A DNA stretch of 64,000 nucleotides, from the NCBI GenBank assembly GCA_020248405.1, contig JADCHQ010000042.1, forward strand, positions 228 through 64,227. Direction: 5' to 3'. This document shows, piece by piece, positions 1 to 64,000 of this stretch. This DNA comes from Rhodocyclaceae bacterium. GTDB taxonomy: Bacteria; Pseudomonadota; Gammaproteobacteria; Burkholderiales; Ga0077523. Position 1 is the first letter of the stretch. Each line of letters starts with the position of its first letter. The translations under genes and the position numbers were made by a program. The notes beneath the pieces are model-generated. The model did no database searches, was not told where the DNA came from, and was given only the letters and a program-made list of their open reading frames with translations.

Positions 1-439
1 GCGCACCGCCCAGCGAGGGTCTGTTTCTGGACACGTCCCGGTCACCCTGCGGGCGTATTGCGGCCTTTGCGAGCGGCAATGCAGAGCGAAGCAGAGCCAC
101 CGCGTTGATGTTGTCACCGCAGCGGGACGGCGCTCGCAGTGTGCGCTTGGAGTCTCCTGGTTGCGGCGCGATTCGCAGCGTGGGGTTTTCCGAGGCCCCG
201 CCCGCTGTCTACGCGGCTTGCGCGAGCGGCGCTGTGATTGGGTGGCGGTTGCCGCAGCAGCAATGACTGGGGCGGCGCAGCCCGCAACCACTCGCGCCAG
301 GCGCTTGGCCTGAAGTGGCCGTTCACCGGCCGCGCACTGCCTCCTTCAACGACCGTGATTCGGCACGGCCCTTCCTTCGGTGACTGGGAAAACTCTCCGT
401 GCGATGATCGCCGCTCTGTTCACGCGCCCGGAGCCCACC

Positions 440-1057
440 GTGATTGACCTCTACCTCGCCCCCACCGCCAACGGCCTGCGCGCCGCCGTCGCCATGGCCG
501 AATGCGGCCTCGACTTCACCGCGCACCGCATCGACCTGATGAAGGGCGAGCAGCGCTCACCGGAGTTCCTGAAGCTCAATCCGGCGGCGCAGATCCCGGT
601 GATGGTTGACCACGATGGCCCCGGCGGCGCGCCCCTCACCGTGGCGCAGTCCGGCGCCATCATGCTGTACTGCGCCGAGAAGACCGGCCGCTTCCTGCCC
701 GCGGCGCTGGACCGCCGCGCCGAGGTGCTGGAGTGGTTCATGATGGGCGCCACTGACGTGGCCGCCACCAGCGGCGCCATTTTCCAGCTGGACGTGCGCG
801 CACCCGAAAAGGTGGAGGCCATCACCCAGCACTTTCGCAAGCGGCTGCTGGGCTTCTTCGCCGTGGCAGACGCCCGGCTGGCAGGGCACGAGTTCCTGGC
901 GGGCGAGGTCTCCCTCGCCGACTTCATGCTCTATCCCAACTACCACGCCCGCAAGGCACTGATCGACGCCGCCCGAGGCTTTGCCCACCTGCACCGCTGG
1001 GGCGCGGCCATGGCGGCGCGGCCGGGGGTGGCGAAGGGCATGGCGGCAGCGGCGTGA
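440..1057 (+). CDS. Nu-class (YfcG-like) glutathione S-transferase
   Basis: Track ORF 380..1057. GST N-domain motifs (IDLYLAPTANG, FLKLNPAAQIPVMVDH, SGAIMLYCAEKTG) plus a helical C-domain. Start set at GTG 440: GGAG lies 6 nt upstream and it directly precedes IDLY as in YfcG-type GSTs. ATG 404 and GTG 380 are alternatives. Confidence 0.85.
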   Translation: MIDLYLAPTANGLRAAVAMAECGLDFTAHRIDLMKGEQRSPEFLKLNPAAQIPVMVDHDGPGGAPLTVAQSGAIMLYCAEKTGRFLPAALDRRAEVLEWFMMGATDVAATSGAIFQLDVRAPEKVEAITQHFRKRLLGFFAVADARLAGHEFLAGEVSLADFMLYPNYHARKALIDAARGFAHLHRWGAAMAARPGVAKGMAAAA

Positions 1058-1121
1058 GCCGCGGCCGCGGTCACGGGCCCCGCGCCGACGCCTTCAGCCC
1101 TTTCGCTTGGGCCCCATCCGC

Positions 1122-3008
1122 CTAGCGCCAGTCACCCCGCAGGGCGAGAATCGTCCGCTGCAGTCCCTCAGGCGTCACGGCCTCGGCAGGCATGGGCGCG
1201 CCCACCACCAGCCCGATCCGGCGAAAGGGCACGAAGCGCCAGGGCTTGGACATGGCGGCGCCGTCCTTGCGCGAGAAGAACGACCCCCACAGCCCCTGCA
1301 GGGCCATGGGCACCACCAGCACCGGAGCGGCCTCGAGAATGCGCTTCACGCCGGGCCGGAAGGGGTAGAGCTCGCCGGTGTCCGTGATGCGGCCCTCGGG
1401 GAAGATCCCCACCACATCGCCGCTGCCGAGGGCCCGGATGATCTCGGCAATGGCGTTTTCGGTCATCTTCGGGTCTTCCTTCGCGGAGGCGATGGGAATG
1501 GCGCGGCTGGTGCGAAACACGAAGGAAAGCACCGGCAGCCGGAAAATGCGGTGGTCCATGACGAAGCGGATGGGCCTGCGGCAGACGGCGGCGATCACCA
1601 GCGCGTCCACGAAGCTCACGTGGTTGGCAGCGATCAGCACCGGCCCCTCTTCGGGAATGTTCTCCAGCCCGGCCTTCTCCAGCCGATACACCGAGTGGAT
1701 CAGCAACCACACGATGAAGCGCATGAGGAACTCGGGCACCAACGTGTAGATGTAGAGCGCCACGGCGGCATTGAGCAGCGCGGTGACCAGAAACAGCTCC
1801 GGGATGGAAAGCCCGGAGTGCAGCAGGCCGGCCGCAAGCGCCGCCGCCACCACCATGAAAAACGCATTGATGATGTTGTTGCCGGCGATGATCCGCGAGC
1901 GGTGACTGGGCTCGCTGCGGGTCTGCACAAGCGCGTAGAGGGGCACGATGTAGAAGCCGCCGAACAGGCCGACGAGCGCAAGGTCCGCGACAATCCTCCA
2001 GTGGCCCGGATCGGCAAGAAACGCCTCCATGGCCACCGGGCCGTGGGCGACGTGACTCGAGGCCGCCCACCACAGGTCGATGCCGAACACCGTCATCCCG
2101 ATGGAGCCGAAGGGCACCAGGCCGATCTCCACCTTGTGGCCGGAGAGACGCTCGCACAGAAGAGATCCCGCGCCGATGCCCACGGAGAACACCACCAGCA
2201 GCAATGTCACCACCTGCTCGCCCGCCGCGAGGATATTGCGGCTGAAGTTGGGGAACTGGGTGACGAACATGGCGCCATAGAACCAGAACCACGAGATGCC
2301 GAGGATCGAGAGGAACACCGTCCTGTTGCGGCGCGTGAACGCGAAATTGCGCCAGGTCTCACTAACGGGGTTCCAGTTGATGCGCAGGCCGGGATCGGCG
2401 GCCGGCGCCTTCGGGATCCAGCGCGACAGCGTGATGCCGGCCGCCGAGAACGCCAAGGCCGAAAGCGCCACGCCCCAGATGCCCCAGCCGGGCTGGGTGA
2501 TCATCCAGCCGCCGTAGATCATGCCCACGAGGATGGCCACGGACGTGCCCATCTCCACCAGACCGTTGCCGCCCAGGATCTCATCGGAGCGCAGGTGCTG
2601 CGGCAGGATCGCGTATTTCACCGGCCCGAACAGCGCGCTCTGCGCGCCCCCCAGGAACAACGCCGTGAGCAGCAACGGCAGGCTCTTGAGCAGCAGTCCG
2701 GCCGCACCGAGCGCCATGCAGGCCAGTTCGATGCCCACCGTGATGGTGATGAGCGCGGACTTTTCGAACTTGTCGGCAATCTGCCCCGCCGTGGCGGAGA
2801 ACAGGAAGAAAGGCAGCACGAACAGCGCCTGCGCGAGGTTCTGAAGCGTGTCGGAGGACATGCTGGTGAACGACGCGGTCTGGTAGGCCAGCAGGATCAC
2901 CAGCGCCTGCTTGAACACGTTGTCGTTTAGCGCCCCCAGGAACTGGACACCGAAGAACGGCCCGAAACGGCGCTCGCCCAGCAGCCGGAACTGACTACGT
3001 TCGCTCAT
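1122..3008 (-). CDS. MFS lysophospholipid transporter (LplT-like) fused to a C-terminal acyltransferase (Aas/PlsC-like)
   Basis: Track ORF 1122..3026. N-terminal ~400 aa are multi-TM MFS-like. The C-terminus carries the acyltransferase motifs NHVSFVDA and FPEGRIT. ATG 3008 is preceded by GGGGAGG. Confidence 0.85.
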   Translation of the reverse strand: MSERSQFRLLGERRFGPFFGVQFLGALNDNVFKQALVILLAYQTASFTSMSSDTLQNLAQALFVLPFFLFSATAGQIADKFEKSALITITVGIELACMALGAAGLLLKSLPLLLTALFLGGAQSALFGPVKYAILPQHLRSDEILGGNGLVEMGTSVAILVGMIYGGWMITQPGWGIWGVALSALAFSAAGITLSRWIPKAPAADPGLRINWNPVSETWRNFAFTRRNRTVFLSILGISWFWFYGAMFVTQFPNFSRNILAAGEQVVTLLLVVFSVGIGAGSLLCERLSGHKVEIGLVPFGSIGMTVFGIDLWWAASSHVAHGPVAMEAFLADPGHWRIVADLALVGLFGGFYIVPLYALVQTRSEPSHRSRIIAGNNIINAFFMVVAAALAAGLLHSGLSIPELFLVTALLNAAVALYIYTLVPEFLMRFIVWLLIHSVYRLEKAGLENIPEEGPVLIAANHVSFVDALVIAAVCRRPIRFVMDHRIFRLPVLSFVFRTSRAIPIASAKEDPKMTENAIAEIIRALGSGDVVGIFPEGRITDTGELYPFRPGVKRILEAAPVLVVPMALQGLWGSFFSRKDGAAMSKPWRFVPFRRIGLVVGAPMPAEAVTPEGLQRTILALRGDWR

Positions 3009-3242
3009 GGACCCTGACCTCCCCACTGAAGTTGGACGATCGCGCTACCGAGAAATTATTCCTTTTGCAGCACCAAGCGAATCCGGAGGGGCATTTGGCC
3101 AAACAAATCCGGACTGCCACCGTGAGATCGATCAGAAAGCGCGCTCTCGCGCCCGTGGCAATACGAGTGGCGTCAACCGCTCCCGCCACCATTCATCCTG
3201 GGCCCATGGCCTGCCACGAGAGAGAATCCATCTGCAAAAATT

Positions 3243-4049
3243 CTACTTTCGAGGCTCGGGCTCAGCCGGATTCTTCCTAAAGAGGTCTACAAGCCGCTCG
3301 AATTCATCAACATACCTCTTTATACGTTGCGCATCTCTTGATGAATTCAAGAACGGCTTCCCCTTACCCAATATCATTACATCCGCGTCATTCAAGGTGC
3401 CCGCCCGCAGGGACACGAATGGTCGCAAGTAATCGCACTCGACTTGACGCGGAAGTCGGGCGGCGAGCCATGCAATCTGCTCGAACCGGAACAAACGGCT
3501 GCTGAAGTTGAGGAACTTCAAGTTGGGTAGAAGGGAAATCGGTGAAACTTGTCCATCATCGATCTTCGTTGGGTTGAGGGACAGATTCACCAGGGACTGA
3601 AGTGATGCAATCGGAATCAAGCTAACAATGCTCGTTTTCCCGCTTGGCGAGTTTCCAAACGAAAGATGTTCCAGGCCCTCCGCGGAAGATAAGTCACCCA
3701 AGTCCCGGAGTCGCGTGAAGTCCGAGAATTCAAGCGACTTTAGCTTTGGTGTCTTGTGCATATCCCAGAATCGGATCGCCTTTGTGTTCCAGAAGAAACG
3801 AATGCTCTCGATTTGCGAGAGGTCTTCAAGAGGAGTGAGATCTTCGACTCCCGGACACTTCCAAAAGAAGATGCTCCGGAAACGATTTCCGTATTGAGCC
3901 ACAAGATACTCGAATGTGTCCTGCCGCAATCCGCTCACTTTGAGGCTGTCGGCATTGAACGAGTCAATATTATCGATAATCTCCGTTGTGATCCGCCCCC
4001 CCGACAGGGCCGAGTCCACCAGATGAATGCAATCAACATCTTGCTTCAT
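3243..4049 (-). CDS. Leucine-rich-repeat domain protein, function unknown
   Basis: Track ORF 3243..4091. Repeated LxxLxxLxL units (LKSLEFSDFTRLRDLGDLSSAEGLEHLSF, LQSLVNLSLNPTKIDDGQVSPISLLPNLKFLNF). ATG 4049 is preceded by GGAGGGAAGGG. AT-richer codon usage than flanking core genes. Confidence 0.7.
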   Translation of the reverse strand: MKQDVDCIHLVDSALSGGRITTEIIDNIDSFNADSLKVSGLRQDTFEYLVAQYGNRFRSIFFWKCPGVEDLTPLEDLSQIESIRFFWNTKAIRFWDMHKTPKLKSLEFSDFTRLRDLGDLSSAEGLEHLSFGNSPSGKTSIVSLIPIASLQSLVNLSLNPTKIDDGQVSPISLLPNLKFLNFSSRLFRFEQIAWLAARLPRQVECDYLRPFVSLRAGTLNDADVMILGKGKPFLNSSRDAQRIKRYVDEFERLVDLFRKNPAEPEPRK

Positions 4050-4310
4050 TTCGCCCTTCCCTCCGGGTTTTATCTTCCAAACCGGCGGCACTATGCCGCC
4101 TTTCTCTGTTCATGCTGAGCGCTGATCCAGACGCCCCGTGGCGATCGCCGAGGCGGTTACCAACATGGTTGCCATTGGAAGCGAGAGGCGCCCGGTGAAG
4201 TGCGGGGGTCGCTACCAAGTTCTCTGCAAGGGCCTACAGTGCAAGCAACCAAGGCGGGGCTGGTGTGCGAAGGACGTCCCGCAGACACAGGCCCTCACAT
4301 GTCAAACAAC

Positions 4311-4967
4311 TCAGCGCTTCATCCCAAGTTCGTCTAGCCTCTGTTCCCGAATTTTCCGGCGCCAGACATCTACGGTCCCAGACTCTATTGCTGCCAGCGC
4401 ATCCTTCAGCGCGTCGACCTCATCCTGGCTCCTTCCATGTTCATTACTGCGCCACCCGGGATATCCACTGCTGTAGACCACCGGAGCCTTTCTCGCGAGG
4501 GCGTCGCGAAGATAGATTCGCGCGAGTTCAACGTCACTGCGCGCAATAGCTGCAAACGCAACCGCAATGCCGCTATCGAACCAGGCCCCTTCATACTTTG
4601 AGATGGAGTCAATTTCGTCAAACCATAAAAATGCGGAAAGCCGGAGATTGTCAAGCATTGCCTCCGCAGCCGCCTTGCATGCGTCACGATCTTCTGGGTA
4701 CCAGCTTGCACCAAGCCGTCCCCCGGCATGATGGGTATGCAATGATGTCACTGGATCTTCGACAAGGTGAACTGAAAAATAAGCATAGATCACTTCCCCT
4801 CGTCCCCAACGGCCGAATTCGAAACTGATGTGGTCGATCAACGGGCCACGCAAACGGTTGAAGATCATTTTTTCAGCCGGTACAAAGCCCGAATTCGAAA
4901 GCCACGGTTCAATCACATTCCGGATCGCGTTTCTTGTCGGATCCTTAAGCTGCCGAACTTGTTTCAT
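4311..4967 (-). CDS. Hypothetical protein (possibly DUF4304-like, immunity-type)
   Basis: Track ORF, 218 aa, no competing frame. N-terminal pattern IEPWLSNSGFVPAEKMIFNRL...ISFEF...YFSVHL. Overlaps the upstream gene by 23 nt. Family assignment is by eye only. Confidence 0.6.
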   Translation of the reverse strand: MKQVRQLKDPTRNAIRNVIEPWLSNSGFVPAEKMIFNRLRGPLIDHISFEFGRWGRGEVIYAYFSVHLVEDPVTSLHTHHAGGRLGASWYPEDRDACKAAAEAMLDNLRLSAFLWFDEIDSISKYEGAWFDSGIAVAFAAIARSDVELARIYLRDALARKAPVVYSSGYPGWRSNEHGRSQDEVDALKDALAAIESGTVDVWRRKIREQRLDELGMKR

Positions 4968-5676
4968 ACAGAAATCCTAAGTCGTTGCGCTCGATGTTCT
5001 TCCAGGTTCCTGCCTCCACGACACGCACCCGTTGAGGCAGTGATAGCAGGCTGAACGTAGCTTCGGCTTCGCCCGGGGGGTCCTTGCAGATGTCAAACCT
5101 TTCGGTATTGTCGTTGCTCGAAGCCGCTCGAAGAGCCCGGCTGTCATGCACCAAGAGGCGGAGCCAAGCATTTGCTTCGTCATGCTTCTCCTGGGCTGTA
5201 AGAAGATAGACCTTTTCCATTGAAGGCGCACATCGGAGGTGAAAGTCAACGTATTCGTTCTCCGATTGAATTTGAGTCCATCGGTATTGATCAATATCTT
5301 GAAGTGCTGTACACAAACTTCTGGATGCTTTGGGGAAGTGACTGCTCTTGGTAATTGGGTACACACCGGTGCTTGGCGCAACCACGGCTGCTTCCGTCTT
5401 CCCTCGTCCAATTAGAAGGCCGGGGGCGAGGTCCAATGCCTCACCAAAGTGAAACCCAATGTGATTTCCGTCTGTCCTCGCTCCATCGTCACCCTGCCTC
5501 AGAGACTTTATGACCAGTTTGAAGTAGTGAAGGAGGTGCCCCTTCCTTCGAAAAAATCGAACGCCATCATTTGTGCTGAAGCCAAGCTGACGAAAAGTAG
5601 CGTCGATGAACGGCAGGAGATCGCCGCAAATGGAACGGAGCTCATCTCCAACGACTTGATCTGATGAGGAAAACAC
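4945..5676 (-). CDS. Hypothetical protein (N-terminus resembles that of 4311..4967)
   Basis: Track ORF 4945..5868. Start moved to GTG 5676, which has GGAGGG 6 nt upstream. N-terminal pattern LLPFIDATFRQLGFSTNDGVRFFRRKG...IGFHFGE. Confidence 0.55.
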   Translation of the reverse strand: MFSSSDQVVGDELRSICGDLLPFIDATFRQLGFSTNDGVRFFRRKGHLLHYFKLVIKSLRQGDDGARTDGNHIGFHFGEALDLAPGLLIGRGKTEAAVVAPSTGVYPITKSSHFPKASRSLCTALQDIDQYRWTQIQSENEYVDFHLRCAPSMEKVYLLTAQEKHDEANAWLRLLVHDSRALRAASSNDNTERFDICKDPPGEAEATFSLLSLPQRVRVVEAGTWKNIERNDLGFLYETSSAA

Positions 5677-5891
5677 CTGAGACCCTCCGTTGATTTCACA
5701 CGAGCTTGATGGTGCGCAGCCGGTGGCCCTGGTTCGGTTTGGCGCTGAATCTCCGCGCCGCTTCCGGGATCGGTCCGTGCCGAGACAAGCTCTGGCGGTT
5801 GTGAACTGAGCTGGCGGCAGGCGAAAAAGCAACCGCGTCCCGAGCGTCCCGAACCCTGAAGAATGCAACTTTTAAAGCGCGAGGCCGTAGC

Positions 5892-6356
5892 ATGACTCAC
5901 TCCGTTGGAGCAGGGTACGAGAGTTCAGCCGAGCTGTGCGGTTTGCGCATTGCCTCGGGGGATGGAGGCTGCTGCCTCGAAGTTTATCGCGACTCTGACG
6001 ACCCGCATCACTTCCTGGTTCGACTCACACTGGGGGGGATCAAGGTGGAAAACGATGCCGTTGCGTTTGTCGAGAAGCGAAAGTTTTGTTCCGCTCTCAG
6101 GGTTCTCCACTCGTCCATGGCCGGCCGTGCGGTGCTTCGCGGCACCGATGACGTGGAAATCTCGCTGCAGCCCGACGGGGGTTCCGGAGCCTTGGAATTG
6201 CGCGTTGTTATTGCACGGCACTTCACGGCATCAGCATCCCGAACCGGGCGGGATCTGCCGGCACGCATATCCCTTGAAGGGGGATTCAGTGTTCCCGGCG
6301 AGGACGTGTCGCGCGTGGTGAGGGATCTTGAAGCGATGTTTGACGACGCCGCGTAG
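5892..6356 (+). CDS. Hypothetical protein (possibly WapI-like immunity-type fold)
   Basis: Track ORF, 154 aa, the only plus-strand gene inside the island. Divergent from 4945..5676 across a 215-nt spacer. No recognisable catalytic motif. Confidence 0.5.
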   Translation: MTHSVGAGYESSAELCGLRIASGDGGCCLEVYRDSDDPHHFLVRLTLGGIKVENDAVAFVEKRKFCSALRVLHSSMAGRAVLRGTDDVEISLQPDGGSGALELRVVIARHFTASASRTGRDLPARISLEGGFSVPGEDVSRVVRDLEAMFDDAA

Positions 6357-6570
6357 CCACGGCGAGCGGGTGAGCGACACCCGTCTGGCGTGACTCGATG
6401 CGTCACGGCCGCCGGCAAAGGCAAGCCGGTCCAGGCGCTTCGTGGGCGTCTGTTCCCGCCCGGGTGCGCCGTCACCAACGGCTGGACACTCCAAGACCTG
6501 CATGTCGTCGTTGTAGAGCGCTTGCGCCTCGCCGCCGCGACGCCTGGAAATCTCCCCAGGGTGGCGCGTA

Positions 6571-7151
6571 TCAAACGCGTCTTGCCAGTTTCCGGGGGCC
6601 CTGCAACACCAGCACCGTTTCATCAGCCGCCAGGTAGCGCGCGATGAAGCGGTTGATGCCACCCTCCCCATCCGGATACTCCTCGTCCAGGAGAACGTCG
6701 TCGGCCAACTCCTCGATACTCGCACTCTCCAACTCGCCGCGGCCAGTCAGGAAGTGCCAGTCGATTGAGAACATTGGCTCGACGATGCGGCTGTCCCGCA
6801 CCGGCGACAGGATGGACTCCCGCGCCTGTTCGGCCGCTGCTGGCGTGCGGGACCAGATGCTGAAGTGCACGAGCAATAGGTGGTTTTCTTGCAACTCCCA
6901 CGACCCATCCCAGACACTTCCTCACTGTCGAGGAGCAAAGCGTTGGCCTCAAGTCGCTCGGCCTGAAAGCCGAGGTCCAGGGCGATTCTGTCGAAAAGCC
7001 CGTCCAGGTCGGTCCTCGCAGCGAACCGAAGCCGCAGGTGGATTGGGTAGCGAGCCGCGCCCGCCGCTACGGCACTGGCAAAACGCGACTTGAGGATGAG
7101 CTCAGGGAGGCCTTATACCTGCTCTGTGGCTGATGCGACAAAGGTATCCAT
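6571..7151 (-). pseudogene. Disrupted ORF downstream of the ATPase gene (in-frame TAA plus a frame change); family unknown
   Basis: Reverse frame from ATG 7151 (MDTFVASATEQV) hits TAA at 7113..7115. It then stays open with mostly G/C third positions (GLPELILKSRF...RIALDLGFQAERLEANALLLDSEEV). The coding signal switches frame near 6905..6925 into track ORF 6571..6894. Same strand as the ATPase gene and about 55 nt after its stop. Confidence 0.35.
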
Positions 7152-7205
7152 GACCGTCAAAACTCCCTGTGTGCTGGCATGTCGTAACTCCCCGAAGTAT
7201 GCGGT

Positions 7206-8378
7206 TCATCGCGCCGGCCATTGCCAGCGTGGCATGTCGTCGTCGATGTGAAGATCCATCACAGTCTGCCCGTGCGCCTTCCCAAGGCGAATCGAGTTAC
7301 AGCCGCTGTGGCGCTCGAGGGCGGCGACGAGCCTAGACGCATGCGTGACAACGACGATCTGCGATCTGCTTGATGCCTCCACGATCAGGCGCCCCAGTGA
7401 AGGCAGCAAATCCGGATGCAAGCTGGACTCGGGCTCGTTCAGCACCATGAGTTCAGGAGGTCGGGGGGTCAGCAGGGCAGCGACCCAAAGGACATAGCGA
7501 AGGGTCCCGTCAGACAGTTCTCCCGCCCGCAAGGGCCGAAGCAGGCCGGGCTGAGTCAATTCGACTTCAAAGCGGCCGCCCGCGTTGAGGATATTGACGG
7601 ACGAGCCCGGAAACGCGTCGTCGATCGCCTGTTCCACCGCATCAGCGTCGCCAATCTCTCGAATGGTCTGCAACGCCGCTGCAAGGTCACTGCCGTCATG
7701 GGACAACACTGGCGTGTGCGTGCCGATTTGTGGGCGCCGCGAGGCGGCGTCGGCATCGGATCGAAAGTAGTCATAAAAACGCCAGGACCGCATTTTCTCC
7801 CTCAGTGCAATCATTTCGGGAGCGCGAACGGGGTCCGCGCAACGGGCCACCATGCTTTCAAAGTCCGGAAGATGCTGTGACAGGGTGTGCCACTCGGTTC
7901 CTTCGCCGCGCGCTCTTGTCAGGGGGCCAGTGCGGTCAACCAGAATCGCGGCAGGGCGCAGCACAGGGCCGCTCCAGATGCACTCGCGCTTGATGACGGG
8001 GTCGAGGTTGAACGCCGATCTGGCATCTGGACCCTGCGGCGGCAAACCAAGCTCGAGAGAATAGGACAGGTCGTCTGCGGCGAAGCCGAGACGCAAGCTC
8101 ACGGGATTCCTGCGTCGGGCGCCCGGCGGGGGGCGTTCGCTGCGGGTTGGAGAAGCACTTGGGGACTCGGGCCCAGCCCAGAGCGTCGACTGCAATCCTC
8201 CCTCGCGCGCCAACGATGCAATCAAGCCCCCGCGGGCCACTTCGCTCAACAGCCGCAACGCCCGGTACAGGCTTGATTTGCCGCTCCCGTTGTCGCCCGT
8301 GACAACGTTGAGAGGGCCCAGGGGAACGACGAGTTCACGCAACGAGCGATAGCCGGCGACGGCAAGCGTGCTGATCAT
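7206..8378 (-). CDS. ABC/SMC-like AAA ATPase (COG4637-like predicted ATPase)
   Basis: Track ORF 7206..8432. Start at ATG 8378 (MISTLAVAGYRSLRELVVPLGPLNVVTGDNGSGKSSLYRAL = Walker A). Signature-like LSDGTLRYV, Walker B LMVLNEPESSLHPD, and a downstream THA. Confidence 0.85.
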   Translation of the reverse strand: MISTLAVAGYRSLRELVVPLGPLNVVTGDNGSGKSSLYRALRLLSEVARGGLIASLAREGGLQSTLWAGPESPSASPTRSERPPPGARRRNPVSLRLGFAADDLSYSLELGLPPQGPDARSAFNLDPVIKRECIWSGPVLRPAAILVDRTGPLTRARGEGTEWHTLSQHLPDFESMVARCADPVRAPEMIALREKMRSWRFYDYFRSDADAASRRPQIGTHTPVLSHDGSDLAAALQTIREIGDADAVEQAIDDAFPGSSVNILNAGGRFEVELTQPGLLRPLRAGELSDGTLRYVLWVAALLTPRPPELMVLNEPESSLHPDLLPSLGRLIVEASSRSQIVVVTHASRLVAALERHSGCNSIRLGKAHGQTVMDLHIDDDMPRWQWPAR

Positions 8379-8667
8379 GCGGAAGGCGCGTGGGAAAGCG
8401 ACCCTGCAATGATACTTGCGGGAGACGACCACTGGCGCAGGGCCGGACGCGGTGTCTGTTCTCAGCGCGGCGTCACCGACTCAGCGTCACGGGTCGTTTC
8501 CCCCGTGATTGCGCGTCCCCTGCCAGCCCCGAGCGTTGGGCGTGAATCCCGGACGGCTACCAGCCAAGATCCCCTCTCTTCTCTGTAAGTGCTCGCCACA
8601 GCATGGACCACGGGCGCTTGGCGCCTCGCTTTCGCCGCTCGGGGCAGACGCCGTTGAAAACGCCTGT

Positions 8668-9159
8668 TCAACTCTCATCCGCTGAGCGAATCGCCTTTTC
8701 CGCGCGCGCTACTCGATTGGTGCATTCACGTGCCTCGGAGGACACCCTCATTCGCATGGGGGCGAGGAAAAGGGCGGCCAGTAGGCCGATGACAAGCCCG
8801 AGAGGGGTATAGGCGAACGCGAAAATGACTGGAAGGAAAAGCAAACCCGCCCCTTCGCTCGAACCCTTCGTGAGAATTACCAGAACAAAGCAAAGGAACG
8901 CGCAGACGTTCACCCACACCACGCTCATCGCAACCATCGACAGCACGCCGCACCCCAGCCAATACTGCCGTAACACGGCGATTAGGGCACCTGACGAGCA
9001 GATCGTGGTGATGACTCGAATGTCGATGAGTGACCCTGCAACCTTGCCGCCGCCAAAGACGAAAGACTTCCACCAATCCAAGATATCCATGGGATGTTTG
9101 GCCCAAAATTGAGTGCAGGCGCCACACATTACCCGCCGTTGCTCTGGTACGGCAAACAC
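8668..9159 (-). CDS. Small integral membrane protein, function unknown
   Basis: Track ORF with 3-4 hydrophobic helices (GALIAVLRQYWLGCGVLSMVAMSVVWV, FLCFVLVILT, LLFLPVIFAFAYTPLGLVIGLLAALFLAP). Start uncertain: GTG 9159, ATG 9129 or ATG 9090. Confidence 0.5.
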   Translation of the reverse strand: MFAVPEQRRVMCGACTQFWAKHPMDILDWWKSFVFGGGKVAGSLIDIRVITTICSSGALIAVLRQYWLGCGVLSMVAMSVVWVNVCAFLCFVLVILTKGSSEGAGLLFLPVIFAFAYTPLGLVIGLLAALFLAPMRMRVSSEARECTNRVARAEKAIRSADES

Positions 9160-9544
9160 TTGTACCAGCCACTTGAATCAGCACGCCGCGTGCATGCGCG
9201 TCTCGCTGAAGTCGATGAGTGCTGGCTATCCGGAATGCACCGCGCGGAAAGAGGCTGGTGCTGCGCACCAGCACGCCCGCCCCAGTCCGGCGTTTCTTGA
9301 CCGCGCCTGGACTGCGTAGACACGCAATCACCCACAGCCTGACGCGAAAGAAACGCTGTTAGGGTGCGAGCCAACGTTGCACTGGGCGCCGGGAGGGGAG
9401 TTACCCTGCCAGGTACCGCCCAGCGCGGCTGAGCTCCCAGGGCGGTGAGGTCGCGCATGTCTGCTTCATTCAACCGAAAGCCCATGCGCGCGCCCCACCT
9501 GCTGGAGCTGAAAACGACGATGCGGGGCTCGCCGCGGGCGGCGC

Positions 9545-10711
9545 TTACGCCACCAACACATCCTCCACCGGCCGCCGCGGGCTCGGCTGGGCCTCATTCA
9601 GCGGATAGCCCAGGCGGAAGGGCATGAGCGCCTGCCAGGCGTCGTTGCCCACCAGTTCGGCAAGCAAGCGGCCGAAGCGCGGATCGAGCCCGGTGGTGGC
9701 CTCGCGGTCGGCGCGCTCGGGCATCTGGTTGAGGGGCTGCATGGCGATGCCGCGCGCGGTGGCCCACAGGTGCAGGCGTTGCCACAGGCGGCCCCCGGCC
9801 AGGCGCTGCGCCGGATCGCGCGGGTTGCGCGCCAGCACGATGCCGTAGGCGGCCGCAGTAGCCACGTGGACCTTGCGCGTGGCGTCCAGCCAGCCCGCGT
9901 CGCTTGCCTTCATGGACATGTCGGGCAGCATCTTCACCAGCGCCAGCAGCGCCGGCGGCAGGCCGGCGGCGTCGAGGGTGACGCCATCGCGGTGCCGCTG
10001 CAGGGCCTGCCATTCGGCGCGCACCCAGCGCCAGCTGTCGGCGGACTGTTCGCGGTCGGCGATGATGGCCTGGGTGCCTGCCACCACGCCCTCGGCTGCG
10101 CGGGCCCGCTCCGCGGGGGTGCGCAGCCAGCGCAGCGCCACATCGGGCAGGCCCTCGGCCAGCGCATCCATGCCGGCGAACAGCGAATCTTCGAGCACGC
10201 GCCCTGGATCGTAGGTACCCCGATGGGTGTGGCGGCGCGCGATGGCCTCCTACAGCGGGTGTGGCCTGGCGTCGGCACGGGACAGCGTGATGCGTGCGGC
10301 CAGTGCGGGGGCGGCGGCGTCGGGCACCAGGGCCACCGTGGCGTTCCAGCCGAGCGCGGGCGCGGCCACCAGCAGGTTCTCCAGCGCGCAGCCCACGCCC
10401 ATCCACTGCTCGCGGCGCAGCGGGTCGATGGTGCCGATGTGGCGGCCCGCGTCCACGCCGAGCTCGATGCCCGTGTCGCCCACGCGAAACAGCCATGGCT
10501 GGGTGTTGTGCGGGCTGGCGGCCAGGATGGCCGCGTGCACCAGCGCCAGGGGCGAGGCCCGCTCCGCCGGCGGCCAGCGGGACCACGGCTCGTAGGCCGG
10601 GCCGGTGCCAGCGGCAAACACGCCCTGGTGGGCAGCGCACCAGGCGCCCGCGGCAACAACCGCGGCAGCGGCCACGCCAGCACCTGCCACGATTCGACGA
10701 CGATTGTTCAT
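9545..10711 (-). pseudogene. Tat-signal nitroreductase-family (Acg-like) gene interrupted by one in-frame TAG
   Basis: Track ORFs 10250..10711 and 9545..10198 are in the same frame, separated only by TAG at 10250..10252 (...RADARPHPL*EAIARRHTHRGTYDPGRV...). The N-terminus MNNRRRIVAGAG is a twin-arginine signal. The joined product is colinear with the intact paralog at 10813..12006. Confidence 0.8.
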
Positions 10712-10812
10712 GGGTTGGGCTCTGCCAAGAAAGTGAAAATCATTCTGTCACGCCACTCCGGCACGCTGGCGGCTGATGACTGGCGTGGCCGTGCCGAGCC
10801 GGGGCGTACTGC

Positions 10813-12006
10813 TCACGCTTGGATCAGGGCATCCACCCCGCGCCGTGGCGCCGGGGGCGGTGCGGCCACGTTCGCCGGCAGATAACCCACCCGCGCCAGC
10901 ATCTGGACGGTGTGACGCGGCGCCGGAGCGCCGAGCAGCGCATGGATGGCGCGAAACTGAGCTGCCACCTGCGGGTATTCCTGCAGGGCCTGCTCGTTCG
11001 GGTGCATGGCCAAACCGGCCGCGGCGCCGGCCAGATTCAATCGCACGTAGGCACGGCCCGCGAGGAGTTGCTGAGGGCGGGTGTTGCCCTCGGTGACGAT
11101 CCACAGGTAGGCAGGCGTGGATGCGGTGATGGCATTGAACTCCTTGATCTGGGTCTGCGTGACCGTCGAGTCGGGCGCCGGAAACCGGGTGCGGTCCCAC
11201 ATCCCGAGCCTGACCAGCGTCACCGGCAGCGGCCGGGTGATGGCGATGCCATCGCGATGCCGGTCGATCTCGGCACTGCCCACTCTCAACACCTGCAAGG
11301 TCTCCATCAACGGCGCCTCGGTCGTCATTTCCTGGCGCCAGGCGTCCCGCGCGATGGTGCGAATGGCCTCCACCCGCTCGACCTCCGGCGCACCCGCACC
11401 GGCACGGCCCGCGAGGCCGAAGGTGACGGGCAGCCCCGCCACTGCAGCGCCCAGGTGCGCCGCGTCGGCCGCGGCGATGGGGCGCGTTGCATCGTAGGCG
11501 CGCCGGTCGGTGCGGCGCGTGAGCACCCGGGCAAACAGCGGATCGCGAGGGGCAGTGGCGTCTGCTACGAGCCGAACCCGCGCAAAGGGTCTTGCGTCCA
11601 GGGTTTCGCCGGGCTCACCCTCCGGAAACAGCGCCACCTCCGCGCGGTGCCCGCGCTCCGCGGCTGCCATCACCAGCAACTCCAGGAAGGCGCCGGCGCC
11701 CATCAGGGTCTGCCGGCCATGGGGGTCGGTAGCCGGCAACAGGCGCTGCGTGTCCAGGCGCAGGGCGATCTCCCCGGGAACCCGCAGGTCCGCCACCCAC
11801 GGCTGCATGTTGTGGGGATTGGGCGCGAGGATCGCGTAGGAAAGCACCCAGCGCCGTGGATCGGCATCAGGCCCCGGCCCCTGCCAGGCCGCAACCGCCG
11901 ACGGGGGCACACCGAAACCGGCGCAACCGCCAAGCGAACCCGCTGCCACGGCCATCACCACCCCGCCGCCGGCCAGGCGGATGAAGCGTCTGCGTTCCAT
12001 CGTCAT
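10813..12006 (-). CDS. Tat-signal, lipobox-bearing nitroreductase-family (Acg-like) protein
   Basis: Track ORF 10813..12315. Start at ATG 12006 (MTMERRRFIRLAGGGVVMAVAAGSLGGCAG). Conserved APNPHNMQPW block. Paralog of 9545..10711. Confidence 0.85.
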   Translation of the reverse strand: MTMERRRFIRLAGGGVVMAVAAGSLGGCAGFGVPPSAVAAWQGPGPDADPRRWVLSYAILAPNPHNMQPWVADLRVPGEIALRLDTQRLLPATDPHGRQTLMGAGAFLELLVMAAAERGHRAEVALFPEGEPGETLDARPFARVRLVADATAPRDPLFARVLTRRTDRRAYDATRPIAAADAAHLGAAVAGLPVTFGLAGRAGAGAPEVERVEAIRTIARDAWRQEMTTEAPLMETLQVLRVGSAEIDRHRDGIAITRPLPVTLVRLGMWDRTRFPAPDSTVTQTQIKEFNAITASTPAYLWIVTEGNTRPQQLLAGRAYVRLNLAGAAAGLAMHPNEQALQEYPQVAAQFRAIHALLGAPAPRHTVQMLARVGYLPANVAAPPPAPRRGVDALIQA

Positions 12007-12160
12007 CTCCCTTGTGTGTCGGCTCCGGCCCCCAGCCCGCTGCCCGCGAAAGCGCGGTGCATGGTCGCCGCGCCCAGCACAAAGCCTGAATGCGGCCATG
12101 CTAGGCTTCGAGCTTACATTTCTATTGCCATGCGGCGCCATGTTCTTGTGATCCCGCGCC

Positions 12161-13173
12161 ATGACCGCTGAACCACCGCTGCTGCCAGCCACCTCGCTGC
12201 ATGCACTGCTGGCGGGCTTTCGCGAACTGGGTCTGGACACCGCGCGAATCGCCGCGAGCCTCGAGGACCTTCCCCCCGCCGAGGCCGGCACTCTCGTGCC
12301 CGCCGCGCTGTACAAGAAAGCCTGGTGGGAGGCGGGCCACGCCTACGGCAAACCGGCGCTTGCCACGGCAACGGGCCTGGCGGTTCCCTTCGGCGCGTTC
12401 GGCATGGTCGACTACCTGTGCGGCAGCGCAGCCACCGTGGCCCGGGGTTTCGAATCGCTGGTCCTGCACTACCGGCTGGTGGCCCTGAACAACCGCGTGG
12501 AGCTGGAGGCCATACCCGGGGGCTGGCGGGTAGCCGTGCGTCCGCTCGTCACCATGGAGCCCCACGTGGACGAGTTCACGCTGGCCGTGCTGGTGGGGCG
12601 GTTCCGGCGGCTCACCGACGGCGCCCTGACGCCCTCGCGGCTGCTGCTCCGGGGCGGCTGGACCGAATCGGCGGAACGCACCGCACTGCTCGGCTGCCCG
12701 GTGCTGGGTCGGCAATCCGTGTCGGCCCTGGAGATCGGTGCATCGCAGTGGAAGATACCGATCACCCGCGCCGACCCCGTGCTGCACAGCATGCTGGCGC
12801 GGATGGCGGCCGGGAAGCTGTCCCGGGGCGTGAACCGCACACCGCTGGAGACGGCGCTGCGCGCCCGGTTGCGCGACGCGCTCGACGATGGCGACGCGGA
12901 CGTGGCGCGCATGGCCCGGTTGAGGGCCTGTCGGTACGCACGCTCCAGCGCCGCCTTGCCCGGAAAAGCCGCAGCTTCGCGGCATTGGTGGACGACTTCC
13001 GTTGCGAGGAATCCGTGCGCCTGCTGTCCGACCCGGCAATGCCGCTGTCCCTGGTGGCTGGCCGGCTGGGCTATGCCGAGCAGGCCTCCTTCACCCGGGC
13101 CTTTGTCCGCTGGCAGGACACCTCGCCCGGCAAGTGGCGCCGGGAGGCGCATGCATCATCGACCCTGGGCTGA
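12161..13173 (+). pseudogene. AraC-family transcriptional regulator with a frameshift before the HTH domain
   Basis: The N-terminal effector-type domain is in the frame of ORF 12161..13261. The AraC HTH (GLSVRTLQRRLARKSRSFAALVDDFR...LGYAEQASFTRAFVRWQDTSPGKWRR) is in the frame of ORF 12325..13173. The junction is near 12915..12925. Confidence 0.75.
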
Positions 13174-13200
13174 CTGGGGACTAGAACGGCTTTCTGGCCC

Positions 13201-14184
13201 TCACTTCGGCGCCCCGCCCGACTTGAGTCGCGCGGCATCACCCTCCAGCCCCGCCTTCTGAAATCCCAGCGCGGTCAGGCGCAGCGCACTGCGCTGAGCT
13301 GTCTGCCCAGAAATTTTGCTGCAAAGCACCTCCGCGATCATCGGATCACCGCCACTTGCCAGATCCTCAACCATCGCGAGAAGGGTCAAGTCCTTCATCC
13401 GGCCCGGCTTGAGACCGTCGCATACCCGCAGCATCTCTTCAAATCGGCGTCTGCGATTCAGCTCGAGAATCACTTCAGCGCGGGTCTCATGGGAGTACTT
13501 GTCATGCTTCTTGATTCGAGCAAGCGTCGCCAAAGCCGAGTCCACATCGCCTTTTCGGAGATAGGCATGGCAAAGCGCGTGCAGCGGCCCTTGGCTTGCC
13601 TTGAAAGGATAGCGGTGAGCAGCGTCGAGAAGAAGCTGTGCTTGCTCCGTCGAGCCCTGGAGGGCGCACATCGTTGCGAGTCTTTCCAGCAACTGAGCCT
13701 TCTCGATTGAGCGGTCGGCGAGAAACGACATTGCCTCGAGAGCTGCCACACGATCCCCTTCACGCGCCGCCACCATCGCCTTTTCGAGGTTTCGGTTGAT
13801 CCTGCGTACCACAGCCGGATCGCCTCCAAAAATCACGGCCAAAGAAGACGTGGCCATCGAGGCGTAATCCATTTCCGCCAATGGAATGGGCTTGTAGATC
13901 TCGTCCAGTTCAGAAAACAGCTGTTCATTTTCCCCAGACAATGCGAGACGAAGCAAAGTTGAGTCCTCGGCTGAAGCACTACCACCACCACCGCCAAGCG
14001 CGCTCGCCCAGAGTTGCTCCGCCTTGGCCGGCTCGCCTCGCTGTTGGTATGCGATGGCCAACAACCCGTATGCGCGGGTCAACAGAAGGGTATCCGTCAG
14101 CTTGGCCGCAAGCGATTCGCCAGCCTGCAGATCGCCACGGGAAACACGCTCTTCAAGCTCTTTCAGGGTGGCTCTTTCCGACAT
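13201..14184 (-). CDS. TPR-like helical-repeat protein, function unknown
   Basis: Track ORF 13201..14307. Start at ATG 14184 (MSERATLKELEE). Repeated A/L-rich helix pairs (LLAIAYQQRGEPAKAEQLW, ALCHAYLRKGDVDSALATL). AT-richer than the core genes. Confidence 0.6.
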   Translation of the reverse strand: MSERATLKELEERVSRGDLQAGESLAAKLTDTLLLTRAYGLLAIAYQQRGEPAKAEQLWASALGGGGGSASAEDSTLLRLALSGENEQLFSELDEIYKPIPLAEMDYASMATSSLAVIFGGDPAVVRRINRNLEKAMVAAREGDRVAALEAMSFLADRSIEKAQLLERLATMCALQGSTEQAQLLLDAAHRYPFKASQGPLHALCHAYLRKGDVDSALATLARIKKHDKYSHETRAEVILELNRRRRFEEMLRVCDGLKPGRMKDLTLLAMVEDLASGGDPMIAEVLCSKISGQTAQRSALRLTALGFQKAGLEGDAARLKSGGAPK

Positions 14185-14258
14185 GGCAACTCCAATTGGG
14201 CGCGGGACGGCCGCTACGCCGAAGACTGCTGCACTGACCCACTTTGGCGCTGCGCCCG

Positions 14259-14759
14259 GTTCAGTCGCGTGTCTTGTTCCGAATCCACCACCGTCGTCAT
14301 CCAGCAAAGCTTCACGTCGCTGCAGATGTCGGCCATCGCCGGGCTGTCGTGGTGGAGCTTGTACTTTCGCTTCTTCAGCGGCTTTGCAGTAGCGAGCAGA
14401 TCATCGAGTTCCTGGGTGCCCTGCGGCGCATGATCGGACGAAAGCTGCGGGTAATCTGGCATGGGGTGGGTTGTCAAAAGAGCCGCCAAGTGCGCCAGTG
14501 GCTAGAAGCCCACAACGGCCAGATCGCCATCGCGTTCCTGCCCCCACAGGCCTTGGACCTCAATCCGGTGAAGGCGATCTTGGCGTACCTGAAGAAGCAA
14601 GAGATCGCCAAGGTGTGTCCGACCACGCTCACGGAAGCAGGCGACTTCGCGCGCTGGCGACTGATGTCGATGCAGTGTCGCCCGAAACTGACCCGAGCGT
14701 TCTGGCAACAGACAGAACTGGCGCTGTGGATCGTCATGAATTTCGCGGATTCTCACTAA
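14259..14759 (+). mobile_element. Degenerate 5'-truncated IS630-family transposase remnant (DDE_3 C-terminal part)
   Basis: Pieces lie in two frames: VLFRIHH / SLQMSAIAGLSWWSLYFRFF / SEQIIEFLGALRRMIGRKLRVIWHGVGCQKSRQVRQWL...IAFLPPQALDLNPVKAILAYLKKQEI...RPKLTRAFWQQTEL. They are colinear with IS630-type transposase C-termini. Catalytic positions look replaced (WHG for WDG, NPVK for NPVE). Confidence 0.7.
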
Positions 14760-15095
14760 GTTGTCAGCGGCGCGTTCCAGTCACGGCAGATCAAAGTCTT
14801 GACATAGTCATTCGGCTGTTTTCGCCAAACGCTTGTGGTGGGACGTTTGCTATCCGATGTAGGTCGCATTTCACATCGCATTCCCCACACACTCTGCCGC
14901 GATAATCAAGGTACCCAGCAATTGCCAGCGCTGCTACGAACAACTGGTGGAGTCGTTTCGCAACGACGCCGGCCAGTCCCGGCAGCGCAAGGTATGGCCA
15001 CGTCGGACTTGGTCACTGTGGCGGGCATAGCGGCAACGTCCCTCCAAGATTGGGCGCCGAATCGTCACACGTCACGGGCGACGCGCGATCCGTGA

Positions 15096-15854
15096 TCAGG
15101 CAAACGCCGCCAGTGCGCCGATCACCGCGTCGCGGCAATCCACGTGGGGCGAGTGGCGGCAGCCGGGCAGCATGAGCACCCGAGCGCCGCCGGGCACCTG
15201 CGCGGCGATGGCGTCCACCTGGGCGCGGGTGCCGTACTGGTCGTCCTCCCCCTGGATCACCAGCACCGGGCAGGAGATGCGCGGAAGGTAATGCTCGATA
15301 TTCCAGGCGCGGAAATCCGGGTGCAGCCAGATGTGGTTCCAGCCGCAGAAGGCGCTCTCCACGTGGTCGTGGTAGCGGCCCAGGCGGCGGGGCAGGTCGG
15401 TGGTTTGCCATGCCACCGCGGCCTCGGCGATGCTGGCCACGGTGAGTTCTTCCACGAACACGTGCGGGGCCATGGCCACCACGCCGCGCACGGCGTGCCC
15501 TGCGCCGGCGTGGATGAGGGCGATGCTGGCGCCGTCGCTGTGGCCCACCAGCACGGGCGAGGCGATGTCCAGCGCGCCCAGCACCTGGGGCAGCACCTCC
15601 AGCGCCTCGCGGTGCATGTAGTCCACGGCGCGCGGCCCTGGCAGCGGGTCGGAGCGCCCGTAGCCATGGCGCGAATACACCAGCGCCGGACTGCCCGTGG
15701 CGGCGGCCACGGCATCGGGAAAGTCCTTCCACAGCGCGGTGGAGCCCAGGCCCTCGTGCAGGAACACCAGCACGGGCCTGGCGGCATCGCCAGCGATGCG
15801 GCGGTACTCGAGCCGGTGCCCTCCGGCGTGCAGGAAACAGACGGTTTCGCTCAT
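15096..15854 (-). CDS. Alpha/beta-fold hydrolase
   Basis: Track ORF 15096..15935. Start at ATG 15854. HEGLGS oxyanion region, nucleophile elbow GHSDG, C-terminal His region (GCRHSPH). Last gene of the CoA-ligase/ABC operon. Confidence 0.8.
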   Translation of the reverse strand: MSETVCFLHAGGHRLEYRRIAGDAARPVLVFLHEGLGSTALWKDFPDAVAAATGSPALVYSRHGYGRSDPLPGPRAVDYMHREALEVLPQVLGALDIASPVLVGHSDGASIALIHAGAGHAVRGVVAMAPHVFVEELTVASIAEAAVAWQTTDLPRRLGRYHDHVESAFCGWNHIWLHPDFRAWNIEHYLPRISCPVLVIQGEDDQYGTRAQVDAIAAQVPGGARVLMLPGCRHSPHVDCRDAVIGALAAFA

Positions 15855-15915
15855 CGGATCGTGGCGCGCGGGGTCAGAGCTCGACTGGCTCCAGGCCGCC
15901 TGTGGTGCAACGGGG

Positions 15916-16635
15916 TCAGACCCCGAGGTGCGCATGGGCCACCTCCGGCGCTTCGCGCAGTTGTGCGCTCGCGCCGTCGAACACCACCCGCCCCTTCACC
16001 AGGATCACGCAGCGGTCGGTGACAGAATTCACGGCGGCGAAGTTCTTGTCCACGATCACCGTGGCGATGCCGCTGGCGCGGATCTCCTCCACCATGCGCC
16101 AGATGTGGCGCGCCACCAGCGGCGCCAGGCCCTCGGTGGCCTCGTCCAGGAGCAGCAGGTCGGGGTTGGTCATGAGGGCACGGCCAATGGTGAGCATCTG
16201 CTGCTCGCCGCCCGAGAGCTGCTGGCCGCCGTGGGACAGCCGCTCGGCGAGCCGCGGAAAGGCGTGCAATACGCGCTCCAGGGTCCAGTCGCGCCGGCCA
16301 TGCACGCCGGGGCGGGCGGCCATCACCAGGTTCTCGCGCACGCTCAGGTTGGGAAAGATTCCGCGGCCCTCGGGCACCCAGGCGATGCCCTGGCGCGCCA
16401 CGCGGTACGGCGCGCCGCCGGTGGCCTCGCGGCCGCGCACGCGCACTTGCCCGCCGCGCGGGCGCACGATGCCCATGAAGCCCTTGAGGAGCGTGGTCTT
16501 GCCCATGCCGTTGCGGCCCATCAGGCCGACCGCCTCGCCGGCGCGAACAGTGAAGTCCACTCCGTGCAGCACGCGGCTCGCGCCGTAGCCGACCTCCAGG
16601 CCTCGCGCCTCCAGCAGCGTCTCGCGCTCAGGCAT
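15916..16635 (-). CDS. Branched-chain-type (HAAT family) ABC transporter ATP-binding protein, LivF-like
   Basis: Walker A GRNGMGKTT, signature LSGGEQQML, Walker B LLLLDE. Overlaps the upstream ATPase gene by 8 nt. Confidence 0.9.
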   Translation of the reverse strand: MPERETLLEARGLEVGYGASRVLHGVDFTVRAGEAVGLMGRNGMGKTTLLKGFMGIVRPRGGQVRVRGREATGGAPYRVARQGIAWVPEGRGIFPNLSVRENLVMAARPGVHGRRDWTLERVLHAFPRLAERLSHGGQQLSGGEQQMLTIGRALMTNPDLLLLDEATEGLAPLVARHIWRMVEEIRASGIATVIVDKNFAAVNSVTDRCVILVKGRVVFDGASAQLREAPEVAHAHLGV

Positions 16636-17383
16636 GGGACTCGTCTCCCAGATAGGCGCGTCGCACCTCGGGATGCTCGCGCACGGTCGCGGGCGGGCCG
16701 CTGGCGATGACCCGCCCGTTGGCCATCACCGTGAGCGTATCGGCCAGGGCGAACACCGCGTCCATGTCGTGCTCCACCAGCACAATGGCGTGATCGGGCC
16801 GAAGCCGCCGCAGCAGCGCCACGATGCCCGCCGACTCCTCTGCGCCCATGCCGGCCAGCGGCTCGTCGAGCAGCAGCACGCGGGGGCGCGTGGCCAGCGC
16901 CATGGCGATCTCCACATGGCGCTGTTCGCCGTGGGAGAGCGTGGCCACCACCGCGTGGCGGCGCGGCTCGAGCCCGGTCGCTTCGAGCGCGCGGCCGGCG
17001 GCCTCGTTCACCTGCGCGAAGGAAGACGCCGGCCTCAGGAAGCGCATCGAGGTGGCCAGCCGCGACTGGGCCGCGAGCCGGCAGTTTTCGAACACCGTGA
17101 AGGGCAGGAACACATTGGTCTTCTGGTAGCTGCGCCCCAGGCCCAGGTGCGAGCGACGCGCCGGGCCGAGGCGCGAGACGTCCCGGCCGTCCAGCACGAT
17201 GCACCCGCCGCTGGGGGCCAGATCGCCGGAGAGCAGGTTCACCAGCGTGCTCTTGCCCGCGCCGTTGGGGCCGATCACCGCGTGCACCTCGCCCATGGCC
17301 ACCGCCAGGGACACGCCGTCCACGGCAGCCAGGCCGCCGAAGCGCCGGGCGAGGTTGTCCGCGGCCAGCACCGCAGCGCTCAC
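16628..17383 (-). CDS. HAAT-family ABC transporter ATP-binding protein, LivG-like
   Basis: C-terminal 251 codons of track ORF 16628..18349. GTG 17383 overlaps the permease stop (GTGA). Walker A GPNGAGKST, signature LSHGEQRHV, Walker B LLLLDEP. Confidence 0.9.
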   Translation of the reverse strand: MSAAVLAADNLARRFGGLAAVDGVSLAVAMGEVHAVIGPNGAGKSTLVNLLSGDLAPSGGCIVLDGRDVSRLGPARRSHLGLGRSYQKTNVFLPFTVFENCRLAAQSRLATSMRFLRPASSFAQVNEAAGRALEATGLEPRRHAVVATLSHGEQRHVEIAMALATRPRVLLLDEPLAGMGAEESAGIVALLRRLRPDHAIVLVEHDMDAVFALADTLTVMANGRVIASGPPATVREHPEVRRAYLGDESHA

Positions 17384-18363
17384 GCGGCGCCCTCCCGCAC
17401 GGAGGCCTCGGCTGCCACCGCACGCGGCGGCCGCACCCGTCGCCACAGCCCGGCCAGCCCGTCGGGCAGGAACAGCGCCACCGCCACGATCACCGCGCCC
17501 ATGGGCAGCTGCCAGTGACGGGTGAAGCCCTGGAAGAAAAGCTCCATGCCCCACCACACCGCCGCGCCCAGGGCCGGCCCCGTCAGCGAGCCCATGCCGC
17601 CCAGGATCACCATCAGCAGCACCGCCCCCGACTGGTGCCAGCCCAGCGACTCGGGGTTCACCACGCCGAACTGGCACGCCGACAGGTAGCCCGCCAGCCC
17701 CGCCAGCGCGCCGGCGAGGACGAAGGCCACCAGCTTGTAGCGCACCGTGGCGAAGCCCAGCGCGCGCATGCGGTGCTCGTTGACGCGGATGCCGTCGAGC
17801 ACCCGCCCGAAGGGCGAGGCGCGCAGCCGCGCCAGGAACACCAGCACCAGCGCGCACGCCGCCAGCACCACCCAGTGGAAATGCCGGTACTGCTCCAGGT
17901 CGAACAGCGCCACGCCGAACAGCGTGCCCGCCGGCCGCGCGAAGATCTGCAGGCCGTCCGAGCCGCCGGCGAAGTCGCCGTCGTGGAACAGGTGGAACAG
18001 CATCTGCCCGAAGGCGAGCGTGGCCATGAGGAAGTACACGCCCCGGGTACGCACCACCAGCGCGCCGATGGCCAGCGCCAGCAGCGCCGCAACGCCCACC
18101 GCCATGGCCAGCGTACTCCACAGCGGCGCTGCATCGTACTCGGGCGAGGCGAGCGCCAGCACGTAGCCGGCCACGCCGAAGAAGCCCGCATGGCCCAGGC
18201 TCACCAGGCCGGCCTGCCCGACCAGCAGGTTCAGGCTGCTGGCGAACAGGGCGAAGATCAGCACCTTCGAGGCAAACTGCACTGCGAACTTGTCGGCGAA
18301 CCAGGGCATGGCCGCCAGCAGCGCCAGGCCCGCCGCCACCGCCGCCCACTGCAGGCGCGTCAC
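17380..18363 (-). CDS. HAAT-family ABC transporter permease, LivM-like
   Basis: Track ORF, multi-TM, typical LivM-type sequence (LSLGHAGFFGVGAY-like block). Confidence 0.9.
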   Translation of the reverse strand: MTRLQWAAVAAGLALLAAMPWFADKFAVQFASKVLIFALFASSLNLLVGQAGLVSLGHAGFFGVAGYVLALASPEYDAAPLWSTLAMAVGVAALLALAIGALVVRTRGVYFLMATLAFGQMLFHLFHDGDFAGGSDGLQIFARPAGTLFGVALFDLEQYRHFHWVVLAACALVLVFLARLRASPFGRVLDGIRVNEHRMRALGFATVRYKLVAFVLAGALAGLAGYLSACQFGVVNPESLGWHQSGAVLLMVILGGMGSLTGPALGAAVWWGMELFFQGFTRHWQLPMGAVIVAVALFLPDGLAGLWRRVRPPRAVAAEASVREGAA

Positions 18364-18373
18364 GAGCCGCTCC

Positions 18374-19270
18374 TCACGGGCGCCGCCCGAACAGCCCCTC
18401 GGGGCGCCACAGCAGGACCGCGGCCATGAGCAGGTACACGCTCATGCCCGCGAGCTGCGGCAGCAGCTTCACGCCCGCCACCTCCAGGGTGACCACCTTG
18501 CCGAAGGTGTCCACCAGGCCGATGAGCAGCGCGGCCACGAAGGCGCCCTTCACCGAGCCGATGCCGCCGATCACCACCACCACGAAGCACAGGATCAGCA
18601 CCTGGTTGCCCATGCCCGGATACACCGAGGACACCGGCGCGGCCATCATGCCCGCCAGGCCCGCCAGGGCGATACCCGTGGAGAACACGCCCAGCTGCAC
18701 CCATTTGATGGGGATTCCCAGGGCCTCGGCCATCTCGCGGTTGGAGGCCCCGGCGCGCACCATCATGCCCACGCGGGTGGCACGGATCACCCACGCCATG
18801 GCCAGGGCCAGCGCCAGGCAGGCGCCTGACAGGGCGAGGCGGTACACGGGATAGGACAGGGTGTCGGTGAGCGGCAGCGAGCCCGACAGCAGCGCCGGCA
18901 CGGCCACCGCGTGCACATCGTCGCCGAACAGCAGGCTGCGCGACTCCTCGAGGATGAGGATCAGGCCGAAGGTGAGCAGCACCTGGTGGAGGTGGTCGCG
19001 GGCGTAGAGCCGCCGCACGAACAGCCACTCCACGGCCGCGCCGAGCAGCACGGTGAGCGGGATGCCCAGCGCCAGCGCGGCCCAGAAGCTGCCCGTGAGC
19101 TCGGCCAGCGACCACGCCAGGTAAGCGCCCACCATGGTGAAGGCGCCGTGGGCCAGGTTGATCACGCCCATGATGCCGAACACCAGCGTGAGGCCGCTGG
19201 CGATCAGGAACAGCAGCAGGCCGTACTGGAGCGCGTTGAGCAGCTGGATGAAGAAGGTGGCAAGGTCCAT
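18374..19270 (-). CDS. HAAT-family ABC transporter permease, LivH-like
   Basis: Track ORF 18374..19273 (ATG at 19270). Multi-TM, with a LivH-type N-terminus MDLATFFIQLLNALQYGLLLFLIASGLTLVFG. Confidence 0.9.
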   Translation of the reverse strand: MDLATFFIQLLNALQYGLLLFLIASGLTLVFGIMGVINLAHGAFTMVGAYLAWSLAELTGSFWAALALGIPLTVLLGAAVEWLFVRRLYARDHLHQVLLTFGLILILEESRSLLFGDDVHAVAVPALLSGSLPLTDTLSYPVYRLALSGACLALALAMAWVIRATRVGMMVRAGASNREMAEALGIPIKWVQLGVFSTGIALAGLAGMMAAPVSSVYPGMGNQVLILCFVVVVIGGIGSVKGAFVAALLIGLVDTFGKVVTLEVAGVKLLPQLAGMSVYLLMAAVLLWRPEGLFGRRP

Positions 19271-19297
19271 CACGCGGTCATCGCGCGCGGGCCTGGG

Positions 19298-20461
19298 TCA
19301 GAGCTTGCAGCCGCGCGCAGGATCCTCCAGCGCCTTCCAGGCGACCCCGATCACCTTATTGTCGCCCTTCTCCACCCGGCGCAGGTAGATGTCCTGGATG
19401 GGGTTGTGGGCCCGGGACATGCGCCAGCGGCCCCGCGGGCTGTCGATCTCGGCGCCCTCCATGGCGGCCAGCAGCGCGGCGCGGTTGGCGGGGTCGCCCT
19501 TGGCGGCCTCCAGGCCCTGCTGCAGCAGCAGCCCGGCGTCGTAGCCCTGCACGGCGTACACGTCCGGCTCCACCTTGTTGTAGGCGGCCATGTAGGCGGC
19601 GCGGAAAGCCTTGTTGCGCGGGGTGTCGAGCGAGTCGGCGTAGTGCAGCGTGGTGACGATGCCCTCGGCGGCTTCGCCCTGGGCGGGCAGCACGCCCTCG
19701 GTGAGGAAGCCCGAGCCGTACAGCGGGATCCTGTCCTTCAGCCCCGCGGCGGCCCAGTCCTTCACGAACTTCACCGCGCCCGCGCCGGCGAAGAAGCTGC
19801 CCACGGCCTCTGGCCTGAGGGACGCGATCTCGGTGAGCAGCGCCTGGAATTCAACGTTGGGAAAGGGCAGGTAGAGCTCCTTGACCACCGTGCCGCCGGC
19901 CTTCTCGAAGCCTTCGCGAAAGGCCGCGGCAGCCTCCTCGCCCGCGGCGTACTTCCAGGTAATGAACACCGCCTTCTTCTGGCCGCGCTCGGCGATCACC
20001 TTGCCCAAGGCGTGGGTGGTCTGCCAGTTGGAAAAGGAGGTGCGGAACACGTTGGGCGCGCAGGCCGGGCCGGTGGCGGCGTTGGCGCCAGCGTTGGGGA
20101 TAATGAGCGGCACGCCGCTCTCGCGCGCCACCTTCACCATGGCCATGGCCACGCCCGAGTGCACCGTGCCCACCAGCACGTCCACCTTGTCGCGGGTGAC
20201 CAGGCGGTTGGCGTTGTCGGTGGCCTTGGCGGGATCGGATTCGTCGTCCACCTTGAAGAACTCCGCCTCGCGCCCGGCGAGACGCCCGCCCCCCTGCGCC
20301 AGCGCCAGGCGCAGGCCGTTCTCGATGGCCGTGCCCAACTGGGCGTAGGTGCCCGTGTAGGGAAGCATCAGCCCCACGCGCAACTTCGCGGCCTGGGCGC
20401 GGGCCAGCGGCGGCAGCGCGAGGGACAGGGTGGCGGCAGCGAGGAAGTGGCGTCGTTGCAT
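19298..20461 (-). CDS. Periplasmic substrate-binding protein of the HAAT ABC system (LivK-fold)
   Basis: Track ORF. Signal peptide MQRRHFLAAATLSLALPPLARA. Type-I periplasmic binding-protein-like sequence. Confidence 0.9.
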   Translation of the reverse strand: MQRRHFLAAATLSLALPPLARAQAAKLRVGLMLPYTGTYAQLGTAIENGLRLALAQGGGRLAGREAEFFKVDDESDPAKATDNANRLVTRDKVDVLVGTVHSGVAMAMVKVARESGVPLIIPNAGANAATGPACAPNVFRTSFSNWQTTHALGKVIAERGQKKAVFITWKYAAGEEAAAAFREGFEKAGGTVVKELYLPFPNVEFQALLTEIASLRPEAVGSFFAGAGAVKFVKDWAAAGLKDRIPLYGSGFLTEGVLPAQGEAAEGIVTTLHYADSLDTPRNKAFRAAYMAAYNKVEPDVYAVQGYDAGLLLQQGLEAAKGDPANRAALLAAMEGAEIDSPRGRWRMSRAHNPIQDIYLRRVEKGDNKVIGVAWKALEDPARGCKL

Positions 20462-20481
20462 GGCAGGCCTTTCGGGAGAGG

Positions 20482-22074
<1,593 letters not shown>

Positions 22075-22154
22075 GGGGTGCTCTCTCGGGAAGGTGAAAC
22101 AGCCGGAAGGCGCAAAAGATACCGCAGGACGGCGGCGGCGGAGATCGACCCCGC

Positions 22155-22751
22155 TCAGGCCGGATAGCTGCCGCGCAGCGCGATCGCGTAGTCGCGCAGC
22201 AGATCGTCGGCGACGCTGGCGATGGCGCCGCGCCAGGCCTGTTGCGATTCGAGCGCGGCCAGGCCATGTACGAAGGCCCACGCGGCCAGCGCCGCGCGCT
22301 GCACCCGGGCGTCTTCAGCGCCCGGGGGGGCCAGCGCGCCCACCGCCCTCAGCAGCAGCGTGTAGGGCTCCGCCTGCTGCGCGTCCGCCAGGGCATTTCG
22401 CCGCAACTCGAAGACGATGCGAAAGGCGTCCGGATGGGCCCGCGCGAAAGCGAGGTAGCCGCGGCCCAGGGCGGCCAGGCGCGCGGCCGGATCGGCGCTT
22501 GCCTCGCGATCGAGCGCCTCGCGCAGCGCCACTTCGAGGGCCGCGAGCGCGCGGCCGGCGAGCTCGTCGAGCAGCGCGTCCTTGTGGGCGAAATGGCGGT
22601 AGAGGGCGGCCGGCGACACGCCCAGTTCGCGCGCCAGGGCGCGCAGGGACAGCGCGCCGCTGCCGCCGTTCGCCGCCAGCTGGGCGGCGCGCTCCAGGGC
22701 GGCGGCGCGCAGGTTGCCGTGATGGTAGGTGGGGCGTTCAGCTCGGTTCAT
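22155..22751 (-). CDS. TetR-family transcriptional regulator
   Basis: Track ORF 22155..22805. Start at ATG 22751. N-terminal HTH (LSLRALARELGVSPAALYRHFAHKDALL). Confidence 0.9.
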   Translation of the reverse strand: MNRAERPTYHHGNLRAAALERAAQLAANGGSGALSLRALARELGVSPAALYRHFAHKDALLDELAGRALAALEVALREALDREASADPAARLAALGRGYLAFARAHPDAFRIVFELRRNALADAQQAEPYTLLLRAVGALAPPGAEDARVQRAALAAWAFVHGLAALESQQAWRGAIASVADDLLRDYAIALRGSYPA

Positions 22752-22770
22752 GGGCTCTATGTTATCGCCG

Positions 22771-22812
22771 TTGACATAAGGGTGCTGTAGATCTAGAGTG
22801 AACACTGTTCAC
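22771..22812 (+). promoter_or_regulatory. Sigma70-like promoter (TTGACA-N17-TAGAGT) overlapped by a perfect 7-1-7 palindrome, candidate TetR operator
   Basis: -35 TTGACA at 22771..22776, a 17-nt spacer, -10 TAGAGT at 22794..22799. Palindrome GTGAACA-C-TGTTCAC at 22798..22812. Lies in the 109-nt divergent spacer between the TetR gene and the lipoprotein hydrolase gene. Confidence 0.5.
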
Positions 22813-22860
22813 ACCGCTGTAGTGCCATCCGTTCACCGATTGCAACAGGAGATAGCCGCC

Positions 22861-23769
22861 ATGTTCCGCACCACTCTTCTGCCGCTGCTGGCTGCTCTCG
22901 TGACCAGCGCCCTGCCCCTTGCCGGCGGCTGCGCTGCCACGCCCGCCGCCCCTGCCGCTGCCGCCGCTGCCGAGCGCCGCATCCACACCCCCGCGGGCGA
23001 GCTGGCGGTGCGCGAAGCCGGCCGCGGCGCCACCCCGCTGCTGCTCTGGCACAGCCTCTACACCGACCCCTCCATGTTCGACCCGCTGGTGGAGCAGCTC
23101 GCGCCCAACTACCGGCTGCTGCTGGTGAGCGCACCCGGCCACGGCAACAGCGGCCCGCCCCTCGCACCACTCACCAGCGCCGCAAGCGGGGCAGCGGTGC
23201 TTGCGGTGCTCGATGCCTACGGCGTGGAGCGCGCGGCGGTGGTGGGCTGCTCCTGGGGCGGCATCGCGGGCCTGCAGGCGGCCCTTCAGGCGCCGCAGCG
23301 CATCACGGCCGTGGCGGCCTTCAACACCCCCTTCGGACCCGGCGCCACCGACCTGGGTACGCGTTCCATCGTGGGGATCACCGGCTGGCTGGGCAACACC
23401 GAGTTCTTCGGCAGGCGAGTGGCATCCAACTTCTTCAGCCAGCACACCCGGACCCGTCAGCCCGAGGTGGTTGAGCGCTTCGCGGCGGCCTTCAAGGCGC
23501 GCGATCCGCGCACGCTGCAAGCCGTCTCCCGGGCGGTGCTCATGGAGCGCGAGTCGCTGCTGCCGCTGCTGCCGAAACTGCGGGTGCCTGTGCTGGCGGT
23601 GTCCGGGGCCGAGGACCCCCTCTATCCGGCCGCTCAGGCGGAGGAAATCGCACGCAGCATCCCAAAGGCCCGCTTCGTGAGCGTGCCCGACTCGGCGCAC
23701 CTCACGCCCCTGGAGCAGCCGGTGATCACCGCCAAGCTGGTGCGGGAGCTGGTGCCCCCGCAACAGTGA
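22861..23769 (+). CDS. Alpha/beta-fold hydrolase, predicted lipoprotein
   Basis: Track ORF 22798..23769. Start at ATG 22861. Signal plus lipobox (LPLAGGC), nucleophile elbow GCSWGG. Confidence 0.8.
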   Translation: MFRTTLLPLLAALVTSALPLAGGCAATPAAPAAAAAAERRIHTPAGELAVREAGRGATPLLLWHSLYTDPSMFDPLVEQLAPNYRLLLVSAPGHGNSGPPLAPLTSAASGAAVLAVLDAYGVERAAVVGCSWGGIAGLQAALQAPQRITAVAAFNTPFGPGATDLGTRSIVGITGWLGNTEFFGRRVASNFFSQHTRTRQPEVVERFAAAFKARDPRTLQAVSRAVLMERESLLPLLPKLRVPVLAVSGAEDPLYPAAQAEEIARSIPKARFVSVPDSAHLTPLEQPVITAKLVRELVPPQQ

Positions 23770-23789
23770 GTCGCGGCGCCGGAGCAGGC

Positions 23790-25001
23790 TCAGGCCGCCA
23801 TCGCGCTCCCATGCCCGTCCGCGAGCGGCATGGCCTGCTCGGCAAGCGCCGCCAGATACCCCGCCCCCAGCGGAATCACCTCATCGTTGAAGTCGTAGTG
23901 CGGGTTGTGCAGCGAGCAGCCCAGGGGCCCGCCGCCCTGGCCCAAGAACACGTAGGCGCCAGGCTTTTCCTGCAGAAAGTAGGCGAAGTCCTCACCGCCC
24001 ATGGTGGGGTCCACGTCGCGCACCACGTTGCCCGCGCCGAAGAGGCTCTCGCCCACCCGCGCCGCGAACTCCGTCTCGCGGGGGCTGTTCACCGTGGCCG
24101 GGTAGCCGCGGGTGTACTTCACTTCTGCGCGCCCCCCGAGGGCCGCCGCCACGCCCTCGGCGATCTCCCTGCAGCGGCGCTCCGCCATGTCGCGCGTCTC
24201 GGCGCGGAAGCTGCGCACGGTGCCCAGCAGGTGCACCGCGTCAGGGATCACGTTGAAGGCGCCCGTCTGGCTGGTGTGCATGGAGCAGATGCTCACCACC
24301 ACCGCGTCCACGGGCGCCACGTTTCGGCTGGCCACGGTTTGCAGCGCGCCGATCACCTGGGCCGCCACCACCACGGGGTCCACCGCCAGATGGGGCATGG
24401 CGGCGTGGCCGCCGCTGCCATGGATCGTGATGGCGATCTCGTCGGTGGCCGCCATTACCGGTCCGGCGCGCAGCGCGATGCGGCCCGGCGGCAGCTCGGG
24501 CCAGTTGTGCAGGGCGTACACCTCGTCAGCAGGGAAGCGCTCGAACAGGCCCTCCCGCACCATCACGTTGCCGCCGCCGCCGTGCTCCTCGGCGGGCTGG
24601 AAGATCACGTAGGCGGTACCGTCGAACTGGCGCGTCTGCGCCAGGTAGCGCGCCGCGCCCAGCAGCATGGTGGTGTGGCCGTCGTGGCCGCAGGCGTGCA
24701 TGCGGCCCTCGTGGCGCGAGCGGTGGCCGCGCTCGGCGGCCTCGTGCATCGGCAGGCAGTCCAGGTCGGCGCGCAGGCCGATGCCGCGGCCGCGGGAATC
24801 TTCGCGGCCCGGAATCACGCCCACCACGCCGGTGCCGGCCAGGCCGCGGTGCACCTCGACGCCCCACTGCGCCAGGTGACCGGCCACCAGGTCGGCGGTG
24901 CGCCGCTCCTGGAAGGCCAGCTCGGGATGCATGTGGATGTCGCGGCGGATGGCCGTGAGTTCGGCGTGCCAGCGGCGCACGTGCTCGACGGGATTGGACA
25001 T
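23790..25001 (-). CDS. M20-family amidohydrolase (hippurate hydrolase / aminoacylase-like)
   Basis: C-terminal 403 codons of track ORF 23790..25619. ATG 25001 is preceded by AAGGAG. Motifs MHACGHDGH and FQPAEE. Confidence 0.9.
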   Translation of the reverse strand: MSNPVEHVRRWHAELTAIRRDIHMHPELAFQERRTADLVAGHLAQWGVEVHRGLAGTGVVGVIPGREDSRGRGIGLRADLDCLPMHEAAERGHRSRHEGRMHACGHDGHTTMLLGAARYLAQTRQFDGTAYVIFQPAEEHGGGGNVMVREGLFERFPADEVYALHNWPELPPGRIALRAGPVMAATDEIAITIHGSGGHAAMPHLAVDPVVVAAQVIGALQTVASRNVAPVDAVVVSICSMHTSQTGAFNVIPDAVHLLGTVRSFRAETRDMAERRCREIAEGVAAALGGRAEVKYTRGYPATVNSPRETEFAARVGESLFGAGNVVRDVDPTMGGEDFAYFLQEKPGAYVFLGQGGGPLGCSLHNPHYDFNDEVIPLGAGYLAALAEQAMPLADGHGSAMAA

Positions 25002-25012
25002 GGATCGCTCCT

Positions 25013-25993
25013 TCAGTGGGCCGCGCGGGCGTCGGCGCGCAGCCGCGGGTCGATGGCGTGGTAGAGCAGGTCCACCACCAGGTTGATGGTCACGAACACC
25101 AACGCGATCAGGCACAGGTAGGCGGCCATCACGGGCACGTCGGCGAACATCACCGACTGGATGAACAGCAGCCCCATGCCCGGCCACTGGAACACCGTCT
25201 CGGTGATGATGGCGAAGGCGATGATGGCGCCCAGCTGCAGCCCCGCCACGGTGATCACGGGCAGCAGCGCGTTGCGCAGGGCGTGGCGGAAGTGCACCGA
25301 GCGGTCGGGCAGGCCGCGGGCGCGGGCGAAGCGGATGAAGTCGGCGCGCAGCACCTCCTGCATCTCGGCGCGCGTGAGCCGCATGATGAGCGTCATCTGG
25401 AACAGCCCCAGGGTGATAGCCGGCAGCACCAGAGCCTTGAGGCCCGAAACCGTGAGCAGCCCCGTGCTCCACGCCCCCAGCATCACCGTCTCGCCACGGC
25501 CGAAGGAAGGCAGCCAGCCCAGCTGCACGGCAAACACCAGGATCAGCAGAATGCCGATCAGGAAGGTGGGCAGGGACACGCCCGCCAGCGACACCGCCAG
25601 GAACACCTGCGACAGCCACGACCGCGGCTTGAGCGCAGAGTACACCCCCATGGGGATGCCGGCCGCCAGGGCGAACAGCGCCGCCGCAATCGCCAGCTCC
25701 AGGGTGGCGGGCAGGCGCTCGGCGAACAGCGTGGACACCGGCCGCAGTTGCTTGAGCGACAGCCCGAAGTCGCCCTGCACCGCGCGCGACAGGAAGGCCC
25801 CGTACTGCACGTGAAACGGGCGGTCCAGGCCCAGGTCGGCGCTCATGCGGGCCCGGTCCTCGGGTGTGGCGTCCTGCCCCAGCATGAACACCACCGGATC
25901 GCCCACGAAGCGGAACAGGGCGAAGGCGATCAGGCCCACCACCAGCATCACCACGGCGGCCTGCACCAGGCGTCGGAGCGCGAAGGCGAGCAT
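25013..25993 (-). CDS. Peptide/nickel-type ABC transporter permease (DppB/OppB-like)
   Basis: Track ORF, 326 aa. Typical N-terminus MLAFALRRLVQAAVVMLVVGLIAFALFRFVGDP and a binding-protein-dependent transport signature region. Confidence 0.9.
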   Translation of the reverse strand: MLAFALRRLVQAAVVMLVVGLIAFALFRFVGDPVVFMLGQDATPEDRARMSADLGLDRPFHVQYGAFLSRAVQGDFGLSLKQLRPVSTLFAERLPATLELAIAAALFALAAGIPMGVYSALKPRSWLSQVFLAVSLAGVSLPTFLIGILLILVFAVQLGWLPSFGRGETVMLGAWSTGLLTVSGLKALVLPAITLGLFQMTLIMRLTRAEMQEVLRADFIRFARARGLPDRSVHFRHALRNALLPVITVAGLQLGAIIAFAIITETVFQWPGMGLLFIQSVMFADVPVMAAYLCLIALVFVTINLVVDLLYHAIDPRLRADARAAH

Positions 25994-26097
25994 CGGCGAG
26001 CGCGCGTGGCCCTACGGCGAGCGCGCGCGGCTCAGGGTTGCAGCGGCGCCGCCGCGCGGGCCGGGCCGACAGGGTCCGAAGGCCGGTTCACGCCGCG

Positions 26098-26598
26098 TCA
26101 GTCCTCGAGCAGGCTGCGCAGCATCCACGCGGTCTTCTCGTGGATGTCCAGGCGCTGGGTGAGCAGGTCGAGGGTGGGCTGGTCGTTGGCGCCATCGGCC
26201 ACCCGCACCAGGCCGCGGGCGGTGCGCGCCACGGTGTCGTGCCCCTTGATGAGCTGCGCCACCATCGCCTCGGCCCTGGGGACTCCGGACACCTCCTTCA
26301 CGGTGGAGAGCCGGGCGAATTCGGCGTAAGTGCCCGGTGCGGGGAACCCCAGGGCGCGGATGCGCTCGGCGATGGGGTCCACCGCGTTCCACAGCTCGGT
26401 GTACTGCGCCATGAACATGGCGTGCAGGGTGTTGAACATGGGACCCGTGACGTTCCAGTGGAAGTTGTGGGTCATGAGATACAGGGTGTAGGTATCGGCC
26501 AGCAGCCGCGAGAGCCCTTCGGAGATGCGGGTGCGATCCTTCAGGCCGATGCCGTTGTCGATGGCCGCGGCCTTGCGGGCGGGGGACTTGGAAGCCAT
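26098..26598 (-). CDS. dps: Dps-family DNA-protecting/ferritin-like protein
   Basis: Track ORF 26098..26760. ATG 26598 is preceded by GAGGAG. Motif [23 protein letters not shown]. Confidence 0.9.
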
Positions 26599-26727
26599 GG
26601 AAACTCCTCGGAAGATGACGAAAACACGCGGCTGAACCGCCATGCCCCGATTGTATAGGGCGGGCCCGCCGGACAGGCGCGCCGCGCGTGCTAGCATCCC
26701 GCTCCCGCAATCGGGCAGCCCCCTGCC

Positions 26728-26931
26728 ATGATCTCCATCACTCTCAACGGATCGTCGCATCCGCTGTCCGCGCCGGTGTCCGTGGGCGTGCTACTGGAAC
26801 AACTCGGCCACGCAGGGCGCCGCGTGGCTGTGGAGCGCAACGGCGAGATCGTGCCCCGCAGCCGCCACCCCGACACCCTGCTGCAGGACGGCGACGTGGT
26901 GGAGATCGTGGTGGCCGTGGGCGGAGGCTGA
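26728..26931 (+). CDS. thiS: Sulfur-carrier protein ThiS
   Basis: 67 aa ending in GG ([10 protein letters not shown]), immediately upstream of thiG. Confidence 0.9.
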
Positions 26932-26955
26932 ACCCGACACCTCCCGGAGCCTGTC

Positions 26956-27753
26956 ATGCACCACCTGACCATCGCCGGCAAGACCTACCGCTCCCGACTG
27001 CTGGTGGGCACGGGCAAGTACCGCGACTTCGAGCAGACCCGCCTCGCCATCGAGGCGAGCGGCGCGGACATCGTCACCGTGGCCATCCGCCGCACCAACA
27101 TCGGCCAGAACGCGGACGAGCCCAACCTGCTGGACGCCGTGCCGCCGTCGAGATATACCATCCTGCCCAACACCGCCGGGTGCTACAGCGCCGAAGAGGC
27201 GGTGCGCACCCTGCGCCTGGCGCGCGAACTGCTGGACGGCCACGTGCTGGTGAAGCTGGAGGTGCTGGGCGACCCGAAGACGCTGTTCCCCAACGTGATG
27301 GAGACCCTGCGCGCCACCGAAACCCTGGCGCGCGAGGGCTTCGAGACCATGGTCTACACCTCGGACGATCCCATCGTGGCGCGCCAGCTGGAGGAAGCCG
27401 GCGCCGTGGCGGTGATGCCGCTCGCCTCTCTCATCGGCTCGGGCATGGGCATCCTCAACCCGTGGAACCTCAAGATCATCATCGACCAGGCCAAGGTGCC
27501 GGTGCTGGTGGATGCGGGCGTGGGCACGGCCTCGGATGCGGCAGTGGCCATGGAGCTGGGCTGCGACGGCGTGCTCATGAACACGGCGATTGCCGCGGCG
27601 CGCGACCCGGTGCTCATGGCCACGGCCATGGGCAAGGCCGTGCAGGCCGGCCGCGAGGCCTTCCTGGCGGGACGCATGCCAAAGAAGGTGTACCAGGCCA
27701 CACCCAGTTCGCCCGAGAGCGGGGTGATCGGCTCGGCGCCGAAGGCGGCCTGA
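26956..27753 (+). CDS. thiG: Thiazole synthase ThiG
   Basis: Track ORF. Conserved [15 protein letters not shown] and VMPL..PIGSG-like blocks. Confidence 0.95.
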
Positions 27754-27768
27754 CTTGCCGGTGCGGTC

Positions 27769-28485
27769 TTGAACGAGGAAGCGCTGCACCAGGACGGGCC
27801 CGGGGACGGGTCGCCGCACCGGCCCATCCGCAGCTTCGTGCTGCGCCAGAGCCGCACCTCCGCAGCCCAGCAGCGCGCGGTGGACACGCTGCTGCCGCGC
27901 TGGGGTGTCGAGTACGCAGGGCAGCCGCTGGATCTTGAAGCGGCCTTCGGCCGTCGCGCACCGGTGGTCCTGGAAATCGGCTTTGGCATGGGCGAGAGCA
28001 CGGCGGCCTACGCGGCACTGCATCCGGAGCGGGATTTCCTGGGGGTGGAGGTGCACACGCCGGGCGTGGGCAACCTGCTCAAGCTGATCGACGCGCAGGA
28101 GCTGAGCAACGTGCGCGTCGTGCGTCACGATGCCGTGGAAGTGCTGCGGCACATGCTCACGCCGGACAGCCTGGCGGGGGCGCACGTGTTCTTCCCCGAC
28201 CCGTGGCCCAAGAAGCGGCACCACAAGCGGCGGCTGATCCAGCCGCCCTTCGTGCAACTGCTGGCCGGGCGTCTCGCGCCCGGCGGCTACGTACATCTGG
28301 CCACCGACTGGGAGGAGTACGCGCAACAGATGCTGGCGGTGCTGTCGGCCGAACCGCTGCTGGAGAACACGGCGGCGGGCTTCGCGCCGCGGCCCGAATC
28401 GCGTCCGCTCACCCGGTTCGAGCAGCGCGGCCTGCGGCTGGGCCACGGGGTGTGGGACCTGCTGTTCCGGCGCCGCGCGGCCTGA
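27769..28485 (+). CDS. trmB: tRNA (guanine-N7)-methyltransferase TrmB
   Basis: Track [13 protein letters not shown]..., [24 protein letters not shown]. The start is a TTG and is uncertain. Confidence 0.9.
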
Positions 28486-28494
28486 AACAGCCAC

Positions 28495-29694
28495 TCAGTC
28501 CAGGAAGATCTCCAGCAGTTCATTGAGAAACCGCCGCCCCAGCGCCGTGGGCTGCACGCGCCGGTGGTCGCGGGTGAGCAGGCCGCGGGCCTCCGCCGCG
28601 TCGAGGCGCGACGCGACGGAGGCCAGGGGCAGGCTCGTGCGCTCGGTGAACAGCCCCGTCTCGAAGCCCTCGTTCAGGCGCAGCGCGTTCATCATGAACT
28701 CGAAGGGCAGCTCCGCCGCGGCCACATCACTGGCGGTCTGCGCGGCGTTGCCAGCCAGCGCCCTCTCCATGTACTCGCGCGGGTGCTTCCACTTCATGTG
28801 CCGCGTGACGCGGTCGCGCAGCGTGAGCTTGCCGTGGGCGCCCGCGCCGATGCCCAGGTAGTCGCCGAAGGACCAGTAGTTGAGGTTGTGCCGGCACTCG
28901 CTGCCGGGCCGGGCGAAGGCCGAGGTCTCGTAGTGGCGGTAGCCGGCTTCGCCGAGCAGCGCCTCGATGCGCTCCTGCATGAGCGCGGCGGCATCGTCGT
29001 CGGGCAGCGGCGGCGGGAAGCGGTGGAACAGCGTGTTTGGCTCGAGGGTGAGGTGATAGGCGCTCACGTGCGGCGCGCCTTCGGACACGGCGCGCGCCAC
29101 GTCGGCCACCGCCTGCTCCGGCGATTGGCGCGGCAGGGCGTACATCAGATCGAGGTTGAAGTTGTGGAAGTGCTGCCGCGCGATGGCCACGGCGCGCAGC
29201 GCCTCGGCGCCGTCGTGCACGCGGCCCAGCGCCGACAGGTGCGCGGGGTCGAAGCTCTGGATGCCGATGGACAGGCGGTTGATGCCCAGCGCCCGGTAGG
29301 CGGCGAAGCGGCCGCTCTCGAAGGTGCTGGGATTGGCTTCGAGCGTGATCTCGGCATCCGCCCGGATGGGCAGCAGCGCGCGCGCCGAGCCCAGGAAGCG
29401 GTCGATGGCCTCGGGGGAGAACAGGCTCGGCGTGCCGCCACCGAAGAACACCGTGGATACCTCGCGCCCCCACACCTGGGGCAGGGACTGCTCCAGATCG
29501 GCGATGAGCGCATCCACATAGCGCACCTCGGGCAGCGCGCCGGCGCCGCCCTCGCCGCGATGCTCGTGGGAATTGAAGTCGCAGTAGGGGCACTTGCGAA
29601 TGCACCAGGGCACGTGCACGTACAGCGACAGCGGCGGCAGGCGCTCGAAGCGCACGGCGGCGGGCTCACGGCGGTGCAGGGAGATAGCGGTCAC
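28495..29694 (-). CDS. hemW: Radical-SAM heme chaperone HemW (coproporphyrinogen III oxidase-like)
   Basis: Track ORF. LYVHVPWCIRKCPYCDFNS (CxxxCxxC). GTG start. Confidence 0.9.
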   Translation of the reverse strand: MTAISLHRREPAAVRFERLPPLSLYVHVPWCIRKCPYCDFNSHEHRGEGGAGALPEVRYVDALIADLEQSLPQVWGREVSTVFFGGGTPSLFSPEAIDRFLGSARALLPIRADAEITLEANPSTFESGRFAAYRALGINRLSIGIQSFDPAHLSALGRVHDGAEALRAVAIARQHFHNFNLDLMYALPRQSPEQAVADVARAVSEGAPHVSAYHLTLEPNTLFHRFPPPLPDDDAAALMQERIEALLGEAGYRHYETSAFARPGSECRHNLNYWSFGDYLGIGAGAHGKLTLRDRVTRHMKWKHPREYMERALAGNAAQTASDVAAAELPFEFMMNALRLNEGFETGLFTERTSLPLASVASRLDAAEARGLLTRDHRRVQPTALGRRFLNELLEIFLD

Positions 29695-29765
29695 GGGCGG
29701 GAGTCTAGCGTGCAGCCCGGCCCCGGCGGCGGCAGAATCGGCCCATTCACAACAGGGGCGAGGCG

Positions 29766-30647
29766 ATGCGCGAGGAGACCGGCTTCATCCCGGTGGATGG
29801 CCACCGGGTCTGGTACCGCCGGGCGGGCGGCGGCCCGGGACTGCCGCTGCTGCTGCTGCACGGCGGCCCCGGCGCAGGCCACGACTACCTCGAGCCCCTA
29901 GAGGGCCTGGCGAGCGGGCGCGAGGTGATCTTCTACGACCAGCTTGGCTGCGGCCGCTCAGACCGGCCCGATGACCCGTCGCTGTGGCGCATGGAGCGCT
30001 CGGTGCGCGAGGTGGACACGGTGCGCCGGGCCCTTGGGCTGGAGCGCATCCACCTGCTGGGCCAGTCCTGGGGCGGCTGGCTGGGCGTCGAATACATGCT
30101 GTCTCAGCCGCGCGGCATCGCCGGGCTGGTGCTCGCCAGCACCTCGGCGAGCATCCCGCAGTTCGTGGCCGAGGCGGTAACGCTCAAGGCGCGATTGCCC
30201 GCGCCCATGGTATCGGTCATGGCGCGTTGCGAGGCGGCCAGGCAGTGGAACGACCCCGCCTATCTGGAAGCGGTGATGGAGTTCTACCGCCGTCACCTGT
30301 GCCGCGTGCACCCCTGGCCTGAATGCATGCAGCGCACCGTGCGCAACCTGGAGGGCAACCAGGTCTACGAAGTGATGAACGGGCCCAACGAGTTCGTGGT
30401 CATCGGCAATCTCAAGGACTGGGACCGCATCGACCGCCTGGGCGAGATCCGCGTGCCCACGCTCATCACCGTGGGAGCCCACGACGAACTCACCCCGGCA
30501 TGCGCCGAAACCCTGCATGCCGGCATCGCGAGATCCCGCCTCGAACTCTTCGAGCACTCCAGTCACACGGCGCACATCGAGGAGACCGCCCGCTACCTGG
30601 AGGCGGTGGAGGCATTCCTGCGGCACGTGGAGGGGGCACCCGCATGA
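29766..30647 (+). CDS. Proline-iminopeptidase-family alpha/beta hydrolase
   Basis: Track ORF. LLLLHGGPGAGHDY and the nucleophile elbow GQSWGG. Confidence 0.85.
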   Translation: MREETGFIPVDGHRVWYRRAGGGPGLPLLLLHGGPGAGHDYLEPLEGLASGREVIFYDQLGCGRSDRPDDPSLWRMERSVREVDTVRRALGLERIHLLGQSWGGWLGVEYMLSQPRGIAGLVLASTSASIPQFVAEAVTLKARLPAPMVSVMARCEAARQWNDPAYLEAVMEFYRRHLCRVHPWPECMQRTVRNLEGNQVYEVMNGPNEFVVIGNLKDWDRIDRLGEIRVPTLITVGAHDELTPACAETLHAGIARSRLELFEHSSHTAHIEETARYLEAVEAFLRHVEGAPA

Positions 30648-31288
30648 GCACGCTCACCAAGCTCGCCCTGCACCTGATGGGGCGTGTGGGCCCGCGGCCG
30701 GGCCGGGCCGGCGCGCCAGCCACCGTGGCGCTTCCGCCGCCGGATCGCGAGGGCGGCACGCCACTGATGCAGGCCCTCGCACGCCGGCACTCGTCGCGGG
30801 CCTTTCGTGCCGAGCCCCTGAGCCTGCAGCAGCTGAGCGACCTGCTGTGGGCGGCGGATGGCATCAACCGCCCGGCGGACCGCGAGCACACCGCACCGTC
30901 GGCCATGAACGCCCAGGAGATCGATATCTACGCGGCGCTCGCGGCGGGCCTGTACCGCTACGACGCCCAGGGGCACGCGCTGGTGCTGGAGTCGGCCAAG
31001 GACATTCGCGCGCTCACCGGGCTGCAGGAGTTCGTGGACCTCGCGCCGCTGGACCTGATCTACGTGGCCGACCACGGCCGCCTCAAGCTCGTGCCCGAGG
31101 CCGCCCGGGCGGTGTACGCCGCCGCCTGCGCCGGGGCCATCGCCCAGAATGTCTATCTGTACTGCGCCTCCGCCGGCCTGGCCACGGTGGTGCGAGGCTG
31201 GTTCGACCGGGGCGCGCTGGAGAAAGCCCTGGGTCTGGGCTCGAGCCGGCATGTGGTGCTGGCGCAGACCGTGGGGTTTACGGCCTAG
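30644..31288 (+). CDS. Nitroreductase-family (SagB-type) protein
   Basis: C-terminal 214 codons of track ORF 30323..31288. ATG 30644 overlaps the upstream stop (ATGA). RRHSSRAF motif. Confidence 0.8.
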   Translation: MSTLTKLALHLMGRVGPRPGRAGAPATVALPPPDREGGTPLMQALARRHSSRAFRAEPLSLQQLSDLLWAADGINRPADREHTAPSAMNAQEIDIYAALAAGLYRYDAQGHALVLESAKDIRALTGLQEFVDLAPLDLIYVADHGRLKLVPEAARAVYAAACAGAIAQNVYLYCASAGLATVVRGWFDRGALEKALGLGSSRHVVLAQTVGFTA

Positions 31289-31328
31289 AGGGGCGGCTCG
31301 GCAGGATGGCACCCGCCACGGCGCGCGG

Positions 31329-31532
31329 TCAGATGCCCAGCACCCTGGCGATGATGGACTTGGCCACGAAGCCGATCATGCCGAAGGCCAGCACGAAGAA
31401 CAGGATGAAGGTGCCCATGCGGCCGGCCCTGGACTCGCGCGCCAGGTTCCAGATGATGAACAGCATGAACAGCATGAAGCCGCCCAGCCCCACCGTGAGG
31501 CCGAACTCGGAGACCTGTTCCTCGCTCCACAC
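31329..31532 (-). CDS. Small two-TM membrane protein (DUF2788-like)
   Basis: Last 67 codons of track ORF 31329..32177. GTG 31532 is 11 nt after the upstream stop. FMLFMLFIIWNLARESRAGRMGTFILFFVLAFGMIGF. Confidence 0.6.
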   Translation of the reverse strand: MWSEEQVSEFGLTVGLGGFMLFMLFIIWNLARESRAGRMGTFILFFVLAFGMIGFVAKSIIARVLGI

Positions 31533-31543
31533 GGCGCGGTCTC

Positions 31544-32317
31544 TCAGGGGCGCGGCGGCAGGCCGTGGGCGTCGATGAGGTCGCGGTAGGCGTGCCAGGT
31601 GGCGTGGCCGATCACCGGAATGGCCACCAGGAAGCCGAGCATGAGGCTGGCCATGGACAGGGCCGTGGCCAGCATGATCAGGCTTGCCCACACGCCCATG
31701 GCGATGGGGTTTTCGGCCACGGCCAGCACGCTGGCGCGCACCGCCCACGCAAGACTCACGTGGCGGTCCAGCAGCAGGGGCACCGACACCACCGTGACCA
31801 TGAACACCACCGAGGCGCCCAGGCCGCCGAGCGTCAGCCACAACGGGAACAGCAGCGCCGAATCCGCGACCGCCAGCATGCGCACCGCATCCATCAGCCC
31901 CTGGGGCTGACCGCGCCCGAACACCGCCAGCAGCGTGGCCGTGAGCGCAACCCACAGCGTGCCGGCCGCTGCCAGGCCCACACCCAGCCAGACCAGCGGG
32001 CGCGTGCCGCGCCGCCACGCGGCCAGCACATCGGCGAAGCCGGGGTGCGCCCCCGCGGCCAGGCGGCGGCTCAGCTCGTAGAGTCCGGTGGCGAGGATCG
32101 AGCCCACCAGCACGAAGCCCGACAGGGCGCCGGGCAGCAGTTGCCAGAAGTGCAATGTGACGGCCACGATGGCCCACCCGCCGAAGGTCACGAAGGCGCC
32201 GTGCAGCAGCCCGGGGCCCGGCACCTGCGTGAAGTCGCGCCAGCCGGCGGCGAGCCAGGCGAGGGGCTGGGCGGCCGGCACATGGCGAACCCGAGGCAGG
32301 GGCGCGGCGGGGCTCAT
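31544..32317 (-). CDS. Integral membrane protein (DUF2189-like)
   Basis: Track ORF, 257 aa, multiple TM helices. N-terminus PLAWLAAGWRDF is typical of this family (recognised by eye). Confidence 0.7.
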   Translation of the reverse strand: MSPAAPLPRVRHVPAAQPLAWLAAGWRDFTQVPGPGLLHGAFVTFGGWAIVAVTLHFWQLLPGALSGFVLVGSILATGLYELSRRLAAGAHPGFADVLAAWRRGTRPLVWLGVGLAAAGTLWVALTATLLAVFGRGQPQGLMDAVRMLAVADSALLFPLWLTLGGLGASVVFMVTVVSVPLLLDRHVSLAWAVRASVLAVAENPIAMGVWASLIMLATALSMASLMLGFLVAIPVIGHATWHAYRDLIDAHGLPPRP

Positions 32318-32347
32318 GTGGGCGGTGACGGGCTGCCCTTCACCCGC

Positions 32348-33439
32348 TCAGGAAGACTCGCCAGGCGGCGCCTCCGGGGCATCCTGCTCGGCCACCCACG
32401 CCAGTGCCAGCTCGTAGGTGACCGCCAGCACCACCGGCCCCACGAAGATGCCGATGATGCCGAAGGACAGCAACCCCCCCACCACGCCCACGAAGATGAG
32501 CAACAGCGGCAGCTTCACGCTGCGCTGGATGAGCCACGGGCGCAGGAAGTTGTCCACGTTGATCACCAGCACCGACCACACCAGCAGCACCGTGCCCCAC
32601 AGGGTCTGGTCGTGCCAGTACAGCCAGCCGGTGGCGCCCAGCAACACCACGCCGGCGCCCACCTGGGCGATGGCAAGCAGGAACATGACCACGGTGAGCA
32701 GGCCCGCCAGGGGCACGCCGCACACCAGCAGCCCCATGCCCCCCAGCAGCGACTGGGCGAGGGCAGTGAGCCCGACGCCCAGGGCCACGCCGCGAATGGC
32801 CTGCCCCGCCAGGGCCAGCGCCGCCGTGGCGCGCTCGCCGCCCAGGCGCGCGGCCACGCGCCGCAGCCCTTCCACGCCCTCCTCGCCGCGCATGTAGAGG
32901 ATGCCGGCCACCGCCACGGTGAGCAGGAAGTGCAGCACCAACAGCCCCAGGTTGCCGGCCTCGGCGGCCGTCCAGCGGAACAGGTCGCCCAGGTACGGAG
33001 ACAGCCGCGCGGCGATGCCCGACCCGCCCAGGGCGCCCACCTCCTGCCACCCGGCCGCCAGGCGCGCGCCCACCACCGGCAGCCGCTCCAGGAATCCGGG
33101 CAGCGCGGGCCAGCCGGCCTCGGGCAGCCGCTTCGCCCAGGCGAGGGCTTCATCGGAGAATTCCGCCAGCGTCACCACCGCCAGCAGCACCGGCAGCACC
33201 ACCGCCAGCAGCAGCAGCCCGCACATAAGGGTGGCGGCAAACCAGCGGCGCCCGCCGGCGCGTGCTTCGATCCCGCGCATCACCGGCCAGGTGGCCACCA
33301 CGATCATGGCAGCCCACACGGCCGCCGCCAGGAAGGGCCGCACCACCAGGTAGGAGGCGAACAGCAGCGCGGCAATGGCGGCGAGCGCCAACGCCACGCG
33401 CGGCAGGTCGCGCAGGCCGCCTTCGAGATCGAGCTTCAC
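32348..33439 (-). CDS. AI-2E family (PerM-like) transporter
   Basis: C-terminal 363 codons of track ORF 32348..33946. GTG 33439 overlaps the rdgB stop (GTGA). Multi-TM, with an NFLRPWLI block. Confidence 0.85.
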   Translation of the reverse strand: MKLDLEGGLRDLPRVALALAAIAALLFASYLVVRPFLAAAVWAAMIVVATWPVMRGIEARAGGRRWFAATLMCGLLLLAVVLPVLLAVVTLAEFSDEALAWAKRLPEAGWPALPGFLERLPVVGARLAAGWQEVGALGGSGIAARLSPYLGDLFRWTAAEAGNLGLLVLHFLLTVAVAGILYMRGEEGVEGLRRVAARLGGERATAALALAGQAIRGVALGVGLTALAQSLLGGMGLLVCGVPLAGLLTVVMFLLAIAQVGAGVVLLGATGWLYWHDQTLWGTVLLVWSVLVINVDNFLRPWLIQRSVKLPLLLIFVGVVGGLLSFGIIGIFVGPVVLAVTYELALAWVAEQDAPEAPPGESS

Positions 33440-34022
33440 GCGTCTGCCCTCAGCAGTTCGAGCAGCCGCAGCAGGGCCTGGGCCCGATGGCTCGACGCGT
33501 TCTTGCGCGCCTCGGGCAGCTGCGCGGCGGTGCAGCCCTCTTCGGGCAGGAAGAAGTGCGGGTCGTAGCCGAAGCCGCCGTCGCCGCGCGGCTCGTCCTG
33601 GATGACGCCGTGCCAGCGCCCCTGGGCCACCAGCGGCTCGGGATCGGAGGGGTGGCGCACCAGCACGATGACGCAGGCGTAGTGGGCACGGCGATCGGCC
33701 ACGCCCGCCAGCCGGGCCACCAGCTGCGCATTGTTGCGGCCGTCGTTGAGGGGTTCGCCTGCGTAGCGCGCCGAGTGCACGCCGGGCTCGCCGCCCAGCG
33801 CGGCTACGCACAGCCCGGAATCGTCGGCCAGCGCGGGCAGGCCGCTGGCCGCGGAGGCGTGGCGCGCCTTGGCCAGGGCGTTTTCCAGAAAGGTGTGGTG
33901 GGGCTCGGCCGCCTCGGCAATGCCCAGGGCGGCCTGGGCCACGCACTGCATGTGCAGCGGGGCGAGCAGCGCGGCGAGCTCACGCAGCTTGCCGGCATTG
34001 CCGCTGGCCAGCACCAGTTGCT

Positions 34023-34026
<4 letters not shown>
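33436..34026 (-). CDS. rdgB: Non-canonical purine NTP pyrophosphatase RdgB/HAM1
   Basis: C-terminal 196 codons of track ORF 33436..34875. [25 protein letters not shown] 34026 overlaps the rph stop (ATGA). Confidence 0.9.
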
Positions 34027-34751
<725 letters not shown>

Positions 34752-34898
34752 GGGCGCGGTGGAGAACGGAAAGAGTAACTCGAAACGGCGGCGGATGATG
34801 CAACGACCCCCATGCTACCCTTTCGAGGCGTCGATTGTCGGCGCCGGGCGCGCGCTCTGTACGGCCGCGCCCCATCCCCCAGGGCCCAGGACTTCGCC

Positions 34899-35762
34899 AT
34901 GATCCACAGCATGACCGGCTTCGCTGCGCTCACGCGCGAGTTGCCCGCAGGCACCGTGAGCCTCGAACTGCGCTCGGTGAACCACCGCTACCTAGATGTG
35001 CAGTTCCGCATGCCGGAGGAGTTCCGCGCCTTCGAGCCCGCCATGCGCGAGGCCATCGCCGCGCGCCTGTCCCGCGGCAAGGTGGAATGCCGCGTGGGCC
35101 TCACCCGCGCCCCGGACGCCGCCAGCCTGGAGATCTCCGAGCCGCTGCTCGCCCGGCTGGCGCAACTCAACGCCCAGGTGAGGGCGCGCCTGCCTGGCGC
35201 CGCCGAGCTGTCGGTGGCCGATGTGCTGCGCTGGCCGGGCATTTTCGGCGCCGAGGCGCTGCCGGCGGAAGCGCTGCGGGAGGGCTTCCTCGCCCTGCTG
35301 GCCGATGCCGTGGCGGAGTTCGACGCCACCCGCGCCCGCGAGGGCGCCAAGCTCACCGCAGTGCTGCTGGAGCGCGTATCCACCATGGAAACGCTCTCCG
35401 CCGAGGTGGCGCCGAAGATCCCCGCACTGGTGGCCGCCCACCAGGAGAAGCTGGCCCAGCGGCTGCGCGACGCCGTGGCCACCCTGGACGAGGAGCGCAT
35501 CCGCACGGAAGTCTCCATGTTCGCCACCCGCATCGACGTGGACGAGGAGCTGCAGCGCCTCACCACCCACCTCTCCGAGGTGCGCCGCATCCTGGCCAAG
35601 GGCGGCAGCGTGGGCAAGCGGCTGGATTTCCTCATGCAGGAGCTGCACCGCGAGGCCAACACCCTGGGCTCGAAGAGCGTGGACGCGGGCGTATCCCAGA
35701 CCGCCATGGAACTGAAGGTGCTGATCGAGCAGATGCGCGAGCAGGTGCAGAACATCGAATGA
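34899..35762 (+). CDS. yicC: YicC-family stress-induced protein
   Basis: Track ORF 34812..35762. Start at ATG 34899 (MIHSMTGFA). C-terminal EEIERL-like and LHREANTLGSK blocks. Confidence 0.9.
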   Translation: MIHSMTGFAALTRELPAGTVSLELRSVNHRYLDVQFRMPEEFRAFEPAMREAIAARLSRGKVECRVGLTRAPDAASLEISEPLLARLAQLNAQVRARLPGAAELSVADVLRWPGIFGAEALPAEALREGFLALLADAVAEFDATRAREGAKLTAVLLERVSTMETLSAEVAPKIPALVAAHQEKLAQRLRDAVATLDEERIRTEVSMFATRIDVDEELQRLTTHLSEVRRILAKGGSVGKRLDFLMQELHREANTLGSKSVDAGVSQTAMELKVLIEQMREQVQNIE

Positions 35763-36379
35763 ACGCCCCCGTCCCCGGCAACTTTTTCGTCGTCTCGGCC
35801 CCCTCGGGCGCGGGCAAGACCAGCCTGGTGAAGGCGCTGCTGGCGGCCGATCCGGGCGTGCATCTTTCCATCTCTTGCACCACCCGCGCCCCGCGCCCTG
35901 GCGAGGAGGACGGTCGCGACTACCACTTCGTGAGCCGCGAGCGCTTCCACGCCATGCGCGATGCAGGCGAGTTTCTCGAGTCTGCCGAGGTGCACGGCAA
36001 CCTCTACGGCACCCGCGAGGCGTGGGTGCGCGAGGCGCTGGGCGCCGGGCGCGACGTGCTGCTGGAGATCGACTGGCAAGGCGCGGCCCAGGTGCGCCGC
36101 CTGGCGCCCGAGGCTGTCGGGATATTCATCCTGCCGCCCTCGCTCCACACGCTGGCCCAGCGCCTGTCCGGGCGCGCCACCGATGCCCCCGAGGTAATCG
36201 AGCGCCGCCTGCGGGTGGCGCGCAGCGAGATCGGGCACGTGGCCGAATTCGACTTCGTTATAATCAACAACGATTTCGACGAAGCGGCGCGGGATCTCCA
36301 AGCCATCGTTCGCGCCGCCCGCCTGCGTCTGGCGGTGCAGACGCGCCGCCACGAATCCCTCATCAATGCAATGAAGTGA
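35759..36379 (+). CDS. gmk: Guanylate kinase
   Basis: C-terminal 206 codons of track ORF 34835..36379. [32 protein letters not shown] overlap with yicC. Confidence 0.95.
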
Positions 36380-36386
36380 GACCGCC

Positions 36387-36593
36387 ATGGCCCGCATCAC
36401 CGTTGACGACGTCCTGCACCACATTCCCAACCGCTTCGAGCTCACCCTGGCCGCCACCTACCGGGCCCGCGAGCTGGCCAACGGCGCCACGCCCACCGTG
36501 GAAGCCAACCGGGACAAGCCCACGGTGATCGCGCTGCGCGAGATGGCATTGGGCCACGTGACCGTGGACATCCTCCACCGCACCAAGCACTGA
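36387..36593 (+). CDS. rpoZ: RNA polymerase omega subunit
   Basis: Track ORF, 68 aa. MARITVDD...[16 protein letters not shown]. Confidence 0.95.
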
Positions 36594-36655
36594 GTTCCCG
36601 GGGGCGCGCGCGCCGCGCCCTTGTCTTGCGGCGCGCCGGTCCCACTGGGCTGATC

Positions 36656-38779
36656 ATGGGCGCGCCCAACGAAGCCGATTCCCTGTTCCGCGAAGCCGCC
36701 GGCTATCTCAGGCCGGAGGATGTGCACGTGCTGGAGTCGGCCTACCGCTTCAGTGCCGAGGCCCACGAGGGCCAGTTCCGCAAGACCGGCGAGCCCTATG
36801 TCTCTCACCCGGTGGAGGTGGCGAAGATCCTCACCGCCTGGCACCTGGACTCCCAGGCCCTCACCGCCGCGCTGCTGCACGACGTGATGGAGGACACCGA
36901 GGTCACCAAGGCGCAGCTCTCCGAGCGCTTCGGGCGCATGGTGGCGGAATTGGTGGATGGCGTCTCGAAGCTCGACCGCATCGAGTTCGAAAGCCAGGAG
37001 CAGGCCCAGGCGGAGAACTTCCGCAAGATGGTGCTGGCCATGACCCGCGACGTGCGGGTGATTCTCATCAAGCTGGCCGACCGTCTGCACAACATGCGCA
37101 CCCTCGAAGCCATGGCGGCCCCGAAGCGCGCCCGCATCGCCCGCGAGACCCTCGACATCTACGCCCCCATCGCCAACCGGCTGGGGCTCAATGCCCTGTA
37201 CCAGGAGCTGCAGGAGCTCTCGTTCAAACACCTCTTCCCCAACCGCTACCGGGTGCTGCAAAAGGCGCTGCAGGCGGCGCGTGGCAACCGCCGCGAGGTG
37301 GTGGACCGCATCCTCAACGCCATTCGCGATCGGCTTGCCGAGGAACTCATCGAAGCCCAGGTGCAGGGCCGCGAGAAGAACCTGTTCTCCATCTACCGCA
37401 AGATGGAAGACAAGAGCCTGACCTTCTCGCAGGTGTTCGACATCTTCGGCTTTCGCGTCATCACCCGCGACGTGGCCGGGTGCTACCTGGCGCTGGGCGC
37501 GCTGCACGGCCTGTACAAGCCAATCCCGGGCAAGTTCAAGGACTACATCGCCATCCCCAAGGCGAACGGCTACCAGTCGCTGCACACCACGCTGTTCGGC
37601 CCCTTCGGCATGCCCATCGAGGTGCAGATCCGCACGGCCGACATGCACCGCATCGCCGAGGCCGGCGTGGCCTCCCATTGGCTCTACAAGCAGTCCGACT
37701 CCGACCTCACCGACCTGCAGCGCAAGACCCATCTCTGGCTGCAGAGCCTGCTGGAGATGCAGACGCGCAGCGGCTCGTCGGTGGAATTTCTCGAGCACCT
37801 CAAGGTGGACCTATTCCCCGACGAGGTGTATGTGTTCACCCCCAAGGGCCGCATCCTGTCGCTGTCCCAGGGCTCCACCTGCGTGGACTTCGCCTATGCC
37901 GTGCACACCGACATTGGCAACCGGTGCGTGGCGGCGCGCATCAACGGCGAGCTGGTGCCCTTGCGCAGCGAGCTGCGCAACGGCGACCGCGTGGAGATCA
38001 TCACCACCGCCCACGCCAAGCCCAACCCCGCCTGGCTCAATTACGTGGTCACGGCCAAGGCGCGCTCCAGCATCCGGCATTTCCTCAAGACCATGCAGTA
38101 CGAGGAGTCGGCGCAATTGGGCGAGCGCCTGCTGCAGCAGGCGGTGTCGGCCATTGGCGGCAAGGACGTGGTGATCGACGAGGCCCAGTGGGAGCGCTAC
38201 GCCCGCGACCACGGCAACCGGCCGCGCCTTGAGGTGCTGGCGGACATCGGCCTGGGCAAGCTGCTGGCCATCGTGGTGGCGCGGCAACTGCTGCGCCTTG
38301 GCGAGCAGGAAGGCGGATCCAACCGCCTGCCCGGCACGGTGGTGATCCGGGGCTCGGAGGGCATGGCGCTGCAGTTCGCCAAGTGCTGCCATCCCATCCC
38401 GGGCGACCCCATCATCGGCTACGTCAAGAAGGGCCAGGGCCTGGTGGTGCACACCCACGACTGCCCGGTGGCGCGCAAGATGCGCGGCGACCCGGACAAG
38501 TGGCTCGACGTGGAGTGGTCTCCCGACACCCGCAAGCTGTTCGCGGTGAACATCCGCATGGTGGTGTCCAACCAGCGCGGCGTGCTCGCCAAGCTGGCCG
38601 CTGAAATTGCCGAGGCGGGCTCCAACATCGACAACGTGAGCCTCGAACCAGGCGATTCCAGCGCCTACTCCAACATCCACTTCACCCTGCAGGTGAACAA
38701 CCGCCTGCACCTGGCGCACCTCATGCGCGGCCTGCGCCGCATTCCCGAGGTGATCCGCATCACGCGCCTGAAGGGCTGA
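36656..38779 (+). CDS. spoT: Bifunctional (p)ppGpp synthetase/hydrolase SpoT/RelA-family
   Basis: Track ORF 36626..38779 (ATG 36656). HD domain (HPVEVA...LLHDVMEDT), synthetase block, TGS and ACT regions. Follows rpoZ as in many proteobacteria. Confidence 0.95.
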   Translation: MGAPNEADSLFREAAGYLRPEDVHVLESAYRFSAEAHEGQFRKTGEPYVSHPVEVAKILTAWHLDSQALTAALLHDVMEDTEVTKAQLSERFGRMVAELVDGVSKLDRIEFESQEQAQAENFRKMVLAMTRDVRVILIKLADRLHNMRTLEAMAAPKRARIARETLDIYAPIANRLGLNALYQELQELSFKHLFPNRYRVLQKALQAARGNRREVVDRILNAIRDRLAEELIEAQVQGREKNLFSIYRKMEDKSLTFSQVFDIFGFRVITRDVAGCYLALGALHGLYKPIPGKFKDYIAIPKANGYQSLHTTLFGPFGMPIEVQIRTADMHRIAEAGVASHWLYKQSDSDLTDLQRKTHLWLQSLLEMQTRSGSSVEFLEHLKVDLFPDEVYVFTPKGRILSLSQGSTCVDFAYAVHTDIGNRCVAARINGELVPLRSELRNGDRVEIITTAHAKPNPAWLNYVVTAKARSSIRHFLKTMQYEESAQLGERLLQQAVSAIGGKDVVIDEAQWERYARDHGNRPRLEVLADIGLGKLLAIVVARQLLRLGEQEGGSNRLPGTVVIRGSEGMALQFAKCCHPIPGDPIIGYVKKGQGLVVHTHDCPVARKMRGDPDKWLDVEWSPDTRKLFAVNIRMVVSNQRGVLAKLAAEIAEAGSNIDNVSLEPGDSSAYSNIHFTLQVNNRLHLAHLMRGLRRIPEVIRITRLKG

Positions 38780-38837
38780 CCCCCGGCGCATCCTTCATCT
38801 GGACAGCCCGCACAGCCGCCCGCCCGACCCCCTGCCC

Positions 38838-39584
38838 ATGGACATCCTCTCCAGCCAGTTCCTCTCCGCCCTGTTCGCCATCGTCGTCATCGATCTGGTG
38901 CTGGCGGGGGACAACGCCATCGTCATCGCCCTGGCCGCCCGCACCCTGCCGTCTCACCTGCAGAAAAAAGCCATCGTGTGGGGCACGGTGGGCGCCATCG
39001 GGGTGCGCGTCGTCATGACGCTGGTGGTGGTGTGGCTGCTCACCATCCCCTGGTTGCGCCTGGTGGGCGGCCTGCTGCTGGTGTGGATCGCCTTCAAGCT
39101 GCTGGCCGAGGAGCAGGACGAAGCCGAGGACCAGGGCCGCGACGTCACAGACGCGCCTGCTGCCGCCGGCACCAGCTTCGCTTCCGCCATCCGCACCATC
39201 GTGGTGGCCGACGCCGTGATGGGCCTGGACAACGTGCTGGGCGTGGCCGGCGCCGCCAAGGGCAGCTTCCTGCTGGTGGTGCTGGGGCTCGCCATCAGCA
39301 TCCCCATCATGATCTGGGGCAGCACCCTCATCCTCAAGTGGGTGGAGCGCTTCCCCGTCATCATCTATCTGGGCGCCGGCGTGCTGGCGTGGACGGCCGC
39401 CGCCATGATCCACCACGAACCGCACCTCACGCCGTACTTCGATACGTACCCTGCCCTGCTGGTGCTGCTGTACGCGGGCATGGTGGGTGGCATCCTGGGC
39501 GCGGGCTGGTGGGTGAAGCGGCGCCACGCGCTTGCCCGGCGGGAAGCCGCGGCGTTGACCTCCGTCAAGCCGCCCGCCCCCTGA
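38838..39584 (+). CDS. TerC/YjbE-family integral membrane protein
   Basis: Track ORF. DLVLAGDNAIVIALAAR and DAVMGLDNVLGVAG repeats. Confidence 0.85.
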   Translation: MDILSSQFLSALFAIVVIDLVLAGDNAIVIALAARTLPSHLQKKAIVWGTVGAIGVRVVMTLVVVWLLTIPWLRLVGGLLLVWIAFKLLAEEQDEAEDQGRDVTDAPAAAGTSFASAIRTIVVADAVMGLDNVLGVAGAAKGSFLLVVLGLAISIPIMIWGSTLILKWVERFPVIIYLGAGVLAWTAAAMIHHEPHLTPYFDTYPALLVLLYAGMVGGILGAGWWVKRRHALARREAAALTSVKPPAP

Positions 39585-39685
39585 TTGCGCCAGCATGGCG
39601 GCGGGTTGAAGATAGCGTCCGCGCGGCCTGCGCCGCATCCTCGCCCCTCGGTCTGCACCCGGATCAGCGCCAGCCACCCGCCGCC

Positions 39686-39994
39686 ATGAAAAAGCTTCGC
39701 TTCGCCGCCGCCCTGTTTGCCTGCGCCTGGTTCGTCCTGCCAGCGGCCGCCCAGTCGGGCGACGATGCCGCCGCCGAGGGCGTGCCCAACCTGCCCGCCC
39801 GCAGCGAGCGGCTCGACATCTACGGCGCCGGCATGTGCCACACCTGCGAGTGGCGCCCGCGCGCCAAGGTCATGGCCGCCGCCGAGCAGTGCGGCACTGA
39901 GGCTGGCGGTGCCGCGAAATCGGGTCTCTTCGAGTGCGGCCGCAACCCGGCGTGCGAGCCGGTGTGCAATTTCGTGCGCTGCGGGAGCGAGTAG
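39686..39994 (+). CDS. Small secreted cysteine-rich protein, function unknown
   Basis: Last 102 codons of track ORF 38978..39994. Signal peptide MKKLRFAAALFACAWFVLPAAA. The mature part has 7 Cys, including CHTC and CEPVCNFVRC. Confidence 0.55.
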   Translation: MKKLRFAAALFACAWFVLPAAAQSGDDAAAEGVPNLPARSERLDIYGAGMCHTCEWRPRAKVMAAAEQCGTEAGGAAKSGLFECGRNPACEPVCNFVRCGSE

Positions 39995-40105
39995 GCCCCA
40001 CTTCGGCCGCACCCGCGCGCTGTCAACTGGCAAGCAGTCGCAGCGCGAACCTGCCAGGGCCGGTTGCGCCTGGACAAACCAGCGTGGATCGGGCCAAGCG
40101 CCCCT

Positions 40106-40966
40106 TCAGCCTCGCCGCGCGGCAGGGTTCGTGCGCCGCACGGGATTGACCAGTTCCCCCAGCCCCTCGATGCGGCATTCCGCTTTGTCGCCATCCTCGA
40201 TCACCACGGCGCCGGGCGTGCCCGTGGAGATGATGTCGCCCGGGTGCAGGGTCATCACATGGGAGTGGAAGGCCACCAGGTACGCCGGCGGAAACTGCAT
40301 GTTGGCCACCACGTTGGCGCGGTGCAGCCTGCCGTTGTTCCAGGTGCCCACCTCCAGCTTGAGCACGTCGGCCACTTCGTCGCGGGTGACGAGCTGCGGG
40401 CCGAAGGAGAAGAAGGTGTCGAAGTTCTTCGAGCGCGTGAGGTAGCGGGGATTTTTCTGCAGGATGTCCTCGGCGGTCATGTCGAGGATGAGGCAGTAGC
40501 CGGCCACGAAATCGAGGGCCTGGTCTTCGGACACGCGCCGGCAGGTACGGCCGATGATCACGCCCAGCTCGGCCTCGGCAGTGACGCGCTGCGACTCGGG
40601 CGGCAGTTCGATGGTGTCGCCGGGGCCGATGATGGTGTGATCGCCCTTGATGAAGGAGGCGGGCTCATCGGGGTACACGGCGTTCAGGTCGGCGGCGTGG
40701 TCGCGGTAGTTGAGCCCGATGCCCCAGATCTTGCGCGGGTGCCGGTACAGCGGCCCGTAGCGCAGCGTAGCAGGGTCGCGATAGCGCGCGGTGGCGAAGG
40801 CGTCGGCTGCCAGGGCCTCGCTCAGGCCCTGGGTAATCAGCGCGAACAGATCCGTGGGCCAGGCACGCCCGAGGCGGGCGTTGATGTCGGCCACCAGCAC
40901 CACGCCGTGGGGCAGCGCCACAGCGGCTTGTTCACGGCCTTCGTGCATGACGGTGCACAGACGCAT
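40106..40966 (-). CDS. Fumarylacetoacetate hydrolase (FAH)-family protein
   Basis: C-terminal 286 codons of track ORF 40106..41209. ATG 40966 is preceded by AGGAAAA. IWGIGLNYRDH, EAELGVIIG, GDIISTGTPGAV. Confidence 0.85.
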   Translation of the reverse strand: MRLCTVMHEGREQAAVALPHGVVLVADINARLGRAWPTDLFALITQGLSEALAADAFATARYRDPATLRYGPLYRHPRKIWGIGLNYRDHAADLNAVYPDEPASFIKGDHTIIGPGDTIELPPESQRVTAEAELGVIIGRTCRRVSEDQALDFVAGYCLILDMTAEDILQKNPRYLTRSKNFDTFFSFGPQLVTRDEVADVLKLEVGTWNNGRLHRANVVANMQFPPAYLVAFHSHVMTLHPGDIISTGTPGAVVIEDGDKAECRIEGLGELVNPVRRTNPAARRG

Positions 40967-41028
40967 TCCGGTTTTCCTGGTCATCCCGCCGGGGCGGAAG
41001 AAGCGCAGATTATAGAAGGCACCGCGGC

Positions 41029-41898
41029 TCAGCCGCCTTCTGGCGCGCGAGTGAGCGCCGGCGCGGCGGCTGCCACATGCGGACCGGCTGCAGGAGCGGC
41101 CTGCGACGCCCGTCGGCTCGCTGGCCGGACCGGCCGCCGCCAGGCGAAGTAGATCTCGCCAGGCCACCCTGGAAAGAACGCACCGAAGGCAAGATTGGCT
41201 CGCAGCCACCAGCCTTGATCTTCCAGGACGAAGCCGCGTTTGCGCATGAGGAAAGCGCCCGAATGAAACAGCGGCTCGAGCCCCGCGGCCACGGCCATGC
41301 GGCGCAGGCGGCGCGGCGAGAGCACGCTCACGTGCCCGTGGGGCTGTGCGGTGCGGCGCAGCCGCCGCTCGCGCCAGACCAATCCCGGATGGGGTGTGAC
41401 GGGGCCGCCACCGATAAGCATTCCGCCCGGCTTGAGCATACGCGCCAGCCGGATCACGCCGGCCTCGGGTTCATGCAGGTGCTCCAGCACATGGCAGGCA
41501 ATCACCACGTCGTAGGCTTCGGGGGGCAGCAATGCGGGCGCGCCCGCCGACTCGAGGTCCACGGTGACGATCCCGGTGTAGCCGCGGGCAGCAAGCTCGG
41601 CACTGCGCGGTGCGCAGTCGTAGGCGTCCCAGCGCTGCCACCAGGGGTGCGCATCGGCGTTGAGGGCGAAGGCGAGTTGCTGGCCATGGTCCACACCCAC
41701 CTCGGCGATGGCCAGGGGCTTGGAACACTCGCGCGCAGCCTCGCGCAGCAACTCGTGCATGAACCAGTAGCGCAGCAGGCGAAAGGGATAGCGCACGCTC
41801 AGCACGCGCGCGGGCACATTGGGCAGACCGCGCAGCGCGGCGCGGGCCAGGCTCGAAGGGGTCCAGCCCAGCGGCCGGAAGCGGGACAGGAGGGACAT
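41029..41898 (-). CDS. Class I SAM-dependent methyltransferase-like protein
   Basis: C-terminal 289 codons of track ORF 41029..42576. ATG 41898 is preceded by GAGGAG. AEVGVDHG and VIACHVLEHLHEPE...LKPGG blocks. Confidence 0.7.
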   Translation of the reverse strand: MSLLSRFRPLGWTPSSLARAALRGLPNVPARVLSVRYPFRLLRYWFMHELLREAARECSKPLAIAEVGVDHGQQLAFALNADAHPWWQRWDAYDCAPRSAELAARGYTGIVTVDLESAGAPALLPPEAYDVVIACHVLEHLHEPEAGVIRLARMLKPGGMLIGGGPVTPHPGLVWRERRLRRTAQPHGHVSVLSPRRLRRMAVAAGLEPLFHSGAFLMRKRGFVLEDQGWWLRANLAFGAFFPGWPGEIYFAWRRPVRPASRRASQAAPAAGPHVAAAAPALTRAPEGG

Positions 41899-42052
41899 GA
41901 AGGCTCCTCGATGCGCCCGAGGGCGCATGCAGCGCCCCTTGAGAGCAAGAGTGCATCGGCCGTGACCGACGGACTCCCGCCCTCGAATCGCCAGGCGATC
42001 GGGGCAGACTCGTGAAGGGGCGCGGGCCGCGAAAAGCGGCCTGGCCAACGGG

Positions 42053-42469
42053 TCAGGACTGCTGGAGCGAGGGGGGTGCCCGGGAGGGCGGCGGTGGACA
42101 GCCAGCAATACCGGTGCGCACCAAGGTGGTAGACCGGGCAGGGATTGCATGCACCGGGAACAGCAGCGCACGAACCTGCGGCAGATCGGGCGGCAGCGCG
42201 ACCCCGGCCACGTTGCGGCGGCCGAGATCGGCTTCCTCGATGAGAGGGAAACTGCGCTCGCGCAGCTCAGGCGCGGTGGCGCGCGACCGGTCGAGCGCCT
42301 CGAGCCCAGGCAGGTGCACCGAACTGGACACCACGCGCGCCGGGTCATCCAACGCATGGGCGTGCAGCAGCGGCGCCACACACTGCAACGGCACCAGAAG
42401 CACCAGCAGCAGCAGGGCGCGAAGACGGTGAAGAGAAGCGGCGTGTGGCTGCACAGGTTCAGCGACCAC
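42053..42469 (-). CDS. Hypothetical secreted protein
   Basis: Track ORF with a GTG start. Signal-like LRALLLLVLLVPLQCVAPLLHAHA. G/C-rich third positions. No recognisable domain. Confidence 0.35.
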   Translation of the reverse strand: MVAEPVQPHAASLHRLRALLLLVLLVPLQCVAPLLHAHALDDPARVVSSSVHLPGLEALDRSRATAPELRERSFPLIEEADLGRRNVAGVALPPDLPQVRALLFPVHAIPARSTTLVRTGIAGCPPPPSRAPPSLQQS

Positions 42470-42542
42470 GCACGGGCGCGGACGATTTCGGATGCACGGA
42501 TTACACCACAGCTGGCGTAGGCCAGGCGAACAAACAGGGAAT

Positions 42543-42618
42543 TGGTGGGCCGTGAAGGATTCGAACCTTCGACCAACGGATTAAGAGTCCGCTGCTCTAC
42601 CAGCTGAGCTAACGACCC
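42543..42618 (-). tRNA. tRNA-Lys (anticodon CTT)
   Basis: Reverse complement GGGTCGTTAGCTCAGCTGGTAGAGCAGCGGACTCTTAATCCGTTGGTCGAAGGTTCGAATCCTTCACGGCCCACCA folds as a cloverleaf. 7-bp acceptor stem, anticodon loop CT-CTT-AA, T-loop TTCGAAT, encoded CCA. Confidence 0.9.
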
Positions 42619-42637
42619 GAGGGAAGCGGCAGGGTGT

Positions 42638-42713
42638 TGGTAGGTGGTGGGAGGCTCGAACTCCCGACCAACGGATTAAAAGTCCGCTGCTCTACCGACT
42701 GAGCTAACCACCC
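42638..42713 (-). tRNA. tRNA-Lys (anticodon TTT)
   Basis: Reverse complement GGGTGGTTAGCTCAGTCGGTAGAGCAGCGGACTTTTAATCCGTTGGTCGGGAGTTCGAGCCTCCCACCACCTACCA. Anticodon loop CT-TTT-AA, T-loop TTCGAGC, encoded CCA. Confidence 0.9.
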
Positions 42714-42730
42714 GTCGAAAAAAGACGCGC

Positions 42731-42759
42731 ATTCTATTGGCCGACCCCAGGGGTGTCAA
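42731..42759 (-). promoter_or_regulatory. Sigma70-like promoter for the tRNA-Lys pair (TTGACA-N17-TAGAAT, GC-rich discriminator)
   Basis: On the minus strand: TTGACA (42759..42754), a 17-nt spacer, TAGAAT (42736..42731). GCGCGTC follows, and the first tRNA 5' end is 17 nt after the -10. Confidence 0.5.
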
Positions 42760-42820
42760 CGCAAGAACGCCTGGGTGCGAATCGCAAGCGATTGTTTTAA
42801 CGCGCGCTCGCAGCGAGCGC

Positions 42821-43879
42821 CTATTTGAGCCTGACGAGCCGTTGCCGGGCTTTCTCGGCAGCGTCGGTCAACGGATGTTTGGCGATGAGTTCTTCGAGGG
42901 TGCGGCGGGCGCCGACGGTGTCACCCGACTCGCTCTGTGCATTGGCGAGAACCACCATGGCGTCTGGCACCTTGTTGGTTTCGGGATAGCTCACCAGCAG
43001 CTTCTGCAATGCCGCAATGGCGTTGGGATATTTCTTCAGCCGGAAATAGGCTTCGCCCAGCCAATACTGGGCGTTGGGCGTCAGCTCATGGAGCTTGTAG
43101 GTGCTCAGGAAGGCGTCGAAATCGTTCACCGCGCCCTGGGAGTCGCCCGCCCGGTGCTTGGCAAGGGCCGCATCGTAGGCCATGCGGGCCGCTTCTGATT
43201 CCCGCACGGGGGGGGCAGTCACACTGGCGGGCGCTGAAGCCGCGCCGGGCGGCGGTACCGCCGCGATCACGGGCGAAGGTATCGCCGCTGATTCGAGCTT
43301 CCGCAAACGAAGATCCAACTCGCCCAGTTGCGAAAGGCTGGCCGCCGCGCCACCAGCGGCTTCGAGTTTCTTGAGGCGGGCATCGATGTCAACGACGGCG
43401 TTGGTGCTGCCACCGGCACCTTCGAGCTTTTTCAGCCGGGCATCCAGGTCGGAAAACTGCTGGGCCGAAGCCGGGCTGGCCGCCTGGGCGGCGGCTTCGA
43501 GCTTCTTGAGGCGGCCCTCCACTTCGGCAAGCTGCGCAGCGAGCTTCTTGCGTGCTTCGGCATCTTCCTTGGCGAGTTGCTCGATCCGGCGCGCACGCCC
43601 GTCCAGGTCATTGTAGAGATCGCTCTGGCGGCGCTCGGACTTGTCCTGGCGATCCTTGAACACCTCCACGCGATTGCCGGTTTCCTCGATAGCACCGCGC
43701 AATTCCCGCACCTGGCGGCCGAGCGCGTCGATCTGCCCGGATAGATCGAGCAGCACGCGGTTTTCGCTCGGCACAGCCGCAGGCTTGGGCGCGGCGGGTT
43801 GCTGCGCCCAGGCGGGAGACGATACCGCCAGCAGCAGCGCCAGCGAGGCGGTGGACGAGACACGCAACACGGTTGTCAA
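42821..43879 (-). CDS. cpoB: Tol-Pal system protein CpoB/YbgF (coiled coil plus C-terminal TPR)
   Basis: Track ORF 42821..43960. The start must follow the pal stop (TTG 43879 or GTG 43870). Signal peptide, coiled-coil region, and C-terminal TPR block (AQYWLGEAYFRLKKYPNAIAALQKLLVSYPETNKVPDAMVVLA). Confidence 0.85.
   Translation of the reverse strand: MTTVLRVSSTASLALLLAVSSPAWAQQPAAPKPAAVPSENRVLLDLSGQIDALGRQVRELRGAIEETGNRVEVFKDRQDKSERRQSDLYNDLDGRARRIEQLAKEDAEARKKLAAQLAEVEGRLKKLEAAAQAASPASAQQFSDLDARLKKLEGAGGSTNAVVDIDARLKKLEAAGGAAASLSQLGELDLRLRKLESAAIPSPVIAAVPPPGAASAPASVTAPPVRESEAARMAYDAALAKHRAGDSQGAVNDFDAFLSTYKLHELTPNAQYWLGEAYFRLKKYPNAIAALQKLLVSYPETNKVPDAMVVLANAQSESGDTVGARRTLEELIAKHPLTDAAEKARQRLVRLK
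43289..43531 (-). repeat. Four degenerate tandem repeats inside cpoB encoding ..D.RLKKLE(A/G)AGG..
   Basis: Protein repeats AEVEGRLKKLEAAAQAAS / SDLDARLKKLEGAGGS / VDIDARLKKLEAAGGAAAS / GELDLRLRKLESAAIPS. The corresponding DNA units share TTCGAGCTTCTTGAGGCGG-like cores. Confidence 0.6.
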
Positions 43880-43889
43880 ACCCGCGCGA

Positions 43890-44549
43890 TTACTTGTCCA
43901 CGTCCGGGTAGATGAGGTCGCTGCGACGATTCTCGGCGTAGGAGTCCTCGTCCTTGCCAAGCGCCTTGGGCTTCTCTTCGCCGTAACTCACGGCCTCGAT
44001 GCGGCCTGCGGGCACGCCCAGCAGCACCATGGCGCGCTTGACGCCGTCAGCGCGCCGCTGCCCGAGGGCGAGGTTGTACTCGGTGGAGCCACGGTCGTCG
44101 CAGTGGCCCTCGATGCGCAGATTGTATTTGGGGTTGTCAATCAGGAAGCGGGCATGCAGATCGACGAGATCACGGTACTCGCCAGCGATCTCGAACTTGT
44201 CGAAATCGTAGAAGATGCTGCGCTTGGAGAGCGGGCTCGAAGGGTCACGCAGCTGGGTGGCCGCATCGGTGAGCGGCCGGCCGGACTCGCTGCCGCCGGG
44301 TAGTGGTTTAACCTCAGCGGCTGCCTGCTCGCGGCGGCGGCGCTCCTCTTCCTCGCGCAGGCGGCGGTTGAGCTCTTCCTGCTCGCGCTGGGCGGCGGCC
44401 ACACGGCGCTCCTCAGCCTCTTTCTTGCGCTGCGCCTCAAGCAGGTCGCGCTGCTCCACGTTGGCCTTGCTTTGCTCCTTGATGTCCTGGTTTGCGCAAC
44501 CGGCGGCCAGCAGCGCCAGCATCGACAGCAGCAGGATTCGTTTGATCAT
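43890..44549 (-). CDS. pal: Peptidoglycan-associated lipoprotein Pal
   Basis: Track ORF. Lipobox LLAAGC and an OmpA-like C-domain (IEGHCDDRGSTEYNLALGQRRA). Unusually long charged linker after the lipobox. Confidence 0.9.
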   Translation of the reverse strand: MIKRILLLSMLALLAAGCANQDIKEQSKANVEQRDLLEAQRKKEAEERRVAAAQREQEELNRRLREEEERRRREQAAAEVKPLPGGSESGRPLTDAATQLRDPSSPLSKRSIFYDFDKFEIAGEYRDLVDLHARFLIDNPKYNLRIEGHCDDRGSTEYNLALGQRRADGVKRAMVLLGVPAGRIEAVSYGEEKPKALGKDEDSYAENRRSDLIYPDVDK

Positions 44550-44569
44550 GGCAGGTTCCTCGGTGGGTT

Positions 44570-45880
44570 TCAGCGGGGTTTCAACATCGGCCCCCAGGCC
44601 GGCTCGCGCACGCTACCGCTCGAATCGGAGAGGCGCTGCTTGATCCGGCCATCACGCGATACAGCCGCGAGAATGCCACGCCCGTTGAGTTCGGAAGCGT
44701 AGAGGATCATGCGGCCGTTGGGGGAAAAGGTGGGAGAGGAGTCGTTGCGGCCGTCGGTGAGTAGTTGCGCGTTGCGGCTACCCACGTCCTGGATGGCCAC
44801 GTTGTAGCGGCCGGAATTGCGCTGGATGAAGCAGAAGCTGCGGCCATCCGGCGACCAGCGCGGCGTGACGTTGTAGTTGCCTTCGAAGGTGATGCGCTCG
44901 GCACCGCCGCCGCTGGCGGACATGCGGTAGATCTGCGGGCTGCCGCCGCGGTCGGAGGTGAACAGCAGCGAACGCCCGTCGGGAGACCAGTGGGCCTCGG
45001 TGTCGATGCCAGACGAATTGGTAAGGCGGGCAAGCTCGCTGCCATCGGCGCGCATGGTGTAGACCTGGGCAACCCCGTCGCGCGACAGGGTAAGCGACAG
45101 ACGATCGCCATCCGGCGCCCACGCCGGCGAACTGTTGGCGCCGTCGAAATTGGCCAGCACCCGCCTGCTCGCATCGGCGACGCTGTGCACGAATACCATG
45201 GGTTTGCGGCGTTCGAAAGACACATAGGCGATTCGGGCACCGTCCGGCGACCACGCTGGAGAGACGATGGGCTCGGGATGGGCAAAGATGAAATCCGCAT
45301 TGGCGCCATCGGCGTCGGCCACGTGCAGTTCGAAGCGATCACGGGCGCGCACCACGTAGCAGATGCGGGTGGAGAACACGCCCGCCTCGCCCGTGAGCTC
45401 TTCGTAGATGGTGTCGGCAATGCGATGAGCGGTACCGCGCAACTGGCTTGCGGGCACCATATAGCTGAAGCCGATGCGCTGCGTTTTCTTGAAGGCGTCC
45501 ATGAGCCGGAAGCGCACGGCCACGCGGCCGTCCGGGCGCTCGGCAATGATGCCCATGACCAGATTCTCCACGCCGCGATTGCCGAAATTGAACCAGTCCA
45601 CCTCCTCCGGCTCGGAAGGAAAGCGCGGCATCCAGCCAGCGGATTTCTCGCGGAACAAGCCGCTCCTGAGCAGGTCGGCGAGCACGATCTCGCTCACCCT
45701 GTCGGCATGGCGATCCTGATTGACGAAGGGCAGGACCGTGATGGGAATTTCGCGCCCGCTGCCGCCCACGATCTCGATGGTGAGAGCGGCCCTGGACGCT
45801 GGCGTCAGGGCCAGGGCGGCGCTTGCACCGGCGCCTTGGATCAGGCTGCGGCGCATCCACGAAATCGGCTTCTCGGACAT
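44570..45880 (-). CDS. tolB: Tol-Pal system beta-propeller protein TolB
   Basis: C-terminal 436 codons of track ORF 44570..46063. Repeated SPDG..(I/L)A(Y/F) propeller motifs. Confidence 0.95.
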   Translation of the reverse strand: MSEKPISWMRRSLIQGAGASAALALTPASRAALTIEIVGGSGREIPITVLPFVNQDRHADRVSEIVLADLLRSGLFREKSAGWMPRFPSEPEEVDWFNFGNRGVENLVMGIIAERPDGRVAVRFRLMDAFKKTQRIGFSYMVPASQLRGTAHRIADTIYEELTGEAGVFSTRICYVVRARDRFELHVADADGANADFIFAHPEPIVSPAWSPDGARIAYVSFERRKPMVFVHSVADASRRVLANFDGANSSPAWAPDGDRLSLTLSRDGVAQVYTMRADGSELARLTNSSGIDTEAHWSPDGRSLLFTSDRGGSPQIYRMSASGGGAERITFEGNYNVTPRWSPDGRSFCFIQRNSGRYNVAIQDVGSRNAQLLTDGRNDSSPTFSPNGRMILYASELNGRGILAAVSRDGRIKQRLSDSSGSVREPAWGPMLKPR

Positions 45881-45905
45881 GATGAAATTATAGGCTGGCG
45901 GGGCT

Positions 45906-46889
45906 TCAGTCCCGCGGCCGGAACAGCAGCCTGAGATCGCGCATCTGGGCGAACAGCTCCGGGTCGTCGGGCACAGGCAAAGGCTGGGCAAGCTCGATGG
46001 CCCGCTCCACTTCGCGGTCATAGGCGTTCGAACCGCTGGCGCGCACCAGCCGGACGGTGGCAACGGTTCCGTTCTTCAGCAATTTCACTTCGAACTCCGC
46101 CTGAGGGTTGCCAACGATGCCCGGGGGCACTACAACTTTTTCCCGGATGGCGTTGCGAATCCGGGCCGTGTACTCGTCGATGACCTTCTGCGCCGTTGCC
46201 GCCGCCTGGGCAGCGGCGCGCTTTTCGGCCTCGACGCGCTCGCGCGCGCGGCGCGCTTCGTCGATGGCTCGTTGCTGGGCAAGAAAAGCTTGTCGACTCT
46301 CTTCCTGGCGCCGCGCGTCGTCGGCGCGGCGCTTTGCCTCCTCTGCGCGGCGCGCCTCTTCCTGCCGCCGACGCTCTTCCTCGGCCATCCGGGCCGCTTC
46401 CGCGCGCTGACGCACCTGCTCCTTGCGTTGCGCCTCTTCGGCCTTGCGCTGCTGTTCTTTGTCCCGCACTTCGGCAGCTTTGCGCTCCTGAAGTTTCCGC
46501 TCCCGCTCGCGTCTTTCCCGCACGGCGATGTCGGGTCTGGCCACCGGTGGCTCGGGCGCGGGACGCACCTGGGCGGCAGGCGGCGGGGGTTTCGGGACCG
46601 GCGGTGCGGGCTTGGGCACCGGCGCCGGGGGCGGGGGCTCTGGCGGGGCCGTCTTGGGCTCAGGCGGGGCGGGTTCGGGCTCGGGCGCCGGTTCCAGCAT
46701 GGGTGGCGGCGGGGCAGCCACGGGGACACGCGGGCTGTTGGGAAGCGCCGCCACCAATTCCACTTCCACGCGCTCGGGCGGCTTGGTTTGCCAGGCCAGG
46801 CCAAGCACCAGGAACACGGCAAAGAGCAGGTGGACTGCGGCGGCCAGGGCCGCGGAGAGCAGATAGCCGGGCCGTTGCACGGCCTGCAT
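45906..46889 (-). CDS. tolA: Tol-Pal system protein TolA
   Basis: Track ORF. N-terminal TM helix, Pro-rich segment, long K/E/R/A-rich helix, conserved C-terminal domain. Positioned between tolR and tolB. Confidence 0.85.
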   Translation of the reverse strand: MQAVQRPGYLLSAALAAAVHLLFAVFLVLGLAWQTKPPERVEVELVAALPNSPRVPVAAPPPPMLEPAPEPEPAPPEPKTAPPEPPPPAPVPKPAPPVPKPPPPAAQVRPAPEPPVARPDIAVRERRERERKLQERKAAEVRDKEQQRKAEEAQRKEQVRQRAEAARMAEEERRRQEEARRAEEAKRRADDARRQEESRQAFLAQQRAIDEARRARERVEAEKRAAAQAAATAQKVIDEYTARIRNAIREKVVVPPGIVGNPQAEFEVKLLKNGTVATVRLVRASGSNAYDREVERAIELAQPLPVPDDPELFAQMRDLRLLFRPRD

Positions 46890-47320
46890 CAGTTACCGCC
46901 CTTGGCCTTTGTGAGCAGGCCGATGCGCTGCACGCCGGCCATCTGCAATTGGTCCATCACCTCCATCACCTTGCCGTATTCCACCCGCTGATCGGCAGCG
47001 ATCACCACTGGCCGCGTCTCGCCCGGGGTTTGGCTCTGGCCTTGCTTGACGATCGCGCCGAGCTCATCGAGGTTCACCCGCCGCTCGGAGGCCGTGCTGC
47101 CATCGCGCAGCGCCACCTGATTGCCCCCCAGAACGCGGACCTCGATGGGCTGGGCGGGCGCGGCCGATGACTTGCCCACCTGGGGCAGATCCACCTGGCC
47201 AGTGTTGATCATGGGCGCGGTGACCATGAATATCACCAGCAGCACCAGCATCACGTCAATGTAGGGCACCACGTTGATCTGGCTCATCACCCGCGAGCGC
47301 GAGCGGCGCGAGGTGTCCAT
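46889..47320 (-). CDS. tolR: Tol-Pal system protein TolR (ExbD family)
   Basis: Track ORF. MSQINVVPYIDVMLVLLVIFMV. Confidence 0.9.
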   Translation of the reverse strand: MDTSRRSRSRVMSQINVVPYIDVMLVLLVIFMVTAPMINTGQVDLPQVGKSSAAPAQPIEVRVLGGNQVALRDGSTASERRVNLDELGAIVKQGQSQTPGETRPVVIAADQRVEYGKVMEVMDQLQMAGVQRIGLLTKAKGGN

Positions 47321-47330
47321 GGCGCGCCCC

Positions 47331-48023
47331 CTAGTTGCTAGCCGACTGGCGCTGCAGCACGTTGGAGAACTCTTCCATGAAGCTCTCGAAGCGCGAGGCC
47401 AGCCGGTCCACGTCGCGCACGTGGTGGTTGAAGGCGATGACGGCGGGGATGGCAGCGAACAACCCGATGGCCGTGGCCACCAGCGCCTCGGCGATGCCCG
47501 GCGCCACGGCGGCCAGGGTGGCCTGGCTCACGTTGGCGAGGCCGCGGAACGAATTCATGATCCCCCACACCGTGCCGAACAGCCCCACGTAGGGGCTCAC
47601 CGAGCCCACGGTGGCGAGGAAGTTGAGGTGCGATTCGAGCTCGTCCATCTCACGCTGCCAGGTGGCGCGCATGGCGCGGCGGGCGCCATCCATGATGGTG
47701 GCAGTGCTCTGGCCCGACTGGCGCCGCAGGCGGAGGAATTCGCGGCTGCCGGCCAGGCAGATTTTCTCGAGGCTTCCGGCATGCTCGCCGTGGCTGGCGG
47801 CGTCCTGCAGCAAGGCGTTGAGGTCCTGCCCGCTCTGGGAGGAGCGGAAGCGGCGCTCGAATTCCTCGGTCTGCCGGCGCGCGGCGCGCAGCTGGAACAG
47901 CTTGTGGAAGATGAACCACCAGGACAGGAAGGACAGCGTGGCAAGCAGCGCCATGACGAGCTGCACGATCAGGCTGGCGTTGGCCACCAGGTGGAGAATG
48001 GACAGGTCGGTGGTGGCGTTCAT
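47331..48023 (-). CDS. tolQ: Tol-Pal system protein TolQ (MotA/ExbB family)
   Basis: C-terminal 230 codons of track ORF 47331..48146. SPYVGLFGTVWGIMNSF and the APGIAEALVATA block. ATGA overlap with ybgC. Confidence 0.95.
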   Translation of the reverse strand: MNATTDLSILHLVANASLIVQLVMALLATLSFLSWWFIFHKLFQLRAARRQTEEFERRFRSSQSGQDLNALLQDAASHGEHAGSLEKICLAGSREFLRLRRQSGQSTATIMDGARRAMRATWQREMDELESHLNFLATVGSVSPYVGLFGTVWGIMNSFRGLANVSQATLAAVAPGIAEALVATAIGLFAAIPAVIAFNHHVRDVDRLASRFESFMEEFSNVLQRQSASN

Positions 48024-48475
48024 TGCGGGTTCGCGCTTGGGTTGGGCAACCAATCGAGGAGGGCGGTGCGCAGCCGGGCGGGCAGGCGCACGGGGCGCAG
48101 TCTGGACGCCGACACACAGGCAAGATTCACTTCTGCGCGCATGCAATCCTCACTGCCCGACACCGTCTGGTGCAGCGTGAATTGCGCGCCGCCCACGGCC
48201 GTCACCGCCAGAGTGGCGTCGAGCAGTTCGTCGAGCAGCGCCGGACGCAGATACTCCAGCCGCAGGGCGCGCACGATGAACAGGCAGCCCTCTTCGGCCA
48301 CCAGGCGCGAGGCCGGGCAGCCCAGGGTGCGCAGCCATTCCATGCGGGCGCGCTCGAGAAAATCCAGGTAGGTGGCGTGGAACACGATGCCGCCGGCATC
48401 GGTGTCCTGGTAGTACACGCGCACCGGCACGGCGAAGCGGCGCGCCCCCGCCGGGGGCTTCAGGGCGCCGGGCAT
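48020..48475 (-). CDS. ybgC: Tol-Pal-associated acyl-CoA thioesterase YbgC (hotdog fold)
   Basis: C-terminal 151 codons of track ORF 48020..48700. VRVYYQDTDAGGIVFHATYLDFLERAR. Confidence 0.85.
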   Translation of the reverse strand: MPGALKPPAGARRFAVPVRVYYQDTDAGGIVFHATYLDFLERARMEWLRTLGCPASRLVAEEGCLFIVRALRLEYLRPALLDELLDATLAVTAVGGAQFTLHQTVSGSEDCMRAEVNLACVSASRLRPVRLPARLRTALLDWLPNPSANPQ

Positions 48476-48500
48476 GCGTTTGGCAAGGGATGCACCATGG

Positions 48501-49547
48501 TCACTCGGCGCGGCCCGCCCACAGGTCGGCAGTGCCCGCCACCGCAGGCGCCGCGAGGCCGAAGTGCCGCCACGCCGTGGCCGTGGCCATGCGGCCGCGC
48601 GGGGTGCGCTGCAGGTAGCCCTGCTGGATGAGAAAGGGCTCGAGCACGTCCTCGATGGTGTCGCGCTCCTCGCCGATGGCAGCGGCGAGATTGTCCACAC
48701 CCACGGGGCCGCCGGAGAACTTTTCCATCACGGCCAGCAGCAGCTTGCGGTCCATCACATCCAGGCCGGCGGCGTCCACGTCGAGCATGGCGAGCGCCGC
48801 GTCGGCCACGTCGCGGGTGATACGCCCGCCGGCCTTGACCTGGGCGTAGTCGCGCACGCGGCGCAGCAGCCGGTTGGCGATGCGCGGGGTGCCGCGCGAG
48901 CGCGCGGCAATCTCAAAAGCGCCGTCCTCGGCGATGTCGGCCTCCAGCAACCCAGCCGATCGCAGCACGATGCGGGTGAGCTCGGCGGCGCTGTAGAACT
49001 CCAGCCGCGAAACGATCCCGAAGCGGTCGCGCAGCGGGTTGGTGAGCATGCCGGCGCGAGTGGTGGCGCCCACCAGGGTGAAGGGGGGCAGGTCGAGCTT
49101 CACGGAGCGCGCCGCCGGGCCCTCGCCGATCATGATGTCGATCTGGTAGTCCTCGAGTGCCGGGTAGAGCACTTCCTCCACCACCGGGGAGAGGCGATGG
49201 ATCTCGTCGATGAACAGCACGTCGTTGGGTTCGAGGTTGGTGAGCAGCGCCGCCAGGTCGCCGGCGCGCTCCAGCACCGGCCCGGAGGTCTGGCGCAGGC
49301 CCACGCCCATCTCGCGGGCCACGATGTGCGCGAGGGTGGTCTTGCCCAGACCGGGCGGGCCGAACAACAGCACGTGATCGAGCGGCTCGCCGCGATTGCG
49401 GGCGGCCTCGATGAAGATGGAGAGCTGGCCGCGGATTTTTTCCTGGCCCACATACTCCTCGAGCTGGCGCGGGCGCAGGGCGCGCTCGATAACCTCCTCC
49501 TGGGGGCCCCTGGCGGCCGGGGCGATCAGGCGGTCGGTTTCGAGCAT
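48501..49547 (-). CDS. ruvB: Holliday junction branch-migration ATPase RuvB
   Basis: Track [40 protein letters not shown]. Confidence 0.97.
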
Positions 49548-49560
49548 CGGCGCGGGCGCA

Positions 49561-50343
49561 TCAACCGGGATTGGCCGCCCGGAAACGCGCCAGGTAGCCG
49601 TCGGCCAGGGCCGACTGCGCGCGCGCCGCCTCGGGCAAGGCGGATGCCACCCGGTCCATGCGGGCCGAGAAGATGCCGGTGACCTTGATCACCAACGCTT
49701 TCTGGTATTTAGCACCGAGGTCGGACAGGGCAAAGCGCTGGCCCTCCATGTTGTCGCTGCCGGCGGCGGAGAAGCGCATGGCGCGGTCTTCTTCGGCGTA
49801 CACGTAGGTAAGCGTCCTTTGCTCCTCTTCGGTGCCGCGGAAGCCGTCGATCAGCTTGCCCGACATGGTGAGGGCGCCGCCCACGTGAAACGCCACGTTC
49901 TGGTCGAGAATCTTGGCCTGCTTGCGGCCCACGTCGGTGGACAGATGGGCTGCGATGGCATCCAGTTCGGCGGGGGTGAAGCTCGCCAGCGCCATGCCGG
50001 ACCACTCGGGCGCGAGCCACTCCAGCGAGCTCCACTCGGCGCGCAGCCGCGGCATGAGCGATTCCACCATTTCGGCCTCGGCCGCATCCCAATGGCTGTC
50101 GCCCATGCGCCAGGCCTTGCCGAGCCCCTGTGCCCGGCCGCGGGCGGCCAGTTCGGCGCGCACCGCCAACACCGCCTGCTGCTTGAGGTAGCGATCGCCC
50201 AGGGCCACGGTGGTGCGCCAGGTATGGGCGGAGAGCATGGAGGCGGCGGAGGCTCGCGCATCGGCGTGGGCCGGCGCGCAGAGGAGCGATGCTGCAAGGG
50301 TGGCGGCGCACAGCAGCACGCGCGAGGCATAGGCGAGGGACAT
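49561..50343 (-). CDS. Signal-peptide protein of unknown function, paralog 1 (contains a DUF2059-like FTPAELDAI...G segment)
   Basis: Track ORF 49561..50406. Start at ATG 50343. Signal peptide [27 protein letters not shown]. Ends 13 nt before the ruvB start. Confidence 0.65.
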
Positions 50344-50439
50344 GGGGAAGGATCGGAAGTTTGAACGCGCCGCCGGCGCAGGCCGCGCGCGCTGGTTGAT
50401 CGTCACAAAATTATAGACGCGGCCGCGGGCGCGACACCC

Positions 50440-51228
50440 TCACCGCTGCCGGAAGGCTGCGATATGGGGCTCCGCCAGGGCCGCGGCGGCGGCGAATGCC
50501 GGCGAGATGCGCGCCTGCGCGGTGTCCATGCGGGCGTTGGCGGCAGCCACCACGCGAAATGACACCTCGCGGAAATACTTCCGGCCCGGATCGGTCCAGA
50601 TGAACAGCTCGGCCCGCGGGTCCGCGGAGAAGTCGTAGCGGATCTTCTCCAGCAGGGGTGCGGCAACGCTTTGCAGCAGCGCGCGGTCCACCTCGGCGCC
50701 AGGACGGTCGAGGCGGGCGCGATCGGTGAAGGTGAGACGGGTCATCACCAGTTCGCCCACGAACCAATCCATGGTGGCCGCCAGGTAGGGGCCGGGCGGG
50801 CTCGTGAGGGTGTCGAGAATCCACTGTTGCTCTCCGCCCGAGAGCACGGCGCGCGTCTGGGCGGCCCAGGTGTCGCGCCACCAGGCCAGCGCCTCGGTCT
50901 CGCCGCTGCCAGCCTCGGCGGCGGTCAGCATGGCCCCCACCATGGCAGCCTCGGCAGCCTGCCACTCGGGCGCGGCGGGCGTCCAGCGCGGGCCGAGTTT
51001 TTCCTCGCGCCCCGCCGAAGCAAGGTGGCCACGGGCCAGGGCGGCGGCGCTCTGGCGCAGGTAGATGCGGCCCCAGGCGCGGGCGAGCGCATCGCCGTGC
51101 AGGGCTGCGATACGCATGGCGGTGTCTCCCTCGGCGCGGCTCGCGGGTGCCGCCGCCAGCAGCAGCGCCGCCAGCCCGGTCCACAAGACGCGCAAGCCCG
51201 CGGCTCCCTGGCGCAGGATCGTTCTCAT
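50440..51228 (-). CDS. Signal-peptide protein of unknown function, paralog 2
   Basis: Track ORF 50440..51234. Signal peptide LWTGLAALLLAAAPASRA. The start abuts or overlaps the ruvA stop. Colinear with paralog 1 (IYLRQSAAALARGHLA...EWQAAEAAMVGAM versus [16 protein letters not shown]...[13 protein letters not shown]). Confidence 0.65.
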   Translation of the reverse strand: MRTILRQGAAGLRVLWTGLAALLLAAAPASRAEGDTAMRIAALHGDALARAWGRIYLRQSAAALARGHLASAGREEKLGPRWTPAAPEWQAAEAAMVGAMLTAAEAGSGETEALAWWRDTWAAQTRAVLSGGEQQWILDTLTSPPGPYLAATMDWFVGELVMTRLTFTDRARLDRPGAEVDRALLQSVAAPLLEKIRYDFSADPRAELFIWTDPGRKYFREVSFRVVAAANARMDTAQARISPAFAAAAALAEPHIAAFRQR

Positions 51229-51230
51229 GG

Positions 51231-51812
51231 TCACACCTTGGAGAGCAGCCGCAGGGCCTGGCGGATGGCGTCGGGCACGGCCAGCCCGGGCTCGATGCGG
51301 CCCAGGGCAGCACGCGCCTCCTTGTCGTTGTAGCCCAGGGCCAGCAGGGCATTGAGGGCATCGCTGCCCGCCGGCACCGCGCCGCCACCGGCCAGCGCCA
51401 CCCCGGGCGCGAAGGAAAGCTTGTCCTTCAGCTCGAGCACCAAGCGCTCAGCGGTTTTCTTGCCGATGCCTGGCACGCGCGTCAGGCGAGCGCTGTCCTG
51501 CTGGCCGATGGCGGCGTACAACTCGTCCACCGACAGCCCCGAGAGCAGCGCCAGCGCCGTGCGCGTGCCGACGCCGGTGATCCTGAGCAACTGGCGGAAC
51601 ACCTGGCGCTCGGACTCGGTGGCGAAACCGAACAGCAAGTGCGCATCCTCGCGCACCACCAGATGGGTGAACAGACGCACCTCCTGGCCGATGGCCGGAA
51701 GCTGGTAGAAGGTGCTCATGGGCACGTCCAGCTCGTAGCCCACGCCCTGCACCTCCACCACGATGGCCGGCGGAGACTTCTCCACCAGCCGGCCGGCAAG
51801 GCGTGAGATCAC
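51231..51812 (-). CDS. ruvA: Holliday junction DNA helicase subunit RuvA
   Basis: C-terminal 193 codons of track ORF 51231..52064. GTG 51812 overlaps the ruvC stop. [11 protein letters not shown]..., [20 protein letters not shown]. Confidence 0.9.
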
Positions 51813-52330
51813 ACCAGCCTCCCGCCACGCACGCGATAGCCCGCCGTGGCCAGGGAACCCAGGCCAAGGCCGCCATGGGCATGACAGATGGCGCAGGCCA
51901 GCGCGTCGGCGGCATCGGCGCCGGGCAGGCCGGGTAGCGCCAGCAGCCGGCGCACCATCTCCTGCACCTGCTCCTTGCGCGCGTGGCCGTTGCCCACCAC
52001 CGCCTGCTTCACCTGCAAGGCGGTGTACTCGTGCACCGGCAATCCGCGCGAGACGGCGGCGCACACCGCCGCGCCGCGCGCCTGACCGAGCTTGAGGGTG
52101 GCCTGGGCATTGACGTTCACGAACACCTGCTCCACGGCCACCTGCTCGGGCCCGCCCTGCTCGATGACCTGAGCGAGCCCGTCGAGAATGGACTTGATGC
52201 GCTCGGGCAGGCTGGCGGTGTCGTCGGTGCGGATGCGCCCGCTGGTGACGTAGGCGAGCTTGCGCCCCTCCAGGCCCACGATGCCGTAGCCGGTAATGCG
52301 CAGCCCGGGGTCGATGCCGAGAATGCGCAC
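51809..52330 (-). CDS. ruvC: Crossover junction endodeoxyribonuclease RuvC
   Basis: C-terminal 173 codons of track ORF 51809..52483. GTG 52330 ([16 protein letters not shown]). [13 protein letters not shown]. Confidence 0.9.
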
Positions 52331-52340
52331 GGCGCGCCTC

Positions 52341-53072
52341 TCACGCCTCGTCCATGGCGGCGTTGGTGTAGACCTCCTGCACGTCGTCCAGCGACTCCAG
52401 CGCGTCGAGCAGCTTCTGCATCCTGGCGGCATCATCGCCCGCGAGCGCGGTCTCGGAGCCGGGGCGCATGGTGATCTCGGCAAAGGCGGGCTTGAGGCCG
52501 GCCTTCTGGAGCGCCTCTTTCACCGCCACGAAATCGTTGTTCGGGGCGGTGAGCACCTCGATGGAGCCGTCGTCGTTGCTCACCACGTCCTCGGCGCCCG
52601 CCTCGAGGGCCACCTCCATGACCTGGTCCTCGGAGGCGCCCGGCTCCAGCACCAGCTGGCCGCAGTGCTTGAACAGGAAAGCCACAGAGCCATCGGTGCC
52701 CAGGTTGCCGCCGTGCTTGGCGAAGGCGTGGCGCACGTCGGCCACGGTGCGGGTGCGGTTGTCGGTCATGCAGTCCACGATCACCGCCACTCCGCCGATG
52801 CCGTAGCCCTCGTAGCGCACCTCCTCGTAGTTGACGCCTTCGAGCGCACCGGTGCCGCGCTTGATGGCGTTCTCGATGGTGTCCTTGGGCATGTTCTGCT
52901 CGCGGGCCTTGTCGATGGCCAGGCGAAGCCGCGGGTTGGAGCCGGCATCACCGCCGCCCAGCCGGGCGGCCACGGTCACTTCCTTGATGAGTCGCGTGAA
53001 AATCTTGCCGCGCTTGGCGTCGGCGGCGGCCTTCTTGTGCTTGATGTTGGCCCACTTGCTATGCCCTGCCAT
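52341..53072 (-). CDS. yebC: YebC/PmpR-family DNA-binding regulator
   Basis: Track [29 protein letters not shown]. Confidence 0.95.
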
Positions 53073-53136
53073 GACGTCCTCTGAAACTGGATTGATATAA
53101 TTTTCAGAATCTTACATTGCCGTCACGGAGCCCGCC

Positions 53137-54669
53137 ATGCCGCAACCCCTGCTGATCGCCAAGGCCGCGCGCGATCTGAACATCTTGCCGGGCCTGGCGA
53201 ACCGGCATGGCCTGATCACCGGCGCCACCGGCACGGGCAAGACCGTGACGCTGCAGCGCATGGCCGAGGAGTTCTCGCTGGCCGGCGTGCCGGTGTTCAT
53301 GGCCGACGTGAAGGGCGACCTGTCGGGCCTGTCGCAACCCGGCGCATGGAACCCGAAATTGAAGGAGCGCGCCGGGAAACTGGGCATGGCCGACCTGCAG
53401 TTCTCCGGCTTCCCGGTGGCCTTCTGGGACGTGTATGGCGAACAGGGCCATCCCGTGCGCGCCACCATCTCGGAGATGGGGCCGCTGCTGCTCGGGCGGC
53501 TGCTGGGCCTCAACGACGTGCAGCAGGGCGTGCTGACGCTGGCCTTCCGCATTGCCGATGACAAGGGGCTGCTGCTGCTGGACCTGAAGGACCTGCGGGC
53601 CATGATCCAGTTCACCGGTGAGAACGCCAAGAGCTTCACCACCGAGTACGGCAACATCTCCACTGCCTCCATCGGCGCCATCCAGCGCGGCCTGCTGGAA
53701 CTCGAACAGCAGGGCGCGGAGCGGCTGTTCGGCGAGCCGGCCCTGGACCTGGACGATCTGATGCAGACCGGCGCCGGGGGGCTCGGGGTTATCAACATCC
53801 TCGCCGCCGACCGGCTGATGCACTCGCCCAAGCTCTACGCCACCTTCCTGCTGTGGCTGCTCTCCGAGCTGTTCGAGCGCCTGCCCGAGGTGGGCGACGC
53901 GCCCAAGCCGAAGCTGGTGTTCTTCTTCGACGAGGCGCACCTGCTGTTCGACGACGCCCCCGATGCGCTGCTGGACAAGATCGAACAGGTGGTGCGCCTG
54001 ATCCGCTCCAAGGGCGTGGGCGTGTTCTTCGTCACCCAGAACCCGCTGGACGTGCCCGAGAAGGTGCTCGGCCAGCTGGGCAATCGCGTGCAGCACGCGC
54101 TGCGCGCCTTCACGCCCCGCGACCAGAAGGCCGTCAAGACAGCAGCCACCACCATGCGCGCCAATCCCGCCCTCGACACCGAGAAGGCCATCACCGAGCT
54201 GGGCGTGGGCGAGGCGCTGGTGTCCTTTCTGGACGAAAAGGGCCGCCCGGAGATGGTGGAGCGCGCCTTCGTCTGCCCGCCCCGCAGCCGCCTCGGCCCG
54301 GTCAGCGCCGAGGAGCGGCAGGCGGTGATCCGGGCCTCGGCCCTGTTTGGCCATTACGAGAAGGCGGTGGACCGGGAATCGGCCTACGAGATGCTGCGTG
54401 GCCGCGGTGATGGACAGACCGCCGGTGCGGCGGCCGGCGGCCCGGCTTCGGCGAAGGACGCGGCCCCCGCTGGCGATGGCGGCCTGTTCGGCGGGCTGAG
54501 CGACATCCTGTTCGGCCGCACCGGGCCCCGCGGCGGCCACACGCCGGGCGTGTTCGACGCTGCTGCCAAGAGCGCGGCGCGCTCAGTGGGCTCGGCCGTG
54601 GGCCGGGAGATCGTGCGCGGCGTGCTCGGCTCTATCCTGGGCGGCACCACCTCCCGCCGGCGGCGCTGA
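53137..54669 (+). CDS. HerA-like P-loop ATPase (DUF853 / YjgR family)
   Basis: Track [20 protein letters not shown] (Walker A), [12 protein letters not shown] (Walker B). Confidence 0.9.
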
Positions 54670-54674
54670 AGGGC

Positions 54675-55625
54675 GTGGCGGCGGCCAGTCCCGAGGCCGC
54701 GCCGGGCGGCCACCCCTCCCTGGTGGGGACGGTGCTGGTGTTCCTGTCGGCGGTGGGGTTTTCCATCAAGGCGGTGCTCATCAAGATCGCCTATGGCCAC
54801 GGAGTGGATGCCATCACGGTGTTCGCGCTGCGCATGCTGTTCTCGGCGCCGTTCTTCCTGCTCATGGCCTGGTGGGCCGCGCGGCGCGCGCCGCCACAAC
54901 CGATGACGCGCCGCGACTGGCTGCATGTGGTGGCCATGGGCTTCGTGGGTTACTACCTCGCCTCGCTGCTGGATTTCCTGGGCCTGCAGTACGTGTCAGC
55001 GAGCTTCGAGCGCCTGGTGCTGTTTCTGTACCCCACCATCGTGGTGCTGCTGTCGGCGTGGCTGCTGGGTACGCCGGTGCGCAGCCGCCACGGGCTGGCG
55101 CTGCTGCTCTCCTACGCGGGCATCGGGCTGGTATTCGCCGGCCAGTGGTCGCGCGCCGAACGCGCCGAGCATCTGGCCCTGGGCGCAGGCCTGGTGTTCG
55201 CGAGCGCCGTGGTCTATTCGTTTTACCTGGTGTTCTCCAGCCGCATCGTGCCGCGGGTGGGCGCCATGCGCTTCACCGCCTGGGCGATGCTGGTATCCAC
55301 CGTGTTCGCGCTGGCGCAGTTCCTCTTCACCCACCGCCTGTCGGCGTTGGCGCTGCCCGCGCCGGTGTACAGCCTGTCGCTGACGCTGGCGGTGGTGGCC
55401 ACCGTGCTGCCGGCGCTGTTTCTCTCCGAAGGGCTGCGCCGGGTGGGCGCCAACCACGCCGCGCTGGTGGGCTCCGTGGGACCGGTGGTGACTCTGGCCC
55501 TGGGGGCCATGTTCCTGGGCGAGCACCTGGACGCGCCGCAACTGTGCGGCGCGGCCCTGGTGCTGGCGGGGGTGACGTTGGTTAGCCTGCGCCCGGCCCG
55601 AGCGGAAGAGGCGAGCCCGCGCTGA
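54675..55625 (+). CDS. DMT-superfamily (EamA-type) transporter
   Basis: Track ORF. About 10 TM segments in two EamA-like halves. GTG start, uncertain. Confidence 0.8.
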   Translation: MAAASPEAAPGGHPSLVGTVLVFLSAVGFSIKAVLIKIAYGHGVDAITVFALRMLFSAPFFLLMAWWAARRAPPQPMTRRDWLHVVAMGFVGYYLASLLDFLGLQYVSASFERLVLFLYPTIVVLLSAWLLGTPVRSRHGLALLLSYAGIGLVFAGQWSRAERAEHLALGAGLVFASAVVYSFYLVFSSRIVPRVGAMRFTAWAMLVSTVFALAQFLFTHRLSALALPAPVYSLSLTLAVVATVLPALFLSEGLRRVGANHAALVGSVGPVVTLALGAMFLGEHLDAPQLCGAALVLAGVTLVSLRPARAEEASPR

Positions 55626-55695
55626 GGTCCGCAGCCGCGCTTCTCTGGCATGATGCACGGCCCATGCACGCCGCCCCCGCCATGCCGAGAACGCA

Positions 55696-56574
55696 GTGAA
55701 CGCCGGCATCGCCTTCGGCCTTGGCGCCTACTTGCTGTGGGGCCTGTTCCCGCTGTTTTTCCGCGCGGTGGCGCACGTGCCGCCGCTGGAGATCCTCGCC
55801 CATCGCGTGCTGTGGACGCTGGCCTTCGTGCTGGCGATCCTGGCGGTGCAGCGCAACTGGAGCTGGCTGCGTACGCTGGCCACGTGCCCGCGGGTGCTGG
55901 CAACCTTTGCGCTGAGCGCCCTGATGGTGTCCGTCAACTGGGGCGTGTACATCCTGGCCGCCACCACCGATCGCGTCATCGACGCCACCCTGGGCTATTT
56001 CATGAACCCGCTGGTGAACGTGATGCTGGGCGCGTTGGTGCTGCACGAACGCCTGCGGCGGGTGCAGTGGATCGCGGTGGCCATCGCCGCGGGTGGCGTG
56101 CTGTGGCTCACGCTTCAGGCCGGCAAACTGCCGTGGATCGGTCTGACCCTGGGGCTGAGCTTCGGCTTCTACGCCCTGCTGCGCAAGACCGCCGCGCTCG
56201 GCGCGGTGGAGGGCCTGGCGGCGGAGACGTTGCTGATGGTTCCCGTGGCCGTGGCCTGGCTCGCGTGGGCGGGAACTCACGGGCAGGAGACGGCCTCGGC
56301 TGGGACCATGGGCACCTGGCTGCTGCTGGCGGCCTCGGGCCCGGTGACCGCCGTGCCGCTGCTGCTGTTCGCCGCCGCGGCGCGGCGCATCCGCCTGTCC
56401 ACCCTCGGGCTTATCCAGTACCTCGGACCAAGCATGCAACTGGTGATGGCCATCGCCTGGTTCGGCGAGCCCTTCGGTGTCAACCGCGCCCTGGGCTATG
56501 GCGCCATCTGGCTGGCGCTGGTGATCTACTCGGTGGACGGGCTGCGCACCCGGCGCACGGTGGCGCACGGTTAA
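55696..56574 (+). CDS. rarD: RarD-type EamA-family transporter
   Basis: Track ORF (GTG start). AYLLWGLFPLFF and GYFMNPLVNV blocks are typical of RarD. Confidence 0.85.
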   Translation: MNAGIAFGLGAYLLWGLFPLFFRAVAHVPPLEILAHRVLWTLAFVLAILAVQRNWSWLRTLATCPRVLATFALSALMVSVNWGVYILAATTDRVIDATLGYFMNPLVNVMLGALVLHERLRRVQWIAVAIAAGGVLWLTLQAGKLPWIGLTLGLSFGFYALLRKTAALGAVEGLAAETLLMVPVAVAWLAWAGTHGQETASAGTMGTWLLLAASGPVTAVPLLLFAAAARRIRLSTLGLIQYLGPSMQLVMAIAWFGEPFGVNRALGYGAIWLALVIYSVDGLRTRRTVAHG

Positions 56575-56598
56575 CCGGCGGCGGCGCGCAACTCCACA

Positions 56599-59223
56599 TC
56601 AGGCGGCCGGCGCCAACTCCTGCAGCGGTTCGGTACCCAGCACCCGGGCGCGCAGACGCTCCGGGGACACGAGCAGCAGCATCGGGACCTCCGCGCCAGG
56701 CTTTTCGGAGCGCGGCGTGAGCACGCCATCGAGCAGTTCCACCATCCCGGTGCCCATCATGGGCACCGGGCGCACCAGCGCCCGCGCCAGTTCCGGAATG
56801 TCGCCCAGGGCATCCACCAATACGCCGAAGGTCTGGCGGCCGTCCTCAGGGCGCATGACGATGATCTGCTGCGCCGCCGGCTCCGCCCCCGGCGCCTTGC
56901 CACGCCACTCCGGCAGATCGTAGACGGGAATCGACGCGTGGCCGTAGACCGTGAGACCCGCCACGCCGCGGGCTGCGAGCCCGGGCAGGCGGGTGAAGTG
57001 CTCCAGACCGATGGCTGTTTCCACGGTTTGCGTGGGCAATCCGTACCAGCCCTCGCCCACATAGAAGGTGGCCACCTCGATGCGCGCATCCTCGGTTTCC
57101 GGGCGCGGCCATGACCATTGGCCGGCGTCTTCACTGCCGCGCGCACCGGCGCCGCGCGCCGCCGCCAGAGCATCGCCAAGCGGCACCAGGATGATGGCGG
57201 CGATGTCGTTGCGGTAAGCGTCTTCCTCGGATTTGTATTCCCGATACCCGGAGGACATGCGCGCCCCCACGGCCCAGAGAGTGCCATCGAGCCTCGCGAT
57301 CATGCTCACCTCCTGCCCAGGGGCGAGCGCACGGATGCGGGTGTCGAGGTCGAAGGAAGCACCCGGTGCGAAGCGCTCTTCAGTGCTGGCCACGATGCGC
57401 CCGTCGCGCTGCACGAACAGGCCGATGCAACCCTTGCGCACCTCGCCACCGCCATCCCTGGGCAAGGCATCTGCCAGCATGGCGCGGAACTGCGGCTCGC
57501 CGTCGAACACGATCGCCACGCCGCCCACATTGCCGGCACCGTGCTGGCCGCGCACGGCCGCGCAATAGATGTAGGTGTGCCGGTCACCGTACAACGGTGA
57601 GGCGGCAAACCCGGACACACAGTAGTCCTGCGTGTCTCGCAGCCGCAGGGTGCGCGCTACCCAGTCCTCCTCCAGGCGGGTGCCAAGGCGTGCGCGCATG
57701 GTTTCGTTGGAAACCGCCACCACGGCACCGCTGCGGTCGAACAGCAGCAGGTCCGTGTAGACGGTATAGAGCCGGTTGATGGCCGAGAGCACGGTGGACA
57801 TCTGCTCGCATTTCCCGGCGTCGATGGCGCCGCCCGAGAGCAGATCGCGGAACAGGCTCGTGAGCGCCCACCAGCGGCAATCGTTGGCCCGTTCGTAGAG
57901 GTTGCGATCCATGATGTCGATGGCCAGCGCCGCCTGGGCAGCGCAGTCGTCCAGCATGGCCGACACCACGGTCTGGTTGAGGTGCCGGATGGAGCGGGTG
58001 AATACGTCGCGGGTGCGCGCCCCGGTACGCCCGATCTCCCACAGCAGCGCCCGCGAGAACACGCTGTTGGCGCTGCCGGCCTCGTGCGCCTGGCGCACGT
58101 TGCCATTCCACACCGACCGCGTGAGATCGGCCTGAATGTGCTCGGCGCGGGTGGGAATTTCCCGCAGCGATTGGCCGAACAGTTGCTCGCTGCGCATCAG
58201 CGCGGCGAGCACGCTGGCATCCACACCCTCACGTGACTCGGTGTCGTCGGAATCGAAGGCGTATTCCACGGGAACCATGGCGTGACCGCGCCAGCCGGGG
58301 CCCATGTACCCCTGGTAACCCACCGTGTCGCAGGTGGCAGCCACGTACTCGCGTCCTCCGAAGCGGAAGCGGCCAGTGGCCTCTCCCGCATCTTGTTCGA
58401 AGCGCACACCCGCCGGGGCATGGTGCGGATCGCTGCTGGCCACCACTCGCCCCTGGCTATCGATGAGCGCGATGAGCGTCCAGTCCGCGGCGCTGCGCAG
58501 ATTGGAGAAGATCTTGTCGCACTCGTCCTCAAGGCGAAAGCACAGGCACAGCACGGCCACGGGACGGGAACCGTCGGGCGCCATGACGCGATGGGAGTAC
58601 ACCAGCTGCGCGCCCGCGCCGGGCATCAGGTCCAGCGGACGGTACGTTTCCAGGTAGGCAGCCTCGGTTTCGAGCGCCTCGCGCACCAGCGCATCGCGGG
58701 TGTGCGTGACCGGCGACTCCTGCAACCGCGCCAGGATCTTTCCATCGAGACCGATGAGGATCACGTCGTGGTACACGGAGTACTTGCGCACATATTCGCG
58801 CATGCGCGCCAGGGTGACGTGGCCGTCCGCGGCATCGGGGTCCGCGGTGGCGCTCACCGCGAAAGCGGCCAGGTCGCTGTCCATGGCCAGGAATCCGATG
58901 TCGGCAGTGCGCTCGAAGAGGTTGCGCACCAGAATGTCGATGGCCACCTGGGCGCGAAAGCGGATGTGGATCTCGGTCTTGCGGCGCAATTCTCCCGCCA
59001 GGCTCGCCAGGAGGCGGGAGGACAGGTCCTCGAAGCTGGCTCGGGTTTCACTGATGTCGATGCCGGTGCCGGAGAGTTGGCCCAGCAGCGCCAGGTTGTT
59101 CCATACCGCCTGCAGTTTCTGCAGCGCTTCGCGATACTCCTCCACCTGACTCATGTGCTTCATGCTGGAGGCCACGCTGCGGGGAACCGCGATCCCCTTG
59201 TACACCGTCATCTCGTCGGTCAT
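56599..59223 (-). CDS. Cytoplasmic protein with two tandem sensor-like modules fused to a C-terminal CheW-like domain
   Basis: Track ORF 56599..59421. Start moved to ATG 59223 because the upstream 66 codons are rich in rare A/T-ending codons. aa ~713-860 align block-by-block with the adjacent CheW. aa ~92-323 and ~431-682 are internal duplicates. No TM segment is visible. Confidence 0.8.
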   Translation of the reverse strand: MTDEMTVYKGIAVPRSVASSMKHMSQVEEYREALQKLQAVWNNLALLGQLSGTGIDISETRASFEDLSSRLLASLAGELRRKTEIHIRFRAQVAIDILVRNLFERTADIGFLAMDSDLAAFAVSATADPDAADGHVTLARMREYVRKYSVYHDVILIGLDGKILARLQESPVTHTRDALVREALETEAAYLETYRPLDLMPGAGAQLVYSHRVMAPDGSRPVAVLCLCFRLEDECDKIFSNLRSAADWTLIALIDSQGRVVASSDPHHAPAGVRFEQDAGEATGRFRFGGREYVAATCDTVGYQGYMGPGWRGHAMVPVEYAFDSDDTESREGVDASVLAALMRSEQLFGQSLREIPTRAEHIQADLTRSVWNGNVRQAHEAGSANSVFSRALLWEIGRTGARTRDVFTRSIRHLNQTVVSAMLDDCAAQAALAIDIMDRNLYERANDCRWWALTSLFRDLLSGGAIDAGKCEQMSTVLSAINRLYTVYTDLLLFDRSGAVVAVSNETMRARLGTRLEEDWVARTLRLRDTQDYCVSGFAASPLYGDRHTYIYCAAVRGQHGAGNVGGVAIVFDGEPQFRAMLADALPRDGGGEVRKGCIGLFVQRDGRIVASTEERFAPGASFDLDTRIRALAPGQEVSMIARLDGTLWAVGARMSSGYREYKSEEDAYRNDIAAIILVPLGDALAAARGAGARGSEDAGQWSWPRPETEDARIEVATFYVGEGWYGLPTQTVETAIGLEHFTRLPGLAARGVAGLTVYGHASIPVYDLPEWRGKAPGAEPAAQQIIVMRPEDGRQTFGVLVDALGDIPELARALVRPVPMMGTGMVELLDGVLTPRSEKPGAEVPMLLLVSPERLRARVLGTEPLQELAPAA

Positions 59224-59400
59224 TTCCGCTCTCGTCAATTGGATCCGGGGAGGCTGCGCGGCGCACCGCACGAAGCTCCTGCCCGAGTCTTTACGTCTTT
59301 GAAATCCGAGACTTGAATCACCGGCCCAGCGCACCGTGATGGCGCGCAGCGCGCACCAAGGCGGAGCGGCGACGGCGCTGTTTCGGGGGGCTCCCGCACC

Positions 59401-59449
59401 ACAAAAAGGCACGGGCTGCATGCCGCTGGGAAGCGACGTGTAGCCCGTG
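59401..59449 (-). terminator. Candidate intrinsic terminator after cheW
   Basis: Minus strand: CACGGGCT-(24 nt with inner GTCGC/GCGGC pairing)-AGCCCGTG followed by CCTTTTTGT. Located about 35 nt after the cheW stop. Confidence 0.4.
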
Positions 59450-59481
59450 AGAACGACCGGAAATGAGTCAGCGCTTGCCGC

Positions 59482-59994
59482 TCAAGCGGCCAGGACCTCG
59501 TCCATGAGCGCCATGTCCGAGGACAACATCAGGCGCTCGATGTCCACCAGGATCAGCATGCGCTGGTCCACCGACCCGATGCCCGTCAGGTAACCCGTGT
59601 CGAAGCTCGCGGCGAACGCCGGCGCGGGCTTGATCTGCTCAGGTTGCAGCGTCATTACGTCGGACACGGAGTCCACCACGATGCCCACCACGCGGTTGCC
59701 GAGGTTAAGCACAATCACCACCGTGAACTGGTCGTAATTGGCCTGCCCCACCTCGAACTTGATGCGCAAGTCGATGATCGGCACGATCACCCCGCGCAGG
59801 TTGATGACCCCCTTGATGAAGTCCGGCGCGCGCGCGATGGCGGTGACGGCCTCGTAACCGCGGATCTCCTGCACCTTGAGGATCTCGATGCCGTACTCCT
59901 CCTGCCCGAGGCGGAAGGTGAGGAACTCCCCGGTTACTCCGGGGTTGCGCTCGGCCGCGGCGGCGCGAGAGCCGTTGAATTGCTGTGGCGTCAT
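59482..59994 (-). CDS. cheW: Chemotaxis coupling protein CheW
   Basis: Track ORF 59482..60033. ATG 59994 is preceded by [54 protein letters not shown]. Confidence 0.9.
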
Positions 59995-60045
59995 GGTGTG
60001 TTCCTGCGTGAGATGGGTGGTGGAACGCGACAAGCCTGGCAGCGC

Positions 60046-61989
60046 TCAGAAGTCTTGCCAGTCATCGTCGCCTCCAGCCACCTTGGCCGTCTTGCCGGCA
60101 GCGGTTGCCCGCCCGCCCGAGGGCGCTGGCGCCTTGGCAGCGGGCTTTTTCCCCAACCGGGTGACGTTCCTGGCGCGATCCGGTCCACGGCGCTCCTCGC
60201 CTTCCCAGCCGCCCTGGGCATCTGCATCGGCGGAGGCCTCCGCCATGGCTGCGGCCGCGGTGCTAAGGCGATAGCGCGACACGGCCTCGGCAAGCGACCG
60301 GGCCTGCTCCTCCAGGCTCTCGGCCGCGGCGGCGGCCTGCTCCACCAGGGCGGCGTTCTGCTGGGTGACGTCATCCACCTGGGTGATGGCCTCGTTCACC
60401 TGCTCGATACCGCGGCTCTGTTCCAGGGAGGCGTCGGCGATCTCGGCCATGATGCCGGTGACTTTCTTCACGGACGCAACGATCTCGTCCATGGTCTTGC
60501 CGGCCTCGTCCACCAGCCTGGAGCCGGAATCCACCTTGGCCACCGAGTCGCCAATGAGGTCCTTGATCTCCTTGGCGGCCGTGGCGCTGCGTTGGGCGAG
60601 ATTGCGCACTTCCGTGGCCACCACCGCGAAGCCGCGGCCCTGCTCGCCCGCGCGGGCTGCTTCGACCGCCGCGTTGAGCGCCAGGATGTTGGTCTGGAAC
60701 GCGATGCCATCGATCACCGAGATGATGTCGGCAATCTTCTTGCTGCTGGCGGAAATGGCGCCCATGGTCGAAACTACCTGGCGCACTACCTCACCACCCC
60801 GCACCGCCACATCCGAGGCGCCGGCCGCCAGTTGATTGGCCTGCCGCGCGTTCTCGGCGTTCTGCTTCACGGTGGAGGTGAGTTCCTCCATGGCGGAGGC
60901 GGTTTCCTCCAGGCTGGAGGCCTGCTCTTCCGTGCGGCTCGAGAGGTCTGTATTGCCGGAGGAGATCTCCTTGGCGGCCGTGGTGACCAACACCGCCGAG
61001 TCGCGCATGCGAGCAACGATCTTCTCCATCTCGTCCACCAGCTGGTTGACGCTACTGCTCAAGGTGAGCACATCGCCCTTCTTGCCTTCGGTGGGGATGC
61101 GGCCCGAGAGATCGCCACTCAAGGCGCCCTGCACCAGTTGTTTCATTTCGGCCACGGCCTGATCCAGCGCCATGGCCTCGATCTGCGCGGTGATGTCCTG
61201 GGCGAACTTCACCACCTTGATGGGCTTGCCGGTGGCATCGAAGATCGGGTTGTAGGAGGCTTGGATCCACACCACCTTGCCGTCCTTGCCCAGGCGCTTG
61301 TACTGGCCGCTGTCGAATTTTCCTTCGGCCAGCTTCGCCCAGAACTTGCGATACTCGTCGCTCTGCTTGTAAGCGGGCTCCACAAACATGCTGTGGTGCT
61401 TGCCGACGATTTCCTCGCGCGTGTAACCCACCACGCTCAGGAAGTTGGCGTTGGCGTCGAGGATGGTGCCGTCGAGGGTGAACTGGATCACCGCCTGCGA
61501 CTTGTCGATAGCCTGCACCTGGCCGCGCAGATCGGCCTCGCGCAGCTGCGCCTCGGTGACGTCAGATGCGTACTTGACCACCTTGAACACCTTGCCATCG
61601 GCGTCCACCAGCGGCACATAGCTGGCGTGAATCCACACCTCCCTGGCGCCCTTCGCGAGCCGCTTGTAGAGGCCCACATGAAATTCACCGCGATCTAGGT
61701 TTCCCCAGAAGGCGCGGTACTCCGCCGACCTGGCGTAGGCCGGCTCCACGAACATGCTGTGGTGCTGGCCGCGAATCTCGTCCAGGGAATACCCCACGGT
61801 GGCCAGGAAGTTTTCATTGGCGGTCAGAATCTCGCCACCAGGCTTGAACTCAATCACTGCCTGGGAGCGGTCAAGCGCTGCAAGGCGGGCGGCCATTTCC
61901 GACACTTCCAGTGCATTCCCCGGCCCGGCCTTGACTTGCCCTGCAGTGGCGTCAGGCGACCCCAGCAAGGCATTGAAAAAGTGCTTCAT
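60046..61989 (-). CDS. Soluble methyl-accepting chemotaxis protein with two N-terminal PAS domains and a C-terminal DWQDF pentapeptide
   Basis: Track ORF, 647 aa. Two similar PAS units (...[21 protein letters not shown]...[10 protein letters not shown]... and ...[21 protein letters not shown]...[10 protein letters not shown]...). MCP signalling hairpin ([41 protein letters not shown]). No TM helix. Ala/Gly/Lys-rich tail ending in DDDWQDF. Confidence 0.95.
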
Positions 61990-62400
61990 GTTTGGATCCT
62001 TTTTTTGGTTTCAGACGCTGGCAACGTGAATGTAACTGCCTTGGTCGATTGTCCAAGACAGACCTTTAACGACGCGCGCAGGGGTTCCTTTAGGCGTTCC
62101 GTTCCAAAGGACTTCCGGCCAGGCTTTGTCCAGAACAATAAGGGGGTAAGCGGTGCGCATGCTATGCAACGCATCCTGGCTGAGCGTCTGATTGCCCGCG
62201 TCCTCGACGCGTTGACGCGAACCCGCGCGGCCACTCTGGCCGACGCCAGGGCAAGGCTTGCCGTCAACGCACGGCCCCGTTTGTAGCCATGTGCCTCGCC
62301 GCGGTGGACGGACCCGAGCGGCCACGCCACCGCCCCGCCTTCAACGGCGTGCGGGCCTGCTATGCCTCACCACGGGACCGGCTGGCGTGATTGGGCTCCA

Positions 62401-63123
62401 TCAGCACTGCAGATACATGTTCAGCCTCTTCGCTGCGTTGCGAAGATGGGCCTCCGCGGCACTGCCCGCGGCAGCCGCATCGCCCGCCTCAATGGCATTG
62501 AAGATGGCTTTGTGCTCATCCTGCACTGCCTGGATCAGGTCGCTGTAGTTAGCGGCGGTGTTTCGGCGGGCACGGCGGATAAGCCTGCGAACATGCTGTT
62601 CCAGATAGCCGTTCAGCGCGTTGAAGTGGGGGTTGCTCGCAGCCTCAACGATCGCCCGGTGAAAGGCGAAGTCCTCTTCCTCCCCAGGTTCGTCGTGGAC
62701 GATCGCGTACTCCATGCCTATCAGAGCGCGCTTGATACGCTTGATGTCTTCCGGCGTGCGGCGAAGCGCCGCATAGCGCGCGGCAGCCGCTTCAAACGTG
62801 ACCAGCAATTCGATGACATGCGCAAGCCCTTCGGCATCGTCCAGCGAAGCATTGCGCAGCCGGAACGTGTGCCGCGTGCCACGTTCGTTAACGAACACGC
62901 CGCGGCCCTGCTGCGCATACACGAGCCCTTCGGATTTCAGCTGCGACAGCGCTTCTCGCACCGCCGAGCGCCCCACGGAAAACCGCTCACACAGCTCGCT
63001 CTCGCTCGGTAACCTGGCGCCGGGGCCCAGCTTCCCGGTTTCGATCTGCCGGTTGAGCCAGCGGACGATTTTGTCCGTCACGGACTTGTTTGTCCGTGGC
63101 GGCGGCTTGTTCCTGGCGGCCAT
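62401..63123 (-). CDS. GntR-family (FadR-subfamily) transcriptional regulator
   Basis: Track ORF. Winged HTH (LPSESELCERFSVGRSAVREALSQLKSEGLV) and an all-helical FCD-like C-domain. Confidence 0.9.
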   Translation of the reverse strand: MAARNKPPPRTNKSVTDKIVRWLNRQIETGKLGPGARLPSESELCERFSVGRSAVREALSQLKSEGLVYAQQGRGVFVNERGTRHTFRLRNASLDDAEGLAHVIELLVTFEAAAARYAALRRTPEDIKRIKRALIGMEYAIVHDEPGEEEDFAFHRAIVEAASNPHFNALNGYLEQHVRRLIRRARRNTAANYSDLIQAVQDEHKAIFNAIEAGDAAAAGSAAEAHLRNAAKRLNMYLQC

Positions 63124-63503
63124 GCTGTCAAACCATCATGTCTTGCATAGCGACGTTTCCGGCGCGGGCGAGAGACGCGCGTTCAGGGCGCAGCAGGCGC
63201 ATCGATGAAGATCTCCCATGAGTTCACGGAGTGCGGACAAACGGGGCGCCTCGCCGCCCCGGCAAAGCAAAGTTTGCTGCCGCACCTCATGGGCCTGTCA
63301 AGCCAGCGCAGCGCCATTGTGCTGACATTGGTTCAACAGGGCTAGCGCGGCGCGCCAGGGATGGCCGCTTCATGGATGCACCGGCGCGCCCGGGTGGCCG
63401 CACGCGGGGCGGGGGCGCGTTTACCGTCAACGCCCGAATCTTCACACCCCGGAAGCAGTCGTGCATCGAATGATTCATGCGCAAGCCCCCTGGTTCTGCC
63501 ACA

Positions 63504-63558
63504 CTTGTCTGACAAGACTGTTAGAGTCGTTGACACCCTGAAAGGGCATGCGTAGAGT
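63504..63558 (+). promoter_or_regulatory. Candidate GntR operator (CTTGTC-T-GACAAG) followed by a sigma70-like promoter (TTGACA-N17-TAGAGT)
   Basis: Perfect 6-1-6 palindrome at 63504..63516, matching the GT-N-AC core typical of GntR/FadR operators. -35 at 63530..63535, a 17-nt spacer, -10 at 63553..63558. About 110 nt upstream of the cyclase-like CDS. Confidence 0.45.
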
Positions 63559-63669
63559 CATTTCGGGTGCCTCACCTCGCGGTGGCGCAGAGCGCTGTGG
63601 GCGCCCGGCACGGTGAATCAACGACAAACGCGACGGGCTTGGTTCCGTCCGAACATGGGAGAGCATGCA

Positions 63670-64000
63670 ATGAATTCGCTCCACAAACTGAATACCGTAT
63701 GCGTGGCGCTGGCTTTGGGCGCGGCCATGTCCAGCGCGGCGGCCGCCGACACACTCAACTGGAAGTGCGAGTCCAAGTGGGGCAAGGACGATCAGGCGGG
63801 CAACATGAACTACATCACGCCGGAGAAAACCCTCGCCGCCACCAAGCTCGTCACCAAGGGCAAGACGTATCAGCTCGGCATCGAAACCAACCGCCTCACG
63901 CCCGCGTTCCCGCCGCGCAACTACGCCGTCACGGTGCTGCAGCCCAACCAGGTGAGCGGCGTGAGCCTCGGACCTACCAAGCTCACCTACAACGACGACA
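63670..64000 (+). CDS. Putative cyclase / kynurenine-formamidase-like protein with signal peptide (5' part, runs off the window)
   Basis: Not in the track because there is no stop in the window. ATG 63670 is preceded by GGGAGAG. Open to the window end with G/C-rich third positions (MNSLHKLNTVCVALALGAAMSSAAAAD...GNMNYITPEKTLAATKLVTKGKTYQLGIE). Confidence 0.65.
   Translation, partial: MNSLHKLNTVCVALALGAAMSSAAAADTLNWKCESKWGKDDQAGNMNYITPEKTLAATKLVTKGKTYQLGIETNRLTPAFPPRNYAVTVLQPNQVSGVSLGPTKLTYNDD

What the first reader, a model, noticed from the sequence alone, without database searches (positions are those of the whole stretch)
56599..59223. Undescribed-looking architecture: duplicated cytoplasmic sensor modules fused directly to a CheW domain
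The 874-aa product ends in a bona fide CheW-like domain (IEVATFYVGEGWYGLPTQTVETAIGLEHFTRLPGLAARGVAGLTVYGHASIPVYDL ... QQIIVMRPEDGRQTFGVLVDALGDIPEL ... MLLLVSPERL). It matches the neighbouring CheW block for block ([21 protein letters not shown]...[15 protein letters not shown] ... [27 protein letters not shown] ... [10 protein letters not shown]).

The preceding ~700 aa are two copies of one module:
- VAIDILVRNLFERTADIGFLA / LAIDIMDRNLYERANDCRWWA
- YSVYHDVILIGLDGKILA / YTVYTDLLLFDRSGAVVA
- LIALIDSQGRVVASSDPHHAPAGVRFE / IGLFVQRDGRIVASTEERFAPGASFD
- VGYQGY / SGYREY

A long helix followed by beta-rich segments looks like a PDC/Cache-type ligand-binding fold. There is no TM helix, no MCP hairpin and no receiver domain. 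Sensory input may therefore be wired straight into the CheA-CheW lattice rather than through a methyl-accepting receptor. The CheW fusions I know (CheV = CheW-REC, CheW-CheR, multi-CheW proteins) do not include this.
Basis: partly seen in the sequence, partly recalled or inferred. Interest (0 to 1): 0.8.

Follow-up and report, generated by a model that had tools for sequence, protein, structure and literature searches.

The report
Cytoplasmic double-Cache sensor fused to CheW
This gene encodes a soluble protein with two copies of a ligand-sensor fold normally found outside the cell, joined to a docking domain for the chemotaxis machinery; the family is large and unstudied, and its relatives often sit inside nitrogen-fixation operons.

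Summary
The gene lies on the minus strand at 56599-59223 and encodes 874 aa.

- **Architecture.** The C-terminus passes the Pfam CheW threshold and folds like solved CheW. Residues 45-334 and 392-689 are a true internal duplication (hhalign E 9e-20), and each copy has a dCache (double-PDC) fold. There is no TM helix, MCP hairpin or receiver domain.
- **Not an artefact.** Full-length homologs are numerous, the reading frame is unbroken, and both parts are under purifying selection.
- **Family.** It has more than 4,400 sequence clusters across Beta-, Gamma- and Alphaproteobacteria, Campylobacterales, Deferribacterales and Verrucomicrobia. Members are labelled only "CheW" or "cache domain-containing protein". 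I found no paper on it.
- **Two forms.** The tandem sensor also exists without CheW (about 670 aa).
- **Divergent CheW.** The CheW-like domain lacks the conserved Arg62.
- **Context.** Chemotaxis neighbours are not conserved. About 13% of loci lie in or beside nif operons (for example nifZ-[gene]-nifT), and 23 of 162 loci carry a sigma-54 promoter, three with NifA sites.
- **This copy.** It follows an AerC-like soluble PAS-PAS-MCP and a cheW.

Most likely it is an intracellular sensor that docks onto chemoreceptor arrays. The ligand and the output are untested.

The parts
56599..59223 (-). Complete CDS, 874 aa plus stop: tandem dCache sensor fused to a CheW-like domain
   Evidence: Translation. 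An identical protein, P0001, is on record, and more than 100 full-length homologs exist. GC3 stays in frame.
59092..59223 (-). N-terminal cap, aa 1-44: a short beta-hairpin and the start of the first helix. An alternative start at M5 (59211) matches most homolog N-termini.
   Evidence: Alignment A1; DSSP of the model.
58222..59091 (-). Sensor module 1, aa 45-334: a long helix followed by two PAS-like alpha/beta lobes (dCache fold)
   Evidence: Pfam dCache_1 at 37.9 bits, aa 134-311, below the 45-bit cut-off. 25 of 26 relatives hit it, and some pass the cut-off. Supported by the model, Foldseek and hhalign repeat boundaries.
58879..58947 (-). Signature helix motif of module 1, aa 93-115: VAIDILVRNLFERTADIGFLAMD. 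D96, R100, N101, E104, R105 and D108 are conserved in at least 90% of both the fused and stand-alone subfamilies.
58051..58221 (-). Inter-module helical segment, aa 335-391, carrying the conserved VWNGN motif (N373, G374)
57157..58050 (-). Sensor module 2, aa 392-689: a duplicate of module 1 (dCache fold)
   Evidence: hhalign probability 99.2%, E 9.3e-20. Weak Cache_WalK and sCache_3_2 hits. DSSP pattern.
57862..57927 (-). Signature helix motif of module 2, aa 433-454: LAIDIMDRNLYERANDCRWWAL. It is nearly invariant across the family.
57076..57171 (-). Flexible linker, aa 685-716. Residues 687-701 have pLDDT below 50, and the sequence is poorly conserved.
56653..57075 (-). CheW-like domain, aa 717-857
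   Evidence: Pfam PF01584 at 49.3 bits against 23.5. PDB CheW hits. dN/dS of 0.06-0.23.
56941..56943 (-). Codon for G761, the position equivalent to E. coli CheW Arg62. The NLRG motif reads VYGH here.
   Evidence: Residue audit. Role of Arg62 from PMC3828127.
59408..59424 (-). Terminator-like hairpin with a T-run between cheW and the target gene. It suggests the target may be a separate transcription unit.
   Evidence: The count of such sites in the region is not above chance; only the position is suggestive.
59482..60033 (-). Canonical CheW, 183 aa, E. coli-type
   Evidence: Pfam CheW at 138 bits; NCBIfam PRK10612 at 234 bits, below its 260-bit cut-off. It retains NLRG/Arg62.
60046..61989 (-). 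Soluble PAS-PAS-MCP chemoreceptor, 647 aa, with the AerC-like architecture. It ends in a DWQDF pentapeptide.
62401..63123 (-). GntR/FCD-family regulator upstream of the receptor gene. Whether it belongs to the unit is unknown.

Best explanation
The gene encodes a soluble, cytoplasmic sensor-adaptor.

- **Sensor.** Two duplicated dCache modules (four PAS-like lobes) probably pack against each other as a single-chain mimic of the dCache homodimer seen in transmembrane receptors. They bind an unidentified intracellular small molecule.
- **Docking.** A flexible linker of about 30 residues tethers this sensor to a CheW-like domain. That domain docks on the baseplate of chemoreceptor arrays (receptor tips and/or CheA-P5/CheW rings).
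- **Output.** Once the sensor is docked at the array, ligand occupancy of the sensor biases array assembly or kinase coupling. This adds an internal-state input to chemotaxis that runs alongside the receptors rather than replacing them.
- **When it acts.** In many lineages the gene is part of the nif/sigma-54 regulon, so the cue is probably tied to nitrogen-fixing or energy/nitrogen status. In this window the protein is paired with an AerC-like soluble PAS-PAS receptor and a canonical CheW.

Shown: the domain folds, the duplication, the cytoplasmic location, the family size, purifying selection, the stand-alone form, the nif/sigma-54 context and the loss of Arg62. Inferred: ligand binding, the pseudo-dimer packing, docking to arrays, and any effect on CheA.
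For: - **Folds.** CheW HMM above threshold. The AF2 model is confident (pLDDT 83.6, pTM 0.79). Foldseek hits dCache sensors and CheW.
- **Duplication.** hhalign E 9e-20.
- **Cytoplasmic.** No TM helix.
- **Sensor conservation.** The sensor half is more conserved than the CheW half: 57% against 37% mean pairwise identity. Aromatic and charged residues are conserved on the beta-strands and long helices of both modules, in both subfamilies.
- **CheW-like domain is maintained.**
  - dN/dS is 0.06-0.23 in 10 pairs with unsaturated dS.
  - Gly57, Gly99 and the hydrophobic positions equivalent to V36, V87, V88, V105 and V108 are retained (hydrophobic residues throughout; V105 is Leu and V108 mostly Ile in the family). 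Of these, V36 and V87 are on the CheW/receptor interface.
- **Chemotaxis partners recur, though rarely.** The PAS-PAS-MCP + CheW + target triad is in this window, in close relatives (L007, L008), and in a different gene order in an alphaproteobacterium (L078). There the MCP is 55% identical.
- **nif linkage.**
  - 12 of about 83 genome loci and 10 of 80 metagenome loci are nif-linked.
  - These include in-operon positions: nifZ-[gene]-nifT with 80-bp and 27-bp gaps, and downstream of nifHDK.
- **sigma-54 promoters.**
  - An element lies 37-108 nt upstream of the start in 23 of 162 loci, against 2.4 expected.
  - Three of these also have NifA UAS sites.
- **Precedent.** AerC, a soluble two-PAS receptor, guides Azospirillum to microaerobic zones for N2 fixation (PMC2886117; PMC8561660).
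Against: - No binding or localisation data exist.
- The CheW-like domain lacks Arg62: only 5 of 26 relatives have Arg, and this protein has Gly. Gly63, Asn60 and Ile65 also differ. The canonical Glu38-Arg62 bridge needed for coupling (PMC3828127) therefore cannot form.
- Most loci (more than 80%) have no chemotaxis gene within 10 kb, and no CheA is ever adjacent.
- A stand-alone form of about 670 aa without CheW is common. The tandem sensor must therefore have a function that does not need a CheW domain.
- This window has no nif genes and no sigma-54 promoter upstream of the gene.
- The ligand is unknown.
Confidence: 0.45

Rival explanations
1. Array-tethered but not signalling. The tandem dCache module has its own job, which the stand-alone form also does: binding or buffering a metabolite, or acting on a protein partner. 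The CheW-like domain is only an address label that places it at the chemoreceptor array or cell pole, as CheW-like domains do in positioning proteins. Kinase control is not affected.
For: - The stand-alone form is common and forms mainly one clade.
- Arg62 is lost. The R62A CheW mutant still binds its partners but does not support chemotaxis.
- The sensor half is the more conserved part.
Against: - No output or enzymatic domain is detectable in the sensor half.
- dCache domains are known as ligand sensors, not effectors (Foldseek hits).
- It is unclear why such a protein would need to be at the arrays.
Confidence: 0.22
2. One reading: a receptor-free input. The sensor-CheW protein binds CheA-P5 directly and controls the kinase without any methyl-accepting receptor.
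For: - No MCP hairpin is present in the protein.
- The gene is usually an orphan, so it is not tied to one particular receptor gene.
- The hydrophobic and Gly residues typical of CheW are kept.
Against: - No dedicated CheA is nearby in any of about 160 loci.
- In this window it sits beside a receptor and a normal CheW.
- In all studied systems CheA control needs receptor trimers together with CheW (review PMC13098124).
- Arg62 and neighbouring interface-1 positions (N60, I65) are changed.
Confidence: 0.1
3. Not a chemotaxis protein at all. It is a nitrogen-fixation or nitrogen-status accessory protein, in which the CheW-like beta-barrel has been re-used as a generic protein-interaction module.
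For: - The gene sits in-operon between nifZ and nifT, after nifHDK and nifENX, or next to nifB/nifQ in several lineages.
- NifA-type promoters occur upstream.
- The stand-alone form sits directly upstream of nifB.
- The CheW domain is divergent.
Against: - About 87% of loci are not nif-linked.
- Hosts include genera I do not know as diazotrophs (Methylobacillus, Methylophilus, Steroidobacter, Glaciecola; their status is my own knowledge).
- This window has no nif genes, but it does have an adjacent MCP and CheW.
- The closest sequence and structure matches of the C-terminal domain are bona fide CheW, not another family.
Confidence: 0.15
4. Gene-fusion, frameshift or assembly artefact that joins a Cache protein to a CheW gene.
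For: A separate stand-alone Cache form and separate CheW genes do exist.
Against: - More than 100 independent full-length homologs exist from isolates and metagenomes.
- ORF lengths are bimodal with nothing in between.
- The GC3 frame is continuous.
- There is purifying selection across the junction-flanking parts.
- An identical protein comes from another sample (P0001).
Confidence: 0.01

Closest known systems
CheW (canonical coupling protein, e.g. E. coli CheW, PDB 2ho9/6s1k; T. tengcongensis 2qdl)
   Same: - The C-terminal 140 aa pass the CheW HMM and superpose on CheW structures (TM-score normalised to the target about 0.75).
- Gly57, Gly99 and hydrophobic groove positions are kept.
   Different: - About 700 extra N-terminal residues.
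- Arg62 is not conserved, and G63, N60, I65 and G41 are changed.
- Only 27% identical to the CheW next door.
CheV (CheW-receiver fusion)
   Same: Same concept: a CheW-like adaptor carrying a regulatory domain that could modulate coupling.
   Different: - No receiver domain.
- The regulatory part is N-terminal and is a ligand-sensor fold, not a phospho-acceptor.
dCache_1 ligand-binding domains of transmembrane receptors and kinases (DctB 3e4o/3by9, PctA 5ltx, Tlp3 4xmq, Mlp37 5ave, McpH 8bmv)
   Same: Each module has the long helix plus two PAS-like lobes. These structures are the best Foldseek matches, and there is a Pfam dCache_1 hit.
   Different: - Cytoplasmic, with no flanking TM helices.
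- Two modules in tandem on one chain.
- It has its own signature motifs (RNLFERTAD, DRNLYERANDCRWW, GYQGY, GYREYK).
- From my reading of the sequence, and recalling the motif from memory, the RxWY amino-acid-binding motif of the dCache_1AA group is absent.
Intracellular stand-alone dCache_1AM proteins of Actinobacteria (bioRxiv 10.1101/2023.04.06.535858)
   Same: An extracellular-type dCache fold re-used inside the cell. That paper calls this rare.
   Different: - Those are single dCache proteins paired with a transcription factor.
- This family is a tandem dCache, either alone or fused to CheW, and is unrelated in its motifs.
AerC of Azospirillum brasilense (soluble PAS-PAS-MCP energy-taxis receptor active under N2 fixation)
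   Same: - A cytoplasmic sensory input to chemotaxis linked to nitrogen fixation.
- The receptor encoded two genes upstream in this window has the same PAS-PAS-MCP soluble architecture.
   Different: - AerC is a true receptor with an MCP signalling hairpin and PAS/FAD sensing.
- The target has dCache sensors and a CheW-like output.
Rare PAS-CheW and other CheW-like fusions listed in the CheW-like domain survey (bioRxiv 10.1101/2022.05.07.491035)
   Same: A sensor domain fused to a CheW-like domain, noted there as possible input to chemosensory systems.
   Different: - That survey set aside rare architectures. In the passages I searched it does not mention Cache-CheW (0 occurrences of 'Cache').
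- No function is assigned there.
Voltage-gated calcium-channel alpha2delta subunits (tandem dCache)
   Same: Two dCache domains on one chain; weak Foldseek hits.
   Different: Global superposition is poor (rmsd about 31-33 Å). Those proteins are extracellular and eukaryotic, with an unrelated arrangement.

Membership tests
CheW-like domain proteins (Pfam PF01584) | Sequence matches the CheW HMM above the curated gathering score | tested here: met
   49.3 bits against a 23.5 cut-off, aa 717-857. All 26 relatives match.
CheW-like domain proteins (Pfam PF01584) | Two-subdomain beta-barrel fold of CheW / CheA-P5 | tested here: met
   AF2 model, with Foldseek hits to 2qdl, 6s1k_C and 8c5v_E at TM-scores normalised to the target of 0.72-0.76.
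Canonical coupling CheW (functional adaptor) | Conserved Arg62-Glu38 pair and the NLRG motif that align the receptor- and kinase-binding sites | tested here: not met
   Position 62 is Gly here and Arg in only 5 of 26 relatives. Glu38 is kept in 22 of 26, but here it is shifted by one residue. G63 is kept in 11 of 26. Role of Arg62 from PMC3828127.
Canonical coupling CheW (functional adaptor) | Binds receptor tip and CheA-P5 and supports kinase control | not testable with these tools
   Needs binding assays, imaging or multimer modelling.
dCache_1 (Pfam PF02743) sensor domains | Sequence matches the dCache_1 HMM above the gathering score | tested here: inconclusive
   37.9 bits against a 45 cut-off for this protein. 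25 of 26 relatives hit at E down to 7e-15, and some pass the cut-off (54.1 and 45.7 bits). Module 2 gets only weak Cache_WalK / sCache_3_2 hits.
dCache_1 (Pfam PF02743) sensor domains | Long N-terminal helix followed by two PAS-like alpha/beta lobes | tested here: met
   DSSP pattern of both modules. Foldseek top hits are dCache structures, with TM-scores normalised to the target of 0.6-0.7. Module 2 is homologous to module 1.
dCache_1 (Pfam PF02743) sensor domains | Extracytoplasmic location between two TM helices (the usual context) | tested here: not met
   No hydrophobic segment qualifies as a TM helix.
dCache_1 (Pfam PF02743) sensor domains | Binds a small-molecule ligand in a PAS-like pocket | not testable with these tools
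   Only conservation of pocket-region residues could be shown.
CheV | C-terminal receiver (REC) domain with a phospho-acceptor Asp | tested here: not met
   No Response_reg hit.
Methyl-accepting chemotaxis proteins | MCP signalling hairpin (PF00015) | tested here: not met
   No MCPsignal hit in the target. The neighbouring gene has one at 188 bits.
nif-regulon accessory genes | Encoded within nif operons and/or preceded by a NifA UAS plus a sigma-54 promoter | tested here: inconclusive
   Met in a minority of relatives: 12 of about 83 and 10 of 80 loci are nif-linked, and L028, L117 and L070 have UAS sites. Not met in this window.

The most novel reading that the evidence does not exclude
A large, unrecognised class of sensor-bearing CheW proteins gives chemosensory arrays a direct cytoplasmic metabolite input. 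This input is independent of the ligand-binding domains of receptors. In diazotrophs it is expressed with nitrogenase (NifA/sigma-54), so that cells steer according to a nitrogen-fixation-related internal cue. The stand-alone tandem-dCache form would be the ancestral or free version of the same intracellular sensor.
Probability: 0.25. Interest if true: 0.85.

Novelty: new variant of a known kind. Interest (0 to 1): 0.65.

Why it matters
- **A new input point.** Chemotaxis arrays are thought to receive their sensory input through receptors. CheW is treated as a passive coupler, and CheV is the only well-known regulated adaptor. A widespread CheW-like protein carrying its own conserved intracellular double-dCache sensor would add a new input point to a textbook pathway.
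- **Intracellular dCache.** It would also be by far the largest example of dCache domains working inside the cell.
- **A testable route.** The recurrent placement inside nif operons and behind NifA/sigma-54 promoters points to how diazotrophs may couple motility to nitrogen-fixing state.
- **If it does not touch CheA.** The family is still a highly conserved, unstudied nif-associated protein present in many environmentally important Beta- and Gammaproteobacteria (iron oxidisers, sulfur oxidisers, methanotrophs, Rhodocyclales).

Tried and rejected
- **Plus-strand reading of the given coordinates.** Rejected: it is full of stops.
- **The 940-aa longest ORF.** Rejected: the extra residues are absent from homologs.
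- **Frameshift or fusion artefact.** Rejected.
- **TM helix.** None found.
- **NCBIfam.** No family for the target.
- **Sequence search of the PDB with the family profile.** Only the CheW part hits. Nothing matches the N-terminal 700 aa.
- **Conserved chemotaxis operon.** Not found.
  - Neighbourhoods of P0019, P0036, P0004 and P0006 differ.
  - A tblastn screen of 87 loci finds a CheW or MCP beside the gene only in L007, L008 and L078; the gene table adds an MCP directly downstream in L001 that tblastn missed.
- **Largest recurrent neighbour cluster.** I first took it for MCPs. It turned out to be mostly PAS-GGDEF-EAL proteins: 15 of 21, with 3 MCPs. I consider the enrichment too weak to build on.
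- **Other output domains on the tandem sensor.** None seen among the atypical-length representatives. They carry either CheW or nothing.
- **Cys/His cofactor idea (C226, C449, H314).** Rejected: these residues vary in the stand-alone subfamily.
- **nif genes or further che genes in the 64-kb window.** None.
- **sigma-54 promoter upstream of this copy.** None.
- **sigma-70 promoter scan.** Nothing.
- **Literature.** Searches for Cache-CheW, sensory CheW, CheW in nif clusters and cytoplasmic Cache found no description of this family.
- **Not possible here.** Pocket and inter-module contacts could not be inspected, because model coordinates are not exposed.


Full report
**1. What is at the coordinates**

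The plus strand of 56599-59223 is not coding. The minus strand carries an ORF that ends at 56599.
- From the ATG at 59223 it encodes 874 aa. A 100% identical 874-aa protein exists in a JGI metagenome (P0001).
- The longest possible ORF starts at 59421 and adds 66 residues that no homolog has. Its ATG lies inside a terminator-like hairpin at 59408-59424.
- Most homologs begin at the equivalent of Met5, so the true start is 59223 or 59211.
- Third-position GC stays at 0.77-0.91 in this frame along the whole gene, so nothing suggests a frameshift near 57100-57200.

**2. Domains**

*CheW-like domain.*
- Pfam CheW matches aa 717-857 at 49.3 bits against a cut-off of 23.5.
- A profile of 26 family members hits solved CheW proteins (2qdl, 1k0s, 2ho9, 3ja6, 8c5v) at E 8e-13 to 2e-9. 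It hits nothing else convincing, and CheA-P5 only at E about 0.1.

*First sensor module.*
- Pfam dCache_1 matches aa 134-311 at 37.9 bits, below its 45-bit cut-off.
- 25 of 26 relatives hit dCache_1, and some exceed the cut-off.

*Duplication.* The two halves align at hhalign probability 99.2%, E 9.3e-20, over 271 columns. The repeat units are aa 45-334 and aa 392-689.

*Structure.* An AlphaFold2 model built on the 26-sequence alignment has mean pLDDT 83.6 and pTM 0.79.
- Each unit is a long helix followed by two alpha/beta lobes.
- Residues 687-701 are disordered.
- Residues 714-862 form the CheW fold.

*Foldseek against the PDB* returns two groups of top hits.
- dCache sensor domains: 8w7p, DctB, rpHK1S-Z16, PctA, Tlp3, Mlp37 and McpH. 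TM-scores normalised to the target are 0.6-0.7.
- CheW structures, at about 0.75.

*What is absent.* There is no TM helix and no MCPsignal, HAMP or receiver domain. Each 'module' is a full dCache (double PDC), so the protein has four PAS-like lobes plus CheW.

**3. The family**

*Size and names.*
- A search with the stand-alone form, which has no CheW, returns 4,430 clusters (90% identity) at E ≤ 1e-20.
- An exhaustive search with aa 1-700 finds 351 clusters (50% identity) at E ≤ 1e-30.
- Sources name the proteins only 'chemotaxis protein CheW', 'chemotaxis signal transduction protein', 'cache domain-containing protein' or 'hypothetical'.

A gene can contribute two stretches, so this means roughly 300 or more species.

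*Hosts.*
- Betaproteobacteria: Rhodocyclales, Gallionellaceae, Sulfuricellaceae, Methylophilaceae and Burkholderiales.
- Gammaproteobacteria: Methylococcales, Allochromatium, Steroidobacter and Glaciecola.
- Alphaproteobacteria: Xanthobacteraceae.
- Other phyla: Campylobacterales, Deferribacterales and Verrucomicrobia.

*Conservation.*
- The sensor half is unusually conserved: 57% mean pairwise identity, against 37% for the CheW part.
- Near-invariant motifs are DIxxRNLFERTADIGFLA, VWNGN, DIMDRNLYERANDCRWWAL, GYQGYxGPGW and SxGYREYK.

**4. Two discrete forms**

ORF lengths are bimodal. In 80 metagenome loci, 27 ORFs are 640-700 aa and 47 are 820-900 aa, with none in between.
- The short form ends exactly after module 2 (...GYREYKxxxDYxNDxxAxxFIP) in complete genomes of Methylomonas, Methylomarinum and Agarivorans.
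- 20 of 28 short representatives form one clade.
- Among representatives of atypical length, the only extra domain ever seen is CheW.

**5. The CheW-like domain is real but non-canonical**

I numbered positions through the neighbouring E. coli-type CheW (offset 18). Residue identities agree with those quoted in PMC13098124.
- **Kept:** Gly57 and Gly99 are invariant. V36, V87, V88, L105 and I108 stay hydrophobic. Glu38 is kept in 22 of 26.
- **Changed:** Arg62 is Gly here and Arg in only 5 of 26. G63, N60, I65 and G41 also differ.
- **Why it matters:** Arg62-Glu38 aligns the receptor- and kinase-binding sites. R62A CheW still binds both partners but fails in chemotaxis (PMC3828127).
- **Still under selection:** dN/dS is 0.06-0.23 in ten pairs with unsaturated dS, similar to the sensor half at 0.07-0.30.

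So the domain is maintained for a function, but probably not for textbook coupling.

**6. Genomic context**

*In this window* the order on the minus strand is:
- a GntR/FCD regulator (62401-63123);
- a soluble PAS-PAS-MCP (60046-61989), with no TM helix and a C-terminal DWQDF;
- an E. coli-type CheW (59482-60033);
- a 258-bp gap containing the hairpin;
- the target gene;
- a convergent EamA transporter.

No CheA, other che genes or nif genes are in the 64 kb.

*Elsewhere* the chemotaxis association is rare.
- It occurs in the closest relatives (L007, L008).
- It occurs in an alphaproteobacterium (L078) in a different order, CheW-MCP-target. The MCP there is 55% identical, while the target is 44% identical.
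- It occurs in L001, with an MCP directly downstream.
- Most loci are orphans.
- The largest recurrent neighbour cluster is PAS-GGDEF-EAL proteins, followed by histidine-kinase/response-regulator genes. I regard that enrichment as weak.

**7. nif and sigma-54 link**

*Frequency.* nif genes lie within 10 kb in 12 of about 83 distinct genome loci and in 10 of 80 metagenome loci. At least one metagenome locus duplicates a genome locus.

*Arrangements differ between lineages.*
- **Sulfuricellaceae:** nifB-fdx-FeS-LRV-nifZ-nifZ-[gene]-nifT-SIR2-GNAT, all on one strand, with 80-bp and 27-bp gaps. Verified by Pfam and seen again in L054, L113 and L116.
- **Methylobacter:** downstream of nifHDK-fdx-nifY-DUF6129-LRV.
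- **Rhodocyclaceae-type loci:** after nifENX (L014, L114, L129).
- **Gallionellaceae:** beside nifQ-flavodiiron-nifB.
- **Methylomonas-type loci:** the stand-alone form sits directly upstream of nifB (L088, L091, L092).

*Significance.* A rough expectation for a random gene lying within 10 kb of nif genes is about 2% (my estimate). The observed 12-15% is several-fold higher. Related species are not independent, so the number of independent arrangements (about five or six) is the safer count.

*sigma-54 promoters.*
- A -24/-12 element (TGGCAC-N5-TTGC, at most 1 mismatch, GG and GC fixed) lies 37-108 nt upstream of the start in 23 of 162 loci.
- Only 2.4 hits are expected from the loci's own background, and there are none further upstream within the 350-nt window scanned.
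- Three of these loci (L028, L117, L070) also have a NifA-type TGT-N10-ACA site 80-92 nt upstream.
- This window's copy has no such element.

**8. Interpretation**

The best-supported reading has four parts.
- The protein is an intracellular small-molecule sensor.
- A flexible linker tethers the sensor to a CheW-like docking domain.
- The protein joins chemoreceptor arrays and adds an internal-state input.
- It is often expressed with nitrogenase or under sigma-54 control.

The precedent is AerC. This soluble PAS-PAS receptor steers Azospirillum to microaerobic zones for N2 fixation (PMC2886117, PMC8561660). The receptor next to the target here has that same architecture.

Ligand binding, the pseudo-dimer packing of the two modules, docking and any effect on CheA are all inferences.

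Two results keep alternatives open: the stand-alone form and the missing Arg62. The CheW-like domain may only localise the protein. Or the family's primary role may be nif- or nitrogen-related rather than chemotactic.

**9. Novelty**

I found no publication on this family.
- The survey of CheW-like domains notes rare PAS-CheW fusions and more than 100 Pfam architectures, but it does not discuss Cache-CheW.
- Intracellular dCache is called rare in the one paper I found that mentions it.

Both domain types, and the idea of a regulated adaptor (CheV), are known. I therefore rate this as a new variant of a known kind: a real, large, uncharacterised family with a concrete, testable functional lead.

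Noticed in passing
window 60046-60063 (minus strand; C-terminus of the MCP at 60046-61989): The soluble PAS-PAS-MCP ends in DWQDF, which fits the xWxxF CheR/CheB-tethering pentapeptide of E. coli-type receptors. Its ortholog in L078 ends in QWQEF. The signalling domain aligns end to end with Tar/Tsr-type models.
   Followed up: partly
window 59408-59424 (minus strand): A terminator-like hairpin (GGCATGCAGCCCGTGCC followed by TTTTTGTGGT) lies 58 nt after the cheW stop and about 185 nt before the target's start. The target may therefore be transcribed on its own. No sigma-70 or sigma-54 consensus was found in the gap.
   Followed up: partly
L088 8001-10025; L089, L090; L091, L092 and about 25 other metagenome loci: A stand-alone tandem-dCache protein of about 670 aa, with no CheW or any other output domain, is common in Methylococcales and other Gammaproteobacteria. 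In Methylomonas-type loci nifB starts about 320 bp downstream.
   Followed up: partly
L013 11214-12639; L019, L054, L113, L116, L028, L035: A SIR2-like gene and a GNAT acetyltransferase gene recur just downstream of the target, after nifT, in nif-linked loci.
   Followed up: no
L028, L117, L070: about 150-180 nt upstream of the target start: NifA-type upstream activator sites (TGTCGCAAAGCCGACA, TGTCGCAAAGCTCACA, TGTAACGATTCCGACA) lie 80-92 nt upstream of a sigma-54 -24/-12 element. The other 20 sigma-54 hits lack such a site, so a different activator (NtrC- or flagellar-type) may act there.
   Followed up: partly
L001 18355-20017: A split AerC-like receptor, with a 173-aa PAS protein and a 388-aa MCP-signalling protein as separate adjacent genes, sits between the two nifE/nifN-like genes. 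It is 6 kb from the target homolog, which also has its own MCP immediately downstream.
   Followed up: no
81 homolog loci, genes within three positions of the target: PAS-GGDEF-EAL proteins are the most frequent recurrent neighbour (15 proteins within a 21-member neighbour cluster that spans 15 loci). Histidine-kinase/response-regulator genes come next (9 loci). The enrichment looks modest and was not tested statistically.
   Followed up: partly
window 42821-53072: Housekeeping genes fill the region upstream of the finding. By ORF translation only, they look like a Tol-Pal cluster (tolQ-, tolA-, tolB-, pal- and ybgF-like ORFs), ruvB, ruvA, ruvC and a YebC-family regulator. The chemotaxis trio is therefore an isolated islet, not part of a che or flagellar region.
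   Followed up: no
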